A stretch of 64,000 bases of DNA from Bacteroidales bacterium (lineage in GTDB: Bacteria; Bacteroidota; Bacteroidia; Bacteroidales; PUMT01): positions 1,913 to 65,912 of the forward strand of contig SLCF01000008.1 of NCBI GenBank assembly GCA_007125955.1, given 5' to 3'. A model generated the notes under the pieces. The model worked only from the letters and a program-made list of their open reading frames with translations. It was not told the origin of the DNA and did no database searches. Below, in pieces: positions 1-64,000 of this stretch (positions within the stretch are counted from its first letter, which is position 1; every line of letters begins with the position of its first letter). The position numbers and the translations under genes were made by a program.

Positions 1-2119
1 AAGCCTCTTCAAGCCAGTCAATCTGATCATGTGTTGAATGTACCCTTGGCATATAGTGGTGTCCTAACGCCTGCAGCGGATATCGTCTGCTTTCCTCTCC
101 GAAAGGACTTTCCCATTCCTGTATATATTTCGGTACCGGAGGTATCTCATCCGGCTTGCCCATATCGTAAAGCTGTCTGGAAAAGATCTCAATCCTGCCG
201 GAAGGTGTGTTCAATGGATTGTTTTCCGGATCTCTCCGGAAATCTGCAAATGCCACTTTAGGATTCCTGATGGGGACTGAATAGACGCCCGTATTCTCTT
301 TTTGCAATTCATCAAGAGATGGAATTTCAGGGAAACGTGTATTACGGTAACGGTTTATTGCCCATTCTATCCATTCTTTTTCATCCCTCCCCTGTGTATA
401 CTCCTCAGCTATACCGAGTCTTTCAGAAATTTCGGCACAAATCTGGTAATCGCTCTTTGTTTCATATGGAGGATCGTATATTTTGGGATTGATTATGACC
501 TCATCGCCGTATTTCCATCCGTCCTGCAACCCCCACACCTCAAACTGCGTGCATACAGGCAGTACCAGGTCTGCGAACCTGCCGGAAGGTGTCATGAACT
601 GATCCTGAAACGCAATGAATTCAACAAGCGATTCATCTTTCAGTATTTTTGCTGAGCGGTTTACATCAGCATGCTGGTTGATAAGTATATTGGAAGCCAC
701 ACACCAGATAAGCCTGATGTTGTTTTCCAGTCTTTCAGCGCCTACCACTCCGTCTTCGGGGCCCATTTCCCTGCCCCTCAAAACCGCTTCAGTCCATAAA
801 AAGACAGGTATTCTTTCAGATACCGGATTCCTTCCTGTTGGAAAGACATTCCAGAAAGGCCCCCCGTCATCAGCCTGCAGTGCAATACCGCTTGCCCAGC
901 CACCCGGTATTCCGACATTCCCGGTTATTGCAGCCAGCACACATCCTCCCAGTACAGGCTGCTCACCGTAAGCCCTTCTTTGCATACCGTAACCCTGGTA
1001 AAGCATTGCGGGTTTGATTGATCCGTATTCGCGGGCTATGCGTGCTATTGTCCGGGCGGGAATACCCGTTATCTTCTCAGCCCATCCGGGTGTTTTGGGC
1101 GTCCCGTCAACTGTGCCAAAAATATAATCCCTGTAGCTCTCCTCATTTTCGAGTCCCTCAGGCATCTGCGAGCTATCGAAACCGGTGCAGCATCGCTGAA
1201 TAAAATCCTTGTCATGCAGCTCTTCCGAAATAATCACATAGGCCATTGCGCTCATAAGTGCGGTATCCGTACCCGGTCTGATAGGTACCCATTCATCGGC
1301 AAGAGAAACGGCACTCATTGTCATCCTGGGATCTATACATATCACCTTTGCACCGTTTTCACGGGCTTTCTTAACAAAATACTCACTGTTGGTACCATCG
1401 CGCATTTCTGCAGGGTTCCAGCCCCACATTATTATATATTTTGAATTGACCCAATCCTGTCGCTGGTTGCCGGTAACACCCGTACCATAAACATAGGGAG
1501 TTGCCCTGCTTATGCAGGCCCAGCTGTAGCTGTTGTAAAAACCGAGAGAACCGCCAAAAAGGTTCATCAGTCTGGCAGCAGTCTGCCTCCCGTTGGTCTG
1601 GTTATAGCTCCCCGTGCCATACGGAACGAGTATTGCGGAATTACCGTATTGCTCTTTTACTCTATTAAGTTGTGAGGCCAGAATATCAAGCGCTTCGTCC
1701 CATGTTATCCGCTCGAATTTGCCTTCGCCCCTTTCGCCGATCCGCTTCATGGGATACTTCAGCCTGTCGGGATGATATTGCCGGCGGCGGTAAGAACGGC
1801 CCCTTATGCAAGCCCTTAGTTGAGGATCGGTTATATCGTCATTGGGACGGTCGTCCGTCTCTATTCTTGTTATTTCCCCTTCCCTGATATGCAGCTTAAG
1901 AACACAGCGCCCACCACAATTATGTGAAGGGCATCCCGCCCTTACAATAACAGTACCGTCATCTTCCATGGTAACCGGGAGGCTTTTGCTCTCCTTTTCA
2001 CCCAGGCAACTGATCATGCCCCCGGAAGCAAGAAGTCCCCCGCCAAAAAGCGCACTTAGCCTTAGGAAGCACCTGCGGTCCATGGCCGATATAACCGGGC
2101 CGCCCTCTTTTCTGCTCAT
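1..2119 (-). CDS. DMSO-reductase-family molybdopterin oxidoreductase catalytic subunit (DmsA-like), Tat-exported; C-terminal part lies beyond the left edge
   Basis: Missing from the ORF track because the frame has no stop inside the window. Manual reverse-strand translation from the ATG (complement of 2117-2119) gives MSRKEGGPVISAMDRRCFLRLSALFGGG (twin-arginine signal). It continues with VRAGCPSHNCGGRCVLKLH and PQLRACIRGRS (N-terminal 4Fe-4S Cys group), then YHPDRLKYPMKRIGERGEGKFERITWDEAL. At the window edge it reads RYPLQALGHHYMPRVHSTHDQIDWLEEA. These blocks track E. coli DmsA as I recall it. Confidence 0.85.
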   Translation of the reverse strand, partial: MSRKEGGPVISAMDRRCFLRLSALFGGGLLASGGMISCLGEKESKSLPVTMEDDGTVIVRAGCPSHNCGGRCVLKLHIREGEITRIETDDRPNDDITDPQLRACIRGRSYRRRQYHPDRLKYPMKRIGERGEGKFERITWDEALDILASQLNRVKEQYGNSAILVPYGTGSYNQTNGRQTAARLMNLFGGSLGFYNSYSWACISRATPYVYGTGVTGNQRQDWVNSKYIIMWGWNPAEMRDGTNSEYFVKKARENGAKVICIDPRMTMSAVSLADEWVPIRPGTDTALMSAMAYVIISEELHDKDFIQRCCTGFDSSQMPEGLENEESYRDYIFGTVDGTPKTPGWAEKITGIPARTIARIAREYGSIKPAMLYQGYGMQRRAYGEQPVLGGCVLAAITGNVGIPGGWASGIALQADDGGPFWNVFPTGRNPVSERIPVFLWTEAVLRGREMGPEDGVVGAERLENNIRLIWCVASNILINQHADVNRSAKILKDESLVEFIAFQDQFMTPSGRFADLVLPVCTQFEVWGLQDGWKYGDEVIINPKIYDPPYETKSDYQICAEISERLGIAEEYTQGRDEKEWIEWAINRYRNTRFPEIPSLDELQKENTGVYSVPIRNPKVAFADFRRDPENNPLNTPSGRIEIFSRQLYDMGKPDEIPPVPKYIQEWESPFGEESRRYPLQALGHHYMPRVHSTHDQIDWLEEA

Positions 2120-2299
2120 TTCTGAATAATTTTTCTGTAAAACCATCGAAAATATAACAAGATCACGCTAATATAATCAAAAATTTAAATATATATATGT
2201 CATTCCTTTTCAGCAATCCTTATTAAAAAAAATCATTCCGGTTATCCCGCTCTTCCGCTTCCAGGCGACACGCATGTAAGCCTTCAAATAAATGCAAAA

Positions 2300-3139
2300 C
2301 TAAGCAGGCTTCCTGCAGTGGAAAACACCCCATGTGAGGTTACCTTTTTCTCCTCCTTCAACCCAGTACTTTAAACCTTTTTTCATATTGGAAAGATATT
2401 CCTCTGAAACATCCCTTTGAAGCTCTTTCTCTTTTTCACTTGTTTTTTCCAGAACCATGGAATAGTGTTTCACGAGATGATCATGAAGATCAATATACCT
2501 CACCTTTTCAAGCCCGCATTCCCTGCACGCCTTATCATAATATTCCGGCGATCCGAGCGATGAGAGATTGATTCGCTCATATATGGGCTTAAGCTCTTGT
2601 TCATCACAATCGCCGGTCTGCATGGGGTCTGTGAAAATCATATCCCCTTCCGGCCTGAGAACCCTTACTGCTTCTGTGATAACCTTCTTCCTGTTACTGC
2701 TGTGCAGAATTGCATCCTGTGACCATACAATATCAAATGCATTTTCAATGAATGGTATCTCTTCAAAATTCCCGTCAACTATATCGATCAGGTCATCAAG
2801 CCCCTGTTCCCTGTTCATTTTTCTTCCCCTTTCGTTTTCTGTTTCACTTATATTCAGAACAGTAACATGGCAACCGTATGTTGCAGCAAGATAGCGGGCA
2901 CTGCCGCCAAAACCTCCCCCAAGATCTATTATCCTGGTGTTTTCATCAATGCTTGTGAAACTTGCCATTTCTCTAACGGTTCGGCGGCTTGCAGTAAAAA
3001 TGTCATCGTCTTTACTTATGTATATGCCCAGATGAAGATCTTCTCCACCCCAGACATGATAGTAAAAATTGTCAGCATCTTTGCTGTTGTAATAACTGCG
3101 GGCCGCTTCCGCATCTTTTGAATACTTTTTTTCACTCAT
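2300..3139 (-). CDS. SAM-dependent N-methyltransferase, sarcosine/dimethylglycine N-methyltransferase-like (glycine betaine-forming type)
   Basis: 279 aa. N-terminal block ARSYYNSKDADNFYYHVWGGEDLHLGIY, SAM motif I IIDLGGGFGGSARYL, WSQDAILHS, C-terminal GNLTWGVFHCRK. Length and blocks match halophile SDMT enzymes. Confidence 0.75.
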   Translation of the reverse strand: MSEKKYSKDAEAARSYYNSKDADNFYYHVWGGEDLHLGIYISKDDDIFTASRRTVREMASFTSIDENTRIIDLGGGFGGSARYLAATYGCHVTVLNISETENERGRKMNREQGLDDLIDIVDGNFEEIPFIENAFDIVWSQDAILHSSNRKKVITEAVRVLRPEGDMIFTDPMQTGDCDEQELKPIYERINLSSLGSPEYYDKACRECGLEKVRYIDLHDHLVKHYSMVLEKTSEKEKELQRDVSEEYLSNMKKGLKYWVEGGEKGNLTWGVFHCRKPA

Positions 3140-3241
3140 TGAGTCATCTTTTTTTATTCTTCAATCCGTTTATCTTATTAAGTCCGGAACTTGCATGCTT
3201 ACCAATCTCCGGGTAGAATCATTTAAATTACTTTGCATTAT

Positions 3242-4039
3242 TTAAAAATCCAGCTTCCCTTCCCTGTATGCATTCATATATTTTTCACAAAACTGATCTT
3301 TTCCAAGCAGCATTTCTGCAGCCAAAACATTTGCCATCATCTTGTTGTCCAGCGGGTTCATAATAGCAGAATCAAGGCCCCTTGTTATAGCCATAACCAT
3401 AAAAGCCCGGTTTGCAAATCCCCTTTTGGGAATTCCAAAGGAAATATTCGAGAGTCCGCATATTGTATGTATCCCCTCATATTTGGCATGAATGGCTTCG
3501 ACCGAATCAAGGAACTCCCTACCAAGATGGTCGCCTGAACCGATCGGCTGAACAAGCGGATCTACAAAAATATTCTCCAGCTTGATACCATTTTTTACCA
3601 GATTGTTTACCAGCCTGTCAGCTATCTTTAGCCTCTCTTCCTTTGTATAGGGCATCCCTTCGTCGCTCATGCAAAGTGCAATTATCTTGAAATCCGTACC
3701 CTTTATCACCGGGATTATGTTTTCATACCTCCCCTTTTCCAGTGAAATGGAGTTGATCATTGGTATTCCCTTGTGTACCTTAACAGCTTCTTCAATCACT
3801 GCAGGGTCAGGGGTGTCAATACAGCATGGTGCATCAACGTTTTCCTGTACTGTCTGTATGAGCCATTTCATGTAATCAGTTTCCTTTCCCACAAATATCC
3901 CTGCGTTGACATCAATGAAGTCGGCCCCGTTTTCATGCTGATCAAGGGCTACCTTTGCAATTGCATCATAGTTTTTTTCCCTGATCTCTTCCCTGATCTT
4001 TTTTCTGCTTGCGTTTATAAGTTCTCCTACTATTCGCAT
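3242..4039 (-). CDS. Pterin-binding methyltransferase (methyl-corrinoid:tetrahydrofolate methyltransferase; MetH Fol-module / MtgA / MtrH family)
   Basis: 265 aa. Blocks GELINASRKKIRE, GADFIDVNAG, PMINSISL and GLSNISFG are typical of the DHPS-like pterin-binding barrel. Its start lies 2 nt after the stop of the upstream DUF1638 gene. Confidence 0.8.
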   Translation of the reverse strand: MRIVGELINASRKKIREEIREKNYDAIAKVALDQHENGADFIDVNAGIFVGKETDYMKWLIQTVQENVDAPCCIDTPDPAVIEEAVKVHKGIPMINSISLEKGRYENIIPVIKGTDFKIIALCMSDEGMPYTKEERLKIADRLVNNLVKNGIKLENIFVDPLVQPIGSGDHLGREFLDSVEAIHAKYEGIHTICGLSNISFGIPKRGFANRAFMVMAITRGLDSAIMNPLDNKMMANVLAAEMLLGKDQFCEKYMNAYREGKLDF

Positions 4040-4041
4040 AT

Positions 4042-4731
4042 CTAATTCTCCTGTTTAAAAAAGTTTTTATAATTACTTGTCTGTTCGGGTTCAATATAAA
4101 CGAAATATTTACGGCTGTAAGGGCCGTAAAGTATCCTCCGGAAAAAGTTGTCGTTACCTTTAACCTCAAAATATTTTTTCCCCAGCACCCTTGCATTTTC
4201 CTTTGCCCTCTCCCTGTAGGGTGAAGGATCTTCACTCCCGGGATCAATATAACAAATGTATTTATAATTCTTCAGTTCCCATTCTATGGCCTCTTTTGCC
4301 ATTTCAGCCCCCACCCTTTGGGTGTATTCGTTTTCAAGAAGACCAAGCGGATCTTTTTGGTTTTCTATCCAGTTCTGCGTTAGATAGTACGTGCCCGGTC
4401 TCCTGGAGAAATGGGCATGATACCTTTCGGCACCACCCAGATAGAGGCTTATGCAATCGTGTACCCTTGGAATGTAAATTCCATTTTTCCCGGCAAGCAG
4501 ACCCGACACCCCATTTGAACACAATCCATATCCCAGAACTATAGTGTTTCCCTTTTCATTAAAACTGTCTATTCTTTCCTGCAACTCTTCCCTCATCTTA
4601 TCCGGATAACGGTGAAGATTCTGGGACATGTAATGCATACGGATGTTATCCTGATGCGGACCAAACCTTTCCAGTTCAGCTTTCAGGCTCCCGCAAGCTA
4701 TTATCACCTTATTTTCTGTTAAATTTCTCAA
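4042..4731 (-). CDS. DUF1638 domain protein (uncharacterised partner of corrinoid methyltransferase systems)
   Basis: 229 aa with IIACGSLKAEL, LGYGLCSNG and PRVHDCISLYLGG blocks that I associate with DUF1638. The only available start is TTG, which overlaps the TGA of the upstream gene (TTGA), suggesting translational coupling. Confidence 0.6.
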   Translation of the reverse strand: MRNLTENKVIIACGSLKAELERFGPHQDNIRMHYMSQNLHRYPDKMREELQERIDSFNEKGNTIVLGYGLCSNGVSGLLAGKNGIYIPRVHDCISLYLGGAERYHAHFSRRPGTYYLTQNWIENQKDPLGLLENEYTQRVGAEMAKEAIEWELKNYKYICYIDPGSEDPSPYRERAKENARVLGKKYFEVKGNDNFFRRILYGPYSRKYFVYIEPEQTSNYKNFFKQEN

Positions 4732-6722
4732 AGTGTAACGGAATTTTGATCTGACAATCTCGGATTACCCATTGCACGGGCAGTAAATCTTGTTAAAGAG
4801 CCTTCAACCTTTCTGTTTACCTCAACATAAGGTTCCGATGAACCGGAGTTGATAGCCGCTTCCCTGGCAAGGCTGTGTGAGATCTTTTGCGCATAATCGC
4901 ATGCATTTTCGTGATTATCAAAATTTTTAACCTTGCCGTCACATTTAACATTGTATGAAAATTTTCCCTCACTTTCCCTTATAAAGACGAGCGCTTCGGA
5001 CACTTCAGAAACAAATCCTGATACGGCACCTACTGCGTTTGCCACATCGGCATACTGGTGAGTCAGCAGCCTGGTTTTCAGCCTTTGGGCGACATCCCCC
5101 AGGAAATGCCTTGCAGGAGCTCCGGTGCCGGCAAGAGGCATGAGACTGTTGATCTCTACCGTCAAAAGGTCGCTTCCGGGATGGAGAAACTCTTTCAGCA
5201 TCCATTTGCCCCACTTACCGTCAACCTTGTCTGGCATAACTTTTTCCATATCATGGCGTGCAAGAAAGATCATTATCTCTTCCACCAATGTATCCTCTAT
5301 TTTGCGGAAAACCGATTCAATAAAATCTTTCTTCTCCATCCTGTAAAGACGGCATATTAATGAAGCTGCAATATCAGCAGCATCCCTGTCCCATAAACTT
5401 AGCCGCCCTGAAACATGCAGCAGGTCTGTAGGGTTTAGTGTGGAACACTCTATAAAACCACCCCTGATGAGCCCGTGGAGATTAAGATGAGCAGGATGAA
5501 AAACTTTTTCATCATCCATTATTTTACTTAACCTTAATGGTTTTGCAAGCTTTTCAACCAGTCTGAGCTGTTTTTCATTAAGGCCTTCAACTGTATGATC
5601 GTCAAGTTTCCTGTAGAGGTGCCAGTATTCCAGGTCGTATACACTTTTTACTGTATCCGGATTCTTTTTAATCTTCCTGAAATCCGACTGAACATTTGCG
5701 TAATGGCTGGCAATCTGGGATAATGAGCGCACCCTTTCCGGACCGATACATATTTCACTTTTTTTGTCAAACCATATCCTGCTGTCACACCCGAGGCTGA
5801 CAGTGCGTATTTGAGCAGCCTCAACAGCCGTACGTGTGCCTCCTACCATGGCACCCTCCTCTGAAACGGCTACCATACCGTTGTTAATAAGGGCCATATC
5901 GGTTGTTGTACCTCCCATATCTACAACCAGGAAACTGCTTTTCCTGAGCAGAAAACGGGCACCGATCGCACTTGCAGCCGGACCTGACAGAACCGTTTCG
6001 ACCGGTTTATATTCCGCCTCCTTGTAGGGCATCAGGCTTCCATCTCCCCTTACAATCATCAGCGGGGCTTTGATCCCCAGTTCGCTTAGTGATTGCCTGA
6101 CTGACCTTATAAAGTCCTGCATAACAGCAACCAGTGATGCATTAATGGATGCCGTAGCAGCCCTTTTGATTGAGTTCAGACGGCCTGATAACTGGTGACC
6201 CATCACTACGGGAAGATCGGATGCCTTCTTGATTATTTCCAGAGCTTCTTTTTCATGTGAGGTATTCAGCGGACTGAAGTATGAAGAAAGAGCAATGGCC
6301 TCAATCTTTGACTTGTTCTTCCCTACCCATTCGAATATCCCTTTCCGGTCAAGTGGCTCAAGCTCATCTCCCTGGGCATTGTGTCCTCCGCTGAAATAAG
6401 CTATTTCAGAAGAAGCAAGCTCATCCCTGAGATCATAATTCTTAATCAGTTTCCTGTCATAACCTATAAGCAAAAGAGCAGTTTTGCCTGTTTTTCCCTC
6501 GGCAACTGAATTGGTGGCAAGTGTGCTGGATATCCCCACCAGTCTGACATTATGATCAGACTCCACACTGAGCTTTTCCAGAACTCTTACAACCCCTTGC
6601 TTCAAATCATTGTGGGTAGTCAGTGTTTTGGCTGCGGAAATTACTCTCCTGGTGGAATAATCCATCAGGACTCCATCTGTGAAAGTTCCGCCTGTATCAA
6701 TACCAATTACATACCGGTTCAT
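4728..6722 (-). CDS. Hydantoinase A / oxoprolinase-family ASKHA-fold ATPase (no HyuB partner in the window)
   Basis: 664 aa. Has the N-terminal VIGIDTGGTFTDGV and central LVVDMGGTTTD phosphate-binding loops of the hydantoinase/oxoprolinase family. No Cys-rich ferredoxin domain. Confidence 0.75.
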   Translation of the reverse strand: MNRYVIGIDTGGTFTDGVLMDYSTRRVISAAKTLTTHNDLKQGVVRVLEKLSVESDHNVRLVGISSTLATNSVAEGKTGKTALLLIGYDRKLIKNYDLRDELASSEIAYFSGGHNAQGDELEPLDRKGIFEWVGKNKSKIEAIALSSYFSPLNTSHEKEALEIIKKASDLPVVMGHQLSGRLNSIKRAATASINASLVAVMQDFIRSVRQSLSELGIKAPLMIVRGDGSLMPYKEAEYKPVETVLSGPAASAIGARFLLRKSSFLVVDMGGTTTDMALINNGMVAVSEEGAMVGGTRTAVEAAQIRTVSLGCDSRIWFDKKSEICIGPERVRSLSQIASHYANVQSDFRKIKKNPDTVKSVYDLEYWHLYRKLDDHTVEGLNEKQLRLVEKLAKPLRLSKIMDDEKVFHPAHLNLHGLIRGGFIECSTLNPTDLLHVSGRLSLWDRDAADIAASLICRLYRMEKKDFIESVFRKIEDTLVEEIMIFLARHDMEKVMPDKVDGKWGKWMLKEFLHPGSDLLTVEINSLMPLAGTGAPARHFLGDVAQRLKTRLLTHQYADVANAVGAVSGFVSEVSEALVFIRESEGKFSYNVKCDGKVKNFDNHENACDYAQKISHSLAREAAINSGSSEPYVEVNRKVEGSLTRFTARAMGNPRLSDQNSVTL

Positions 6723-6784
6723 ACCAGATCCCTTCTTTAGTATGATTCGGATCAGATCGCAGCAATTCTGAATCTTTTATGAAA

Positions 6785-8269
6785 TCACTCTTTTTTGTTA
6801 TCTGACTTACTGATCCTTTCTTCAGCTTCCCTTAGAATCTTCTCAATCTCGCTGTCTGCTTTCGCAGGCACTTTGCCACGGGGGCCTTCATGATTTTTGA
6901 TTAAACCCCTGGTTTTTTCAATTATCCTGTCCTTCATGGTTTTTTTGCCTTCTTCGACCCAACCCTCGTAGCTGTTTCGGTCCATAAGAGTGGGCATCCA
7001 GTAGGCGCGGAACCATTTCATAGTGTGTTCTTCATAAAGGTAATGACCTCCCGGCCCTACACTGTCGATCACATCGACACTGAGAGTTTCCCTGTTGACA
7101 TCAAAGCTTCTTTCAATAACCCTTGCCATTGATATCAACTCGTCATCCATTACTGTCTGGAAGATATCCCCTGTCAGCCCGCTTTCTGTGTAACCATTGT
7201 CATGAACGAAATTTGCACCGCTCATCATTGCTGCATTGATCGAAAGGCTTGCTTCCATAGCCGACTGCATATCCATCTTCTTGGTATCAGTGCAACCTGA
7301 CTGCGAATACATCGGAAGACCGCAATACTGAACTACTTCAGTCAATGCAGCGCTCAGAAGGCTAAGCTCAGGTGCCCCGTAAGAATAAACGGAATACCTC
7401 ATATCGAGTATCGACTGAACACCTCCTATGATGATGCATGTACCCGGATTTATAAGCTGTGCCGCTATTACTCCCACCATTGACTCGGAAAGGGCAACCA
7501 CCAGCTGCCCCGCATGCGAAGCAGGCACGGTGCCTCCGCCGATTGCGCACGGACTGTAAACCTGCGGGATACGCTCTTCGGCACAGTACATGCATTTATC
7601 TATGGCATGGAAATCGCTTACAAGAGGGGAGATAGGCTCACCATAAAAAATATAGTTGGGACGTTGTCTGAACTCCTCATCTCCTCCGGCCATTGCAACA
7701 GCCATTCTGTGTATGTCACGGCAGCCTTCCCTTGTGAACGACCAGCTCATTACGGGTGTAGTGGTATTTCGTATCATATCGGCAAACTCGTAAACATCTG
7801 CCAGTCCGTTAGTAACATCACTAATAGACCCAAGTGACTGCACAAATCCGATATTAGGCAAAGCATCGCATACGCGTGCCACAGTGGTTGCATCTTTCCG
7901 AAGGTATTTCCTTCTTTCCATGGTGTCGGTATCGATAAAGTTGGGTGGTGTCGGCCCCGGCCCGAAATAGCTGCGGTTCTTCTCAATCACTATTTTCTTT
8001 TCAGTTGTTCCGTCCCATGGAAAAACTTCGGTTACGGGAGGAACTGTAGAAAGGGCTTTCAGTATCACTTCAGGGGGAAAAAAGACTTTTATTCCATCAA
8101 CATGGCAACCGGCTTTTTTAAACAGATCCCTCGCCCCTTCATGATGAACATGAGCTCCCGTGTACTGAAGTGTACGCATCATTCCGTTGAAGATCTTTTG
8201 TTTCTGATCTTCTGAAAGAATTTGCAGGCGGGGACTCTCATATACTGTATAATTTGTTCTTACACTCAT
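6785..8269 (-). CDS. MttB-superfamily (trimethylamine methyltransferase family) corrinoid-dependent methyltransferase, non-pyrrolysine, paralog 2
   Basis: 494 aa uninterrupted ORF with no in-frame TAG. Blocks FYGEPISPL, YSVYSYGAPELSLLSAAL, YSQSGCTDTKKMD and HDNGY align with the other two paralogs. Confidence 0.85.
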   Translation of the reverse strand: MSVRTNYTVYESPRLQILSEDQKQKIFNGMMRTLQYTGAHVHHEGARDLFKKAGCHVDGIKVFFPPEVILKALSTVPPVTEVFPWDGTTEKKIVIEKNRSYFGPGPTPPNFIDTDTMERRKYLRKDATTVARVCDALPNIGFVQSLGSISDVTNGLADVYEFADMIRNTTTPVMSWSFTREGCRDIHRMAVAMAGGDEEFRQRPNYIFYGEPISPLVSDFHAIDKCMYCAEERIPQVYSPCAIGGGTVPASHAGQLVVALSESMVGVIAAQLINPGTCIIIGGVQSILDMRYSVYSYGAPELSLLSAALTEVVQYCGLPMYSQSGCTDTKKMDMQSAMEASLSINAAMMSGANFVHDNGYTESGLTGDIFQTVMDDELISMARVIERSFDVNRETLSVDVIDSVGPGGHYLYEEHTMKWFRAYWMPTLMDRNSYEGWVEEGKKTMKDRIIEKTRGLIKNHEGPRGKVPAKADSEIEKILREAEERISKSDNKKE

Positions 8270-8297
8270 AAGAATATCTCTTTTTTAAAATTGTGTT

Positions 8298-9746
8298 TTA
8301 CATGTGACGCTTGTCTGCATCTTCACATATTTTTTTCAGCTCCTTGTGCATTCCTTCATCAATCGGCTCAGGATTGTAATTCTCAAGAAGGTGATCTGTC
8401 CTTTCCCTTACCCTGTCACCCATTGTTTTGGAGCCGTTCTTTAGCCATGTTTCATAATCGCTGCGGTCCTGCAGCTCCGGCCTGAACCACTCTTTCCAGT
8501 GTTCATATGTGTGATCTGTTGTGACATACTCTCCCCCGGGGCCCTGTTTCTCTATCAACTCCAGTGCAAGGTGTTCGTCATCTGTGTTGATGCCCTTGCC
8601 GAACTGCTTCACCATCCCTATCATCTCCTGGTTGAGTACCAGGCTTTCGAGTGAAGCTGTAGTTCCGTGGTCAATATATCCCACATCATGTATAAGATTT
8701 GCGCCTGAAAGGTAAGAGTAGAAAAGGTTCATCATCTGCTCTGAAGCCGCCTGCTCGTCAAGCACTTTTGCATCGGTGCATCCGCCTGTGCTGAACATAA
8801 GCAGATTGAGCCATTTTGATATATCTGTGTTTGCAGCCGAAGCAAGAGAAAGCTCAGGTGCCCCGTAAGAGTATGTGGACTTCATCATATCGAGCAATGT
8901 AGTCACTCCTCCCATGATGAGGGGTGTACCCGGATTCTTCAGGTGGCACATAACTATAGCCACGAGCGTTTCGGCAAGAGATTGTACAAGCATTCCGGCA
9001 ATGGTTGCGGGTGCCGTAGCTCCTGAACTGGGACAGGGAGTATACATTGCAGGTATCTTCTTTTCTGCTGCAAAAAGAAGTTTTTCAACTGCAGTTGAAT
9101 CATTCTTGAGAGGAGAGATGGGTTCAATATAGGCAACAAAGAGAGGGTTGAGCCTGAACTCATCCTCACCGCCCTGAATTATACAGCCCATTCTCCATAG
9201 ATCTTCAAGCCCCTCACCGTCTACACTTGTCAGAACCATAGGCTTCGTGCACTGCTCAAGCATTGCCATGAACTGGTGACGGTCGTATGTCTGAGGATTA
9301 GGAGCATCTCCCACTATTCCGTGGGACATGTGGAAGTCGTAATGCGACAGTGCATCAACGAGCCTTGCAGCATCACTTACATCCTTGTAGGTAGTACGTC
9401 TCCTCTCTCCTGTTTTCCTGTCAATTGTAAAAGGAAGATCGGATCCTGTGCCGAATGCTACCATATCCTTCTGAAGATGAAGTGACCGCTTCCCGTTTCT
9501 GCCTCTGAGTGAAATTTTCCGGGGGTAAAATTTCAGAGCCTCTTCCACCATCGTGGTCGGTATCCTTACCCTGTTCCCCTCCACAACAGCATTACTGTTT
9601 TTGAACAACTCCAGGGCTCCGTCATGATAAATTACCCCTCCTGTTCGTTCGACAACTTCCAGAGCGGAATAATATATCTCTTCTATCTGGTCGTTTGAAA
9701 GAACCCTGAACCTGGTTGATTTGTTTACTGTTTGATTTATCTTCAT
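8298..9746 (-). CDS. MttB-superfamily corrinoid-dependent methyltransferase, non-pyrrolysine, paralog 1
   Basis: 482 aa uninterrupted ORF. Blocks AYIEPISPL, STYSYGAPELSLASAAN, FSTGGCTDAKVLDEQAA and HDVGY. Confidence 0.85.
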   Translation of the reverse strand: MKINQTVNKSTRFRVLSNDQIEEIYYSALEVVERTGGVIYHDGALELFKNSNAVVEGNRVRIPTTMVEEALKFYPRKISLRGRNGKRSLHLQKDMVAFGTGSDLPFTIDRKTGERRRTTYKDVSDAARLVDALSHYDFHMSHGIVGDAPNPQTYDRHQFMAMLEQCTKPMVLTSVDGEGLEDLWRMGCIIQGGEDEFRLNPLFVAYIEPISPLKNDSTAVEKLLFAAEKKIPAMYTPCPSSGATAPATIAGMLVQSLAETLVAIVMCHLKNPGTPLIMGGVTTLLDMMKSTYSYGAPELSLASAANTDISKWLNLLMFSTGGCTDAKVLDEQAASEQMMNLFYSYLSGANLIHDVGYIDHGTTASLESLVLNQEMIGMVKQFGKGINTDDEHLALELIEKQGPGGEYVTTDHTYEHWKEWFRPELQDRSDYETWLKNGSKTMGDRVRERTDHLLENYNPEPIDEGMHKELKKICEDADKRHM

Positions 9747-9776
9747 TAACCCTTTTTTATTGTATGAAACAAAAAG

Positions 9777-9811
9777 CCTTCACAGCTTCGTTTTTAATGA
9801 AGCTGTGAAGG
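9777..9811 (-). terminator. Intrinsic-terminator-like hairpin inside the cluster, between the corrinoid protein gene and mttB paralog 1
   Basis: Perfect 13-bp inverted repeat CCTTCACAGCTTC / GAAGCTGTGAAGG with a 9-nt loop. On the minus (coding) strand it is followed by CTTTTTGTTT. Confidence 0.45.
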
Positions 9812-9823
9812 GTTTGATAATTT

Positions 9824-10468
9824 TTAAGCCTTGTTCTGAAAATACTCTTTGGTAAGCTCAACAGCCGTTCCGGCGTTTGGAGCGTATATATCTGCCCCTA
9901 CCTCATCTGCAAACTCCTTGGTAACAGGAGCACCGCCAATAATAACAGCCATTTTTTCGCGTATACCAGCTTCTTTAAGTGAATTTATAACCTCACCCAT
10001 TCGGGGCATTGTGGTTGTGAGAAGAGCTGACATTCCCAGAAGGGTCGGTTTGTGTTCTATTGCAGCTTTAACGAAATTCTCATTAGGCTGGTCGATCCCG
10101 ATATTTATAACCTCATAGCCTGCGCCCTCAAACATCATGGCAGCCAGATCTTTCCCGATATCGTGCAGATCTCCTGCAACTGTCCCGATTACCATTTTAC
10201 CGGCATTACCCAGATCCTCCTTTGTAAGCCTCGGTCTGAGTATTTCCATTGCCCCGCTCATAGCTTTGGCGCAACGAAGAACTTCAGGCATATACATTTC
10301 ACCTTCCTTCCATTTCTTGCCGACTGCTTCCATCCCCGGCAGCAGTCCCTGATTCAGTAGTTCTGCGGGATTATTGTCAGCATCAAGGGCTTGCTGAATG
10401 ATCTCTTTTAACTCATCAACATTCCCAATTATTAAAGCTTCAGAAATTTTTCCAAAATCAATTGTCAT
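9824..10468 (-). CDS. Stand-alone corrinoid (cobalamin-binding) methyl-carrier protein (MtgC / MetH Cob-module type)
   Basis: Helical cap plus Rossmann-type B12-binding domain, with DxHxxG (GDLHDIGKD), SxL (SALLTTT) and GG (IIGGAP) motifs. I prefer the ATG at complement 10466-10468 over the TTG at 10474 used in the ORF track. Confidence 0.9.
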   Translation of the reverse strand: MTIDFGKISEALIIGNVDELKEIIQQALDADNNPAELLNQGLLPGMEAVGKKWKEGEMYMPEVLRCAKAMSGAMEILRPRLTKEDLGNAGKMVIGTVAGDLHDIGKDLAAMMFEGAGYEVINIGIDQPNENFVKAAIEHKPTLLGMSALLTTTMPRMGEVINSLKEAGIREKMAVIIGGAPVTKEFADEVGADIYAPNAGTAVELTKEYFQNKA

Positions 10469-10519
10469 GATCAACAGTTTTTTTGATTAATTATTGATAA
10501 TTTATTTTTAAGTTATCAT

Positions 10520-11443
10520 TTACGGTACATGAGGAGTAAAGCTCCCTTTATAACTCTTGTTTATGTCAGTATACTCTTCGGCAAGTGATTTGTAAATTTC
10601 AACCGCCGAACGGCTTTTATTGAGTGTGAAAAAGTGAAGACCCGGAGCATCGTTTTCGAGCAAATCGTTCGACTGTTCCACTGCATAATCGAGGCCGATT
10701 TTGTAAACCTCGTCAGGTCTGTCCAAAACAGCTTCCATCTTTTTGCGCAACCTGTCGGGAATATGCGCCCCGGATATTTCGGCAAATCTTTTGATCTGCC
10801 TGAAATCGGTTATAGGGAGGATCCCAGGTATAACACGGCATTTTATACCTGCTTTTGCAACCTTATCCATAAAACGGTAGTAGTAATCGTTTTTAAAGAA
10901 CATCTGTGTAACCAGAAAGTCAACTCCTGAATCTACCTTTAGCTTGAGGTTTTCAATATCTTTTGCAATTGAGGGCGCTTCAGGGTGCTTTTCGGGATAC
11001 GCTGCAGCACCAATGCAAAAATGACCGTAATTCTCATTAACGAACTTTATGAGATCACTGGCATAGTTCAATCCGTCGGGATTTTCGGGCAGAGGGCCCT
11101 TTGACCCTTCCGGTGGATCACCCCTGAGAAGCATTACATTTTCAATATTCCTGTCTGTAAAGGTGCGCATGTCGTATGCCACCTTTTCCTTTGTTGCATT
11201 TACACATGTATAGTGGGGAACACACGTAAATTTAAGCTTATTGTTGAACAGATCAACAACATCAAGTGTTTGGTCATTGGTTGTTCCTCCTGCCCCGCAT
11301 GTTTCAGTAACAAATGATGGATTCAGCTTCATAAGCTGTCCAGCATTTATGCCGAACTGAACAGCACCTTTTAAATTTTTCGGCGGGAAAAATTCAAAGG
11401 AGAATGTTCTTTTTTCTTTCTCAAATATTTCTGTAATTTTCAT
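10520..11443 (-). CDS. metF: 5,10-methylenetetrahydrofolate reductase
   Basis: Blocks RTFSFEFFPPKN, LLRGDPP and FLVTQMFF are typical of MTHFR. I chose the ATG giving MKITEIF (11443); the longer TTG-initiated ORF would overlap the upstream gene. Confidence 0.85.
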   Translation of the reverse strand: MKITEIFEKEKRTFSFEFFPPKNLKGAVQFGINAGQLMKLNPSFVTETCGAGGTTNDQTLDVVDLFNNKLKFTCVPHYTCVNATKEKVAYDMRTFTDRNIENVMLLRGDPPEGSKGPLPENPDGLNYASDLIKFVNENYGHFCIGAAAYPEKHPEAPSIAKDIENLKLKVDSGVDFLVTQMFFKNDYYYRFMDKVAKAGIKCRVIPGILPITDFRQIKRFAEISGAHIPDRLRKKMEAVLDRPDEVYKIGLDYAVEQSNDLLENDAPGLHFFTLNKSRSAVEIYKSLAEEYTDINKSYKGSFTPHVP

Positions 11444-11459
11444 AAATACGTTTTCTGAA

Positions 11460-13598
11460 TCAATCCTGCTGTTTTTGTTTTTCAACAGTCACATTGTAGT
11501 TTAGTACCGGACCGAGCCATTTTTCTGCTTCTTCAGTGGTTAGTCCCATTCTTTCGGCATAATCCTCTGCCTGGTCTCTCAGCACTTTTCCTATCCCAAA
11601 ATATTTTGCCTTTTTGTATCCAAAGTAAAATCCAGTTGTTGAGCTTGCCGGGTTCATGGCATAGCTTGATGTGAGTGCTATTCCCGTATTCTTTTCCCCT
11701 CCCAGAAGAGAGAAAATATGTTTTTTAAGCAAGTGGTCGGGACAAGACGGGTATCCGGGAGCCGGTCTGATACCTGCAAATTTTCCCTTAAGAAGGTCGT
11801 TTACACCGGTACTCTCATACCTGGAGTAGCCCCAATACTCTCTCCTTACCTTAAGGTGAAGTATCTCCGCAAAAGCTTCGGTAAGCCGGTCGCATACAAA
11901 ACGGAACATAATACTCTCATAATGATCGCCATTTTCAGAATAGCGGTCAACCGGTTTGTCTGCACCCAGTCCTGCAGTGGCCGAATAAGCCCCGATATAA
12001 TCCGGTATTCCTGAGGACAAGGGAGCTATATAATCGCTTAAGGAATACTGCCAGGGATTGTTTTTGTATATTTTTTGCTGCCGCAGCATGGGCAGAACCA
12101 TAAGCGGTTCCCGCCTGCTTTCATCGCTGAATACTATTATATCATCCCCTGCTGAATTTGCAGGAAAGAGCCCTACAACTCCCTTGGCTCTTACAAGTGA
12201 GTTTTCAATTATTTCATCCAGCATATGACCTGCCTCACGGAATATTCTGCGGGCTTCCCTCCCTTTGTCACCGCTTCTCATAATATCGGGATACTTACCT
12301 TTCATTCCCCAGCCGTTGAAGAAAGATGTCCAGTCTATACACCTTGCAATTTCTTCAAGCGGGTATTCATCTAGCACCTTCACCCCCAAAAATTGAGGCT
12401 TAACAGGTTTCTCCGATTCCCAGTCAGGTTTGTATCTTTTCTCTCTTGCTTCGGGGAGGGTGAAGTAGTTTCTCTTTTTGCTCCCTTTACCGGTAAGCAC
12501 AACTTTTTTGTCCGGTTGAAATTCTGCCTTGCTGTCGGGTTTTTCAAAAAGAGGATTGGATATACCAACACCTTTTGAACCGGGAGAAATACCTTCTTTT
12601 TCTCCGGGGGGTGGCTTTCGGGCAGGATACTTCCTTACAACTTCCGAAACAGCTGCAATGTGTTCGGGAGCAAAACCACAGCATCCGCCGACAATATTAA
12701 CAAGACCCATATCACACAATTCTTCCGTCATAGCTGCAACCAGTTCAGGGGTGAACGTGGTTTTGCTCTTTTCACCCGGCAGTTCAGAACACGGATGAAA
12801 GCTTGTGTAAAAAGGAAGATTGTCTGATAGCATTTTTAGATAGGATACTGCTCCTCCTGTTCCAGGAAAGCAGTTAATTCCGACGGAAAAAACAGAATAC
12901 CCGGAAAAAGCGCCGATAAAGTCACTTATAGTTTTTCCGGAAGGTAAAACCCCTTCCCTGTCAACAGTTGCTGATATCATTACAGGAATATCCCTTGAAA
13001 TGACCGCACTGTATTTTTCAATGGCATGAACTGCTGCTTTTGCAATAAGAGGATCTGTTACAGTTTCCACCAGAAAAAGATCAACCCCTCCGTCTGCCAG
13101 AGCTTTGACCTGCTTTTCATATGCAAGGAGATAAGTATTAAAAACTGCTTCATTTCCGGAACTGTTAACTGATGATTTGCCTTCACCTGCGGTTAAATGT
13201 GATGTCGGACCTATAACTCCGGCCACGAACCTGGGTCGGTTGCCGGAATGGTATTGTTTTGCTGTTTCCACAGCCAGGCGGGCTGACTGGTAATTCATCT
13301 CATATACCAGTCCCTGCATATTATAACCGGCCATGGAGATTTCGTTTGCATTAAAGGTGTTAGTCCCTATTATATTGGCTCCGGCATCGAGGTACCGGCA
13401 ATGAATATTCTTTATTATATGAGGCTGGGTTACAGAAAGAAGGTCATTATTCCCTTTTTGCTGATGCGGAAAATCGGCAAACCTGGAACCCCTGAAATCC
13501 GATTCGTTCATGTCCAATTTTTGGATCATGGTGCCCATTGCACCATCCAGTACCAGAATTTTGTTCTTTATATATGTTTTTAACTTCATTTGATGCAT
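11460..13598 (-). CDS. Truncated methionine synthase: homocysteine-binding (S-methyltransferase) domain fused to the MetH SAM-dependent reactivation domain, with no pterin or B12 modules
   Basis: 712 aa. The N-terminal ~330 aa have LVLDGAMGTMIQ and the zinc ligands VGINCF and VGGCCGF. The C-terminal ~330 aa have EEIARCIDWTSFFNGWGMKGKYPDI, GVVGLFPANS, DRLTEAFAEILH and GIRPAPGYPSCPDH, co-linear with the E. coli MetH activation domain as I recall it. Between them is only a ~60-aa low-complexity linker. Confidence 0.85.
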   Translation of the reverse strand: MHQMKLKTYIKNKILVLDGAMGTMIQKLDMNESDFRGSRFADFPHQQKGNNDLLSVTQPHIIKNIHCRYLDAGANIIGTNTFNANEISMAGYNMQGLVYEMNYQSARLAVETAKQYHSGNRPRFVAGVIGPTSHLTAGEGKSSVNSSGNEAVFNTYLLAYEKQVKALADGGVDLFLVETVTDPLIAKAAVHAIEKYSAVISRDIPVMISATVDREGVLPSGKTISDFIGAFSGYSVFSVGINCFPGTGGAVSYLKMLSDNLPFYTSFHPCSELPGEKSKTTFTPELVAAMTEELCDMGLVNIVGGCCGFAPEHIAAVSEVVRKYPARKPPPGEKEGISPGSKGVGISNPLFEKPDSKAEFQPDKKVVLTGKGSKKRNYFTLPEAREKRYKPDWESEKPVKPQFLGVKVLDEYPLEEIARCIDWTSFFNGWGMKGKYPDIMRSGDKGREARRIFREAGHMLDEIIENSLVRAKGVVGLFPANSAGDDIIVFSDESRREPLMVLPMLRQQKIYKNNPWQYSLSDYIAPLSSGIPDYIGAYSATAGLGADKPVDRYSENGDHYESIMFRFVCDRLTEAFAEILHLKVRREYWGYSRYESTGVNDLLKGKFAGIRPAPGYPSCPDHLLKKHIFSLLGGEKNTGIALTSSYAMNPASSTTGFYFGYKKAKYFGIGKVLRDQAEDYAERMGLTTEEAEKWLGPVLNYNVTVEKQKQQD

Positions 13599-13933
13599 AT
13601 CCCTATATTCATTATTCTTCCATCAAAAGCCCGCTTATTGGAACTATCAATGAATATAATCTATCTGCGCCACACAACATTTTATATAAAAACGGAATTT
13701 GCGTTTATTAACTTTACGGCCTGGCAGTTAAGCCAGATGACACCGGGAAGTAAATAATAAAACAAATAAACGCCTTCTTTAATCCGCAAGGTGTCAAAGA
13801 ACTCTTCAAAAGCAATTTGCCTGCCTTTCACCGATACCCGCCACCTCTTTAAGCAAATACAGAAATGACCGGGAAAGTTGTGCAACTTTTTAATTATCAA
13901 TACCTTCAAACACTTTTCTTACTTCAGCAAAAG

Positions 13934-13941
13934 CAAAGGTA
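13934..13941 (-). promoter_or_regulatory. Candidate Bacteroidota -7 promoter element (TAnnTTTG) for the metH-fragment/metF/corrinoid cluster
   Basis: The minus strand reads TACCTTTG. It lies just downstream of the serpin terminator and ~335 nt upstream of the ATG at 13598. Motif match only. Confidence 0.25.
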
Positions 13942-13955
13942 AGAAATAATGGCCA

Positions 13956-13992
13956 TATAAAAAAATGGCCTCTCCTTCAGAGCGGCCATTTT
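13956..13992 (-). terminator. Rho-independent terminator of the serpin gene
   Basis: The minus strand reads AAAATGGCC-13 nt loop-GGCCATTTT followed by additional Ts, ~30 nt after the serpin stop codon. Confidence 0.55.
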
Positions 13993-14019
13993 GTAAAATT
14001 ATATTCTGACAATTCAGGT

Positions 14020-15252
14020 TCAGGGTTCCATAACCCTTCCAAGAAACAGCAGTGTGTTTGTAGTTTTTTCTCTTATTGCAAAAAGGAAAGGCCGGTTAAC
14101 ATGAAAAGCAACCGGTCTGTCCGGATCGTAACTTACCACTCCTACTTCAACCGAAGTTACTGCTGCGGCTTCAGTCCCCTCCTCGTTCACTTCGATAAAA
14201 GACTTGTGCCGCACCCTTGATATATACAGATCGCCCCCCGCGTTTATCCTTGTAAAATCGGCATTTTGCTCATTAAATGCATCTTCCATACCAAGTGCAG
14301 CAAGGATATCCTCAAGCTCTGTATCAAAATCAAATGTAAAGCGGGGCAATCTCAAATTTATATTCCTTTTTCCATTTAGTGATCCTGTTATTTCTTTCCA
14401 TTCCCTGTTGTCCAGCTTGCCGGTCAGCCCCTCTATTCCGGTTTCAGGGTCAGGCAAAAGGATAAGCATACAATAATTCCCATGTCCGTATGGAAGTTCA
14501 ACTACCCTGTAACCATCCCTGACGGTATATGGAAACTCCCCTTCGGTTTCCATTGTCATAACCTCCTTCACTTCCCCGCCCGGAAGATAGAAAGAACGTT
14601 CCTCCGTATTTTCTTCCACAAATTCTTTATGCCATATACCGCTGAAATAGACCGCATTAATAAGAAACATTACATGTTCCGGTTCGATGTTATCAATTAT
14701 CTCCTCAATACGGTTGTTTGTCATTTCTGCCACCCAGTGGTTTATCACATCAATGGTTTCCGGATCTTCAAAGTCGATTGCATTCACAAGTGCATTGAAG
14801 AACTCCATGTTAACTTCCAGAAAATCGTCCTTAACAGTGAAGTCATCACGGTACCATATTGAATTGGCTATCCCGCTTTCCACTTTTTCATCAGCCGAGA
14901 GAAGGTCTTCAATAAGTTTTTTAATTGCACTGTTGATCTTTTCGTCATCATAAGCGGGGTAATTCAGCACCTCCATCATCTCTTCACGGGTGTTGCCGGC
15001 TGCCCCGTTCCAGGCCATAGACAGCGCCATATGAACACTCAGTGGGGAAATAAAAATATTATCCGGGGGATCTTCCGAATCTGCTATTTCAATGAACAGG
15101 TCAAAACCGAAAGCATTTATTCCTTCAACTATCTCAACCTGTTCAGGGGTGAGGGTAATTTTTTTTGGTCCCGGATCACTCCCTTCATCTTTTTCCGAAC
15201 AGGAAAACAGTGGCAGGACAAACAGCAAGATTAAAACCAGGTATTTTTTCAT
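14020..15252 (-). CDS. Serpin-family serine protease inhibitor, lipoprotein
   Basis: Real start is MKKYLVLILLFVLPLFSCSEKD (lipobox LFSC). Serpin blocks FISPLSVHMALSMAWNGAAGNT, hinge/RCL EEGTEAAAVTSVEV and NRPFLFAIRE. The 497-aa track ORF is an artefactual upstream extension across a tRNA. Confidence 0.85.
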   Translation of the reverse strand: MKKYLVLILLFVLPLFSCSEKDEGSDPGPKKITLTPEQVEIVEGINAFGFDLFIEIADSEDPPDNIFISPLSVHMALSMAWNGAAGNTREEMMEVLNYPAYDDEKINSAIKKLIEDLLSADEKVESGIANSIWYRDDFTVKDDFLEVNMEFFNALVNAIDFEDPETIDVINHWVAEMTNNRIEEIIDNIEPEHVMFLINAVYFSGIWHKEFVEENTEERSFYLPGGEVKEVMTMETEGEFPYTVRDGYRVVELPYGHGNYCMLILLPDPETGIEGLTGKLDNREWKEITGSLNGKRNINLRLPRFTFDFDTELEDILAALGMEDAFNEQNADFTRINAGGDLYISRVRHKSFIEVNEEGTEAAAVTSVEVGVVSYDPDRPVAFHVNRPFLFAIREKTTNTLLFLGRVMEP

Positions 15253-15333
15253 GGCAATAAATTTCTGAGATTTACTTTTTAATATAAACGAATTAAAACT
15301 GCTAAAGGTTGTAAACGCTACCGGTTTATTGGC

Positions 15334-15375
15334 ACAAAAAACCCTTATTAGCCAATTCTCAGCCAACAAGGGTTT
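15334..15375 (-). terminator. Terminator-like hairpin immediately downstream of tRNA-Cys
   Basis: The minus strand reads AAACCCTT-21 nt loop-AAGGGTTT followed by TTTT. Confidence 0.45.
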
Positions 15376-15381
15376 CGCGGG

Positions 15382-15452
15382 AGGTCGCGGGCGGAATCGA
15401 ACCGCCGTAGAAGGTTTTGCAGACCTCTGCCTAGCCACTCGGCCACGCGACC
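15382..15452 (-). tRNA. tRNA-Cys (anticodon GCA)
   Basis: Reverse complement is GGTCGCGTGGCCGAGTGGCTAGGCAGAGGTCTGCAAAACCTTCTACGGCGGTTCGATTCCGCCCGCGACCT. Acceptor stem GGTCGCG/CGCGACC, anticodon stem GAGGT/ACCTT with loop CTGCAAA, T-arm GGCGG-TTCGATT-CCGCC, discriminator U as expected for Cys. CCA is not fully encoded. Confidence 0.9.
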
Positions 15453-15526
15453 ATCTTTTAATGATCTTTGCAAATTTAACAAAATTGACTGATTTTAAAA
15501 ATCCATTGATCAATTTAATCCACAGC

Positions 15527-15877
15527 CTAACGGGAGAGGGTGACGCTTACCTTTTCCATACGACCCCCCATCTGGGGGTTCATTTTGGAGACCTTCACCT
15601 TTGCATGGACAATCTCCCCAAAAGAGTCATACAGTCCACTGAGAATACGCCCCGCTACATTTTCGAGAAGGTGCGACTTCTGTTCCATCTGCTCTTTTAC
15701 AATATCATAAGCTTTCTGATAATTGAGCGCATCCTCAATTTTGTCGGTCTGCGACGGCTTATCCAGGTCAGTTTCAATTTCCATGTCAACCAGAAACTGA
15801 TTACCCGCTATACGCTCTTCCCTGTAACAGCCATGAAAGGAATGAAATTCCATTTTCTCGATTTGTATAAGTCCCAT
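15527..15877 (-). CDS. folB: Dihydroneopterin aldolase
   Basis: 116 aa. IEKMEFHSFHGCYREERIAGNQFLVDMEI and the KVKVSK C-terminal pattern are typical of FolB. Confidence 0.8.
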   Translation of the reverse strand: MGLIQIEKMEFHSFHGCYREERIAGNQFLVDMEIETDLDKPSQTDKIEDALNYQKAYDIVKEQMEQKSHLLENVAGRILSGLYDSFGEIVHAKVKVSKMNPQMGGRMEKVSVTLSR

Positions 15878-15975
15878 ACCGGTATGTTTTTTACGGTAAA
15901 ATTAAATAAAGGTGCTTTAAAAACTAATTTTAAAAAATATGGCTGCAATTATTGAAGCATTTAAACAATTCCTTT

Positions 15976-15983
15976 TATTTTTG
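15976..15983 (+). promoter_or_regulatory. Candidate -7 promoter element (TATTTTTG) upstream of glnS
   Basis: Matches the Bacteroidota TAnnTTTG consensus, 38 nt upstream of the glnS ATG. Motif match only. Confidence 0.3.
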
Positions 15984-16020
15984 AAAATTATTCCACAGCA
16001 AGAACAAGCATGAACTGAAA

Positions 16021-17721
16021 ATGAACAAGCCGGAAAAAAAGGAAAACAGAGAAGAAAATGATCGCTCTTTGAATTTCATCGAGCAGATAGTAGAAGCTGA
16101 TATCAGAAACAAAAAGAATGAGGGCAGGGTACACACCCGCTTCCCCCCTGAGCCGAACGGATACCTGCATATAGGACATGCAAAGTCCATATGTCTCAAT
16201 TTCGGCCTTGCAGAAAAATACAACGGGCTATGCAACCTGCGTTTTGACGACACCAATCCCATAACCGAAAGCGTTGAATATGTCGACTCCATCAAGGAGG
16301 ATGTCCGCTGGCTGGGATTTGACTGGGGAGAAAGACTCTATTTTGCATCCGATTATTTTGAAAAATTTTATGAATTTGCCGTTCGCCTAATTGAAAAGGG
16401 AAAAGCATATGTATGCGACCTTTCGTCTCCACAGATTGCAGAAGAGAGGGGCACGCCCACACGGCCGGGTAAAAAGAGCCCTTACCGCAGCCGCACTGTT
16501 GAGGAAAATCTTTCCCTGTTCCGCAGAATGCGGGAGGGGGAGTTCGGAAACGGCGAAAAGGTGCTGAGGGCAAAGATAGATATGGCCTCTCCAAACATGC
16601 ATTTACGCGACCCTGTTATGTACCGGATAATACATGCAGAACACCACCGTACAGGTAATAAATGGTGTATTTATCCGACATACGACTTTGCACACGGCCA
16701 AAGCGATTCGATTGAAAAGATAACCCACTCTATCTGCACACTGGAGTTTGAAGTGCACCGGCCACTGTACGAATGGTTCATCAGTGAACTGGAAATATTC
16801 CCTAGCAGGCAAATTGAATTTGCCAGACTGGAGCTCAACTATACAATAATGAGCAAGCGGAAACTTATGCAACTGGTTAACGAAGGTTATGTAAAAGGCT
16901 GGGATGACCCGCGGATGCCAACAATTAGCGGACTTCGCAGGCGCGGTTACACTCCCGAAGCTATAAGAAATTTTGCCGTAAGGGTGGGGGTTGCCAAAAG
17001 GGACAATATAATTGACGTTGCACTGTTGGAACACAGTATACGTGAAGATCTCAACAAGAGGTCACCAAGGGTAATGGCTGTGATTAACCCGGTCAGACTC
17101 GTTATTACAAACTACCCGGAAGGAAAGAGTGAAGAGCTGGAAGCTCCTGTCAATCCGGAAAACCCGGATGCAGGAAAGCGTCAGCTCACCTTCTCGCGCG
17201 AACTTTTTATTGAAAGGGATGACTTTATGGAAGACCCGCCCAAAAAGTTCTTCCGTCTCACCCCCGGGAGGGAAGTGAGACTAAAATATGCATATATTAT
17301 AAAATGTGAGGATGTCATAAAGGACATCTCAGGTGAAATAACCGAAATAAGGTGCACATACGACCCGGAAACCCGGAGCGGTACTCCCGGCAGCACACGG
17401 AAAGTCAAAAGTACCATTCACTGGGTATCAGCGAAACATGCAAAGCCGGCAGAGATAAGGCTGTTCGACCGGCTTTTCAGCAACGAGAATCCTGATGAAG
17501 CTGAAGAAGAGAAGGATTTCAAAAGTAATATCAATCCGGATTCGCTGAAGATTGTTGATGGATACGTAGAACCCGAACTTTTCACACTTAACGTACTTGA
17601 CAGGTTTCAATTCGAAAGGCTTGGTTATTTTTGCGTTGACAACTCTTCCACACCTGACAGGCCGGTTTTCAACCGCACAGTTACATTAAGGGATGCCTGG
17701 GCAAAAATCAAAAACAGATAA
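16021..17721 (+). CDS. glnS: Glutaminyl-tRNA synthetase
   Basis: 566 aa. Class I HIGH motif ([14 protein letters not shown]), KMSKS variant (IMSKRKL) and co-linear GlnRS blocks. Confidence 0.95.
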
Positions 17722-17743
17722 AAACAGGTGCCCAAATACTGGT

Positions 17744-17786
17744 TTGATCATTTGCCCCGTTCACAAATAACAGGGCAAATGATCAA
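17744..17786 (+). terminator. Terminator-like hairpin after glnS
   Basis: 14-bp inverted repeat TTGATCATTTGCCC / GGGCAAATGATCAA with a 15-nt loop, followed by TATTT. It starts 23 nt after the glnS stop. Confidence 0.5.
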
Positions 17787-17816
17787 TATTTCATGCATGT
17801 TTCTTAAAATTAGTTA

Positions 17817-17824
17817 TATTTTTG
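17817..17824 (+). promoter_or_regulatory. Candidate -7 promoter element (TATTTTTG) upstream of mttB paralog 3
   Basis: TAnnTTTG match 57 nt upstream of the ATG at 17881, after the glnS terminator. Motif match only. Confidence 0.25.
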
Positions 17825-17880
17825 TTTTGCTTTTAACATTTGAAATATTGTTACACCTTTAAAAAAGACGGGGGGTTATT

Positions 17881-19344
17881 ATGAAGAAGGGGTCTAAGAG
17901 CATGTTTTTCAATATGGTGAGCGATTCAGATATGGAAAGGATACATGAAGCATCCCTCTCTTTGCTTGAAGAAATGGGTGTTTACAGTGAATCAGACCTG
18001 ATTCTGGATGTTTTTAAAAAGGGAGGTGTAAATGTTGATTCTGCATCTCGTGTGATCAGGATTCCCCGGAATATGGTAGAAGAGTCTCTGAAACAGGCTC
18101 CATCTAAATTTGTGCTTCATGGCAGGATACCTGAAATGGATGTTTTGATGGAGCCCGGTAAGGTATATTTCGGAATGGGGGGATCGCCGGAACCTTTTAT
18201 ATGGGATTACAGGAAAGGTAAAAAAAGGATTCCTTCAAAAAAGGACATGGAGGAGTGTACAAGACTTGGTGAGTCGCTTGAGAATGTCGATTTTATTGGT
18301 GCAATTTGCAGTGCGGGCGACAAACCTCAAGGGGTTCAGTTGTTCCACGAATACGATGCATTGCTTCGCAATACCACAAAGCCATTGCTCTACAGCGCCC
18401 CAAGCCGTTATCATGTAAGAAAGTTTATAGAAATGGCGGCAATAGCAAGCGGCGGAGAAGAAGAACTGCGAAAAAGACCCTCTATCGGGATATTTACAGA
18501 AACTGTTTCTCCCATGAAGGTCGCAAAATACAGTGACGGTACAATAGATGCTGCAAAGATGGGCATACCCGTTATAGTTGCCCTTGCACCAATGATGGGA
18601 GCTACAAGCCCGGCTACAAAAGCAGGAACACTTGTTCAGGGAAATGCGGAAGCTTTGTTTGGTGTAGTTCTTGCACAGTTGGTCAAACCGGGAGCGCCGG
18701 TAATTTACGGTCCGGGAACAGGAACATTTGATATGTCGGTGTCGGAATACACATATGCCAGCCCGGAGCAAACTGCCGCCAGGTCTGTTGTAGCACAGCT
18801 CGGGAAGTTTTACAACCTGCCTACCTATAATCTGGGCGGGGCTGCGGAGTCAAAGTTGCCAGACGCTGAAGCAGGTTCACAGGCTATGATGGGAATGCTG
18901 ATGAATGCCCTTTCCGGAATAACACTTACCAAGGTTATGGGAACTCTGGCGGGCGGCATGTACGGCTCAAAAGAGATGCTGCTGATATGCGATGAAATTG
19001 CCGGGATGGTTAAACAGATACTTAAGGGAATAACAATAGACGATAATACAATCGGACTGGATGTAATAAAAGATGTGGGGCATGGTGGCAACTTCCTTGA
19101 ACATGAGCATACAGCAGAAAATTTCAGGAATGAGTTTTTCTTTCCCCGGCTTTTCAAAAGACAAAATATCTCCGTATGGGAAAAGGAAGGAAAAAGAAAC
19201 ATACTGGATCTGGCAAATGAAAAGTCAGAAGATATTATAAGATCGTCAAAGCCTGTTGAACTTCCGGGGAATGCTGACAAAGAACTCCGAAGGGCTCTGA
19301 TCGAGGCCGAAAAGTACATTTCTGGAAACATTAAGGGGGAATAA
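17881..19344 (+). CDS. MttB-superfamily corrinoid-dependent methyltransferase, non-pyrrolysine, paralog 3 (divergent)
   Basis: 487 aa uninterrupted ORF. Blocks FTETVSPM, MMGATSPATKAGTLVQGNAEALFGVVLAQLVKPGAPVIYG and YNLGGAAESKLPDAEAG. It is distinctly different from the tandem pair. Confidence 0.85.
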   Translation: MKKGSKSMFFNMVSDSDMERIHEASLSLLEEMGVYSESDLILDVFKKGGVNVDSASRVIRIPRNMVEESLKQAPSKFVLHGRIPEMDVLMEPGKVYFGMGGSPEPFIWDYRKGKKRIPSKKDMEECTRLGESLENVDFIGAICSAGDKPQGVQLFHEYDALLRNTTKPLLYSAPSRYHVRKFIEMAAIASGGEEELRKRPSIGIFTETVSPMKVAKYSDGTIDAAKMGIPVIVALAPMMGATSPATKAGTLVQGNAEALFGVVLAQLVKPGAPVIYGPGTGTFDMSVSEYTYASPEQTAARSVVAQLGKFYNLPTYNLGGAAESKLPDAEAGSQAMMGMLMNALSGITLTKVMGTLAGGMYGSKEMLLICDEIAGMVKQILKGITIDDNTIGLDVIKDVGHGGNFLEHEHTAENFRNEFFFPRLFKRQNISVWEKEGKRNILDLANEKSEDIIRSSKPVELPGNADKELRRALIEAEKYISGNIKGE

Positions 19345-19412
19345 TTGTATTATATTATCAGGGTATTAAAATCGGAGCTTTAAAAATATTTTCTAATCAT
19401 AAAACCATCGTT

Positions 19413-20180
19413 ATGATTGAACAACCGGTATTTATAGACAACCTTAAAAAGGTGAGGGAAAAGTCACCCCTGATACACAGTATTACCAATTATGTGGTAA
19501 TGAACTATACAGCAAACGCCCTTCTTGCCATTGGAGCTTCACCTGTAATGGCGCATGCCAGGGAAGAAATGGAGGAGATGGTTTCCATTTCATCTGCACT
19601 TGTTCTGAACCTTGGGACATTGAGCAACAAATGGATCGAGTCAATGCACATTGCAGGAAAAGAGGCGAAAAAAATCGGTAAACCGATAGTTCTTGACCCG
19701 GTAGGGGCAGGGGCCACTTTTATGAGAACAAGAACGGCTCATATAATAATGGAAGAGATAGAGCCTGCTATAATCCGTGGAAACGCCTCGGAGATTCTGG
19801 CAGTAGCAAAATCGGTCGTCTCAACCAAAGGAGTGGAAAGTACAGTTGCACCGGAAGATGTTATTGAGATTGGGAAGGAACTTGCACTGAAAACCGGTTC
19901 TATTATAAGCATAAGCGGGAAAACCGACTATATTACAGACGGGAAAAACGTCCATATTATTGAACAGGGGCATCCGCTCATGGGAAGGGTAACCGGCACA
20001 GGTTGTGTCGCTTCAGTACTGACAGCAGCATTTGCAGCAGTCAACAGCGACTACCTCTCTGCTTCAACCTGTGCTATGATGGCTATGGGAAATGCTGCAG
20101 AACAAGCCGGAAAGGAAGCTTCTGCTCCCGGAACCTTTAACTACAAGTTCATTGATGCTCTTTACAACCTGGGAAAATAG
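19413..20180 (+). CDS. thiM: Hydroxyethylthiazole kinase
   Basis: 255 aa. PLIHSITNYVVMNYTANALLAIGASPVMA and VTGTGC blocks are typical of ThiM. Confidence 0.85.
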   Translation: MIEQPVFIDNLKKVREKSPLIHSITNYVVMNYTANALLAIGASPVMAHAREEMEEMVSISSALVLNLGTLSNKWIESMHIAGKEAKKIGKPIVLDPVGAGATFMRTRTAHIIMEEIEPAIIRGNASEILAVAKSVVSTKGVESTVAPEDVIEIGKELALKTGSIISISGKTDYITDGKNVHIIEQGHPLMGRVTGTGCVASVLTAAFAAVNSDYLSASTCAMMAMGNAAEQAGKEASAPGTFNYKFIDALYNLGK

Positions 20181-20186
20181 TTTATA

Positions 20187-20840
20187 GTGAATCCAAGACT
20201 GCTTTTAGACCCTCTCCTGTACCTGGTAACTGACAGGAAGTTATCACACGGGAGACCTTTGACCGAAATTGTTGAAAAAGCAGTGGCGGGGGGAGTAACA
20301 GTCGTACAGCTAAGGGAAAAAGATATGAGCACAAGGGCTTTTATCGAAGAGGCTCTTGCAGTAAAAATGGTGCTTGACATCCACGGGGTGCCGCTGCTAA
20401 TAAACGACAGAACAGATGTAGCCCTTGCAGTTGATGCAGCAGGAGTTCATCTGGGCCAGGAAGACATGCCATGCGGTATTGCAAGAAGGGTGCTGGGAGC
20501 AGACAAGATCATCGGTCTTTCAGTTGAAAATGTTCAACAAGCAGAGGAGGCAAACAGTAAAGATATAGATTACATAGCCGTGAGCCCCGTCTTTAGCACT
20601 TCAACAAAAAAGGAGCTGACAAAGGGACTGGGCATTGAGGGAGTTAAAAAGATAGCCTCTTTATCAAAACACCCTGCTGTGGCAATAGGCAGTATAAAGG
20701 AAAATAATGCAGCAGCAATTATGCAGGCAGGTGCATCAGGTATTGCGGTCGTTTCGGCAATCTGTTCTTCACCCGACCCAGAGATGGCGGCAGCAGGATT
20801 ACTGAGGGAGGCACTTAAAGGGAGGATCATTAAATATTGA
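20187..20840 (+). CDS. thiE: Thiamine-phosphate synthase
   Basis: 217 aa, GTG start. LYLVTD, VVQLREKD, LLINDR, GVHLGQED and SPVFST blocks. Confidence 0.85.
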   Translation: MNPRLLLDPLLYLVTDRKLSHGRPLTEIVEKAVAGGVTVVQLREKDMSTRAFIEEALAVKMVLDIHGVPLLINDRTDVALAVDAAGVHLGQEDMPCGIARRVLGADKIIGLSVENVQQAEEANSKDIDYIAVSPVFSTSTKKELTKGLGIEGVKKIASLSKHPAVAIGSIKENNAAAIMQAGASGIAVVSAICSSPDPEMAAAGLLREALKGRIIKY

Positions 20841-20842
20841 AT

Positions 20843-21691
20843 ATGGCAGGTTTTAGAAAGTACATAAAAGGATTGACGATTGCAGGCTCTGACAGCGGAG
20901 GCGGGGCAGGGATACAGGCCGACCTGAAAACCTTTTCGGCTTTCGGAATTTACGGAATGTCTGTTATTACTGCTATTACAGCGCAGAACACAAAAGGGGT
21001 TACCGGTATTCATCCTGTACCCGCAGGGATGATCGTAAAGCAGCTTCAGTCAGTTCTGAGCGATATTGGCACCGATGCCGTAAAGATCGGAATGATGCAC
21101 AACTCTGAAACTATTGAAACAATTGTTTCCGTGCTTTCAGAGTACAAGACGGGAAATATTGTTGTTGATCCTGTAATGACAGCTGCTTCAGGCGACAAGC
21201 TGCTGCGCGAAGAAGCTATCTCCACACTGGCGGAAAAGATGCTGCCGGCTGCATCCATAATAACCCCCAATCTATATGAGGCAGAAATAATTCTGGAGAG
21301 GGAGATAAATAACCGTAAGGAATTCACAAAAGCGGCAAAAGACCTTGCTGATACAGGCGCAAAAGCTATACTGCTGAAAGCAGGCCATTTTGAAGAAAGG
21401 GGAATTATTACCGATACTCTTTTCATTGCTTCTACAGGTGAGCTTTTTGAGTTCAGCAACCCTAAGATCGAAACCAACAACACCCACGGTACAGGATGCA
21501 CACTCTCCTCAGCCATTGCTGCCGGTCTTGCTAACGGATGGTCAATAAAAAAAGCTGTTGAGGAGGGAATAATCTACACCTACAAGGCAATAGCAACGGG
21601 TGCAAAATATAAAACAGGAAGCGGACAGGGGCCGGTTAACCATTTCCATGTCTGGCAGAAACAGGATACAAATACCGGTAAACAACAATAG
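20843..21691 (+). CDS. thiD: Hydroxymethylpyrimidine / phosphomethylpyrimidine kinase
   Basis: LTIAGSDSGGGAGIQADLKTF, KIGM, DPVM and HGTGCTLSSAIAA blocks. I prefer the ATG at 20843 over the TTG at 20837. Confidence 0.85.
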   Translation: MAGFRKYIKGLTIAGSDSGGGAGIQADLKTFSAFGIYGMSVITAITAQNTKGVTGIHPVPAGMIVKQLQSVLSDIGTDAVKIGMMHNSETIETIVSVLSEYKTGNIVVDPVMTAASGDKLLREEAISTLAEKMLPAASIITPNLYEAEIILEREINNRKEFTKAAKDLADTGAKAILLKAGHFEERGIITDTLFIASTGELFEFSNPKIETNNTHGTGCTLSSAIAAGLANGWSIKKAVEEGIIYTYKAIATGAKYKTGSGQGPVNHFHVWQKQDTNTGKQQ

Positions 21692-21838
21692 GCTGAAGAA
21701 ATAACAGATAACCCTTCAGCTCTTAATATATTCCCCATCAAAATAAATACAGGAAGAATAAAAACCATAGCATTTAAATAATTTTATAATATTTGCGTTT
21801 CAAAAAAAGGCTATAACAAATAACAGTGAGGAATTTTT

Positions 21839-23371
21839 ATGGTAATAATTGGTGAACTGATAAAAAAGGCTATTGAGCTATCGAGCAATATAATAACAAA
21901 CCCCGATCCTGTTACAGCTCAAAAACAGGTGCTGAAAGAGCTTCTGGATAAGGCAAAAAACACCTCTTTTGGCAGGAGTTATGATTTCAGGTCAGTTTCC
22001 TCCGCCAATGACCCCCAAAAAGCATTTGCCTCTGCCGTTCCTTATTTTGATTACGACAGGATTTACAATGAATGGTGGAAAAGGACTTATGCTGGAGAAG
22101 AAAATATTACATGGCCCGGAAAACCCGGATTTTTTGCACTCAGCAGCGGTACAACAAGCAAGACCAAATATATACCGGTCACCGATGATATGCTTAACTC
22201 CATCAGGAACGCCGGAATTCAAAAGGTTTTGAGCCTGGCTGATTTTGACCTCCCTTCCGGATTTTTTGAAAAGGAGGTGTTGATGCTGGGAAGCAGTACA
22301 AATTTAAAAAAGGCCGGAGAACATTTGGAAGGTGAAATAAGCGGCATTGGCGCTTATAACATTCCTTTCTGGTTCAGGCGCTATTGCAAGCCCGGCCCCG
22401 AAATAACCGATTTAACTGACTGGGACGAAAAGGTTAGACAGATAGCCATTAAGGCACCTGAATGGGATATTGGTGCAATTTCAGGTATTCCTTCGTGGAT
22501 AGAGCTTATGCTTAAAAAGATAATGGAGCACAACAAGCTGAAAAATATTCATGAAATCTGGCCTGGGCTGGAAGTTTACACTCCCGGCGGGGTTGCATTT
22601 GATTCCTACAGGGAAAGCTTCAACAGTATATTCGGCAGGCCTGTTATTATACTTGACACCTACCTTGCTTCCGAGGGATACCTTGCCACCCAGACCCGCA
22701 GAGATACAGATTCAATGACCCTGCTTACAAACAACGGGGTTTATTTTGAATTTGTCCCCCTTTTGCCTGAAAATATAAGTGAAGAAGGGTCGGTAATCGA
22801 CGGGGCAAAAGCACTGACTATTGGGGATGTTGAAGAAGGAGTTGACTATATACTTGTTATAAGCACCGTTGCAGGAGCATGGCGTTACATGATTGGCGAT
22901 ACAATCAGGTTCACCGACAAAGAAAGGATGGAAATCAGACTGACAGGAAGGACAAAATATTTCCTAAACATAGTCGGCTCACAGCTTTCGGAGATACAAA
23001 TGATCAGGGCTATGGAAGAACTTAAAGCAATCAAAGGAATTAATATCCAGGAATTTACCGTTAGCGCAGTAAGGCAGGGAGAAGGGTATATCCACCGCTG
23101 GTACCTTGGTTGCAGAAAATGCCCTGATATCAACGAAAAGGAGATAGCCAGGCAACTGGATCTGCTTTTGCAGGATAAGAACAAAAACTATAAGGTTGCA
23201 CGTACCAAAGCCCTCAAAGATGTGGAAACCAGGGTTATTCCGGTTAAAAGGTTTTATGACTGGGCTGAAGCCAAAAAGCAAAAGGGAGGCCAGACAAAGG
23301 TCCCGAGAGTGATGATGGAAGAGCTGTTTAAGGAGTGGGAGAATTTCCTGACAGAAAGCAGACCTGAATAG
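21839..23371 (+). CDS. GH3-family (auxin-responsive-promoter family) adenylate-forming enzyme, function unknown in bacteria
   Basis: 510 aa. FALSSGTTSKTKYIPVT and the later YLASEG and RYMIGD blocks are typical of bacterial GH3 domain proteins. Confidence 0.7.
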   Translation: MVIIGELIKKAIELSSNIITNPDPVTAQKQVLKELLDKAKNTSFGRSYDFRSVSSANDPQKAFASAVPYFDYDRIYNEWWKRTYAGEENITWPGKPGFFALSSGTTSKTKYIPVTDDMLNSIRNAGIQKVLSLADFDLPSGFFEKEVLMLGSSTNLKKAGEHLEGEISGIGAYNIPFWFRRYCKPGPEITDLTDWDEKVRQIAIKAPEWDIGAISGIPSWIELMLKKIMEHNKLKNIHEIWPGLEVYTPGGVAFDSYRESFNSIFGRPVIILDTYLASEGYLATQTRRDTDSMTLLTNNGVYFEFVPLLPENISEEGSVIDGAKALTIGDVEEGVDYILVISTVAGAWRYMIGDTIRFTDKERMEIRLTGRTKYFLNIVGSQLSEIQMIRAMEELKAIKGINIQEFTVSAVRQGEGYIHRWYLGCRKCPDINEKEIARQLDLLLQDKNKNYKVARTKALKDVETRVIPVKRFYDWAEAKKQKGGQTKVPRVMMEELFKEWENFLTESRPE

Positions 23372-23569
23372 GTGTTTCGGATTTTCCTGTAGTTTGAACA
23401 AATTTAAAAATTGTCCCTGGAGATCTGCTTTTCAAAATAGCGGGGCTTTTTCATATTCGATTTTTTCTTTGTAGTTTTCTGCCCTCAAATTGAAGTACCG
23501 GATATCGGGATGCTTTCGTTCCGGCATCCTCATAAAGACAATCCGATAAACCTGTTTTAACTGACTGAT

Positions 23570-24337
23570 ATGGAAACTAAAAAGGGCTTGATAGGTATTG
23601 TGGGCGGTATGGGGCCCAGTGCAGGCATTGATATCGCCTCCAAAATAGTGGACCAGACAATTGCATCAAAAGATCAGGAGCATCTGCCCCAGATACTTTA
23701 TTCAGAACCGTCTGTAATAGGCGACCGTACGGAATATATACTGGGTAAAATTAAGGTTAACCCGGCATATAATATTGCCGGGATATTGCTGAAACTGGAA
23801 TCGGCAGGTGCAACCATTGCCTGCCTGGCCTGTAACTCGGCTCATGCGCCCCAGATATTCGATGTAATAGCCGAAGAGCTTTCAAAAAAGAGATCTTCAA
23901 TAAAACTTTTACATATTATTGACGAAGTTGGGAAATTCATAAAAGCCCTTTACCCGGAAATATCTAAAGTTGGTATACTTGGAACAAGCGGCACTTACAA
24001 GACCAACCAGTATTCGAGGATTAAGCAATTCGGGCTTGAAGCGGTAAATGTTACCCCAGCGGAACAGGAAAAGGTGCACAATTCTATTTACCACCCTGAA
24101 TACGGCATAAAATCACTGGGAGGTGTTGTATCGGACAGATCCAGAACTATACTTGAAGATGCAGCCCTTTCTTTAAAAAAGAAGGGAGCAGGAGCAGTTG
24201 TTCTTGGATGCACGGAACTGCCCCTTGCATTCAGAGAAAAAAGCTACAAGGGAATGCACCTGATTGACGCATCGCTTGTCCTTGCAAGGGCTCTGGTGCA
24301 CGCCCATTCGCCTGAAAAGCTAAAACCCTTGAAGTAA
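23570..24337 (+). CDS. Asp/Glu racemase-family amino-acid racemase (aspartate racemase-like)
   Basis: 255 aa with GGMGPSAG and the two catalytic Cys contexts LACNSAH and LGCTELP. Confidence 0.75.
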   Translation: METKKGLIGIVGGMGPSAGIDIASKIVDQTIASKDQEHLPQILYSEPSVIGDRTEYILGKIKVNPAYNIAGILLKLESAGATIACLACNSAHAPQIFDVIAEELSKKRSSIKLLHIIDEVGKFIKALYPEISKVGILGTSGTYKTNQYSRIKQFGLEAVNVTPAEQEKVHNSIYHPEYGIKSLGGVVSDRSRTILEDAALSLKKKGAGAVVLGCTELPLAFREKSYKGMHLIDASLVLARALVHAHSPEKLKPLK

Positions 24338-24340
24338 TTC

Positions 24341-25885
24341 TTAATTTTTTTCTCCTTCACCAAGTGTTTTGATTGCCATGTTAATCCTTGCGAGGGTTTC
24401 CTCTTTCCCAAGCATGGAAGCTATATTGAAAAGACCGGGACCCTTGCTTTCACCAACCAGTGCCAGACGAAGCGGCAACATTACCTTTCCCGCACCGGTA
24501 CCGTTTTGTTCAAGAAATGATTTTACGGCGGCTTCAGCAGCAACTGCTTCAAAGGGTTCTACCTTTTCAAGAACACCGGCAATTTTACTTAGCAGTACAG
24601 GGGTATCAGGTTTCCATTTCTTTTTCACAACCTGCCGGTCATACTTTTCTGGCCTGACAAAGAAGAAGAAAGACTCATCCCACAGCTCATGCACAAAGCT
24701 GACCCTCTCCTTAACAAGGCAGACAATCTCCTGTACCTTTGCAGGGGCTGCATCAACGCCTTTTTCCCTGAGTACGGGGATAAACAGCTTTGATATTTCT
24801 CCATCCGGTTTTTCGACAAGGTATTTATGATTAAACCACCTTGCTTTTCCGGGATCAAAGCGTGCACCCGATTTCCCCACTTTTTCAAGAGAAAAAGATT
24901 CAATCAGTTCCTCCATCGAAAAGATCTCCTTTTCTGTCCCGGGATTCCAGCCAAGCAATGCAAGTATATTCACAAATGCCCCGGGGAAATAACCCTCTTC
25001 ACGGTAACCCGTTGCAATATCTCCTGTTTGCGGATCTTCCCACTGAAGGGGAAATACCGGGAACCCCATTTTATCTCCGTCACGCTTGCTCAGTTTTCCC
25101 TGTCCACTAGGCTTCAGTAAAAGCGGAAGATGAGCAAAAACAGGCATTTGCTTCTCCCAGCCGAGACTGCGGTAAAGCATTATATGCAGGGGCAGGGAGG
25201 GCAGCCACTCTTCCCCTCTTATAACATGGGATATCTCCATAAGATGGTCATCTACAACATTTGCCAGATGGTAGGTAGGCATGCCATCCGACTTGTAAAG
25301 CACCTTATCGTCGAGTGTGGAAGTATTTACTTCCATTTTCCCCCTGATTTCATCTGTGAATACAACAGTTTCATTTTCCGGCATCCTGTACCTTATTACA
25401 AAAGGTTCGCCCGTTGTTAGTCGATCTTTTACCTCTGATTCTGATAAAGTAACAGAATTGGTAAACATTTTGCGCGTTGAGGAATCGTACTGGAAAACCC
25501 CTTTATTTTCCTTTTCATACTCTTTGCGTATTTCATCAAGCTCTTCAGGTGTATCAAAAGCGTAATAAGCATCGCCGCATTCAATCAGCTGCAGGGCATA
25601 CTGCCTGTAAATATCTTTTCTGTCCGATTGGTGGTAAGGATTACACGGACCTCCAACGGGCACACCTTCATCAGTTTCAATCCCGCACCATCTTAAAGAT
25701 TCGATTATATACTCCTCTGCTCCGGGCACATACCGTTCCCTGTCCGTGTCTTCGATCCGTAATATAAAAACACCGTTGTTCCTGCGGGCAAAAAGATAAT
25801 TGAAAAGAGCTGTACGAACTCCTCCGATATGGAGTGGCCCTGTGGGACTTGGAGCAAAACGGACTCTGACTTTATTCTTTTTCAT
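24341..25885 (-). CDS. gltX: Glutamyl-tRNA synthetase
   Basis: 514 aa. RFAPSPTGPLHIGGVRTALFNY (HIGH) and KLSKRDG (KMSKS). Confidence 0.95.
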   Translation of the reverse strand: MKKNKVRVRFAPSPTGPLHIGGVRTALFNYLFARRNNGVFILRIEDTDRERYVPGAEEYIIESLRWCGIETDEGVPVGGPCNPYHQSDRKDIYRQYALQLIECGDAYYAFDTPEELDEIRKEYEKENKGVFQYDSSTRKMFTNSVTLSESEVKDRLTTGEPFVIRYRMPENETVVFTDEIRGKMEVNTSTLDDKVLYKSDGMPTYHLANVVDDHLMEISHVIRGEEWLPSLPLHIMLYRSLGWEKQMPVFAHLPLLLKPSGQGKLSKRDGDKMGFPVFPLQWEDPQTGDIATGYREEGYFPGAFVNILALLGWNPGTEKEIFSMEELIESFSLEKVGKSGARFDPGKARWFNHKYLVEKPDGEISKLFIPVLREKGVDAAPAKVQEIVCLVKERVSFVHELWDESFFFFVRPEKYDRQVVKKKWKPDTPVLLSKIAGVLEKVEPFEAVAAEAAVKSFLEQNGTGAGKVMLPLRLALVGESKGPGLFNIASMLGKEETLARINMAIKTLGEGEKN

Positions 25886-26003
25886 CCGGCCATTTATTTA
25901 AGTCATAAAGAAACTGTGCAGAAATGGATTAGATCAAGGCAAACAGAGACTTGTTCACATTCAAATCCCTGCCGCCTCAATTGCATCCTGAAAAACTCAT
26001 ATA

Positions 26004-26966
26004 TTATATTTCTCCTTTTTTGTGCTTTTCACCGATCACCTTAAGCATATCCCTTGTCATGGCATCCAGGTCATAATCCGGTTTCCAGCCCCATTCCTCT
26101 CTTGCAGCAGTGTCATCCACCGAATTTGGCCATGAATCGGCAATCTCCTGACGATAATCCGGCTCGTATGATATCTCAAATTCAGGTATGTACTTTTTGA
26201 TAGACCCGGCAAGTTCGGCTACACTAAAGCTCATTGCACCAACATTGAAGTCGCTGTGATGCCTGAGTTTTGAAAAATCTGCCTGCATCAGGTCAATTGT
26301 AGCCTTCAGGCAATCGGGCATATACATCATCGGCAACCGGGTCTCGGCATTTACAAAGCAGGTATATTTCTTGTTTTTGACGGCTTCGTAATATATGGCA
26401 ACAGCATAGTCGGTTGTACCACCTCCCGGAAGGGTTTCATTGCTGATTATCCCCGGATAACGTAATCCTCTAACATCCAGTCCGTAGCGCTTAACATAAT
26501 AATCACCCAGAAGTTCTCCGGCAACTTTTGTTACACCGTATATTGTTGTCGGTTTAAGAACTGTTTCCTGCGGCGTATTATCAATTGGGGTGGACGGGCC
26601 GAAAACGGCTATTGAACTGGGGACAAGCACCTGCTTCATTTTGAATTCACGGGCAACCTCCAGTACATTTATAAGTCCGTTCATATTAACATCCCATGCC
26701 AGCATGGGGTTTTTTTCTCCTGTGGCTGAAAGGATTGCTGCCATATTGATTATGACATCAACATTGTTTTTTTTAACTACGGAAACGAAGTTTTCCCTGT
26801 CAAGTGCATCCACAACTTCTACCGGACCTGTTCCGGCAAGCTTTTCTGAAGGTTTTGTCTTCCTTATTCCGGCAATCACATTATCGCCGCCGTAGATTTC
26901 GCGCAAAGCAAGTGTCAGTTCCGAACCTATCTGACCTGCGGAGCCTATTACCAGTATTTTCTTCAT
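26004..26966 (-). CDS. tdh: L-threonine 3-dehydrogenase, extended-SDR (GalE-like) type
   Basis: 320 aa. KILVIGSAGQIGSEL NAD motif and epimerase-like fold. It is divergently paired with kbl, the canonical partner. Confidence 0.7.
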   Translation of the reverse strand: MKKILVIGSAGQIGSELTLALREIYGGDNVIAGIRKTKPSEKLAGTGPVEVVDALDRENFVSVVKKNNVDVIINMAAILSATGEKNPMLAWDVNMNGLINVLEVAREFKMKQVLVPSSIAVFGPSTPIDNTPQETVLKPTTIYGVTKVAGELLGDYYVKRYGLDVRGLRYPGIISNETLPGGGTTDYAVAIYYEAVKNKKYTCFVNAETRLPMMYMPDCLKATIDLMQADFSKLRHHSDFNVGAMSFSVAELAGSIKKYIPEFEISYEPDYRQEIADSWPNSVDDTAAREEWGWKPDYDLDAMTRDMLKVIGEKHKKGEI

Positions 26967-27342
26967 GTTTAATAACAGTTTTTTAGATTTATATTCAGAT
27001 TTGTTTATCCCTTTTTAAGTCCTGTTTCTGGAACAATTACCCTGTACCGGGTTATGAAACAATCCAAAAGTAAATAAAAAAATCGGGCGAAATCATGAGA
27101 AAAATCGTGATTTCTTATTCCGGTAATTGAAAATTTGTTTTTTATGTAAAATAAAAATGGATTACAGGAACAAAACTGTTTTCATATTTGGGATAATGTA
27201 TTAAGTGGCAAAAATATTATCTTTGACAGGCCAGTTTGGTTAAGACAATCAAAAAATAAACAGAACAGCTGAATTTGCTTTCACTTGATTGAAAAAGCTT
27301 GATAAATAAACAATAATATTAACCCAAAAATTAAAAACCCAT

Positions 27343-28533
27343 ATGTACGAAAAAATTCAAAAGCACCTGCGCAAGGAGATGGAAAGCATCAGGGAGGCAG
27401 GATTGTTCAAAGAAGAACGCATTATCACCTCTCCTCAGAGTGGCGAAATTGAACTTAATACCGGTGAAAAAGTATTAAACTTTTGCGCTAACAATTATCT
27501 TGGACTTTCGAACCATCCAAAGCTTATCGAAGCTGCAAAAGAGGGACTTGACAGTCATGGTTTCGGAATGTCATCGGTTCGTTTTATATGCGGCACGCAA
27601 GACCTTCATAAAAAGCTTGAAAAGAAGATCGCCGAATTTTTCGGTACCGAAGATACAATACTATATGCAGCCTGCTTTGATGCAAACGGGGGTGTATTTG
27701 AACCCATGCTCACAAGTGAAGATGCAATAATATCCGATTCTCTTAACCACGCTTCGATAATTGACGGTGTAAGACTCTGTAAAGCACATCGATACAGATA
27801 CAACAACGCCGACATGGCCGATCTTGAGGAGAAGCTCAAAATGGCACAGGAGCAGCGTTTCAGGGTAATTGTAACAGATGCCGTCTTTTCAATGGACGGT
27901 AACGTAGCCCCGATGGATAAAATAATTGAGCTTGCTGATAAATATGATGCGCTTGTAATGATTGATGAGTGCCATTCGGCTGGTGTAGTTGGGAAAACCG
28001 GACGCGGTGTAACCGAACTGTTTGACATACGCGGCAAAGTTGAGATAATAACCGGCACACTCGGAAAAGCTTTCGGAGGTGCAATCGGGGGATTTACAAC
28101 CGGCAAGAAGGAGATTATTGAGCTTCTTCGCCAGCGTTCCCGTCCATATCTTTTTTCCAACTCACTGCCCCCTTCAGTAGTGAATGCAGGGATCAAAATG
28201 TTCGATATGATGGCGGAAACCCATGAACTTCAGGATAAGCTCCACAGTAACACTTCCTACTTTATGGATAAGATGAAGAATGCCGGATTCGATATAAAAC
28301 CAACCGAATCTGCAATTATTGCAGTTATGCTTTATGATGCAAAGCTTTCGCAGGATTTTGCAGAGAAAATGCTTGAGGAAGGGATTTATGTTATCGGGTT
28401 TTACTATCCGGTGGTTCCTAAGGGGCAGGCCCGCATCAGAGTCCAGGTTTCTGCTGCACACGAAAAGGAGCATCTTGACAAATGTGTGGAAGCTTTCATA
28501 AAGGTAGGGAAAAAGCTGAATGTGATTAAATAA
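27343..28533 (+). CDS. kbl: 2-amino-3-ketobutyrate CoA ligase (glycine C-acetyltransferase)
   Basis: 396 aa alpha-oxoamine synthase fold with NNYLGL, DAVFSMDG, DECHSAG and the PLP-lysine context GTLGKAFGG. Confidence 0.85.
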   Translation: MYEKIQKHLRKEMESIREAGLFKEERIITSPQSGEIELNTGEKVLNFCANNYLGLSNHPKLIEAAKEGLDSHGFGMSSVRFICGTQDLHKKLEKKIAEFFGTEDTILYAACFDANGGVFEPMLTSEDAIISDSLNHASIIDGVRLCKAHRYRYNNADMADLEEKLKMAQEQRFRVIVTDAVFSMDGNVAPMDKIIELADKYDALVMIDECHSAGVVGKTGRGVTELFDIRGKVEIITGTLGKAFGGAIGGFTTGKKEIIELLRQRSRPYLFSNSLPPSVVNAGIKMFDMMAETHELQDKLHSNTSYFMDKMKNAGFDIKPTESAIIAVMLYDAKLSQDFAEKMLEEGIYVIGFYYPVVPKGQARIRVQVSAAHEKEHLDKCVEAFIKVGKKLNVIK

Positions 28534-28581
28534 GCTTTATCAATACCAGAATGAACCGGCAAACTGGTTGCACCAAAACAG

Positions 28582-28616
28582 AAAGGAGGCTCTTATCAAA
28601 CGGGCCTCCTTTTTTA
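28582..28616 (+). terminator. Rho-independent terminator after kbl (convergent with nrdJ)
   Basis: AAAGGAGGC-13 nt loop-GCCTCCTTT followed by TTT. Confidence 0.6.
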
Positions 28617-28632
28617 TAACTGTGTTTGTTTT

Positions 28633-31218
28633 CTAACCGCATTTCGAGTTGCCACAGCTCTTGCAGTTCAGACAGCCCTCCTGGTATACAAGCGATTCTG
28701 AACCGCACTCTTCACAGGCAGTTCCCTTTTTTGGTTTTGTGCCATCCGGAATATACTGTTTAAGAGTTCTTTCCACACCTTTCTTCCACGTGTTAATGGT
28801 TTCACTGTCAAGCCGCAACGAAGAAACAAGATTTACAACATCAGGTATAGGCATACCGTACCTCATAACACCTGATATCAGTTTCGCATAGTTCCAGAAC
28901 TGTGCATCGAAGAGCCTTGAAAGGCCTTCAAATGTGTTCCTGTAACCGTGTTTGTCGATATACTGGAAATCATAGCGCTTGGAGTCATCTTCCTGAACAT
29001 TCTTTATGATGAATCCTTTTTTGATGGTTTTTGGAACCGGCAGGACGTCGTCATCCTCTCTTCCTGTAAAAATCTCATAAGGCCTTCCGTCAAGCTTGCC
29101 AACAAAAGCAATCCATTTTTCATCATTGTTCATGAACCTTACCACATCAGCCTCCAGGATTTTGGGTCGCTTTTTGGGTGTAAGGGACATCGGCTCCTTT
29201 TTGTTGGAAAGCAGCACACCTGAACGCGATCCGTCACGGTAGACTGTTGCTCCCTTGCATCCGCTTTTCCATGCAGTAATATACAATTCGCCCACAACAT
29301 CTTCCTTTACAGTTGAGGGAAGGTTGACTGTAACACTGATTGAATGGTCAACCCATTTCTGTATCCTGCCCTGCATCTCCACCTTTTGTATCCAGTCAAC
29401 ATCATTTGATGTTGCCTTGTAGTAAGGTGACTTACGTACGATTTCCCGGACAGCTTCGTCATCATAACCCTTTACCTCATCGAGGCTATAACCGTTCACT
29501 TCAAGCCATGTTACAAACTTGTGGTGAAAAACGTTATACTCTTCCCATGAATCACCAACTTCGTCTGTGAAGGCGATATTGGCACTTTTGTCACTCGGAT
29601 TCACTTTTCTGCGCCTTTTGTAAACCGGGAGAAAAACAGGCTCAATACCTGAAGTGGTTTGTGTCATAAGACTTGTTGTACCGGTCGGTGCAATTGTGAG
29701 CAACGCAATATTCCTTCGACCGTAACGCATCATATCCTTGTACAGCTTTTCATCTTCATTTTTTAATCTCAAAATAAAAGGATTGTTACTTTCCCGTGTA
29801 GCATCAAATATGGAAAAAGGGCCCCGTTCCTTTGCCATACTCACAGATGAACGGTAAGCTTCAAGCGCAACGATCTTGTGTATCTCCGCTGAAAAATCAA
29901 TAGCATTTTCAGTTCCGTATATAAGGTTAAGGGCGGCAAGCATATCCCCTTCCCCGGTTATGCCGACTCCTGTACGTCTCGCTTTTTCTGTCTTGCTGCG
30001 AATCTTTTCCCACAGCCGCCGTTCAACGCGCTTAATATCTTCATCTTCCGGGTCTGAAATCACCTTGTTGAGAATAGCATCTATCTTTTCAAGTTCAAGG
30101 TCAATAATATCATCCATGATCCTTTGAGCATAACCAACATGCTCCCTGAACAGGTCGAAATTGAACTTTGCATCCCCGGTAAACGGATTGTCCACATAGC
30201 TGTAAAGATTTACTGCCAGCAGCCTGCAACTGTCGTACGGACAAAGCGGTATTTCCCCGCAGGGATTTGTAGATACGGTTTTGTATCCAAGATCTTCATA
30301 GCAATCGGGCAAAGACTCCCTTGTTATCGTATCCCAAAAGAGTATTCCCGGCTCTGCAGATTTCCATGCATTGTGAACAATCTTCTTCCAGAGCTTGCGT
30401 GCATCAACCTCCTTTTTTACCCTGGGATTATCCGAATCAACCGGGAACTGCTGGACATAGGGCCTGTTTTCCTCTACAGCCCTCATGAACTCGTCATCTA
30501 TTTTAACAGATACATTTGCTCCTGTGATCTTGCCTGATTCCATTTTTGCATCTATAAAATGCTCTGCATCGGGATGTTTTATTGATATGGTAAGCATAAG
30601 AGCACCTCTCCGGCCGTCCTGTGCAACCTCACGGGTTGAATTGGAATACCGTTCCATAAAAGGGACCACACCGGTTGATGTAAGAGCACTGTTAAGCACC
30701 TTGCTGCCTCCCGGCCTGATATGCGACAGGTCATGCCCTACACCTCCACGCCTCTTCATTAATTGAACCTGCTCTTCATCAATTTTCATTACTCCCCCAT
30801 AGGAGTCGGCCGGTTTTTCACTTCCTATAACAAAGCAGTTTGAGAGAGACGCTATCTGGAAATCATTCCCGATTCCTGTCATCGGTCCGCCCTGTGGTAT
30901 AATATACTTAAAGTCTTTCAAAAGTTGATATATATCCTCCTCATCCAAAGGATTGGGATATTTCTTCTCAATACGGGCAATTTCGCCAGCAAGACGGCGG
31001 TGCATATCATCAGGGGAAAGTTCGTAAATATTTCCCGATGAATCTTTGAGAGAGTACTTCGAAACCCATACCCTTGCTGCAAGCTCATCTCCTTTAAAAT
31101 ACTCAAGGGATTTCCTGAAAGCCTCATCATATGTATACCCGCCTGGTTCCGGCTTTGGGCTTTTAACTTCCTTTATATCCTGTCTCTTTTTTTGTACTGC
31201 CATCTCGCCTGTATGCAT
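28633..31218 (-). CDS. nrdJ: Adenosylcobalamin-dependent (class II) ribonucleotide reductase
   Basis: 861 aa. Active-site block STNPCGEIPL and C-terminal Zn-ribbon-like tail CEECGSESLVYQEGCLNCKSCGNSKCG. Confidence 0.9.
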   Translation of the reverse strand: MHTGEMAVQKKRQDIKEVKSPKPEPGGYTYDEAFRKSLEYFKGDELAARVWVSKYSLKDSSGNIYELSPDDMHRRLAGEIARIEKKYPNPLDEEDIYQLLKDFKYIIPQGGPMTGIGNDFQIASLSNCFVIGSEKPADSYGGVMKIDEEQVQLMKRRGGVGHDLSHIRPGGSKVLNSALTSTGVVPFMERYSNSTREVAQDGRRGALMLTISIKHPDAEHFIDAKMESGKITGANVSVKIDDEFMRAVEENRPYVQQFPVDSDNPRVKKEVDARKLWKKIVHNAWKSAEPGILFWDTITRESLPDCYEDLGYKTVSTNPCGEIPLCPYDSCRLLAVNLYSYVDNPFTGDAKFNFDLFREHVGYAQRIMDDIIDLELEKIDAILNKVISDPEDEDIKRVERRLWEKIRSKTEKARRTGVGITGEGDMLAALNLIYGTENAIDFSAEIHKIVALEAYRSSVSMAKERGPFSIFDATRESNNPFILRLKNEDEKLYKDMMRYGRRNIALLTIAPTGTTSLMTQTTSGIEPVFLPVYKRRRKVNPSDKSANIAFTDEVGDSWEEYNVFHHKFVTWLEVNGYSLDEVKGYDDEAVREIVRKSPYYKATSNDVDWIQKVEMQGRIQKWVDHSISVTVNLPSTVKEDVVGELYITAWKSGCKGATVYRDGSRSGVLLSNKKEPMSLTPKKRPKILEADVVRFMNNDEKWIAFVGKLDGRPYEIFTGREDDDVLPVPKTIKKGFIIKNVQEDDSKRYDFQYIDKHGYRNTFEGLSRLFDAQFWNYAKLISGVMRYGMPIPDVVNLVSSLRLDSETINTWKKGVERTLKQYIPDGTKPKKGTACEECGSESLVYQEGCLNCKSCGNSKCG

Positions 31219-31377
31219 TACCTGAAATTTTTTAAACGTGGAATAGATGCGAAAATTATTGAAATTCTATTATCGGGTATGTTCAGTTACCAAAATTATA
31301 TAATGAATTAGATTAACTCATTATTTAGTACAATGATTTATTAACGGGTTATTAACTACCTGGGAAATTCCTTTCAG

Positions 31378-32610
31378 TCAGTACAATTCAGGCAATATCC
31401 TCCGGAGGATCTTGTCGGATGCACCTTCTCCTGATTTCACATACTCTCTTGCCACAAAAGAGGCTTTTTTTAGCAACAACGGATCACTGAAAAACCGGTC
31501 TGTTAACCTGGAAAGTTCTTCTGCACCGCTTACAGGAAAGGCACCTCCCAGCTTTACAAGTTCAACCGCTTCAGCAAACCTGGTGTAGTTGGGGCCGAAA
31601 ATAACCGGCATTCCGTATACTGCCGCTTCAAGTATGTTATGAATCCCTTTGCCGAAACCACCGCCAATGTATGCAACACTGCCATACCTGTAAAGTGATG
31701 AAAGCATTCCAATATTATCTATTACAAGAACCGTTTTATCTCCTGCTTCAGTAACTTCTGAATACTTAACTGCCGGTTTTTTTATAAGCCCCATCAGTCT
31801 TTTAAGATTTTCCTGATGCACCTCGTGGGGTGCTATAATAAACTTTCTGTTACCGGTTGCACCGTTGATATACGCTGCAAGTAACTCTTCATCAGCTTGC
31901 CAGGTGCTGCCTGCAACCATCACCGGTTTGTCGCATGAGAACTCCTCGGCAACAGGGATTTTTTCGCTTTCTGAAGCAACGGAGCAAACCCGGTCAAACC
32001 TCGTATCACCGGCCACTGAGACATTCGTGATGCCTTTCTCTTTAAGCAACTTTTCTGAAACCGAATTCTGGACAAAAATATGTGTAAACATCCGCAGCAT
32101 ATTGCAATACCATCCTCCCCATCTTCTGAAAAAAACCTGTGACGGCCTGAAAAGTGCAGAAACAAGATAAACAGGGATGTTCCTGTTATGAAGCTCCCGG
32201 ATGTAAAAATACCAGAACTCATATTTCACAAATATGGCCATAACAGGATTGAAATGAGAGACAAGCTGAGTTGCGGCTAACCTGGTGTCAAGTGGCAGGT
32301 AGTAAATGTAATCCGCTTTATGGTAGTTTTGACGGATTTCGTAACCTGACGGGGAGAAAAAGGTGAGAAGAATTGCATAACTTTCAGACCTGTTGCTTAT
32401 CTTTTCAATAAGAGGTCTTCCCTGTTCAAATTCTCCAAGTGAAGAGCAGTGAATCCACACAACTTTTCTTTTATCAACCTTTTCAGCCTCAATCCTCCCC
32501 GGCAGTCCCCTGCGTCCTTTTATCCATAGCCGGGCTTTGGAGCTGAAAGGATATGCAGCAGTTACTGCCAAACGGTAGAAAAAAATGAAAATCCTGTAAA
32601 GAAAAGTCAT
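31378..32610 (-). CDS. waaA: 3-deoxy-D-manno-octulosonic acid (Kdo) transferase
   Basis: VWIHCSSLGEFEQGRPLIE and C-terminal GGSF-like GT30 blocks. I prefer the ATG (MTFLYRIF) at 32610 over the TTG at 32646. Confidence 0.8.
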   Translation of the reverse strand: MTFLYRIFIFFYRLAVTAAYPFSSKARLWIKGRRGLPGRIEAEKVDKRKVVWIHCSSLGEFEQGRPLIEKISNRSESYAILLTFFSPSGYEIRQNYHKADYIYYLPLDTRLAATQLVSHFNPVMAIFVKYEFWYFYIRELHNRNIPVYLVSALFRPSQVFFRRWGGWYCNMLRMFTHIFVQNSVSEKLLKEKGITNVSVAGDTRFDRVCSVASESEKIPVAEEFSCDKPVMVAGSTWQADEELLAAYINGATGNRKFIIAPHEVHQENLKRLMGLIKKPAVKYSEVTEAGDKTVLVIDNIGMLSSLYRYGSVAYIGGGFGKGIHNILEAAVYGMPVIFGPNYTRFAEAVELVKLGGAFPVSGAEELSRLTDRFFSDPLLLKKASFVAREYVKSGEGASDKILRRILPELY

Positions 32611-32651
32611 TGTTGTCTGTTTTACATGGAGGCAAAGGTAAAACAATATTC

Positions 32652-33875
32652 TCAGAAGGCTGCCATCAGCAGGTCAATGTCACTTGAAGGGATGTCGAAC
32701 ATCTTGCTGATTGATGAGTTCGTCAGAAGTCCGTTATATACATATACACTTTTACGCAAGCCCATATTATCCAATATTAATTGCTTTATGCCACCGGACT
32801 CCCCTATTGCAAGCAATAAAGGCGCAAAAATATTGCTCAGTGCTATAGATGCTGTCCTTGCCACTCTTGAAGGAATATTGGGAACGCAATAATGTACAAC
32901 GCCATGCTTAATAAAAACAGGTGACTTATGGGTGCGTCTTTCAGAAGTTTCTATGCAACCGCCCTGGTCTAAAGCAAGATCTACTATAACCGACCCGCTT
33001 TTCATCTCCCTGACCATATTTTCAGTTACGAAATAAACAGATCTTTCATTGTTGATATCGATCGCCCCGATAACCACGTCGGCTGACTTAAGGGCTTTTG
33101 ACATTACCCTTGGGTGAAAAACGGAGGTATAAAGCCTTTGACCGATCTTATCCTGCAGGCTTCTGAGCCGGTCAACCGAATGGTCGAAAACCTTCACAAA
33201 AGCACCCATTCCCAGTGCTGCCCTGGCAGCAAATTCGGATGCAGTCCCGGCTCCAAGTATTACTACTTCTGTTGGCGTAATACCTGTTATCCCTCCAAGA
33301 ATAATCCCCTTGCCGTCGTTTTGATTGGAAAGATATTCGGCTGCAATCAGTATTGAAGCACCTCCCGCAATCTCGCTCATTGACCGGACTACGGGGCATG
33401 AGTTATCATTGTTGCGAAAAAGCTCAAAAGATATACACGTAGCCCGTGCTTTCATGAGCGATCTGAAAAACTCCTCTTTTTGCTGCCTGGGAACCATGGA
33501 GGAGATAAGGAGCTGCCCTTTTTTCATTGTATCTGTTTCCCTTTCAGTGGGAGGGGTTACTTTAAGTACAATATCACTCCGCTTGAAAACCTCACTGTGC
33601 CCGTTTATAATCTGCCCGCCGCATTCGCTGTAATCAGTGTCAGAATAATTGGCACCTTTGCCGGCCTTATTTTCAACAAGAACTTCGTGACCATTATCAA
33701 CCAAAAGCTCAACCGCTTCCGGTGTAAGTCCAAGCCTGCTTTCTTCTCCGTTCATTTCCCTTGGAAGGCCGATCACAAACTTCTTGCTTTTTCGGCTTAC
33801 TTCCAGCATCTCTTCCCTTGGCAACAGACTGCCTTTTCCCAAAGACCATGAATGTGGAATATTCTGATGAGTCAT
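32652..33875 (-). CDS. Alanine dehydrogenase / PNT-family NAD-binding dehydrogenase
   Basis: 407 aa. RLGLTPEAVELLVDNGHEVLVENKAG and NAD loop VVILGAGTASEFAA. Substrate not assignable by eye. Confidence 0.6.
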   Translation of the reverse strand: MTHQNIPHSWSLGKGSLLPREEMLEVSRKSKKFVIGLPREMNGEESRLGLTPEAVELLVDNGHEVLVENKAGKGANYSDTDYSECGGQIINGHSEVFKRSDIVLKVTPPTERETDTMKKGQLLISSMVPRQQKEEFFRSLMKARATCISFELFRNNDNSCPVVRSMSEIAGGASILIAAEYLSNQNDGKGIILGGITGITPTEVVILGAGTASEFAARAALGMGAFVKVFDHSVDRLRSLQDKIGQRLYTSVFHPRVMSKALKSADVVIGAIDINNERSVYFVTENMVREMKSGSVIVDLALDQGGCIETSERRTHKSPVFIKHGVVHYCVPNIPSRVARTASIALSNIFAPLLLAIGESGGIKQLILDNMGLRKSVYVYNGLLTNSSISKMFDIPSSDIDLLMAAF

Positions 33876-33965
33876 TATTATTGTAATAGATTAAAAAAAT
33901 ACCTGCAAAGGACTGAAGGCAATTTAATGAAAAAAATCTATAAAGCAGTACTGTTGCAGGAAAAA

Positions 33966-34388
33966 CTACATCTTAACTGTCTTTAGCTCCCTTGAATCAT
34001 CTGAAATTACGGTTAAATACACCCTGACCGTTTCTGCGGGGAGCAATGATTCAATCTTTTCAGGCCATTCAATAAAACATTTTTGTCCGGAGTAGAAGTA
34101 ATCTTCATAGCCAAAATCAAACACCTCTTCAACATCCCTGATGCGAAAAAAATCAAAATGATAAATTGTCAGTTCTCCTTTCTCATCTGTATATTCGTTC
34201 ACGAGTGCGAAGCTGGGACTTGTAACATAGCCGGCAGCTCCCATCTTCCTGCACACTTCTCTTATAAAAGTTGTTTTGCCTGCACCCATCACTCCGTAAA
34301 AAGCAAAGATTTTTTGAGAGCCGGTTAACTTAATAAACTTCTCCGCTGCCTCACCAATGTTTTCGAGGCTAAACCTGAACTTAGCCAT
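33966..34388 (-). CDS. tsaE: tRNA threonylcarbamoyladenosine biosynthesis ATPase TsaE
   Basis: 140 aa. Has the P-loop YGVMGAGKTTF, VTSPSFALVNEY and YHFDFFR. It overlaps the upstream gene by 8 nt. Confidence 0.8.
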   Translation of the reverse strand: MAKFRFSLENIGEAAEKFIKLTGSQKIFAFYGVMGAGKTTFIREVCRKMGAAGYVTSPSFALVNEYTDEKGELTIYHFDFFRIRDVEEVFDFGYEDYFYSGQKCFIEWPEKIESLLPAETVRVYLTVISDDSRELKTVKM

Positions 34389-37041
34389 CGTACTCCTCCC
34401 TGAAAAAAAGCATATAGTTGCTTATGTTTTTTTCGTCAGTAAATATTGAGTAATTGGAGGGAGATATTATGAAAAACAGAGGATCCTCAATTAAACGGAC
34501 TTCCCGGAACACATCTTCATCAGATTCAAATTGACGGATATACTGCATAGCAACATCTCTGTCACTCAATCCCCTTACAACAACAATCTGTATTTTGGAG
34601 CTGAAATCCTCCCTGCTTACCTGAAGGTTGAGCCGGGGAAAATAGTCCACATTAAAATTTATTATATTAAATACCATCCTGTTTACAAGTTCTTCGTTGT
34701 TATCTATAAGCAGAACGAAATAATGCTCCCCCTGTTCCCCGCTGTTGAATTCTGCCGCAGTGACTATCAACCCGGCTTCTACAGCAATATCGGGGTAGTC
34801 CTTATCCATGAATGAAATCAGGTTAGCGGCATTGACAGCCATTTCAGTTCCGGGATATTTATCAATGAACTCTGCAAGAGTCTTCTTAAGATCGGGTATA
34901 TTTCCAAATGTTGCAGAAGCTGAAAGTATTTCAAGATATTCAAAAGACGGGATCAAATTACTGCCCGGAAATCTTGATACAGCATCTGCTGCCCTTTCAA
35001 TAACCTTTTCATACTCGTCCTGGTAGAAAAGTTGGCGGGTTTCCTCATAAAACAACTCTGCTTCTTCTTCGATTTTGGCTATTTCCTTTAAATAAGCCGG
35101 ATCTTCAACTATCCTGGCATAACGTGAATCAGGATATTCTGCAGATAAAAGCGATGCATAATGCTTTGCCCGGGATGTATTACCTTCAGCATTAAATATT
35201 TGATACAACTTGTAATATAGCGAAGGGATATTTTCATTTTCAGGATAACGCCCGACCAGCTCCTCAATTGTCAGAGCAGCATTTTGGGCATCACCCAGAT
35301 AGTCAGCATAGATACTGCTCATTCCTGTGAGCGCTTTTTTAATTTCCTGGTGTGACCTCTGCATGGCTTCTTCAGTAAGGGGAATATTCTGCAGATAAAA
35401 CTGGCGCATTCCTTCAGGGGCTGTTTCTTCCGGTTCCGGTGCAACGCCTTCCCCCGATGCATATTCAGGATCCTCTCTTTTATCAGTTATAACTTCATCA
35501 CTTTCCCTCCGCCAGTTGTCTTCAAGTCTTCTTGACCCCCAAATTGAACGGAATTCAGCTTTGCCAAAATCTACAGCTGACTGGTTGTAGAAATACCATT
35601 GCCCCTCCCCTCTTCTTTCAGCCTGAAGGCGAAGGGACTGCAGGTCTCTTCTGCTTAACCGGGATCCAGCTCCTTCAGCTTCCTGCACGGCCAGTTGAGA
35701 CTCCTGCCTTTCCTGCCGGCTGAGGGCAACGATCCGGTCTATTTCCAGTTTGCGTTCGTTTTCAGGCATTGCTGCAAGAAGCTGAAGGCTGTCTTCCAGC
35801 CTGTAAGTGTTTATATGCTCCACCAGATCCGTCAGAATATTTCTCTTATTCATTATATCAGCGTACTCCGGGTTATATCCTTCCATATATTGCACGGTGC
35901 TGTCATAATAAGCCTGTGCAATGATATATTCCTTTTTGTTTAAGTAAATATCGGCAAGGGTTCTATATGACCGTGCCTTACCTGAAGAACTGATGCCGGG
36001 GATTATAGCCGACAAGGTGTACATTTCCAAAGCTTTGTCACGGTCTCCTTCAAGATCGTAAATAATCCCGATTGAGTAATATATCTGATCAATATAATCG
36101 TTGTTCCTCGGATCATCCAACATCTTTTCAAGATCTTCCAACAGCTCCCGGTTTTCCATGCTGCCTGCAGGATAGGCACCTGCAAGTCCCATTTGTGCAT
36201 TCAAGGCCATTTCATAATCGGGATTCATTCTTGCAACCTCCCTGTAGTAGCGTGCTGCTTCATCAAGATTTCCGGTAATTTCATTTACCTGCGCCAGAAT
36301 GTAGGTGTATCTCCTGTGTTCTCTTCTGGATGTACTGCTTTTCAAAAGCTTTTCGAGAAAATGTGCTGCATTTTTGCTTTCTCCCTGTTTCAGGTAGAAG
36401 TCGGCTAATGTTTTATGCAGTTCTGCGGTCAGTCTGTCAGGAAAAGCGTCATCTTCCTCCATATCATTAAAAAGTAAGCGCGCCTCATTAAAACGTCCCT
36501 TTTCAGAAAAACTGCGGGCAAGCCAGACTTTTGCATCGTAATACAAAGGCTCATTCCCGTATTCAACAGTCATATACCTGAATGTATTAATTGCAGCTTC
36601 AAAATCGTGTTTATAAAAATGGGCCTTGCCTGTAAGAAGGTAACTCTCAATAACCCATCTGTTATACTCTCTTTTGTTATAAAACTCAGGATCTTTTTCA
36701 AAAATGCCGCCCCGTTCAGTTGGCCTCGCTGTAATGGATTTGTTTGAGATTATCTTGCCGGCCTTGCCGATTGCCCTGTCAAAATCAGCATTAGCCAGGG
36801 AGGCAAGTTCAGGATCTGTATATGTAAAAACAGGAAGTATTCTTGCATAGTCATATGCAAACCGGTTTTCAATCTTTCTTACACCTTCATTAAAACTTTG
36901 CTCTGCATTGTAAAAAATATTGTACCTGGATGTTATCTGATGGTAGGTTCTTGTAAGAAGAGTGTTTTCCTGGGTTGAACAGCCCATAAAAAGAGCTGTT
37001 ATAAAAAAAAAGAGGATAATATTTGAAAAGGTAAATCTCAC
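34381..37041 (-). CDS. Large TPR-repeat lipoprotein, PorW/SprE-like (type IX secretion/gliding associated)
   Basis: 886 aa with GTG start and lipobox LFMGCS. N-terminal NTLLTRTYHQITSRYNIFYNAEQSF resembles SprE/PorW N-termini as I recall them. Multiple TPR-like repeats. Confidence 0.5.
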   Translation of the reverse strand: MRFTFSNIILFFFITALFMGCSTQENTLLTRTYHQITSRYNIFYNAEQSFNEGVRKIENRFAYDYARILPVFTYTDPELASLANADFDRAIGKAGKIISNKSITARPTERGGIFEKDPEFYNKREYNRWVIESYLLTGKAHFYKHDFEAAINTFRYMTVEYGNEPLYYDAKVWLARSFSEKGRFNEARLLFNDMEEDDAFPDRLTAELHKTLADFYLKQGESKNAAHFLEKLLKSSTSRREHRRYTYILAQVNEITGNLDEAARYYREVARMNPDYEMALNAQMGLAGAYPAGSMENRELLEDLEKMLDDPRNNDYIDQIYYSIGIIYDLEGDRDKALEMYTLSAIIPGISSSGKARSYRTLADIYLNKKEYIIAQAYYDSTVQYMEGYNPEYADIMNKRNILTDLVEHINTYRLEDSLQLLAAMPENERKLEIDRIVALSRQERQESQLAVQEAEGAGSRLSRRDLQSLRLQAERRGEGQWYFYNQSAVDFGKAEFRSIWGSRRLEDNWRRESDEVITDKREDPEYASGEGVAPEPEETAPEGMRQFYLQNIPLTEEAMQRSHQEIKKALTGMSSIYADYLGDAQNAALTIEELVGRYPENENIPSLYYKLYQIFNAEGNTSRAKHYASLLSAEYPDSRYARIVEDPAYLKEIAKIEEEAELFYEETRQLFYQDEYEKVIERAADAVSRFPGSNLIPSFEYLEILSASATFGNIPDLKKTLAEFIDKYPGTEMAVNAANLISFMDKDYPDIAVEAGLIVTAAEFNSGEQGEHYFVLLIDNNEELVNRMVFNIINFNVDYFPRLNLQVSREDFSSKIQIVVVRGLSDRDVAMQYIRQFESDEDVFREVRLIEDPLFFIISPSNYSIFTDEKNISNYMLFFREEYDG

Positions 37042-37389
37042 TGCCTCATCAGGTTTTTTTAAAAAAACTGAAAATTTTTAACCCATATTATACTTGTAAA
37101 AAAGAATCTCGTGAATCCCATCTATATATACACTTCTGTTTCTGACCAGTTCTTTGAAAACAGTCATTTTCCTTTAATTTCTTTATGACGATATTTTCAA
37201 ATATAATACGTCACTATAATTATAAAGTTCCTGATAATTTAAAAAAAGTAAAGGCTGCCGGAAAAAAAACTGACGGATCGGGGGAAAGGAGGTAAAAGGT
37301 CGGGATTTTATCTTCTTTTGAACCGTCAGTTTTGTGTATTTTCGACAACCTTTACAAAATTATTAACGAAATTTAAAAGAAAATAGTAT

Positions 37390-37638
37390 CTATTGATCGG
37401 CTACTACTTCTACAATTTCGGGATTATCCAGTTTTACAGCCTGTTCTACCCCGGCTTTAAGCGTTTGCATGCTGTAGGGACATCCGTGGCATGCACCCGT
37501 AAGGCGTACCTTAAGTATAAAATCATCAGTAAGATCAACTACTTCTATATCGCCTCCATCGGCCTGAAGATATGGTCTTACATTTTCCAGTGTGGTATCT
37601 ATACGCTTTAGCAGTTCCTCTTTTTTCTCTTTGTTCAT
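37390..37638 (-). CDS. NifU-like (Nfu) Fe-S cluster carrier domain protein
   Basis: 82 aa with the CxxC motif in LTGACHGCPYS. Confidence 0.8.
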   Translation of the reverse strand: MNKEKKEELLKRIDTTLENVRPYLQADGGDIEVVDLTDDFILKVRLTGACHGCPYSMQTLKAGVEQAVKLDNPEIVEVVADQ

Positions 37639-37704
37639 AACTGTTAATTTTAGTTTTTGTTTTCTGTTATCTGTTATTGATCTTGTTTCGACAAGACCAT
37701 GTTA

Positions 37705-38784
37705 TTATTTGGCAGATTTGTAACCGGTATGAATTTTACTTTTGTTGTGCATTTCAACCTGTTTTATTACATTAATAGCTAGTTCGTTGAATGCTTCAGT
37801 TGTGGGCAGTTCACTTAATGCCACCGGCTCCCCTTTATCACCTCCTTCACGTATCCCTTGCACTATCGGTATCTCTGCCAGAACAGGAATATTGAACTGC
37901 CTGGCCACTTTATCACACCCATTTTTACCGAATATATAATAACGGTTTTCAGGAAGTTCAAGTGGTGTAAACCAGGCCATATTTTCAACAAGTCCCAGAA
38001 CAGGAACATTTACATTTTTATCGTTGAACATACTAATGCCCCTTATAGCGTCTGCCAGGGCAATTTCCTGGGGTGTGCTGACTATTAAAGCGCCAGTAAG
38101 TGATACTTGCTGAACAAGTGTGAGATGGATATCACTTGTTCCGGGTGGCAGATCAAAAAGCATAAAATCCAATTCTCCCCAGTCAACTTCGGTAAGCATC
38201 TGACCAAGGGCCCGGGATGCCATGGGACCTCGCCAAACCACTGCATTGTCTGAACTTACAAAAAGACCTATTGATAAAAATTTCACTCCGTATTTTTCCG
38301 CCGGCACTATCATTTTATGACCGTTCCTTTCAACGGCATATGGTTTAAACTCCTCAGCATCCATCATCTTTGGGATGGAAGGTCCGAAAATATCTGCATC
38401 TATCAGTCCTGTACGGTAACCTTGTTTTGCAAGAGCAACAGCCAGATTGACCGCAACTGTTGATTTTCCAACCCCTCCTTTTCCTGAAGCAATTGCCAAT
38501 GTGTTTTTTACGCCCGGTAAAACCGGGAGTTCATCAGGCTCTCCGGCAATTTTCATGTTTATCTTAACATCAAGATTGCTGTCAATTGATTTAACGGCTT
38601 TTTCAACTACTTTCTTAAGTGATGATGAGAACGGATCCTTTTTCCCGGGGGAAACAAGTGATATTGAAACCTTGTTGCCTTCTATGCCGATACCGGCAAC
38701 CATTTTCAATGTAACCAGATCATTTCCAAGAGTTGGGTGTTTAATGTTCTTAAGTATTTCTTCAATCTGCTCTCTTTTTATCAT
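37705..38784 (-). CDS. mrp: Mrp/NBP35/ApbC-family Fe-S cluster carrier ATPase
   Basis: 359 aa. Has an N-terminal DUF59-like domain, the deviant Walker A IASGKGGVGKST, and DLPPGT. Confidence 0.85.
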   Translation of the reverse strand: MIKREQIEEILKNIKHPTLGNDLVTLKMVAGIGIEGNKVSISLVSPGKKDPFSSSLKKVVEKAVKSIDSNLDVKINMKIAGEPDELPVLPGVKNTLAIASGKGGVGKSTVAVNLAVALAKQGYRTGLIDADIFGPSIPKMMDAEEFKPYAVERNGHKMIVPAEKYGVKFLSIGLFVSSDNAVVWRGPMASRALGQMLTEVDWGELDFMLFDLPPGTSDIHLTLVQQVSLTGALIVSTPQEIALADAIRGISMFNDKNVNVPVLGLVENMAWFTPLELPENRYYIFGKNGCDKVARQFNIPVLAEIPIVQGIREGGDKGEPVALSELPTTEAFNELAINVIKQVEMHNKSKIHTGYKSAK

Positions 38785-38851
38785 CAGTGCTTATTTAAAC
38801 TTAAACTAAATTTTTATAACGAACCGGAACGTTTTTTATTATGTGAGGCGG

Positions 38852-39205
38852 CTAAGGCTTATTCAGTTCTGCAGATGGATCCCAAAATATTTTTTTAAAT
38901 TCGACAACCTTGTCATTTTCAACTTTTACCCCCTCATTTTCGAGCAGTTGCTGCATTGCAGTGGAAGTCCCGAAATGTCTTTTCCCGGTAAGGAGTCCGT
39001 TCCGGTTCAAAACCCTGTGGGCGGGAACAAAAGGTGATTGGGAAAATGACTTGTTGAGAGCCCAGCCTACCATAATAGCTGATCTTCCGGTACCAAGATA
39101 TCTCGCAATGGCACCGTATGATGTAACACGCCCCCCCGGCACAAGTCTGGTTACCTCATAAACACGTGAAAAAAAACAGTTATCTCTGTTACCGGATTTC
39201 TCCAT
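38852..39205 (-). CDS. Alkyltransferase-like (ATL) protein: MGMT DNA-binding fold without the acceptor cysteine
   Basis: VPGGRVTSYGAIARYLG helix-turn-helix block. The active-site motif reads VPAHRV instead of PCHRV. I prefer the ATG at 39205. Confidence 0.75.
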   Translation of the reverse strand: MEKSGNRDNCFFSRVYEVTRLVPGGRVTSYGAIARYLGTGRSAIMVGWALNKSFSQSPFVPAHRVLNRNGLLTGKRHFGTSTAMQQLLENEGVKVENDKVVEFKKIFWDPSAELNKP

Positions 39206-39240
39206 TTCTGTATATTTAAATATCAATCATGCCCTGCTCC

Positions 39241-39975
39241 CTAACAGTTCCCTGAATCAATACAGCTTCTGTTGTTTATTAAATCTTCGGGAGGCCATTC
39301 AACTGTTATATCCTCCGGTATTTTGAATTTGAGGTAATGTATCTTTTTCCCCCCGGATAAAAACTGCTCCTCATAGAATGTTTTAATGTACGGAGAGCTC
39401 TCTTCTATATCCGAATTGTAAAGATCGGCAGAAGATATAATAAGTTCAAGATTGTTGAATTTAATTACGTTAAGTGTAAAATAATAAAGTTCAGAAGAAT
39501 CTGTCTTCAGATGTAGCAGTCCGCCTTTTTTGAGAAACTCTTTGTACATATTCAGGAACCTTGGCGATGTAAGCCTCTTTTTTGGTTTTTTAGACTGAGG
39601 ATCGGGGAAAGGAAGCCATATGGCGGAAACCTCTTCATGAGAAAAAAAAGCATTGAGTAACTCGATACGGGTTCGCAAAAACCCAACATTTTTCAGAGAC
39701 TGCTGATAAACCTGCCTTGCTCCCTTCCATATCCTGGCTCCCTTTATGTCTACTCCCAGATAATTATTGCCGGGATATCTCTCTGCAAGACCGACGGTAT
39801 ATTCGCCTTTTCCACAACCCAACTCCAGTACCAGAGGATTCTTATTCCCGAAAAAATCGCTGTGCCACTTCCCGTAAAGAGAGTGTTTCTTGTTGAACAC
39901 CTCCCTGAAGGAAGGCTGCACAACGTGGGAATACCTGTCAATCTCCTCAAATTTTGCAATCTTGTTTTTCGGCAC
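39241..39975 (-). CDS. trmB: tRNA (guanine-N7)-methyltransferase
   Basis: 244 aa. LELGCGKGEYTVGLA SAM motif, FPDPQSKK and RLTSPRFL blocks. Confidence 0.85.
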   Translation of the reverse strand: MPKNKIAKFEEIDRYSHVVQPSFREVFNKKHSLYGKWHSDFFGNKNPLVLELGCGKGEYTVGLAERYPGNNYLGVDIKGARIWKGARQVYQQSLKNVGFLRTRIELLNAFFSHEEVSAIWLPFPDPQSKKPKKRLTSPRFLNMYKEFLKKGGLLHLKTDSSELYYFTLNVIKFNNLELIISSADLYNSDIEESSPYIKTFYEEQFLSGGKKIHYLKFKIPEDITVEWPPEDLINNRSCIDSGNC

Positions 39976-39998
39976 AATTAATAGGGTTTATTAATTGG

Positions 39999-40472
39999 TT
40001 ACTGATCATCAACTTTTTCAATGCGTACACCTACATCCGTAATTCCGGGCAGATCTTCAATGCGCATTGCCTGTTCAATTTCAAATGTATATTCCCCCGC
40101 TTCCGGAAAACGTACATACCTTCTGTATGGAAACCGGTTTTGCCAGATACTGCCAAACCCTTTTCCTGTCCATTCTCCTGAGGGATATGCAAGTATGCAT
40201 TCAACGGTGTCGCGGGTATAGGCACCTCCGGGTGCGGTAGTTGTTACAAATAAAAAAAGGTTGCTTTTCGGGTATTTCCCTGTATTTCGAATATTGATGT
40301 AGACATTGTAAGCATTGAGAGTATCTTCAATATCCACTTTAAACACCGGTATATCATAACGGCTCCATACACCATCAGAAACCCCCCGGTTTTCCTCATA
40401 TAATGTATTTTTATCGCAGGAGCAGAACAATATCGTAAAAACCGCAAATAGCAGATTAAATCTTTTTTTCAT
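39999..40472 (-). CDS. gldH: Gliding-motility lipoprotein GldH-like
   Basis: ~157 aa from the ATG (MKKRFNLLFAVFTILFCSCDKN, lipobox FCSC). Size, the YNVYINIRNTGKYPKSNLFLFV block and the position next to PSP1/holB fit GldH. Confidence 0.6.
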   Translation of the reverse strand: MKKRFNLLFAVFTILFCSCDKNTLYEENRGVSDGVWSRYDIPVFKVDIEDTLNAYNVYINIRNTGKYPKSNLFLFVTTTAPGGAYTRDTVECILAYPSGEWTGKGFGSIWQNRFPYRRYVRFPEAGEYTFEIEQAMRIEDLPGITDVGVRIEKVDDQ

Positions 40473-40548
40473 TTTTTGAGAAACAACTTTTTTTTTCAAA
40501 CCGTCAGTGGGGAAAATTTATATTTTCAGTTTTGCCGGGGCAAAACAA

Positions 40549-41703
40549 TTATTTATTTGTCTGTTGTTTTTTCTTCTTTCTCTTTTTTGCCGGCCCTTTA
40601 TTCTTGTCGTCAAAACGTGTTATACTCTCCTCCGCAATAAAATCGTTGTCATTAGGCACCTTGCCGGTTACCTGCTTATCTCCGGCAAGTTTTTTCGGTT
40701 TTTTCCCGGCTTTGTTAATTTCAATTATCTCATTTACCCTCTCCAGTTTAACAGGGATTAGATTGAGAGTGGAATCGGGATCAAAAGAGTACCATATTAT
40801 CCTTTTGTAAACGTCGGCTTTGACAAAATGAGCTGAACCCTCTTCTGTTTCGAGTACCTGGGAGACATCAGGAAAATCTTTCTTTGCATCCCTGTAACTG
40901 GCAACCTCGTAATTTATGCAACACTTCAGCTTGCTGCACTGACCAGCAAGCTTTTGGGGATTAAGCGATATTTCCTGAAGTCTGGCTGCATTACTTGTCA
41001 CCGATATAAAATTGGTAAGCCATGAACTGCAACAAAGTTCCCTGCCGCAGGAACCCAAACCGCCAATCCGGCCTGCTTCCTGACGTGCCCCAATCTGGCG
41101 CATTTCTATCCTTGCCTTGAACTTGTCGGCAAGAACCTTTATAAGCTCACGAAAATCAACCCTCTCTTCGGCAATGTAATAAAAAATAGCTTTTGTCTTG
41201 TCACCCTGGTACTCAACATCACCTATCTTCATATCAAGGTTGAGCGATTCTGCTATCTTTCTTGCCTCTAACATGGTTGTCCGCTCCAGGGAGATTGCCT
41301 CCTTCCACTTTTCAATATCGGCAGGTTTGGCTTTCCTGTAAACCTTTTTTAACTCCTCCTTTGAAGGATCTACCCCGTATTTTTTAATTTGCTGCAGAAC
41401 CAGTTCACCTGTTAGTGAAACTGCCCCTATATCATGGCCCGGTGATGCCTCGACCGCTACCAGATCGCCGGCATTGAGGTGCAGTCCGTTCACATTATAA
41501 TAAAACCCTTTCCTTGTATTCTTGAACCTGACCTCCACGATATCCACCTTGTTGGGTGCGGACGGCAATCCCGATAACCAGTCATTTACATTAAGACTGT
41601 TACAGGTACACTCTTTAATACACCCCTTCTCCGATCTTTCAATCAGTGAAGGACATCCCCTGCAGAGCATATCCGAATTATATGTAGTACCGTTGTTTGA
41701 CAT
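40549..41703 (-). CDS. PSP1 domain protein (RicT/YaaT-like)
   Basis: 384 aa. Has the PSP1 C-terminal block RIEMRQIGARQEAGRIGGLGSCGRELCCSSWL and a Lys-rich tail. Confidence 0.75.
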   Translation of the reverse strand: MSNNGTTYNSDMLCRGCPSLIERSEKGCIKECTCNSLNVNDWLSGLPSAPNKVDIVEVRFKNTRKGFYYNVNGLHLNAGDLVAVEASPGHDIGAVSLTGELVLQQIKKYGVDPSKEELKKVYRKAKPADIEKWKEAISLERTTMLEARKIAESLNLDMKIGDVEYQGDKTKAIFYYIAEERVDFRELIKVLADKFKARIEMRQIGARQEAGRIGGLGSCGRELCCSSWLTNFISVTSNAARLQEISLNPQKLAGQCSKLKCCINYEVASYRDAKKDFPDVSQVLETEEGSAHFVKADVYKRIIWYSFDPDSTLNLIPVKLERVNEIIEINKAGKKPKKLAGDKQVTGKVPNDNDFIAEESITRFDDKNKGPAKKRKKKKQQTNK

Positions 41704-41732
41704 CTTAATCCAGTTTGCAAAATTAGGAAAAA

Positions 41733-42863
41733 TTAGCTTTTTAGCAATCTTGCCATTTTCAGTCCCATATCAAAAAGCACAATTTTCCCATAAGCATTTT
41801 TTTCTATATGTACACTTGCCTTATTTATTTCATCGGCAATAGGTAAAACATTGCCGGTATTGACAAAACGGGAAAACCTGGATGAAAATTCTTTCTCCTG
41901 TGCTGAAAGATAAATTATGTCTTTTGCTTTCAGGTTGAGCATGAAATTCTCCCGGATCATCCTCGTAGCATATTTAAGGAATTGTTTCTGCTTTTCACGT
42001 CCGAGTGCTGACATTTCATCAACCCATGATGCGAGTGCAGCTATATCAGCCGCATAACAAATTCTCATGAAATTCACGAAATGGTTGAAAAAAAACTCAT
42101 TTTGCTCATCCTCTTTTATAACAGATAGTGCCTTCAAATAGTTGCCTTCAGACAGATGAACAATTCCGTCGATTTTCTCATTGCCTGAAATTCCCAACTC
42201 TTTCTTTATTGCATCAGCCATGCTCTCGCTGTCAACCGGGGGTATCCTGACTATCTGTGTCCGGGAAACAACAGTGGGGAGCATCTGGGAAGTATCTTCC
42301 GTTACCAGAATAAACAATGTATTGGGATACGGCTCCTCGAGAATTTTTAGCAACTTGTTTGCAGCGGTTAAGTTCATTTTCTCAGGTCTCCATACTATCA
42401 TCACCTTATAATCGGATTCAAACGTTTTCAATGAGAGTTTTTGTACAATCTCGAGGCTTTCATTTTTGTTTATCGCCCCCTGTTTGTTCTCCACTCCCAG
42501 CTTTTCGTACCATTGATATGGTTTTAGATAGGGGCTCTCCAGAAAAATTTCACGCCACAGTGAAATAAAGTCATCGCTTACTGGTTCTTTGTCCATACCT
42601 TTTGTTTTTGCTACAGGCAAAACAAAATGAAGGTCGGGATGTTCCAGCTTGCCATATTTCCTGCATGAGCTGCATTTACCACAAGAATCACTTTCCCCCC
42701 TTTCTTCGCAACTTATATACATCGCATATGCAACAGCCAGGGCAAGGCTGCCAAAACCTTCATCACCGAGAAACAGCTGAGCATGACTTATTCTCTGATC
42801 TCTTACAGTCTGAATGAGTTTACTCTTGATCTCTCCCTGTCCTATAATATTGGTGAAAAGCAT
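41733..42863 (-). CDS. holB: DNA polymerase III delta-prime subunit
   Basis: ISHAQLFLGDEGFGSLALAVAYA, zinc module CGKCSSCRK and LLKILEEP. I prefer the ATG (MLFTNIIGQ) at 42863. Confidence 0.75.
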   Translation of the reverse strand: MLFTNIIGQGEIKSKLIQTVRDQRISHAQLFLGDEGFGSLALAVAYAMYISCEERGESDSCGKCSSCRKYGKLEHPDLHFVLPVAKTKGMDKEPVSDDFISLWREIFLESPYLKPYQWYEKLGVENKQGAINKNESLEIVQKLSLKTFESDYKVMIVWRPEKMNLTAANKLLKILEEPYPNTLFILVTEDTSQMLPTVVSRTQIVRIPPVDSESMADAIKKELGISGNEKIDGIVHLSEGNYLKALSVIKEDEQNEFFFNHFVNFMRICYAADIAALASWVDEMSALGREKQKQFLKYATRMIRENFMLNLKAKDIIYLSAQEKEFSSRFSRFVNTGNVLPIADEINKASVHIEKNAYGKIVLFDMGLKMARLLKS

Positions 42864-43095
42864 TAAGAAATTTATTGTTGAGGAAAAATACAGAAAATAC
42901 AATGGAAACAACAAAGGTAATTAAAAAAATTGTTTATAGTTTTGTGTTGAAAACACTTCTCAAACAAAATATTTTGCCAATCCGCTCTTAACCAGATCAG
43001 TTATGCTGAATGTTTTGAAAACCGGTGTCGGGGGTTCATTTTTTTATTATATCTTGTATAAAAAACTATTTTCATTGTAAATAGCTTCTGTGAAA

Positions 43096-44292
43096 ATGAG
43101 ACATATTGACAGTTACAATTTTTCGGGGAAACGGGCTCTGATAAGAGTTGATTTTAACGTCCCTTTAAACGAAAATTTTGAAATTACAGACGACAACCGT
43201 ATAAGGGCTGCAATACCCACAATAAAAAAAATTACCGATTCAGGCGGTTCTGCTGTTATAATGTCCCATCTTGGACGTCCTGACGGATCTTATGAAGAAA
43301 AATACTCACTCAGGTATATAGTTCCTCATCTGTCAAAGCTGACAGGCAAAGAAGTTAAATTTGCAACTGACTGCATCGGGGATGAAACCGTTAAAATGGC
43401 CAACCAACTCCTGCCGGGCGAAATAATGCTGCTTGAGAACCTTCGCTTTTACAAGGCCGAAACAAAAGGCGACAGGGATTTTGCTAAAAAACTTGCTGAA
43501 CTTGCTGATGTTTATGTGAACGATGCTTTTGGAACAGCGCACAGGGCTCATGCATCAACTGCCAGAGTTTCAGAATTATTCGCAGAGGAAAAAATGTTCG
43601 GTTACCTTATGGAAAAGGAGCTTGAAAGCATGGAAAAAGTTCTGAACAAAGCGGAGAAACCTTTTACAACAATTATGGGCGGGGCTAAGGTATCAGAGAA
43701 AATACTTATCATTGAAAACCTCCTCAACCAGGTTGATAATCTGATAATTGGCGGCGGACTTGCCTATACTTTCATAAAAGCAAGTGGGGGCAAAACAGGT
43801 TCATCCTCAGTTGAAGAAGACAGGATTGAAATAGCAAAAAAACTTGTTTCCATTGCAAAAGAGAAGGGGGTAAACCTGGTTCTGCCGGTCGATAATGTTG
43901 TAGCTGACAAGCTTTCCAATGACAGCAAAACAAAAGAGGTCCCCATTGATGAAATCCCCGATGGATGGATGGGACTTGACATTGGAGCCAAAACCATTGA
44001 GAAGTTCACATCAATAATAAAAAGTTCAAAAACAATCCTGTGGAACGGCCCGCTTGGTGTTTTTGAAATAGAAAAGTTTGAGAATGGTACTAAAAGCATC
44101 GCCAATGCAATATCAGAAGCCACATCAAACGGGGCTTTCTCACTTATTGGAGGAGGGGATTCAGTTGGTGCCATAAAAAAATACAAACTTGAAAACAAAG
44201 TGAGTTTTGTTTCAACCGGTGGCGGAGCAATGCTTGAATATATGGAGGGGAAAATACTTCCCGGAATAGAAGCAATAAGGGGAAGCGAATAA
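43096..44292 (+). CDS. pgk: Phosphoglycerate kinase
   Basis: [32 protein letters not shown] and STGGGA blocks. ATG at 43096; a GTG two codons upstream is also possible. Confidence 0.95.
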
Positions 44293-44299
44293 GGCCGGT

Positions 44300-45718
44300 T
44301 TAATTTTCCTCCTTCTCTGTCAGTTTTTTTAGTCTTTCTATCTGCCTGCGCTTGTTTACTTCACGAAGCTTCCTGGCTGTTTCGGTATAATACTGGTGTT
44401 TTCTGATAAACTTGATCTGGAGCCTGTTCCACTCATCTATTGAACCAACCATATTTCTCTCTTTCAGTTCGTTGTACAGCAAGTTTGAAACCGGCACGAA
44501 GTCGCTTCTTCCAAGGTAATCGAGATCAGAATCACAGATTATCTCCTCGAGTAGATTTTTTGGCTCCGGGGGCATCTTTGTAGCCATAATGAGCTCTTCA
44601 ATAGTATCAAGCTCATCGTTGGTATAATCGTATTTTTTAAGAACCCTGCGGGCAAACCTCACGCCGGCTTCCTCGTGCCCGTCGTAAGACTCTATATGGC
44701 CGGCATCATGAAACAGTGCTGCAGTTTTCAGAAGCAGAACCTCTTTTTCCGTCACACCCTCCGCCCAGCCTATCAGCTCAACTTCTGTTATTACATCTAT
44801 TGTATGTTTTATATTGTGATAATAAAGGCCGCCGGGCAGCTCCCTCTCCATTTTATCAAGAACCGCTTCTTGTATATCTGTGAACTGTATCAGCCGAAGC
44901 CTTGTGTAAAAATTACTCCCTGGAAGCAAACCTCCCCCGTTTTCTGAAATATCCGGTCTGATACCTGTTACATAATACATTGTAAGATCACTGGTATACT
45001 TTACCGGCATCCTGCCATTAAAATCGCATGTAAAAAACTCCTTTACAAGTTCGAATGTATTTACAGAAATTGTAAGCTTTCCCTTGCTGCATGCAGCTCC
45101 TAATCTGCTGGCCACATTAACGGTATCGCCTTTTATTTCACTGATGTTTTTGTTCCTTCCGGACAATACTGCTGTAACAAGTCCGGTATGAATCCCGATA
45201 CGTAGCTCCCATATATTGAACCTGTTATTATCTGCCTTCAAAATTTCAAGATGCCCTGACATTTCATATGCAGCAAGAACAACCTCTACCGGATTTGTAC
45301 TGTTCTTTTCAGGGATACCCCCTGCATACATAAATGTGTCTCCGATAGTTTTAACTTTTCTCATGTTGTATTTCCTGGCAATGATATCAAATTCACGCAT
45401 CAATCCGTCAAGATCATCCATATAACCCAGGGAAGGTGTTTCACCAGATATTTTTGAAAACCCTTTGATTTCGGCATAAAGAACAGTTGCCATCCGGAAT
45501 TTGAGAACTGACAATCCCTGTTCAACGATTTCCTTTTGGGCCGGTTTTTCAATAGCCTCTATTGTTCTTTCATACTCTTCGATCTTTTTGAAAAGCTCTT
45601 CATTCTCTTTGGCCAGCTCCTGTATCCTTCCGGCAAGCACCTTGTTGTGTTTTGCAAGTGCAGATATCCTCCTGGCCAGCTCCTTATCACCGCTTCTTTG
45701 AATTTCCTTCTTGTTCAA
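44300..45718 (-). CDS. Class III adenylate/guanylate cyclase domain fused to a C-terminal HD phosphohydrolase domain, with an N-terminal coiled coil
   Basis: 472 aa with a TTG start. Cyclase blocks are ATVLYAEIKGFS, KTIGDTFMYAGG, RIGIHTGLV and GDTVNVASRL. HD blocks are YHNIKHTIDV and ALFHDAGH. Confidence 0.75.
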   Translation of the reverse strand: MNKKEIQRSGDKELARRISALAKHNKVLAGRIQELAKENEELFKKIEEYERTIEAIEKPAQKEIVEQGLSVLKFRMATVLYAEIKGFSKISGETPSLGYMDDLDGLMREFDIIARKYNMRKVKTIGDTFMYAGGIPEKNSTNPVEVVLAAYEMSGHLEILKADNNRFNIWELRIGIHTGLVTAVLSGRNKNISEIKGDTVNVASRLGAACSKGKLTISVNTFELVKEFFTCDFNGRMPVKYTSDLTMYYVTGIRPDISENGGGLLPGSNFYTRLRLIQFTDIQEAVLDKMERELPGGLYYHNIKHTIDVITEVELIGWAEGVTEKEVLLLKTAALFHDAGHIESYDGHEEAGVRFARRVLKKYDYTNDELDTIEELIMATKMPPEPKNLLEEIICDSDLDYLGRSDFVPVSNLLYNELKERNMVGSIDEWNRLQIKFIRKHQYYTETARKLREVNKRRQIERLKKLTEKEEN

Positions 45719-45921
45719 CTGAATCTCCTTTTTATTTAAATTACACTTTACATTACATGAAAAAAGGCAAATGGTTTCATAAATGGGTCACTTTTTCCCT
45801 TTATCTTTAAAAAGCAGCAATGGCAAAACAATAAATAGGTTTATATTAGCATTGATAAGAAAGAGGCAAACAAATTTGAGATTTGTGCCCAAAAATAGTC
45901 TGTTTTTGTCTTTAAACCGGA

Positions 45922-46914
45922 ATGAAAGAAAGGAATGAAATAGTAAAGAATATTTTTTCAGTTACGACGGGTGAAGAATTTTCTCATCTGGCAATGGATA
46001 TTTTTTTCTACCAGGCAAGACAAAACAGCATTTACAGGAGCTATATCAATAATCTGGGTAAATCGCCGGACATGATCAAAGAACCCGGCGAAATACCGTT
46101 CCTCCCTGCCTCCTTTTTCAAAACACACCAGGTGAAAAGCGGCTGCTTCCAGTCAGATGCTGTATTTAACACCAGCGGCACAACCGGTAACCACCCGGGC
46201 AGGCACTATATAAGAAGTCTCACGCTATACGAGGAAAGCCTGCGGAAAGGCTTTGAATATTTTTACGGGGATATAACGGATTATTGTGTTATTGCCCTGA
46301 TTCCTGAGAGTTCTGGTAGCCTGAACTCTTCACTGTTCTATATGGCAACAAAACTGATAAAATGGAGCGGTAACAGGCTTAGCGGATTTTACCGGGACAG
46401 CATGAACAGGATTGCAGACACAATTCAAAGGCTGAAAGGGAAAAAGGAAAAAGCTTTGATATTCGGAGTAAGCTATGCAATTCTTGACTATGCGGAGAAA
46501 TTTAGTTGTCCCTCTGAAAATTTAATAGTTATTGAAACCGGCGGAATGAAAGGGCGGAGAAAAGAGCTCACAAGGGAAGATCTTCATAACAAAATTGGAG
46601 AAAAACTTAAAATTGACAATGTTCACTCAGAATACGGAATGACCGAGTTAATGTCACAGGCATATTCAAAAAACGGGGGACGTTTTTACAGCCCCCCGTG
46701 GATGAGAATCGTTATACGTGATATGTATGACCCATTTGAATATCTGCCTGCAGGAAAAAGCGGTGCCATCAATATAATAGATCTTGCAAATATCGACTCA
46801 TGTTCATTCATTGAAACTTCCGATCTTGGAAAAACCAATGATGATGGCACTTTTGAGGTGCTGGGACGTTTTGACCACAGCGATCTGAGAGGCTGCAGTC
46901 TCCTGATGGAATAA
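45922..46914 (+). CDS. LuxE-like acyl-protein synthetase / adenylate-forming family protein, function unknown
   Basis: 330 aa. IPFLPASFFK, FNTSGTTG and ETGGMKGRR blocks. Confidence 0.55.
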   Translation: MKERNEIVKNIFSVTTGEEFSHLAMDIFFYQARQNSIYRSYINNLGKSPDMIKEPGEIPFLPASFFKTHQVKSGCFQSDAVFNTSGTTGNHPGRHYIRSLTLYEESLRKGFEYFYGDITDYCVIALIPESSGSLNSSLFYMATKLIKWSGNRLSGFYRDSMNRIADTIQRLKGKKEKALIFGVSYAILDYAEKFSCPSENLIVIETGGMKGRRKELTREDLHNKIGEKLKIDNVHSEYGMTELMSQAYSKNGGRFYSPPWMRIVIRDMYDPFEYLPAGKSGAINIIDLANIDSCSFIETSDLGKTNDDGTFEVLGRFDHSDLRGCSLLME

Positions 46915-46975
46915 CTTTACCTCCGGGCGGTATTTCACGCAAGGAATCCCCCTTGCCTCAATTATGAATATTTTC

Positions 46976-48172
46976 CTACAATCCCAGCTTTGTTCTGATT
47001 GCCGGAGGAATTGCATCTTTATGAACCATTACTGCAATGGTTTTCTTCTTTACATACGGTTCAGACATATAGAGAAACCCGTCATAATCATTTGTTTCCC
47101 CGTATGAGTTCTTTGTCAGATAATAGAGTGTCCCGTTCTGATCTCTTGCGGTACCGGTAATATGCATCAGGTGATCGTCAGTTGTTGAAAAGTTATCGAA
47201 TGATGCCTGACGGCTTTCCTGCGTCACACTTTTTTCCGGCTGGGGTGATCTGAAAAGCTCCCTTCTTTCCTCTTCGGAACGCTCTTCCCATGTCTTCTCC
47301 GGCACCAGTGCAAGTCCGTTTGAATGAGAAAAAGCGCGTTCGCTGACATCGCCATCCCATGCAATTGTATATCCGTTTGCAAGGGCGTAGTTAATAACAT
47401 CCATCATTTCATTCAGCGGCAGGTTATAGTAAAGTTCGTGAGCCCAGTTATCGGGTACCTCAAGTACAAACTTCTCATAAAAGGGCTTGTGTGAGAAAGA
47501 TGTTATTTCAACATATTCGGATGGTTCAAAGTCCATTTCAGTCATGAAGCTTTTGGGTGTGTAGGTTTGTCCGTTATATGTGAATTGTTCCGGCACCTCT
47601 CCAAGATAAACGTCAAGTATTGAGTTATATGCTTCCATCCATACAGGAGTGAGAACACCGCCTCTCCTGCTCAGAACTCCGTCAATGAAAGCAACAAGAA
47701 CAGCAGCAAGCTCACCGTGATTGTGTATATCAGTCCCATACTCCAGACCACGGTACACCACGTCCGGCACAAAGCCATACTCTTCAGCAACTTTCATAAC
47801 ATCATGCGACAAGCTGCCCTGCCAGAAATTGATATTCCCGTGGAACCTCACATACCTGTCGGCTTTTTCAGGATAAACATATCTTACAAAGAACATCTCG
47901 GAAAGGTCGTGTTCACCTTTGCCCATTCTTATCAACTCCGACTCAATAAACGAAACTGTTGCAAAGCTCCAGCAGGTTCCTGTTCTCGCCTGGTTCTTTG
48001 CAGGCAAAACAGGCAATTCTATCTGCCTTTCAAAAATATATCCTGTTTCCTGGTTTGCCGCAGCACTCTCAGGTTCACCTGCAAATGCTGGCATAACTAC
48101 AAGCAGTCCTATCAATGCTACAATTAAATACTTTTTGTTTTCCATAGGTTCAGTTTTTGTTTTGTTGATCAT
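46976..48172 (-). CDS. Secreted C1-family cysteine peptidase (aminopeptidase C / bleomycin hydrolase-like)
   Basis: Signal peptide. The catalytic Cys context is QARTGTCWSFATVSF, with His/Asn blocks downstream. The start may be the second Met at 48145. Confidence 0.7.
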   Translation of the reverse strand: MINKTKTEPMENKKYLIVALIGLLVVMPAFAGEPESAAANQETGYIFERQIELPVLPAKNQARTGTCWSFATVSFIESELIRMGKGEHDLSEMFFVRYVYPEKADRYVRFHGNINFWQGSLSHDVMKVAEEYGFVPDVVYRGLEYGTDIHNHGELAAVLVAFIDGVLSRRGGVLTPVWMEAYNSILDVYLGEVPEQFTYNGQTYTPKSFMTEMDFEPSEYVEITSFSHKPFYEKFVLEVPDNWAHELYYNLPLNEMMDVINYALANGYTIAWDGDVSERAFSHSNGLALVPEKTWEERSEEERRELFRSPQPEKSVTQESRQASFDNFSTTDDHLMHITGTARDQNGTLYYLTKNSYGETNDYDGFLYMSEPYVKKKTIAVMVHKDAIPPAIRTKLGL

Positions 48173-48233
48173 TTCAAATATATATTACATTTTTTAAATG
48201 ACACTCATACGCATAAAAAAACCCTCACTCCGC

Positions 48234-48599
48234 TTAACGGAGGAGGGGGTAAAACGCGTTCTCCGTAAGTTCAACATTGTGTTCGTTTTCTGATATAACA
48301 ACGGTAACAATATCAAACCTCACTTCCAAATCTGTTTTATTCTTTCTTATGTATGCATTTGCGGCTCTTATGAGAAATCCCTGTTTTTTCAGGTTAACCG
48401 ACTCAAGGGGGGATTCAATATAGTTTTTATGACGCGTTTTCACCTCGACTATTACGAGATATCCGTCTTTCTCTGCTATCAGGTCAATCTCATAACGTCC
48501 GCTTCTCCAGTTTCTTCGAATAATACGGTAACCCCTGCCGGCAAGAAATTGTTCGGCAATATTTTCACCTTTCCTGCCGGTCAGGTTATGTTCTCCCAT
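48234..48599 (-). CDS. yraN: YraN-family (UPF0102) endonuclease-fold protein
   Basis: 121 aa. GRKGENIAEQFLAGRGYRIIRRNWR, EIDLIA and VIVEVKTR blocks. Confidence 0.75.
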   Translation of the reverse strand: MGEHNLTGRKGENIAEQFLAGRGYRIIRRNWRSGRYEIDLIAEKDGYLVIVEVKTRHKNYIESPLESVNLKKQGFLIRAANAYIRKNKTDLEVRFDIVTVVISENEHNVELTENAFYPLLR

Positions 48600-48601
48600 T
48601 C

Positions 48602-50020
48602 TTAATAACGGTAATGATCGGGTTTGTAAGGTCCGTTAACCGGAACACCTATATATTCGGCCTGTTCCGGGGTAAGTTCTGTCAGTTTAACCCCAATTTT
48701 TTCAAGGTGAAGCCTTGCAACCTCTTCGTCAAGATGCTTGGGCAGAACGTAAACATCCAGCTCATGATCTTTCTTCCAGAGCTCTATCTGGGCAAGCACC
48801 TGGTTTGTAAAGGAATTACTCATTACAAAAGAGGGGTGCCCTGTTGCACAACCCAGGTTTACAAGCCTTCCTTCAGCAAGCAATATTATTGAATTGCCTT
48901 CAGGAAATACGAACTGGTCAACCTGCGGCTTTATATTGATCTTTTTTATCCCCGGGTGTTTCTCAAGCTTCTCAACCTGGATCTCGTTGTCAAAATGACC
49001 AATGTTGCAAACAATTGCATGGTCTTTCATCTGCTTCATATGGTCAACGGTTATAACATCCTTGTTACCCGTTGCAGTAACAAAAATATCACCTTCTTCC
49101 AGGGCTTCCTCTATGGGTTTAACCTCGAACCCTTCCATTGCCGCCTGCAGTGCACATATCGGATCAATTTCTGTAACTATTACACGGGAACCATATGCTC
49201 TTACTGAGCGAGCGGAACCTTTTCCAACATCCCCGAAGCCAAGAACTACTGAAACCTTGCCTCCAAGCATAATATCTGTGGCACGCTTTATACCGTCAGC
49301 AAGAGATTCCCTGCATCCGTAAAGGTTATCAAACTTCGATTTGGTAACCGAATCATTAACGTTAATTGCCGGGAAAAGCAGGTCTCCGCTCTTCACCATC
49401 TGATATAGGCGGTTAACCCCGGTAGTCGTTTCTTCAGATACTCCCTTTATCTCCTTTACCATACGGTGCCATTTTCCGTTGTCAACTTCCAGGTATTGCT
49501 TCAGAATCCTCAGAACTTCCGCCTCTTCAATGCTTCCTGCTTCAACATCAAGCACTGAAGGGTCGTTTTCAGCCTGATAACCTTTGTGAAGCAGTAATGT
49601 CGCATCCCCACCGTCATCAACTATCAATGTCGGCCCCTTCCCGTCAGGGAACGAGAGCGCCTGTGCAATACACCACCAGTATTCCCTTAAGGTTTCGCCT
49701 TTCCAGGCAAATACAGGAACTCCTTTTTTGGCTATTGCAGCAGCAGCATGATCCTGTGTTGAAAATATGTTACAGCTTGCCCACCGGACATCTGCGCCAA
49801 GGTCTATAAGGGTCTCGATCAGTACAGCCGTTTGTATGGTCATATGAAGCGACCCTGTAATCCGGGCGCCTTTGAGTGGTTTCTCCCCTGAATATTTTTG
49901 ACGTACCGACATTAATCCCGGCATCTCCTTTTCTGCCAGGTTAATCTCCTTTCTTCCCCATTCTGCCAGTGAAATATCTTTAATCTTGTAAGGCAGGTCA
50001 TCTACTAACAATTCACTCAT
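48602..50020 (-). CDS. ahcY: Adenosylhomocysteinase
   Basis: 472 aa. [28 protein letters not shown] and the C-terminal [10 protein letters not shown]. Confidence 0.95.
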
Positions 50021-50229
50021 TTTTTTGATTTTTTTTTTAAAAATTCCACATAAAGTACACTAAAACAGCAAAGTTAAAATATAATTGCCAAAAAAAAAAT
50101 TCTTCGGCTACGCTAAGCACAGCAGCAGGTTCGGGTATACTGAAGAGAAACAGGCCAAACCATCCGCTAATCAAAACAGATCTGAACATTAACATCCCGG
50201 TTTACAGTATAATTTATTCAGGTACAAGC

Positions 50230-51174
50230 TCACGGCTTCAGTTTGCTGAATAATTCCGTAATCTTTTCTTTATCTTTTTTCAACTGACCCTTAAGTTCTT
50301 CCAGTCCGGCAAACTCCTTTTCGTCACGGATTCTTTCAATAAACCTTATCTGGAGGTTCCGGTTGTAAATATCCCCTTTGAAATCTATTATATGAACTTC
50401 AAGTACCTTATGGTCTCTTCTTCTTTTAAGGGTAGGACGATATCCAATATTCATCATCCCCCTGAAAAGTTTTTTCCCTGCTTCAACCCCAACAGCGTAA
50501 ACACCGGTTGATGGCACCAGTTTATGGGGGTCATCAATGTGCATGTTGGCTGTTGGAAAGCCTAACTTCCTTCCAATCTTCATCCCCCCCACGATCTTCC
50601 CTTCCATAGTGTAAGGATAGCCCAGCAGACTGTTGGCCAGTCTTATATTGCCGGACAAAAGCGCCATTCTCACTGAGGAAGAGCTTATCCTTTCCCCTTT
50701 GTAAAACAGGGGCTCAACCTGCTCAATTGTAAAATCAAGTTTGCGGGCACAATCTTTCATATTTTCAAAGCTGCCCTCCCTTCCTCTTCCGAAATGGTTA
50801 TCATGGCCGAATACAAGATGTTTCAGCCCCATTCCTGCAACCAGGTATTTTTTAACAAATTCGCAGGCAGGTAAAAGGGAAAGATCCCCGGAAAAGGGAA
50901 TTATTAAAAAGTGTCTGACCCCCAGGGATTCGAGCCGCACCCTCTTTTCATGCAGTGTTGTCAAAAGCTTCAGCTTTTCAGGGGTTTTACCAAGTACAAT
51001 ACGGGGATGCGGCCAGAATGTGACAATAACCGGTTCACCATCCATCTCTTCCGACCTGCGGATGATAGTTTCCACAACTGCGGAATGCCCCCTGTGTACA
51101 CCGTCAAACACCCCGATTGAAACAACAGGGTTTTTAAGACGTTTAGAGACTGCTCCTCTGTATACTTTCAACAC
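50230..51174 (-). CDS. ribF: Bifunctional riboflavin kinase / FAD synthetase
   Basis: 314 aa. IGVFDGVHRGH, GFPTAN and the riboflavin-kinase C-terminal block LEVHIIDF. Confidence 0.9.
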   Translation of the reverse strand: MLKVYRGAVSKRLKNPVVSIGVFDGVHRGHSAVVETIIRRSEEMDGEPVIVTFWPHPRIVLGKTPEKLKLLTTLHEKRVRLESLGVRHFLIIPFSGDLSLLPACEFVKKYLVAGMGLKHLVFGHDNHFGRGREGSFENMKDCARKLDFTIEQVEPLFYKGERISSSSVRMALLSGNIRLANSLLGYPYTMEGKIVGGMKIGRKLGFPTANMHIDDPHKLVPSTGVYAVGVEAGKKLFRGMMNIGYRPTLKRRRDHKVLEVHIIDFKGDIYNRNLQIRFIERIRDEKEFAGLEELKGQLKKDKEKITELFSKLKP

Positions 51175-51236
51175 TATTATGTTAAACTTTTTGCTGCAAA
51201 ATTACCAAATAACCGGAAATACAATTCAATCTGGCA

Positions 51237-52718
51237 TCAGGAACTGCCGGTTAATTTTCCGGTGCCGTTGGGATTGAAATATCTCCTCAGCCACTTGTTG
51301 GCCATAAGGAATATTATTATCACAAGTCCCCATTGAGAAATCATTGTGCCGGTGCTGAGCATTTCAAAAGGATTCCACCAGTTGTCAGGATACCATCCAA
51401 TTGACTGGTATATCCACCATCCCAAAATTGTCAGTATAATGACAGGATTAAGGTATATGAAGAGGTTATACCATTTTCCTATCTTCATTAAAGCCCCTTC
51501 ATGGTTTATATGCTTTGTGCGTACTTTTTCAACACCGTACTTCATTACTGCCACTGCTGTGAAAATACCGCTGATAAGAAGTGCTACACCCCAGACAAAA
51601 TCCTGGTTCTCGAAAAAATTGAGACTGTAGGCTGAAGGGATACCGCAAACGAATCCGGCCAGAACGGTGTAGAAAGCAGCTTTTTTCCTGTTCCATCCTG
51701 CAGATACCAGATTAGCAACTCCCACTTCCACCATTGAAATAAGTGAAGAGATCCCGGCAAATGCCAGTCCCAGGAAGAAGATAACTGCCATAACAGCCCC
51801 GCCGGGCATGGTTGTAAACAGCTCAGACATATAAATGAAAGTAAGTCCTGCATTACCGGAAGCAAGTGCCTCATTTGCATAATCAAGAGTTGGCGCCATT
51901 GCAAACACTGTAGGAAGGATGGCAAGACCTGCCACAATTGCAATTGCTATATCAGCGTAAGCAACTATAAACATACTGCTGCCCACATCATCTTTTGGTT
52001 TACTGTAAATGGAATAGGTCATCAGAAGCGCCCAGCCCGCACCGGTTGACCATGCAGCCTGCGTAAAAGCTTCAAGCCAGGTATGAGGATCAATAAAATA
52101 CTCCATATCGAAACTGAAGAGGTATTGCACTCCCAATCCTGCTCCCGGAAGGGTGAGAGCCCTTACGGCCCCTACTACAAGAAGCAGGGCAAGCAAGGGA
52201 AGGAATATCTTGGTATAACGTTCTATCCCTTTTGCTACCCCCTGGTAAATAACAAAAAAGGCTGCGAGCATTGCAAGGAAATGGTAAAATATGGTTTCCC
52301 GGGGATTTGTTGTAAATGTCTCCCAAAGAGCATTGGTATCCACACCGGGAACAAATTTGCCCTGAATTGCAAGAATCACATATTTAATAGTCCACCCTGT
52401 TACAACAGAATAATAAAACATAATGGCAATACAGACAAAACCCATCCATGCTCCTATCCATGAATACTTTTTCCCCATGAAATCACCGTACGAACCGATT
52501 GTCCCTTTACGTCCGTTCCGGCCTATAACCATTTCAGACATAAGCAGCGGAATTGAACAAACCAGTACTGCCAGCAGCAAAATGATTATAAAGGTTCCGC
52601 CGCCGTTTGCAGCTGCAACACGGGGAAATCGCCAGATATTGCCGGTTCCTACTGCCATTGCAATCGATGCTACAATAAAGCCCATCCGGCTGGTAAAAAA
52701 CTGTTGTTTATCCTGCAT
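51237..52718 (-). CDS. Sodium-dependent transporter, neurotransmitter:sodium symporter (SNF) family
   Basis: 493 aa, ~12 TM segments, signature GFIVASIAMAVGTGNIWRFP. Confidence 0.85.
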   Translation of the reverse strand: MQDKQQFFTSRMGFIVASIAMAVGTGNIWRFPRVAAANGGGTFIIILLLAVLVCSIPLLMSEMVIGRNGRKGTIGSYGDFMGKKYSWIGAWMGFVCIAIMFYYSVVTGWTIKYVILAIQGKFVPGVDTNALWETFTTNPRETIFYHFLAMLAAFFVIYQGVAKGIERYTKIFLPLLALLLVVGAVRALTLPGAGLGVQYLFSFDMEYFIDPHTWLEAFTQAAWSTGAGWALLMTYSIYSKPKDDVGSSMFIVAYADIAIAIVAGLAILPTVFAMAPTLDYANEALASGNAGLTFIYMSELFTTMPGGAVMAVIFFLGLAFAGISSLISMVEVGVANLVSAGWNRKKAAFYTVLAGFVCGIPSAYSLNFFENQDFVWGVALLISGIFTAVAVMKYGVEKVRTKHINHEGALMKIGKWYNLFIYLNPVIILTILGWWIYQSIGWYPDNWWNPFEMLSTGTMISQWGLVIIIFLMANKWLRRYFNPNGTGKLTGSS

Positions 52719-52823
52719 AAAGATTTCTTTTATCTATTTATAAATAAGTTCTCCTAATCTAATTTCCAATTTTCCTATGGTGCAATTTTTGTGAAGTAAT
52801 TACTCTGCTTCCGCATTTGAATA

Positions 52824-54536
52824 TCATTCATGGAGGGAGTCATCTGCAAACCTCCATGAAGATTCAAAATCCTCCGGCAAAAATTCATCCGCAAGCAGTG
52901 CTCTTAAAAGCTCAACCGGAAGGTTATTCTCCTTCAGAACAGCATCGTGAAACTCCTTAACAGTCATTTCTCCACCTTCAACCATCTCGTCACGAAGTGC
53001 GGAAAACTGTATTCCGCCGATCATATAGGCAAGCTGATAGAGAGGATCATATCGTCCGGTAAAAGACCTTCTCACTTCCGCTTCGGCATTTGCCCTTTCG
53101 TGTCCAACCTCATCTACCAGAAAATCTATACATTCCTGTGGAGTCATCTCATTGAGATGGTAGCGGAGGGAAAAGATAATTCTTGCAGCCCTGTGTTTCC
53201 TCCAGAACAGAAATCCTATCCTGTCCTCGGGCGTTTCCGGGTACCCCATATCATACAGAATGAACTCCCAGTAAAGAGCCCATCCTTCAGTCCAGAAAGG
53301 AGTGCCGGACATCCTGCGGTAAGGCTTGTAACGCTGGTTCATAAACCCCTGCATATGATGCCCTGCTATCAGTTCATGGTGAACAACAGCCTTGCAGAAA
53401 TGGGGATTGTTCCCCCTGAGACTCATCATTTTGGCATCATGGTCCATTGTGTTGGTGGGGTATGAAATCCTTATCGCTTCACCACCAAGAAAAAAAGGAC
53501 TGACCTTTTGCTGTTCCGGGGAAAGCATTACCATTCTCCACGTTTCTTTTGCAAGATCGGGGATTGTCAGCATATCGTTATTTTCAATAAAAGATATAGC
53601 ATCTTCTGCAAGCCGGTTTATAAGTTCAGGCTGCTCCCCTGCGGGAACATACTGTTCTTTGACATACTCAAGAGCAGCTCTCCAGTCATCTCCATATCCC
53701 ATTTCCCTTGACGCCTTTACCATTTCTTCCCTTGCCATTTCCAGCTCCCGCCGGCCGATTTTGATCAGCTCTTCCGGAGAATAAGGGATTAACTCAAACT
53801 GTAATCTTTTTACTATTGATTCCTTCCCCTCCGGTCTTCCCACTATACCGCTTCCGTCATCACCTGCAAATTCTTCCGGATAATGTTCTCTAACCAGTTC
53901 CTCATAATCTTCGAGTACTGCATGCAAACTTTTGTACGGGGCCTCAACCCACCATGAGAAACCGGGATGGTAGCCGTAATAAAATTCATACGACTCTTCC
54001 AGATTCTCCCGCAAACTTCTAACAACCCTGGCAGCTTTGTCAGCTACCATCCAGTTTTCAAAAGGCTCCCTTCCTTTTAGCTCTTCACCTGCTTTCTCAA
54101 AAAGCTGCGTGGCATTGTGGAACATACCGGCAATCTGCCGGCCTTCAACATTTTTCCCTCTCCTTCTCTCCCTTATAAACCGGTAGAGATCATCAGCAAA
54201 AACAGTAACAAAACGTACATCCATGAATTCTTCCTCTTCCCGTTCCAGCAGAAATTTTGCCCTTTCCAGGTAATTCCTGAAAAGCAGGTAATCAACCCTG
54301 CCGCTTACGGAAAGAGCATCAAAATCTCTTTGATCAAGAAATCCAAGCCATTCATCGTACAGCCGGCCCATTCTTTCGTAATACTCATATGTCTCCCTCA
54401 GTGTGTACTTGCGGCCAAGGGCTCCCCTGTCTGCCTGAAACTGAGAAAAGGGCTCATAAAATTCAAACGACCGGTTTTCAGCTTTGCTGCCGGTCATTAA
54501 AATAAAAAACAAGATAGTAATAAACAGAACCTTCAT
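52824..54536 (-). CDS. DUF885-family secreted protein (metallopeptidase-like HExxH-type motif)
   Basis: Real start is MKVLFITILFFILMTGSKA (signal peptide) at 54536. DUF885-like blocks include VHHELIAGHHMQ. The 632-aa track ORF is an upstream over-extension. Confidence 0.7.
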   Translation of the reverse strand: MKVLFITILFFILMTGSKAENRSFEFYEPFSQFQADRGALGRKYTLRETYEYYERMGRLYDEWLGFLDQRDFDALSVSGRVDYLLFRNYLERAKFLLEREEEEFMDVRFVTVFADDLYRFIRERRRGKNVEGRQIAGMFHNATQLFEKAGEELKGREPFENWMVADKAARVVRSLRENLEESYEFYYGYHPGFSWWVEAPYKSLHAVLEDYEELVREHYPEEFAGDDGSGIVGRPEGKESIVKRLQFELIPYSPEELIKIGRRELEMAREEMVKASREMGYGDDWRAALEYVKEQYVPAGEQPELINRLAEDAISFIENNDMLTIPDLAKETWRMVMLSPEQQKVSPFFLGGEAIRISYPTNTMDHDAKMMSLRGNNPHFCKAVVHHELIAGHHMQGFMNQRYKPYRRMSGTPFWTEGWALYWEFILYDMGYPETPEDRIGFLFWRKHRAARIIFSLRYHLNEMTPQECIDFLVDEVGHERANAEAEVRRSFTGRYDPLYQLAYMIGGIQFSALRDEMVEGGEMTVKEFHDAVLKENNLPVELLRALLADEFLPEDFESSWRFADDSLHE

Positions 54537-54780
54537 ACGTATTAGTTTTATCTGTAAAAAAATTTCAAAATTATAGTCAGATAACCCGAATGTCTTTTTT
54601 ATAAATGCCCATAACTCTTCGGATTTCAGAAAAACCTGCAGAAAGGCACGAAGGTTTTCAGGACAGTTCAACTGTAACAGGTAAAAATAATAATAATAAC
54701 CAAATTGAAAATCATCAGCCAATTAAAAACTGCTAAAATATATTATATTCGCACAAAGTAAAACAGAAACAGATATTGTA

Positions 54781-55956
54781 ATGGATCCAAAAAAACTGTT
54801 GTTATTTCTTCCTGCAATAATTATACTTTCATGTTCCCCTTCTGAAAGGAGCAACTATACCATATACGGTGAATTTGAGAATGCTTCCGGTGAGATGATA
54901 TATCTTATGGAAATGAGATCTGAAGAGATAATACCGGCAGATTCGGTTATTGCTGACCAGAACGGGGGGTTCACTTTCAGCGGCAGAATTGAACAACCAC
55001 GTTTCCTGGTAGTGCAGGATAAACCCTCAAACAACCTGACACTGCTCATCTCTCCCGGTGAGGAGATTACAGTAACCGGCGACATTGATGATATCAGGCG
55101 CAGCTACCAGGTTGAAGGTTCTCCCGGCTCCGAAAGGGTAATGAGACTGAATCGTGAAATGGACGGTACGCTTGACAAGCTTGATTCACTCGGGAATATA
55201 TACCGGAGCAAGCTAAACGAGCCGGGAGTAGACATAGAAGAGCTGCGTGCAGACACCCGTGAAAAGTTTGACAGTATTGCCGAAAAGCAAAGACTTTTCA
55301 CTATCGGTTTTATTGAGGAAGAGCCGGGATCACTGGCAAGCCTTATGGCACTGTACATGCAGATTGACCCTTCCACATTCGTGCTTGGGCGACCCGGTGA
55401 CCTGAAATATTATAAAATGGTTGACTCTGCACTTTTTGAGAAGTACCCCGAACTGGACTACGTCGTTACACTTAATGAGAATATCCGTGAAATGGAGACC
55501 AATATTGAAATGAGAAGGCTGCGGGAGGAAAGTCTTCATGCGGGCAGTACAGCACCAGAAATAGCATTGCCAGGCAGGGAGGGGGACACCATAACCCTTT
55601 CGTCGCTCAGGGGAAGATATGTGCTTCTTAATTTCTGGGCATCATGGAGTGAGGAGTCCCGTAATGAAAACCCCGGACTGATTGATATTTACAACAGGTT
55701 CAATCCTCAAGGTCTGGAAATCCTTCAGGTTTCTCTTGACCGTAACCGGGAATCATGGCTGAGGGGTATAAGTGAGGACAGGACAGGTGAGTGGATGCAT
55801 GCAAGTGACCTTCAGTTCTGGAGCTCTTCTGTTGTACCGGTTTACCGGATTGACGAGTTGCCGGTTTCATTCCTGATTGACATGGAAGGAAGAATAATGG
55901 CACGAAGTGCATCTGCAGACTCACTGGCAGAAATAATTGAAGACATTTTCTACTAA
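54781..55956 (+). CDS. Lipoprotein with N-terminal DUF4369-like domain and C-terminal TlpA/ResA-like thioredoxin fold lacking the CxxC motif
   Basis: Lipobox ILSCS. The Trx-fold block YVLLNFWASWSEESRNENP occupies the place of the usual FWASWCGPCRxExP. The lipobox Cys is the only Cys in the protein. Confidence 0.7.
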   Translation: MDPKKLLLFLPAIIILSCSPSERSNYTIYGEFENASGEMIYLMEMRSEEIIPADSVIADQNGGFTFSGRIEQPRFLVVQDKPSNNLTLLISPGEEITVTGDIDDIRRSYQVEGSPGSERVMRLNREMDGTLDKLDSLGNIYRSKLNEPGVDIEELRADTREKFDSIAEKQRLFTIGFIEEEPGSLASLMALYMQIDPSTFVLGRPGDLKYYKMVDSALFEKYPELDYVVTLNENIREMETNIEMRRLREESLHAGSTAPEIALPGREGDTITLSSLRGRYVLLNFWASWSEESRNENPGLIDIYNRFNPQGLEILQVSLDRNRESWLRGISEDRTGEWMHASDLQFWSSSVVPVYRIDELPVSFLIDMEGRIMARSASADSLAEIIEDIFY

Positions 55957-55999
55957 GATTGGTTAAAATAATACCTTATAAACTAATATAACTTTGGCG

Positions 56000-57163
56000 A
56001 TGTACAGATTAATAACAGCTCTTTTTTCAATCCTGCTTATTGCAGGATGTGAAAGGCCGGGCAGGGTAACCCTGGAAGGCTCAATTACAGGAGGAGCAGG
56101 GAAAAAGATCTACCTTGACGAAATAAGGGTTGGTGATATTGTTGCCCTGGATTCAACTGAAATCAACAGGAACAACCGTTTCAGATTCACAAGTAGATTT
56201 GATAACCCCAGATTTTTAAGACTAAGGCTTTCACCCGATAATCACATCACACTTTTTTCAAATCCCGGAGAAACTATCACAGTTAATGCCAGCTCTGCAA
56301 ACCTTATAAACACCTATGAAGTAGAGGGCTCTGAAGAATCGGAAAAAATAAGGCAGCTTAACAGGCGCCTGCTGAAAACCAGAAGGGAGATCGATTCACT
56401 TATTAATACACTTGATGATATTGAAGACGATTCAGCTCTTGCATCAAATGAAGAGGAGGTGGACAGGCAAATAGACTCAATCCTGCAACAGCAGAGAAAT
56501 TTTTCCATACGATTCATTATGGATAACATGGATTCGCCGGTAAGCATTACAGCATTATACCAGGAACTGTATGACGATTATGTACTCAACCGCATATCGG
56601 ATATCCAGTATATGAAGATTGTTGCTGAAGCCCTGGAAGAAATATATCCCGGACTGGATTATGTTCAATCGCTTTCAAGTGATGCTTCAAGGCAGATTGA
56701 ACAGTATGAGTTTTTCAGGATAACATCCAGGGCTGAGTCTGAGGGATTGGTTGTGGAAACCTACCCGGATATACAATTGCCGGATCTGCAGGGTGACACC
56801 ATATCACTGAGCTCCCTGGGGGAAAAGTATATACTTGTAACTTTCGGCTCCTCAGGAAATGAAGAGAGCACACAGTTTCATCTTGACATGATCCCGGTTT
56901 ATAACACATTCCATAACAGGGGATTTGCTGTATACCACATTTCCATGGAGAGTGATCCTGAAGAATGGAGAAGGTATGTGGCATTCAATGAATATCCGTG
57001 GGTGAAAGTGGCTGAGGTCAATACTGATGACTCAAGGCCTGCAAGAATTTACAACGTTAGCCAGCTGCCTTCAAACTTTTTCATAAACCGCGATATAGGG
57101 GTTGTTGCACGCGATCTGGCTCCTTCCGAAATAAGGAGAAGGCTCTCTGTTGCACTTGATTAA
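56000..57163 (+). CDS. Paralogous lipoprotein, DUF4369-like plus Cys-less thioredoxin fold
   Basis: Lipobox IAGCE. YILVTFGSSGNEESTQFH replaces the CxxC region. Same domain order and about the same length as the upstream gene. I prefer the ATG at 56000. Confidence 0.7.
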   Translation: MYRLITALFSILLIAGCERPGRVTLEGSITGGAGKKIYLDEIRVGDIVALDSTEINRNNRFRFTSRFDNPRFLRLRLSPDNHITLFSNPGETITVNASSANLINTYEVEGSEESEKIRQLNRRLLKTRREIDSLINTLDDIEDDSALASNEEEVDRQIDSILQQQRNFSIRFIMDNMDSPVSITALYQELYDDYVLNRISDIQYMKIVAEALEEIYPGLDYVQSLSSDASRQIEQYEFFRITSRAESEGLVVETYPDIQLPDLQGDTISLSSLGEKYILVTFGSSGNEESTQFHLDMIPVYNTFHNRGFAVYHISMESDPEEWRRYVAFNEYPWVKVAEVNTDDSRPARIYNVSQLPSNFFINRDIGVVARDLAPSEIRRRLSVALD

Positions 57164-57199
57164 TAACTTTATCTTATTAAAAAACGCCATCATCCTGTT

Positions 57200-57952
57200 T
57201 TGACCGAGCCCAAAAAAATATATTTTGCTTCAGATGCGCATTTCGGACTTCCGGATGCCGGCTCAAGCATACCCCGTGAAAGGCTTTTCGTAAAATGGCT
57301 TGACTCAGTTAGTGAAGATGCATCTGAAATTTTTCTACTCGGAGATATTTTTGACTTCTGGTTTGAGTACCGCAAGGTTGTCCCAAGGGGCTTTACCAGG
57401 GTTCTGGGCAAGATCGCTTTGCTGACTGACAATGGAATAAAAGTGCATTTTTTCACAGGAAACCACGATTTATGGGTTTTTGATTACCTGCCCTCTGAAA
57501 CCGGTATGATCATTCACAGAAAACCTTTTATGAGAACTATTTACGGAAAACGGTTTTATATTTCTCATGGTGATGGACTTGGTTCAAACGACAAAGGTTT
57601 TCATTTTCTGAAAGCGGTATTTACTAACAGGCCTTTGCAGTGGCTTTTCGCAAGGCTGCATCCGAACTTTGCCCTATGGCTCGCGCACAGATGGTCAAAA
57701 ATGAGCAGGTATTCAAAGAACTTTTCAGAACCGTTCAAGGGGGAAGAGAATGAAGAGCATTTCATTTTTGCAAACAAAATGCTTGAAAAGAAAGAAGTAG
57801 ATTATTTCGTATTCGGCCACAGACACACTCCACTCAACCTCCCACTGAAAAACGGCAAGTCATACATCGTCAATCCGGGTGACTGGATATTCAACTTTAC
57901 CTATGCCGTTTTTGACGGGGAAAAGATGGAAGTGAAAAAATTCAGTGATTGA
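57200..57952 (+). CDS. lpxH: UDP-2,3-diacylglucosamine diphosphatase (LpxH-like metallophosphoesterase)
   Basis: 250 aa with a TTG start. IYFASDAHFG, LLGDIFDFWFEY, GNHD and GHRH metallophosphoesterase motifs. Confidence 0.7.
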   Translation: MTEPKKIYFASDAHFGLPDAGSSIPRERLFVKWLDSVSEDASEIFLLGDIFDFWFEYRKVVPRGFTRVLGKIALLTDNGIKVHFFTGNHDLWVFDYLPSETGMIIHRKPFMRTIYGKRFYISHGDGLGSNDKGFHFLKAVFTNRPLQWLFARLHPNFALWLAHRWSKMSRYSKNFSEPFKGEENEEHFIFANKMLEKKEVDYFVFGHRHTPLNLPLKNGKSYIVNPGDWIFNFTYAVFDGEKMEVKKFSD

Positions 57953-58080
57953 TTCCCGGCTTCAATATATACTGCTGAAGTCAAGTTCTTATATTGGACT
58001 GAAAATATATAGTCAAAAAACTTGTCAGATATTCAAAATTATTCCTACTTTTGGCAGATATAAAAAGCAAAACATTTGAA

Positions 58081-58167
58081 TATGTACTTAACAACTGCAA
58101 TTATCTTCTCTTTATTTGTTTTTTTGATTCTATGGTGCGTACACTTTGAAAGTGAGAAGGTGATGTA
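58081..58167 (+). promoter_or_regulatory. Candidate branched-chain-amino-acid-rich leader peptide ORF upstream of ilvD
   Basis: ATG..TAG encodes MYLTTAIIFSLFVFLILWCVHFESEKVM (28 aa). Seven of the 11 residues in IIFSLFVFLIL are Ile/Leu/Val. Its 3' end covers a segment complementary to the terminator's 5' arm. Confidence 0.4.
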
Positions 58168-58187
58168 GTATTATAATACTCCGAACT

Positions 58188-58222
58188 GAAAAGCCCTCTC
58201 ACTTTAAGTGAGGGGGCTTTTT
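58188..58222 (+). terminator. Intrinsic terminator in the ilvD 5' leader (attenuator candidate)
   Basis: AAAAGCCCTCTCAC-TTTAA-GTGAGGGGGCTTTT stem (11 core bp plus A-U extension) followed by a T-run. It ends 11 nt before the ilvD ATG. Confidence 0.6.
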
Positions 58223-58232
58223 TAATTGATCT

Positions 58233-60128
58233 ATGCTTATGGAACGTAAACTAAGAAGTGATTCAACGACCCGGGGAAGGCTCAATGCAGGTGCAAGAAG
58301 CTTATGGAGGGCAAACGGCATGAAAGAGGAGCAGATGGGAAAACCCGTTATAGCCATAGCCAATTCATTTACCCAGTTTGTTCCCGGGCATGTACATCTT
58401 GGCGGCACAGGTCAGGAAGTTAAAAGGGTTATTGAAAGCCACGGGTGTTTTGCGGCCGAATTCAATACCATTGCAATTGATGACGGAATTGCCATGGGGC
58501 ACGAAGGAATGCTATATTCCCTGCCTTCGAGGGAATTGATAGCTGACAGTGTTGAATATATGGTAAATGCACACAAGGCAGATGCACTTATTTGTATAAG
58601 CAACTGCGACAAAATAACTCCCGGGATGTTAATGGCTGCTATGCGACTTAATATTCCGGCGGTTTTCGTTTCAGGTGGTCCGATGGAAGCCGGTCGCATT
58701 GAAGGAAAGGCAATTGACCTGGTAGATGCAATTGTTGCATCGGGAAATGATTCGGTTAGCGAAAGTGAGCTGAATCTCATTGAAAAACACGCTTGTCCAA
58801 CATGCGGCTCCTGTTCGGGTATGTTCACTGCCAACTCCATGAACTGCCTTAATGAGGCTTTGGGGTTGGCATTACCTGGTAACGGAACCATTCCTGCAAC
58901 TCATGTAAACAGGAAAAAGCTTTTTGAAAAAGGTGCATCTCTTATTGTAAAGCTTGCTCATCGTTATTACAGCGAAGGAGACAATTCTGTACTGCCCCGC
59001 AGCATAGCCACCAGGAAAGCTTTTATGAATGCGATGACCCTGGATATTGCAATGGGTGGATCCACCAACACCGTATTGCATCTTCTTGCTATTGCAAACG
59101 AGGCGGGTGTAAATTTCACAATGGATGATATTGACCGTTTGTCGCGCCGTACACCGGTATTGTGCAGGGTATCTCCTTCCAGCCACTATCATATTGAAGA
59201 TGTGAACCGGGCAGGAGGTGTTATGGGCATACTTGCATGCCTGAAGGATGCCGGTTTAATTGATGGCTCTGCCGGAAGAGCTGATTATCCCTCACTTGCG
59301 GAGGCAATTGAAGATTATGATATAAGAGGCAACAAAGCCGTTGAAGACGCCTTTGAAATTTTCAGAAGTGCTCCGGGCGGCGTTCATAATTTGGAAATGG
59401 GATCGGGACAGACAAAATATGAAAATCTTGACACGGACCGGGATAACGGTTGCATAAGGGATGCCGGTCACGCCTTCTCGGATGACGGGGGTCTGGCCGT
59501 TCTTTACGGTAATATTGCATCAAACGGTTGCATTGTAAAAACAAGCGGCGTTGATCCCTCAATATTCAAATTCAGGGGAGTTGCCAGAGTATTCGACTCC
59601 CAGGAAGATGCCTGCAACAAAATTTTGTCAGGTGAAATAAAGGAGGGGGATGTGGTTGTTCTAAGATATGAAGGGCCACGTGGAGGACCCGGCATGCAGG
59701 AGATGTTATATCCTACCTCTTATCTTAAATCGGCCGGTCTTGACAAAAAATGTGCCCTCATAACCGACGGACGCTTTTCAGGAGGGTCATCCGGACTTTC
59801 GGTCGGGCATATTTCACCCGAAGCGGCTGCAGGAGGCAAGATTGCGCTTATTGAGAACGGTGACCCTGTAGTTATAGACATACCGCGCCGTCGTATTCAC
59901 GCGGAAGTTGGGAAGGAAATATTTGAAAAAAGAAAAATGAAGGAACTTTCCAAAAACGGGAATGCCTACCTCCCTGCCGAAAGGGAGAGGTATATATCAA
60001 ACTCCCTGAAAGCATATGCTGCAATGGCATCATCCGCAGACAAAGGTGCCGTGAGGATAATTGAAAGCAACACAGAACAGTCAATCAGTGGTGACGAACT
60101 CAGGATTGATCTTATAAGCAAGCTGTAA
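58233..60128 (+). CDS. ilvD: Dihydroxy-acid dehydratase
   Basis: 631 aa. [31 protein letters not shown] and TDGRFSGGS blocks. Confidence 0.95.
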
Positions 60129-60149
60129 GCAATTCTCTCCTGTTACCGG

Positions 60150-62342
60150 CTATAAAATATGGTAACTCACGGCCAGTCCGACTGTGACTACTGAGGCCAT
60201 TACCATAAGCTTGATCAGTATGTTGAGGCTGGGACCCGATGTGTCCTTGAAAGGGTCACCCACTGTATCTCCAATTATTGATGCCTTGTGGGCCTCAGAG
60301 CCTTTGCCGCCAAAATTCCCTTCTTCAACGTACTTTTTGGCATTGTCCCATGCCCCACCGGCATTAGCCATGAATATGGCCATAGCAAAACCGCTTGATA
60401 TTGTCCCCACCAGAAGTCCGGTTATTCCCGGGACACCAAACACCAGTCCTACAACCACCGGTATAAGCAATGCTATCAATGACGGTACCATCATCTCCTT
60501 TTGTGCTCCTTTCGTGGAAATCTCAACACATCTTGCATAATCGGGCTCAGCTTTCCCCTCCATTATCCCGGGAATAGTCCTGAACTGTCGTCTGACTTCA
60601 TCCACCATTTTCATGGCTGCCCTTCCTACTGCATTCATAGTCATTCCACTGAAAAGGAAAACCGACATAACACCCAGAAGCACTCCGACAATTACCTTTG
60701 GATTCATCAGATGTATCTCGTAATGCTCTACAAAATCGATAAACTCAGCTTCAATCGCGGGAATTCCATTTATCAGCTCCGTGGGTCTGTCCAGGAATTT
60801 TACAAACATCATTCTCACCTCTTCGAAGTACGATGCAAGCAGTGCAAGCGCTGTCAGGGCAGCACTTCCTATGGCAAAACCCTTGCCGGTGGCTGCAGTA
60901 GTATTTCCAAGTGCATCAAGTGCATCTGTACGCTTGCGCACATCGGCGCCCAGGCCGCTCATTTCAGCGTTACCGCCGGCATTGTCGGCAATAGGTCCGT
61001 ATGCATCTGTAGCAAGTGTTATTCCAAGGGTGGAAAGGAGTCCGACTGCAGAAATACCTATCCCGTAAAGCCCGCTATTCAGGTTCTCAATACTGAAGGT
61101 GAAACCGGCAGAAAAGAAAAATGCAAGCGTTATAGCAACAACAATAATTGCAAGTGGTACAGCCGCAGAAATAAGTCCGGTTCCCACTCCGCTGATAATA
61201 ACAGTTGCCGGACCGGTTGCACTGGACTCTGCAATTTTTTGGGTGGGACGGTATGCAGAAGCAGTGAAATACTCGGTTGACTGCCCTATGGATATGCCTG
61301 CCAACAGTCCTACCAGTATAGAGCCCCATAAACCCAGAAAGTTGGGCAATCCGAGAATATATAGTATAAGTAAGGAAAAAACAACAATAAGTCCCGCACT
61401 CATGTTAACTCCGAAACCGAGTGATCTCAGCAGTTGTTTTTGAGTAGCTCCCTCTTTTGTACGAACCATGAACACACCCGCAATTGATAACAGTGTACCT
61501 ATTGCTGCTATCAGCATTGGTGCAATTACAGCATTTATCTGGACTTCCAGACCATGTGCCTGAAATGCAGCTGCACCTAGGAGGGCAGATGCAAGGATGG
61601 ATGCTGCAAAAGATTCAAACAGATCGGCTCCCATTCCGGCGACATCTCCAACATTATCTCCTACGTTGTCGGCAATTGTAGCAGGGTTCCGCGGATCATC
61701 CTCGGGAATGTCCGCTTCAACCTTGCCAACGAGGTCAGCACCTACATCTGCCGCCTTGGTATATATACCTCCTCCTACACGGGCAAAAAGAGCCTGGGTA
61801 GAAGCCCCCATTCCAAAAGTAAGCATTATTGCGGTTATCGACATAAGCTTGAAGCCGTCGCCTGTCTCCGGCAGCACAAGGTTAAGCACAATGAACCATG
61901 CAGAGATATCCACCAGTACAAGTCCGACAACTACAAGTCCCATAACAGCTCCACTCCTGAAAGCAAGCCTGAGTCCGCCATCAAGGGATTGACGGCATGC
62001 ATTTGCAACACGTCCGGAAGCATAGGTTGCCGCCTTCATTCCGAAATAGCCGGCAAGACCGGAAAAGAAGCCTCCCGAAATAAAGGCAAACGGCACCCAT
62101 TTGTTCTGGACACCCAACCCGTAGGCTAGTATTGAAAAAATTACCGTGATAACCAAAAAAACAATTATCACTATTTTGTACTGTTGCTTCAGATATGCTG
62201 ATGCGCCTTTACGGACATGCATTGCGATTTTTTTCATCATGTCGGTACCTTCGTCATACCGGAGCATCTGCTTGAAAAAGAAATATGAAAATCCCAATGC
62301 AAAAATTGCGCTTACGGGAACTAACCAAAATAACAAAGGCAT
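60150..62342 (-). CDS. hppA: Membrane-bound ion-translocating pyrophosphatase (K+-dependent type by the GNTTAA motif)
   Basis: 730 aa polytopic protein. DNVGDNVGDVAGMGADLFES, GNTTAATGKGFAIGSAAL (Ala rather than Lys, so K+-dependent subclass) and GDTVGDPFKDT. Confidence 0.95.
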   Translation of the reverse strand: MPLLFWLVPVSAIFALGFSYFFFKQMLRYDEGTDMMKKIAMHVRKGASAYLKQQYKIVIIVFLVITVIFSILAYGLGVQNKWVPFAFISGGFFSGLAGYFGMKAATYASGRVANACRQSLDGGLRLAFRSGAVMGLVVVGLVLVDISAWFIVLNLVLPETGDGFKLMSITAIMLTFGMGASTQALFARVGGGIYTKAADVGADLVGKVEADIPEDDPRNPATIADNVGDNVGDVAGMGADLFESFAASILASALLGAAAFQAHGLEVQINAVIAPMLIAAIGTLLSIAGVFMVRTKEGATQKQLLRSLGFGVNMSAGLIVVFSLLILYILGLPNFLGLWGSILVGLLAGISIGQSTEYFTASAYRPTQKIAESSATGPATVIISGVGTGLISAAVPLAIIVVAITLAFFFSAGFTFSIENLNSGLYGIGISAVGLLSTLGITLATDAYGPIADNAGGNAEMSGLGADVRKRTDALDALGNTTAATGKGFAIGSAALTALALLASYFEEVRMMFVKFLDRPTELINGIPAIEAEFIDFVEHYEIHLMNPKVIVGVLLGVMSVFLFSGMTMNAVGRAAMKMVDEVRRQFRTIPGIMEGKAEPDYARCVEISTKGAQKEMMVPSLIALLIPVVVGLVFGVPGITGLLVGTISSGFAMAIFMANAGGAWDNAKKYVEEGNFGGKGSEAHKASIIGDTVGDPFKDTSGPSLNILIKLMVMASVVTVGLAVSYHIL

Positions 62343-62417
62343 ATCAAATTCTCCTATAATTTATTAATGTGATTAAACTATAACTGTTAAAAGAATTTTC
62401 TCTACAACGGTATTCTG

Positions 62418-63530
62418 TCATCTGTCCAGTAATCCTGCAAAATGTATCCAGAAATTCCTGTGAAAGTTTTCGCCCTTTTCTCCCGGATAAAGCTCCATAT
62501 AAGACATTGTGGCCTCTTCACCCGGCCTGTATGCAAACTTCCTCTCCTCATCAAATATGGTTATTGACTCGGGATGGAACTGAACACCAATAACATTTGG
62601 ATATATTTCGTGTTCAATGCCTTCAACTACTTTACCATCCATGCTCCATGCAGAAACATAAAGCCCTTTTCCCGTTTCATCCACTGCCTGATGGTGTGAT
62701 GTCCTTATATATGGAGGATAAGTGTCTTCTCCCATAATAGCCGATAAATGAGTGCCTTCCTCTATCATTATTCTGTGGAACGGATATGCTCCCAGTTCAT
62801 GGTCAGACTGATGAATTGTTGTATAATCCCTGTGCTGATTGTCCGGATCCAGTCTTAACACATCTTCAACTGTTTGTGCCCCGTAAACTTCTGTAGGAAT
62901 GTCCTGTATCATGGTCCCGCCTGCGGCCACATTGATTGTCTGCATGCCAAGGCAAAGACCCAGTACAGGCATTTCAGGATCTTCCTCAAGAAGGGGGGTA
63001 AACTCCTCATCCTGGTATCCTCCTATCAGGTGGTAAAGAAAGGAAAGCTCAATATAATGCCTGTGAGGAGTGCTTATAGAAGTCAGCAGGTTCAGCTCAC
63101 TTCCGTATAGCGATGGCGGTATATCTGCACCCCCGAAAAATATTATTCCTGCGGCACCTTCAAATATTTCCCGGAAAGTGCCGGAATATTCATTTTCTGT
63201 AAACAGGTTATCAGGATCTGACGGGCCGTCGAGTCCCATAAGCTTTACGTGACCAAGCCCTTCTTCTTCGATAAAATCGGCGGTTCTTGTGAAATTATAG
63301 GATGTATTTTCACTGTAAACGCCCAAAACATTCATTGATGGATCTACCGGCAAAATGTCGTTTGAAGTCAGGTAAGTCCATATTCTTACATTCGCAACTG
63401 TGGGATGCATCAACACAACGTATTTTTCACCCTCTTCAAAACGGGTTTCATGCCTCTCCTCACATCCGTAATAAAATGTTACTGAAAGGAGGCTCAATAA
63501 GAGGAATAATGATTTAAACCTGATATTCAT
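62418..63530 (-). CDS. Lipoprotein with class I glutamine amidotransferase-like / peptidase C26 (gamma-glutamyl hydrolase, PuuD-like) domain
   Basis: Lipobox YYGCE. The nucleophile context is LGLCLGMQTINVAAGG and the His context is VIGVQFHPE. Confidence 0.75.
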   Translation of the reverse strand: MNIRFKSLFLLLSLLSVTFYYGCEERHETRFEEGEKYVVLMHPTVANVRIWTYLTSNDILPVDPSMNVLGVYSENTSYNFTRTADFIEEEGLGHVKLMGLDGPSDPDNLFTENEYSGTFREIFEGAAGIIFFGGADIPPSLYGSELNLLTSISTPHRHYIELSFLYHLIGGYQDEEFTPLLEEDPEMPVLGLCLGMQTINVAAGGTMIQDIPTEVYGAQTVEDVLRLDPDNQHRDYTTIHQSDHELGAYPFHRIMIEEGTHLSAIMGEDTYPPYIRTSHHQAVDETGKGLYVSAWSMDGKVVEGIEHEIYPNVIGVQFHPESITIFDEERKFAYRPGEEATMSYMELYPGEKGENFHRNFWIHFAGLLDR

Positions 63531-63804
63531 ATCTATTAATATTTGTTTGTTATTATATGGTTAATTAAGCCAGTCGTTATAAACAAAAAAACGGCCGGAG
63601 GTAATTTGTGGGAAAAAAATTTGCTCCCTGAAAATGAACATATACTTGTACGGCAATTATAGCAAATATTTCTGAGAATGCCTTTCGGGGAAGCCAAATT
63701 TATTTCCCTGCCGGAAATATTTTGACTGGGAAAATAGCCGGGAATATTAACATTTTTTTATTTTTTTTTGTATTTATTAATATTATTGGTATATTGGCTT
63801 TATA

Positions 63805-64000
63805 AAGAAACCTGTTTATGCTCTTGCCTGTAAAGGCAAATTAATGTGAAGAAACCTTTTGTTTTTGCTCTGCCCTTTGTAAGGGCTTATTATTACTGGA
63901 AATTAGCTGCACACCCATGCCCGTAAAGGGATAATCTTAAAGAAACAACGCCCAATTATCTGCCAACTTTTGCAACTGGTCGAAGAAGAAGTTTTAGTCG
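63805..64000. repeat. Degenerate ~45-nt tandem repeat (at least 4 units) with small hairpins, continuing past the right edge
   Basis: Units start near 63805, 63849, 63894 and 63940. Three begin AAGAAAC, and each carries (C/T)(T/A)TGCC about 20 nt in. Hairpins are TTGCCT-GTAA-AGGCAA (63824-63839), GCCCTT-TGT-AAGGGC (63872-63886) and CCC-GTAAA-GGG (63920-63930). Confidence 0.35.

Follow-up and report, generated by a model that had tools for sequence, protein, structure and literature searches.

Gene content and layout

The window (the whole stretch of 64 kb that was analysed, from an anaerobic soda-lake member of Bacteroidota) carries nine co-directional genes on the minus strand, from position 13598 down to 2300. 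The ORFs span 11460-13598, 10520-11485, 9824-10474, 8298-9746, 6785-8269, 4728-6722, 4042-4731, 3242-4039 and 2300-3139, and, with the starts that are supported by homologues, the gaps between the genes are 16, 51, 77, 28, 62, -4, 2 and 102 nt. Pfam and NCBIfam profile scans confirmed the domains, and both this arrangement and every domain assignment of the original prediction proved correct. The upstream intergenic region (13599..14019, minus strand, 421 nt) is the presumed promoter and leader; known riboswitches were looked for in it and none were found, and a terminator-like hairpin at 13970-13951 belongs to the serpin gene that precedes the cluster.

All nine genes and their order are kept in two related loci, L001 and L002 (identity of the first gene product, 87% and 72%, respectively), with a serpin gene upstream and a Mo-oxidoreductase gene downstream; MAG contigs SKRN01000126.1 and PWIS01000145.1 carry identical copies. 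The same order in all these copies indicates that the cluster is real and a conserved unit, in support of the original prediction.

A remnant of methionine synthase

The first gene (11460..13598, minus strand, start probably at 13589) encodes a 712-aa fusion of a homocysteine-binding (Hcy) domain and an AdoMet reactivation domain. The Hcy domain (approximately residues 1-335; PF02574 at residues 15-321, 239 bits) has the Zn-ligand motifs GINC and GGCCG, the reactivation domain (approximately residues 374-712; PF02965 at 413-684, 348 bits) has the motif RPAPGYPSCPDH, and between them lies a low-complexity linker of about 40-75 residues rich in Lys, Pro and Gly. The Zn and AdoMet motifs are intact. 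Against full-length MetH, the Hcy half scores 300 bits and the activation half 356 bits, and each half is 44-58% identical to MetH of Bacteroidota and Ignavibacteria. The five-domain MetH likewise has an Hcy domain with Zn motifs and an activation domain with an RPAPGYPxCPDH motif; the fusion, however, aligns only with MetH residues 3-335 and 893-1220 and lacks residues ~336-892 (Fol, cap and Cob), and its modules must act on a corrinoid protein in trans. This architecture is seen in only four protein clusters in 5.8 billion, the next matches being five-domain MetH. On sequence grounds, the protein is a rare remnant of MetH that lost its folate and cobalamin modules. Other partitions of MetH used for comparison were the Thermotoga type, with a separate activation protein, and the related operons L009 and L021, which carry the activation domain alone. 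The Hcy half of the fusion (46% identity) evolves much faster than the activation half (69%), and in the most divergent fusion (P0004) Ser replaces the first Zn-ligand Cys.

MetF, corrinoid protein and pterin methyltransferase

The second gene encodes methylenetetrahydrofolate reductase, MetF (10520..11443, minus strand; PF02219; TIGR00676, 314 bits, cutoff 294), of 307 aa when read from the ATG at 11443, the full ORF being 321 aa. It is followed by a stand-alone corrinoid protein (9824..10468, minus strand; ORF of 216 aa) with a B12-binding cap and a Rossmann domain (PF02607 and PF02310), in which the DxHxxG motif is present as DLHDIG. This protein scores 222 bits with NF047996 (MtgC_2, below the cutoff of that model), 203 bits with TIGR02370, and only 83-149 bits with the Cob region of MetH, and is classified with the MtgC/methylamine-corrinoid type. 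The stand-alone pterin-binding protein (3242..4039, minus strand, 265 aa, PF00809), a methyltetrahydrofolate:corrinoid methyltransferase of the MtgA/AcsE type, scores 344 bits with NF005719 (cutoff 259) and 61 bits with full-length MetH. The notion of a disassembled MetH thus holds for the Hcy and activation halves and not for the corrinoid and pterin proteins, which (83 and 61 bits to MetH) score far higher to MtgC- and AcsE/MtgA-type models.

Two MttB paralogs lacking three betaine-binding residues

Paralogs A (8298..9746, minus strand, 482 aa; PF06253, 318 bits) and B (6785..8269, minus strand, 494 aa; PF06253, 271 bits) of the MttB superfamily are 37% identical to each other, and neither gene has an in-frame stop, so that both are of the non-Pyl type. 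Paralog A has an FGTG motif and invariant Y235, Y294 and Y357, together with C238, C323, H353 and D354, of which C323 falls at the pyrrolysine position; the same Cys/Cys/His/Asp signature in paralog B is C241, C326, H356 and D357. Aligned with M. barkeri MttB, C323, H353 and C238 of paralog A correspond to Pyl334, Tyr364 and Met249, all three of them active-site residues. The signature is invariant in 26 distinct A/B sequences from the surveyed loci and in 118 of 120 homologues. It might form a metal site or a proton relay. MtaB, the zinc-dependent methanol:corrinoid MT1 enzyme, is a TIM barrel in which a Cys/Glu-bound zinc activates a substrate that does not already carry a good leaving group, and the role that we propose for the putative A/B centre is the same; MtaB belongs to a different family, and therefore no homology is claimed. 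A metal site is made less certain by the narrow spread of the double-Cys signature, which marks a small subclade; many relatives keep just one Cys, that at the Pyl position, or have Ala in its place.

Among solved structures, that of D. hafniense MtgB is closest to A (246 bits) and to B (203 bits). Three of the four MtgB betaine-binding residues are nevertheless missing: Y97 is replaced by S/P, R312 by F/Y (F318 in paralog A, Tyr in paralog B), and F356 by G. The missing Arg is reported to be conserved in MtgB, MtcB, MtpB, MthB and MtyB (JBC 2026), and the MtgB variant R312L is inactive. A homologue from S. meliloti (4yyc), related to the roseobacter type, retains Arg/Leu/His-Ala. Paralogs A and B are accordingly not MtgB-like and are placed in an uncharacterised clade; the two may transfer methyls to or from glycine derivatives with no need of pyrrolysine.

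The original expectation that the paralogs use quaternary amines such as betaine fits these replacements poorly. By that account, the MttB pair would load the corrinoid protein from, e.g., betaine and the methyl group would pass to THF or homocysteine, in a B12-dependent analogue of BHMT resembling Ruegeria MtgBCDE, where such logic is seen in vivo (PMC12478193). Besides the kinship to MtgB, it has in its favour that all characterised non-Pyl MttB members act on quaternary amines. We consider it improbable, given the loss of Y97, R312 and F356, and because a canonical MtgB-like third gene, which keeps these residues, sits by a BCCT transporter in Firmicute and Desulfonema clusters and has no counterpart in the operon here, where betaine demethylation beside a betaine-forming enzyme would also be futile.

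HyuA-type ATPase, DUF1638 and corrinoid reactivation

The sixth gene (4728..6722, minus strand) encodes a 664-aa HyuA-type ASKHA ATPase (PF05378 and PF01968), akin to hydantoinase A, the acetone carboxylase beta subunit and the caprolactamase alpha subunit; an Fe-S motif and a HyuB partner are both lacking. Over its full length, the modelled fold (pLDDT 84) matches 5m45_B, 5svc_B, 5l9w and 6yra at TM 0.5-0.63. The match of the fold to RACo reaches no more than TM 0.2.

The DUF1638 protein (4042..4731, minus strand, 229 aa, PF07796), with invariant C13, H40, C71, D92 and C93, is probably accessory to corrinoid (re)activation; in P. inhibens, genetics shows that the split MetH requires DUF1638 (PMC5764234).

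Among the related loci, RACo occurs in Desulfobacterota and the MetH activation domain in the window, L001, L002, L009 and L021, and the two are never found together (L015 has neither, and the contigs of L010, L012 and L013 break off on the upstream side). In Bacteroidota and Balneolales the activation domain, stand-alone or fused to Hcy, occupies the slot of the Desulfobacterota RACo-type activase. This alternation with RACo/RamA supports SAM-dependent repair and makes the MetH-style reactivation suggested earlier plausible. The 64-kb window was searched for RamA/RACo, a BCCT transporter and full-length MetH, and none was found, in agreement with the predicted lack of a RamA-type Fe-S activase.

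Distribution of the cassette and its neighbours

The last gene (2300..3139, minus strand, 279 aa) encodes an SDMT-like SAM-dependent N-methyltransferase, which scores 369 bits with NF041675, below the cutoff of 550, and 234 bits with Galdieria SDMT (PDB 2O57). We annotated 91 loci by phmmer. A core set of the corrinoid protein, MttB-A, MttB-B, HyuA-type ATPase and pterin methyltransferase recurs in Bacteroidota, Desulfobacterota, Hydrogenedentota and Firmicutes, joined by DUF1638 in the SDMT-linked versions. Close HyuA homologues in the 91 loci (at least 47% identity) all lie in or beside the cassette where the contig reaches far enough. The SDMT-like gene is orthologous (50-86% identity) to the one attached to the cassette in four phyla, within the cassette operon in Bacteroidota, Balneolales, Desulfobacterota and Hydrogenedentota; in L012 it overlaps the pterin methyltransferase gene. 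The SDMT-like and hydantoinase-like genes, regarded at first as peripheral, in fact accompany the cassette more consistently from phylum to phylum than any other gene. These patterns identify the core cassette as an old, mobile unit present in at least four phyla, which in the lineage of the window was united in one operon with MetF, SDMT and the MetH remnant.

In Bacteroidota the cassette is flanked by MetF, AhcY and MetK. SerA is found in five Desulfobacterota loci (L014, L016, L017, L018 and L020), MetK lies near the cassette in L018 and L019, a PfkB kinase gene comes directly after it in L013 and L014, where the cluster ends, and a true GSMT (493 bits, cutoff 350) adjoins SDMT in L015. BCCT transporters, canonical MtgB and sigma54 regulators are absent from all SDMT-type loci. 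Among Firmicutes, Desulfosporosinus orientis and Fuchsiella alkaliacetigena have the gene order of the HydA-type clusters described below, with both A- and B-type paralogs, and sigma54 activators accompany their counterparts of A, B and HyuA; in Fuchsiella, and likewise in Desulfonema L011, whose A-like MttB lacks the Cys pair, the cluster also includes a BCCT transporter and a canonical MtgB.

With MetF, MetK, AhcY, the PfkB kinase and SDMT, these operons hold the whole activated-methyl cycle minus a complete methionine synthase. They could therefore be read as a split methionine synthase whose task is to supply the SAM cycle for SDMT betaine synthesis, with A and B acting on thiols or other non-amines via a Cys/His metal site. 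Cys2His-type sites are typical of thiol methyltransferases such as MetH, MetE and MtaA. It also agrees that the split MetH of Phaeobacter has DUF1638 and a RACo-type activase as its accessories (PMC5764234). Still, if A or B methylated homocysteine, the lineage would need no canonical Hcy domain; the Firmicute homologues accompany betaine transporters and MtgB, not methionine genes; and two conserved paralogs would be left unexplained. We regard this explanation as very unlikely.

A possible methyl hub

The reading that we favour, tentatively and at somewhat less than even confidence, is that the operon moves methyl groups among glycine, sarcosine, dimethylglycine and homocysteine, as a hub that supplies betaine synthesis, its substrates and direction being suggested by the neighbouring genes. 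The nine genes would encode a hub centred on one corrinoid protein. MetF would make CH3-THF, and the pterin methyltransferase would pass its methyl group to and from the corrinoid protein, which would alternate between Co(I) and CH3-Co(III). MttB-A and MttB-B would exchange methyls between the corrinoid and non-quaternary N-methylglycines (dimethylglycine <-> sarcosine <-> glycine), using the Cys/Cys/His/Asp centre at the pyrrolysine site, with the HyuA-type ATPase helping in some ATP-dependent manner. The remnant Hcy domain may draw on the same CH3-corrinoid to form methionine, hence SAM, and the remnant AdoMet domain may repair Co(II) by reductive methylation, in place of the Desulfobacterota RACo/RamA activase. 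SDMT would spend SAM on the uphill last step, from dimethylglycine to glycine betaine. In the genomic context, the favoured net direction would be biosynthetic, all three betaine methyls coming from CH3-THF via one corrinoid protein and only the last passing through SAM.

Several observations count against this reading. The presence of GSMT in L015 means that A and B are not needed there for sarcosine; we know of no case in which a corrinoid serves the N-methylation of an amino acid in biosynthesis; the Firmicute homologues lie in evidently catabolic, betaine-induced clusters; and the Ser in P0004, together with the fast evolution of the Hcy half, suggests that selection on the Hcy domain may have been relaxed.

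The main rival, which we judge somewhat less likely, is a hub working in the catabolic direction: methyls from dimethylglycine, sarcosine or other non-quaternary compounds would go via the corrinoid to THF, with MetF running oxidatively, or to homocysteine, and SDMT and the SAM-cycle genes would be neighbours from betaine metabolism and not pathway partners. To our knowledge, all characterised MT1 enzymes physiologically demethylate. The sigma54 activators beside the A, B and HyuA homologues of D. orientis and Fuchsiella, and the transporter and canonical MtgB of the latter, fit such a role, as does the homologous cluster of DCMF, which is strongly betaine-induced in an organism that grows on dimethylglycine. 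In R. pomeroyi, moreover, the MetF paralogue beside mtgD is the most betaine-induced protein and was proposed to oxidise CH3-THF (PMC12478193). On the other side, SDMT is co-directional and close to, or overlapping with, the cassette in four phyla, and expressing it together with a demethylase for dimethylglycine or sarcosine would waste SAM in a futile cycle; the SDMT-type loci lack the transporter, canonical MtgB and sigma54 regulator; and SerA, MetK, AhcY and the PfkB kinase would have no catabolic role.

Comparison with known systems

The original prediction knew of no characterised system with this composition; precedents for a shared corrinoid protein do exist in roseobacters. In Ruegeria pomeroyi, MtgBCDE was shown genetically to couple MttB-type transfer and methionine synthesis through a common corrinoid protein (2025, PMC12478193), and there is genetic evidence for a split MetH in Phaeobacter inhibens with shared corrinoid and pterin proteins, a homocysteine module and the DUF1638 accessory (2018, PMC5764234). 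As in the operon described here, separate corrinoid and pterin proteins serve an MttB enzyme and a homocysteine module, accompanied by DUF1638, an adjacent MetF paralogue and several MttB paralogs. However, roseobacters, which are aerobic marine Proteobacteria and not anaerobic soda-lake Bacteroidota, lack PF02965 and use a RamA-like activase, whereas the Hcy module here is fused to the MetH activation domain; the HyuA-type ATPase and SDMT, and the gathering of all genes in one operon, are further differences, and A and B fall into another clade, in which Cys occupies the Pyl position and R312 is missing. The general idea of a corrinoid hub shared with methionine synthesis was therefore published in 2025; the version described here makes use of two uncharacterised methyltransferases.

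The HydA-type clusters for glycine betaine methyl transfer in 'Ca. Formimonas warabiya' DCMF, Sporomusa ovata and 'Ca. Frackibacter' (PMC9768040) resemble the cassette in the synteny of a corrinoid protein, one or more MttB methyltransferases, a hydantoinase-like protein (~660 aa) and a pterin methyltransferase (265 aa). Dimethylglycine and sarcosine are substrates of both DCMF, where the proteins are betaine-induced, and S. ovata, a link that favours the proposed hub; the cluster in A. woodii and D. hafniense is of the RACE type instead of the HyuA type. BCCT transporters, sigma54 regulators and a third MttB-type gene, a canonical MtgB, set the Firmicute clusters apart from the operon in the window, as does their lack of SDMT, DUF1638, MetF and the MetH remnant. 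With the GSMT/SDMT betaine pathway of halophiles, the operon shares the SDMT-like enzyme and nearby SAM-cycle genes; the window and most related loci lack GSMT, which other parts of these genomes may hold, and SDMT here is embedded in a corrinoid methyltransferase operon.

Content and conservation of the operon

Nine ORFs, all on the minus strand, lie between positions 13598 and 2300 of the window in the ORF listing, and Pfam and NCBIfam scans matched every domain call made for them in the original prediction. The first gene (11460-13598) codes for a 712-aa fusion of an Hcy-binding domain (PF02574, 239 bits) with the AdoMet activation (Act) domain of the methionine synthase MetH (PF02965, 348 bits). 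It is followed by MetF, a corrinoid protein of 214-216 aa with a DLHDIG motif, two MttB-superfamily paralogs, MttB-A (482 aa) and MttB-B (494 aa), which match PF06253 in uninterrupted frames, a 664-aa protein with Hydant_A_N and Hydantoinase_A domains (the HyuA-type protein), a DUF1638 protein (4042-4731), a pterin-binding methyltransferase of 265 aa (344 bits with NF005719, cutoff 259), and an SDMT-like methyltransferase of 279 aa, which scores 369 bits with NF041675, under the 550-bit cutoff, and matches PDB structure 2O57 over its full length with 234 bits. With homologue-supported starts the intergenic gaps range from -4 to 102 nt; the deposited gene call for the 712-aa product begins three codons later.

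The gene set is conserved as a unit. All nine genes are found in the same order in two related loci (L001 and L002), whose fusions are 87% and 72% identical to that of the window, and which share its flanking serpin and molybdenum oxidoreductase genes; two MAG contigs, SKRN01000126.1 and PWIS01000145.1, carry identical copies of the operon. The closest named homologues come from Bacteroidales and Bacteroidota MAGs. A related Balneolales locus bears the CSSed naming of the Cock Soda Lake sediment MAGs, and the accession batches suggest a soda-lake origin of the window itself.

The serpin gene (14020-15250, minus strand; PF00079, 395 bits) lies directly 5' of the operon, in the window as in L001 and L002, and beyond it there is a tRNA-Cys (GCA) gene (15380-15452, minus strand); a TTG-started ORF at 14020-15513 covers this tRNA and is over-extended. 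On the other side, 154-180 nt past the SDMT gene, starts a molybdopterin oxidoreductase of the DMSO reductase family with a twin-arginine signal (1-2120, minus strand; truncated where the window stops). L001, L002, L005 and L006 have this enzyme, some 807-810 aa long, at the same place behind the operon, and its possible substrates include TMAO, DMSO or another compound.

The remaining gene content of the window is housekeeping, and no genes for MetH, a MetE-like protein, RACo, GSMT, SerA or BCCT were found in the rest of the 64 kb. If it belongs to the B12-dependent class II, an 861-aa ribonucleotide reductase large-chain-like protein (28633-31218, minus strand) would add another cobalamin user to the window. 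No riboswitch was detected 5' of the operon: Rfam searches of the whole window at the gathering threshold, and of the leaders of the window operon, L009 and L015 at E<=1, gave only chance-level sRNA matches. A scan for sigma-70 promoters and terminators was uninformative, the host being a member of Bacteroidota.

A remnant of methionine synthase

A two-domain architecture of PF02574 and PF02965 is rare. Among 5.8 billion proteins searched, it occurs in only four protein clusters (100, 87, 72 and 54% identity), and all later matches are five-domain MetH proteins of ~1220 aa from Ignavibacteria or Bacteroidota. The fusion aligns with the five-domain MetH in two stretches only, at residues 3-335 with 300 bits and at 893-1220 with 356; the pterin-binding and B12-binding modules are absent from the polypeptide, as is the DxHxxG motif, and its halves are connected by a Lys/Pro/Gly-rich linker. 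The same MetH gives just 83 bits with the corrinoid protein of the operon and just 61 bits with the pterin protein, both of which score far higher with models of the MtgC, methylamine-corrinoid and AcsE/MtgA types. Of the "four MetH modules" that had been proposed for this operon, just two therefore descend from MetH: the Hcy and activation halves are indeed MetH-derived, and for the corrinoid and pterin proteins a literal disassembly of MetH is rejected on the scores.

In the window fusion, the zinc-ligand motifs GINC and GGCCG, which supply three Cys ligands, are intact, and so is the AdoMet motif RPAPGYPSCPDH (the RxxxGY motif of PF02965). Across the fusion family, conservation is much lower in the Hcy half than in the activation half. 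The most divergent fusion, P0004 (54% identity; L003, 2633-4735), shares 69% identity with the window fusion in the activation half, but only 46% in the Hcy half, where Ser replaces the first zinc-ligand Cys (GIKS instead of GINC). Hcy function is plausible for the window protein, though it is not secure across all fusions. Here MetH has been dismantled in nature, its Hcy and activation modules persisting as a rare fusion that has to use a corrinoid protein of foreign origin in trans.

Reactivation of the corrinoid protein

The absence of a RamA-type Fe-S activase was correctly noted before: no ferredoxin plus DUF4445/RACo gene is found within the 64-kb window. The related loci are informative in this respect. 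The operons of L009 (Bacteroidota) and L021 (Balneolales) start with a stand-alone activation domain that lacks the Hcy domain. Six loci from Desulfobacterota are devoid of the activation domain, and in these a classical reductive activase, a protein of 560-590 aa with Fer2, RACo-middle and RACo ASKHA domains, is encoded between the HyuA-type gene and DUF1638; an ACT-domain protein adjoins it. The complementary distribution of RACo and the Act domain supports the earlier suggestion that reactivation is MetH-style and SAM-dependent, the activation domain probably standing in for the ATP-dependent Fe-S activase.

Two of these loci have further features. In L009, two tandem near-identical 32-aa ORFs (MKQTMSDIIIEKR...; 5237-5430) are located between the stand-alone activation-domain gene and metF, perhaps as a repeat or as something akin to a leader peptide. 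In L021, from a Balneolales soda-lake MAG, a BtuFCD-like ABC transporter (Peripla_BP_2, FecCD, ABC_tran; 11972-14649) directly follows the SDMT gene, which suggests corrinoid uptake tied to the operon.

A distinct pair of MttB-superfamily proteins

MttB-A and MttB-B are PF06253 proteins without pyrrolysine. Their TIGR02369 scores are 398 and 348 bits, compared to the 525-bit cutoff, and a Pyl-dependent MttB is ruled out by the lack of an in-frame UAG and by Cys in the Pyl334 column. The two share 37% identity with one another and 28-30% with MtgB, and each is an orthologous group kept across phyla.

The betaine-bound structure and mutagenesis of MtgB define a site made of Y97, R312, H348 and F356, where R312L is inactive, and R312 is reported to be conserved in MtcB, MtpB, MthB and MtyB (JBC 2026). 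The corresponding residues are Ser, Phe, His and Gly in MttB-A and Pro, Tyr, His and Gly in MttB-B, so that Y97, R312 and F356 are all replaced and canonical MtgB identity is rejected for both. The loss of betaine-binding residues also weakens the original prediction of a B12-dependent betaine:homocysteine route, which now appears improbable.

Both paralogs have invariant residues that are absent in MtgB, namely C238, C323, H353, D354, Y235, Y294 and Y357 (MttB-A numbering). When aligned to Methanosarcina barkeri MttB, C323 takes the place of "X" (Pyl334), H353 that of Tyr364, and C238 that of Met249; in the MttB structure paper, these three residues surround the trimethylamine-pyrrolysine site, with Tyr364 implicated in proton shuttling. 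The signature residues are present in 118 of the 120 best homologues of a Firmicute A-type protein. Of the 150 nearest representatives at the 50%-identity level, many (about 60) combine a Cys at the Pyl position with His-Asp and an aromatic residue at R312, and the double-Cys form makes up a small subclade (about 9). By their sequences, MttB-A and MttB-B form a distinct clade of the superfamily. The Sinorhizobium meliloti homologue 4yyc is MtgB-like (Arg, Leu, His-Ala). A search for a Cys/zinc MttB subfamily found nothing relevant in the literature covered, which does not prove absence. The Cys at the Pyl position and the His-Asp pair are a candidate for a non-pyrrolysine chemistry.

The window contains a third non-Pyl MttB-family gene (17881-19344, plus strand; 487 aa; PF06253, 336 bits; TIGR02369, 432 bits vs the 525-bit cutoff), placed between the GlnRS gene and thiamine-synthesis genes. 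Its product lacks the betaine residues of MtgB as well as the Cys pair of MttB-A and MttB-B, and shows Ala, Ala, Lys and Val at the signature positions.

The HyuA-type ATPase and DUF1638

The 664-aa HyuA-type protein is conserved end to end. Its model (pLDDT 84) resembles, over the full length, the nucleotide-binding subunits of N-methylhydantoinase, acetone/acetophenone carboxylases and caprolactamase (TM 0.5-0.63), compared to a TM of only 0.2 with RACo, and no Cys-rich (Fe-S) motif is seen in the protein. The HyuA-like fold, and the co-occurrence of this protein with RACo in Desulfobacterota, rule it out as a RamA/RACE substitute. The genes annotated in the operon and in the related loci include no PF02538/HyuB-type partner for it. 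Because the pairing of HyuA with the A-type MttB is the most constant one, we infer that it works together with this MttB in a step that depends on ATP.

DUF1638 has five invariant potential ligands, C13, H40, C71, D92 and C93 (alignment A2), and this set suggests a metal, Fe-S or redox site. A single-sequence model of DUF1638 was unusable (pLDDT 43).

The cassette and its partners across phyla

We compared a profile of the 664-aa protein with one genome per species, and annotated 91 loci by phmmer. In these loci, all close HyuA homologues (at least 47% identity) are in or beside a cassette wherever the contig reaches far enough; the cassette runs from the corrinoid protein through MttB-A, MttB-B, the HyuA-type protein and other genes to DUF1638 and the pterin methyltransferase. 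An SDMT orthologue, 50-86% identical and scoring 410-455 bits with NF041675 (cutoff 550), is always attached in these loci. In Bacteroidota, it is 3' of the cassette, followed by AhcY and MetK, and in L012 the SDMT and pterin genes overlap. In Desulfobacterota, it is 5' of the cassette; five of these loci have SerA on the 3' side, and two have MetK nearby. In L015, from Hydrogenedentota, the SDMT gene points the other way and has a true GSMT as its partner (NF051855, 493 bits vs the 350-bit cutoff); this is the sole locus with a GSMT, none being found in the window, L001-L014 or L016-L021. A PfkB kinase comes after the cluster in two phyla. Neither a betaine transporter nor a canonical MtgB was found in any SDMT-linked locus; the reported lack of a betaine transporter holds for the operon, and there is no BCCT gene in the window.

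Firmicutes have another version. In Desulfosporosinus orientis DSM 765 and Fuchsiella alkaliacetigena, a sigma54 activator is accompanied by genes for the corrinoid protein, B-like, A-like, HyuA-type and pterin proteins. The Fuchsiella cluster additionally has a BCCT transporter, and its third MttB-type gene is a canonical MtgB-like one, 52% identical to Desulfitobacterium hafniense MtgB.

The Desulfobacterota cassettes repeatedly contain or adjoin small genes of the ACT-domain (GcvR-like) and YbaK/ProX-like (tRNA_edit) kinds (L018, 12020-12556; L014, 12011-12496; L011, 4917-5408), and DUF1015 recurs there 5' of the SDMT gene. The AhcY gene of the window (48602-50020, minus strand) is ~35 kb away from the operon, and in more distant Bacteroidota relatives the operon ends with ahcY and metK.

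Proposed substrates and direction of methyl transfer

Several lines of evidence suggest non-quaternary N-methylglycines as the substrates of MttB-A and MttB-B. Their SDMT and GSMT partners use glycine, sarcosine and dimethylglycine; in Fuchsiella, the A/B-type genes are extra MttB genes beside canonical MtgB and BCCT; and strain DCMF and Sporomusa ovata, for which HyuA-type clusters have been reported, use dimethylglycine and sarcosine. The His-Asp/Cys centre at the pyrrolysine site likewise fits substrates that, unlike quaternary amines, have to be activated by acid-base or Lewis-acid chemistry.

We tentatively suggest, at somewhat less than an even chance, that the operon encodes a biosynthetic methyl hub built on one corrinoid protein. 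CH3-THF would hand its methyl group to this protein, from which glycine and sarcosine would be methylated via MttB-A and MttB-B, and homocysteine via the MetH remnant, providing SAM for the last, SDMT-catalyzed step. Domain identities, cassette conservation, linkage to SDMT and the SAM cycle, RACo vs Act complementarity and active-site differences are established by sequence and comparison; the roles of MttB-A and MttB-B and the direction are inferred. A biosynthetic direction is favored by gene content, since it would be futile to co-translate a dimethylglycine/sarcosine demethylase and a SAM-dependent sarcosine/dimethylglycine methylase in the SDMT-type operons, since these operons are without a transporter or MtgB, and since MetF, SerA, MetK, AhcY and the kinase supply methyl groups. 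MtgA-type enzymes, which act on N5 of THF, set a precedent for the passage of methyl from CH3-Co(III) to an amine nitrogen. The same hub may instead run in the catabolic direction, which is the physiological one for all known MT1 enzymes and agrees with the Firmicute gene contexts; this is the main rival reading, and we consider it somewhat less likely than the biosynthetic one.

A more specific and less likely scenario is corrinoid-dependent glycine betaine biosynthesis in energy-limited halophilic anaerobes. The A and B enzymes would methylate glycine and sarcosine from CH3-THF via the corrinoid protein, and SAM, regenerated by the MetH remnant from the same corrinoid protein, would be spent only on the final quaternisation by SDMT. 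The textbook route consumes three SAM per betaine, and two of these three costly SAM cycles would be spared; if the hub is biosynthetic, betaine synthesis in salt-stressed anaerobes would become much cheaper, and estimates of the energy cost of osmoadaptation would change. Run in reverse, the A/B-type enzymes would explain pyrrolysine-free demethylation of dimethylglycine and sarcosine in anaerobes such as Sporomusa. The MttB-A/B pair with the HyuA-type ATPase is a concrete candidate for the anaerobic dimethylglycine and sarcosine methyltransferases, which to our knowledge have long gone without an assigned identity.

Comparison with known systems

Elements of this system have precedents. Knock-outs in Ruegeria pomeroyi show that MtgC and MtgD are needed both for methionine synthesis with the Hcy module MtgE and for betaine demethylation with the MttB-family MtgB, RamA and DUF1638 being the reactivation factors (Mausz et al. 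2025, PMC12478193), and split MetH with its requirement for DUF1638 was defined in Phaeobacter (Price et al. 2018, PMC5764234). The central idea of the original prediction, a corrinoid protein shared between MttB-type enzymes and methionine synthesis, is therefore not new. The window operon shares with the MtgBCDE type an unfused corrinoid protein and pterin methyltransferase, as well as DUF1638 and an Hcy module; it differs in that the Hcy module is a domain of the fusion, and in that the RamA-like reductive activase (ferredoxin plus DUF4445/RACo) has no counterpart in the 64-kb window.

Hydantoinase-containing betaine methyltransferase clusters have been described in strain DCMF, where the proteins are strongly induced on betaine, in S. 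ovata and in 'Ca. Frackibacter', distinct from the RACE-containing cluster type of Acetobacterium woodii and D. hafniense (Holland et al. 2022, PMC9768040). The HydA-type synteny of corrinoid protein, MttB-family, hydantoinase-like and pterin methyltransferase genes is present in the window operon. In the literature searched, we found no MetH remnant of Hcy and activation domains, no Cys-at-pyrrolysine MttB pair with a HyuA-type ATPase, and no constant linkage of such genes to those of betaine synthesis and the SAM cycle. The operon is real and conserved, and is a variant on the known theme of corrinoid methyltransferases and split MetH; it carries the MtgBCDE concept of 2025 over to anaerobic Bacteroidota, where different parts are used.
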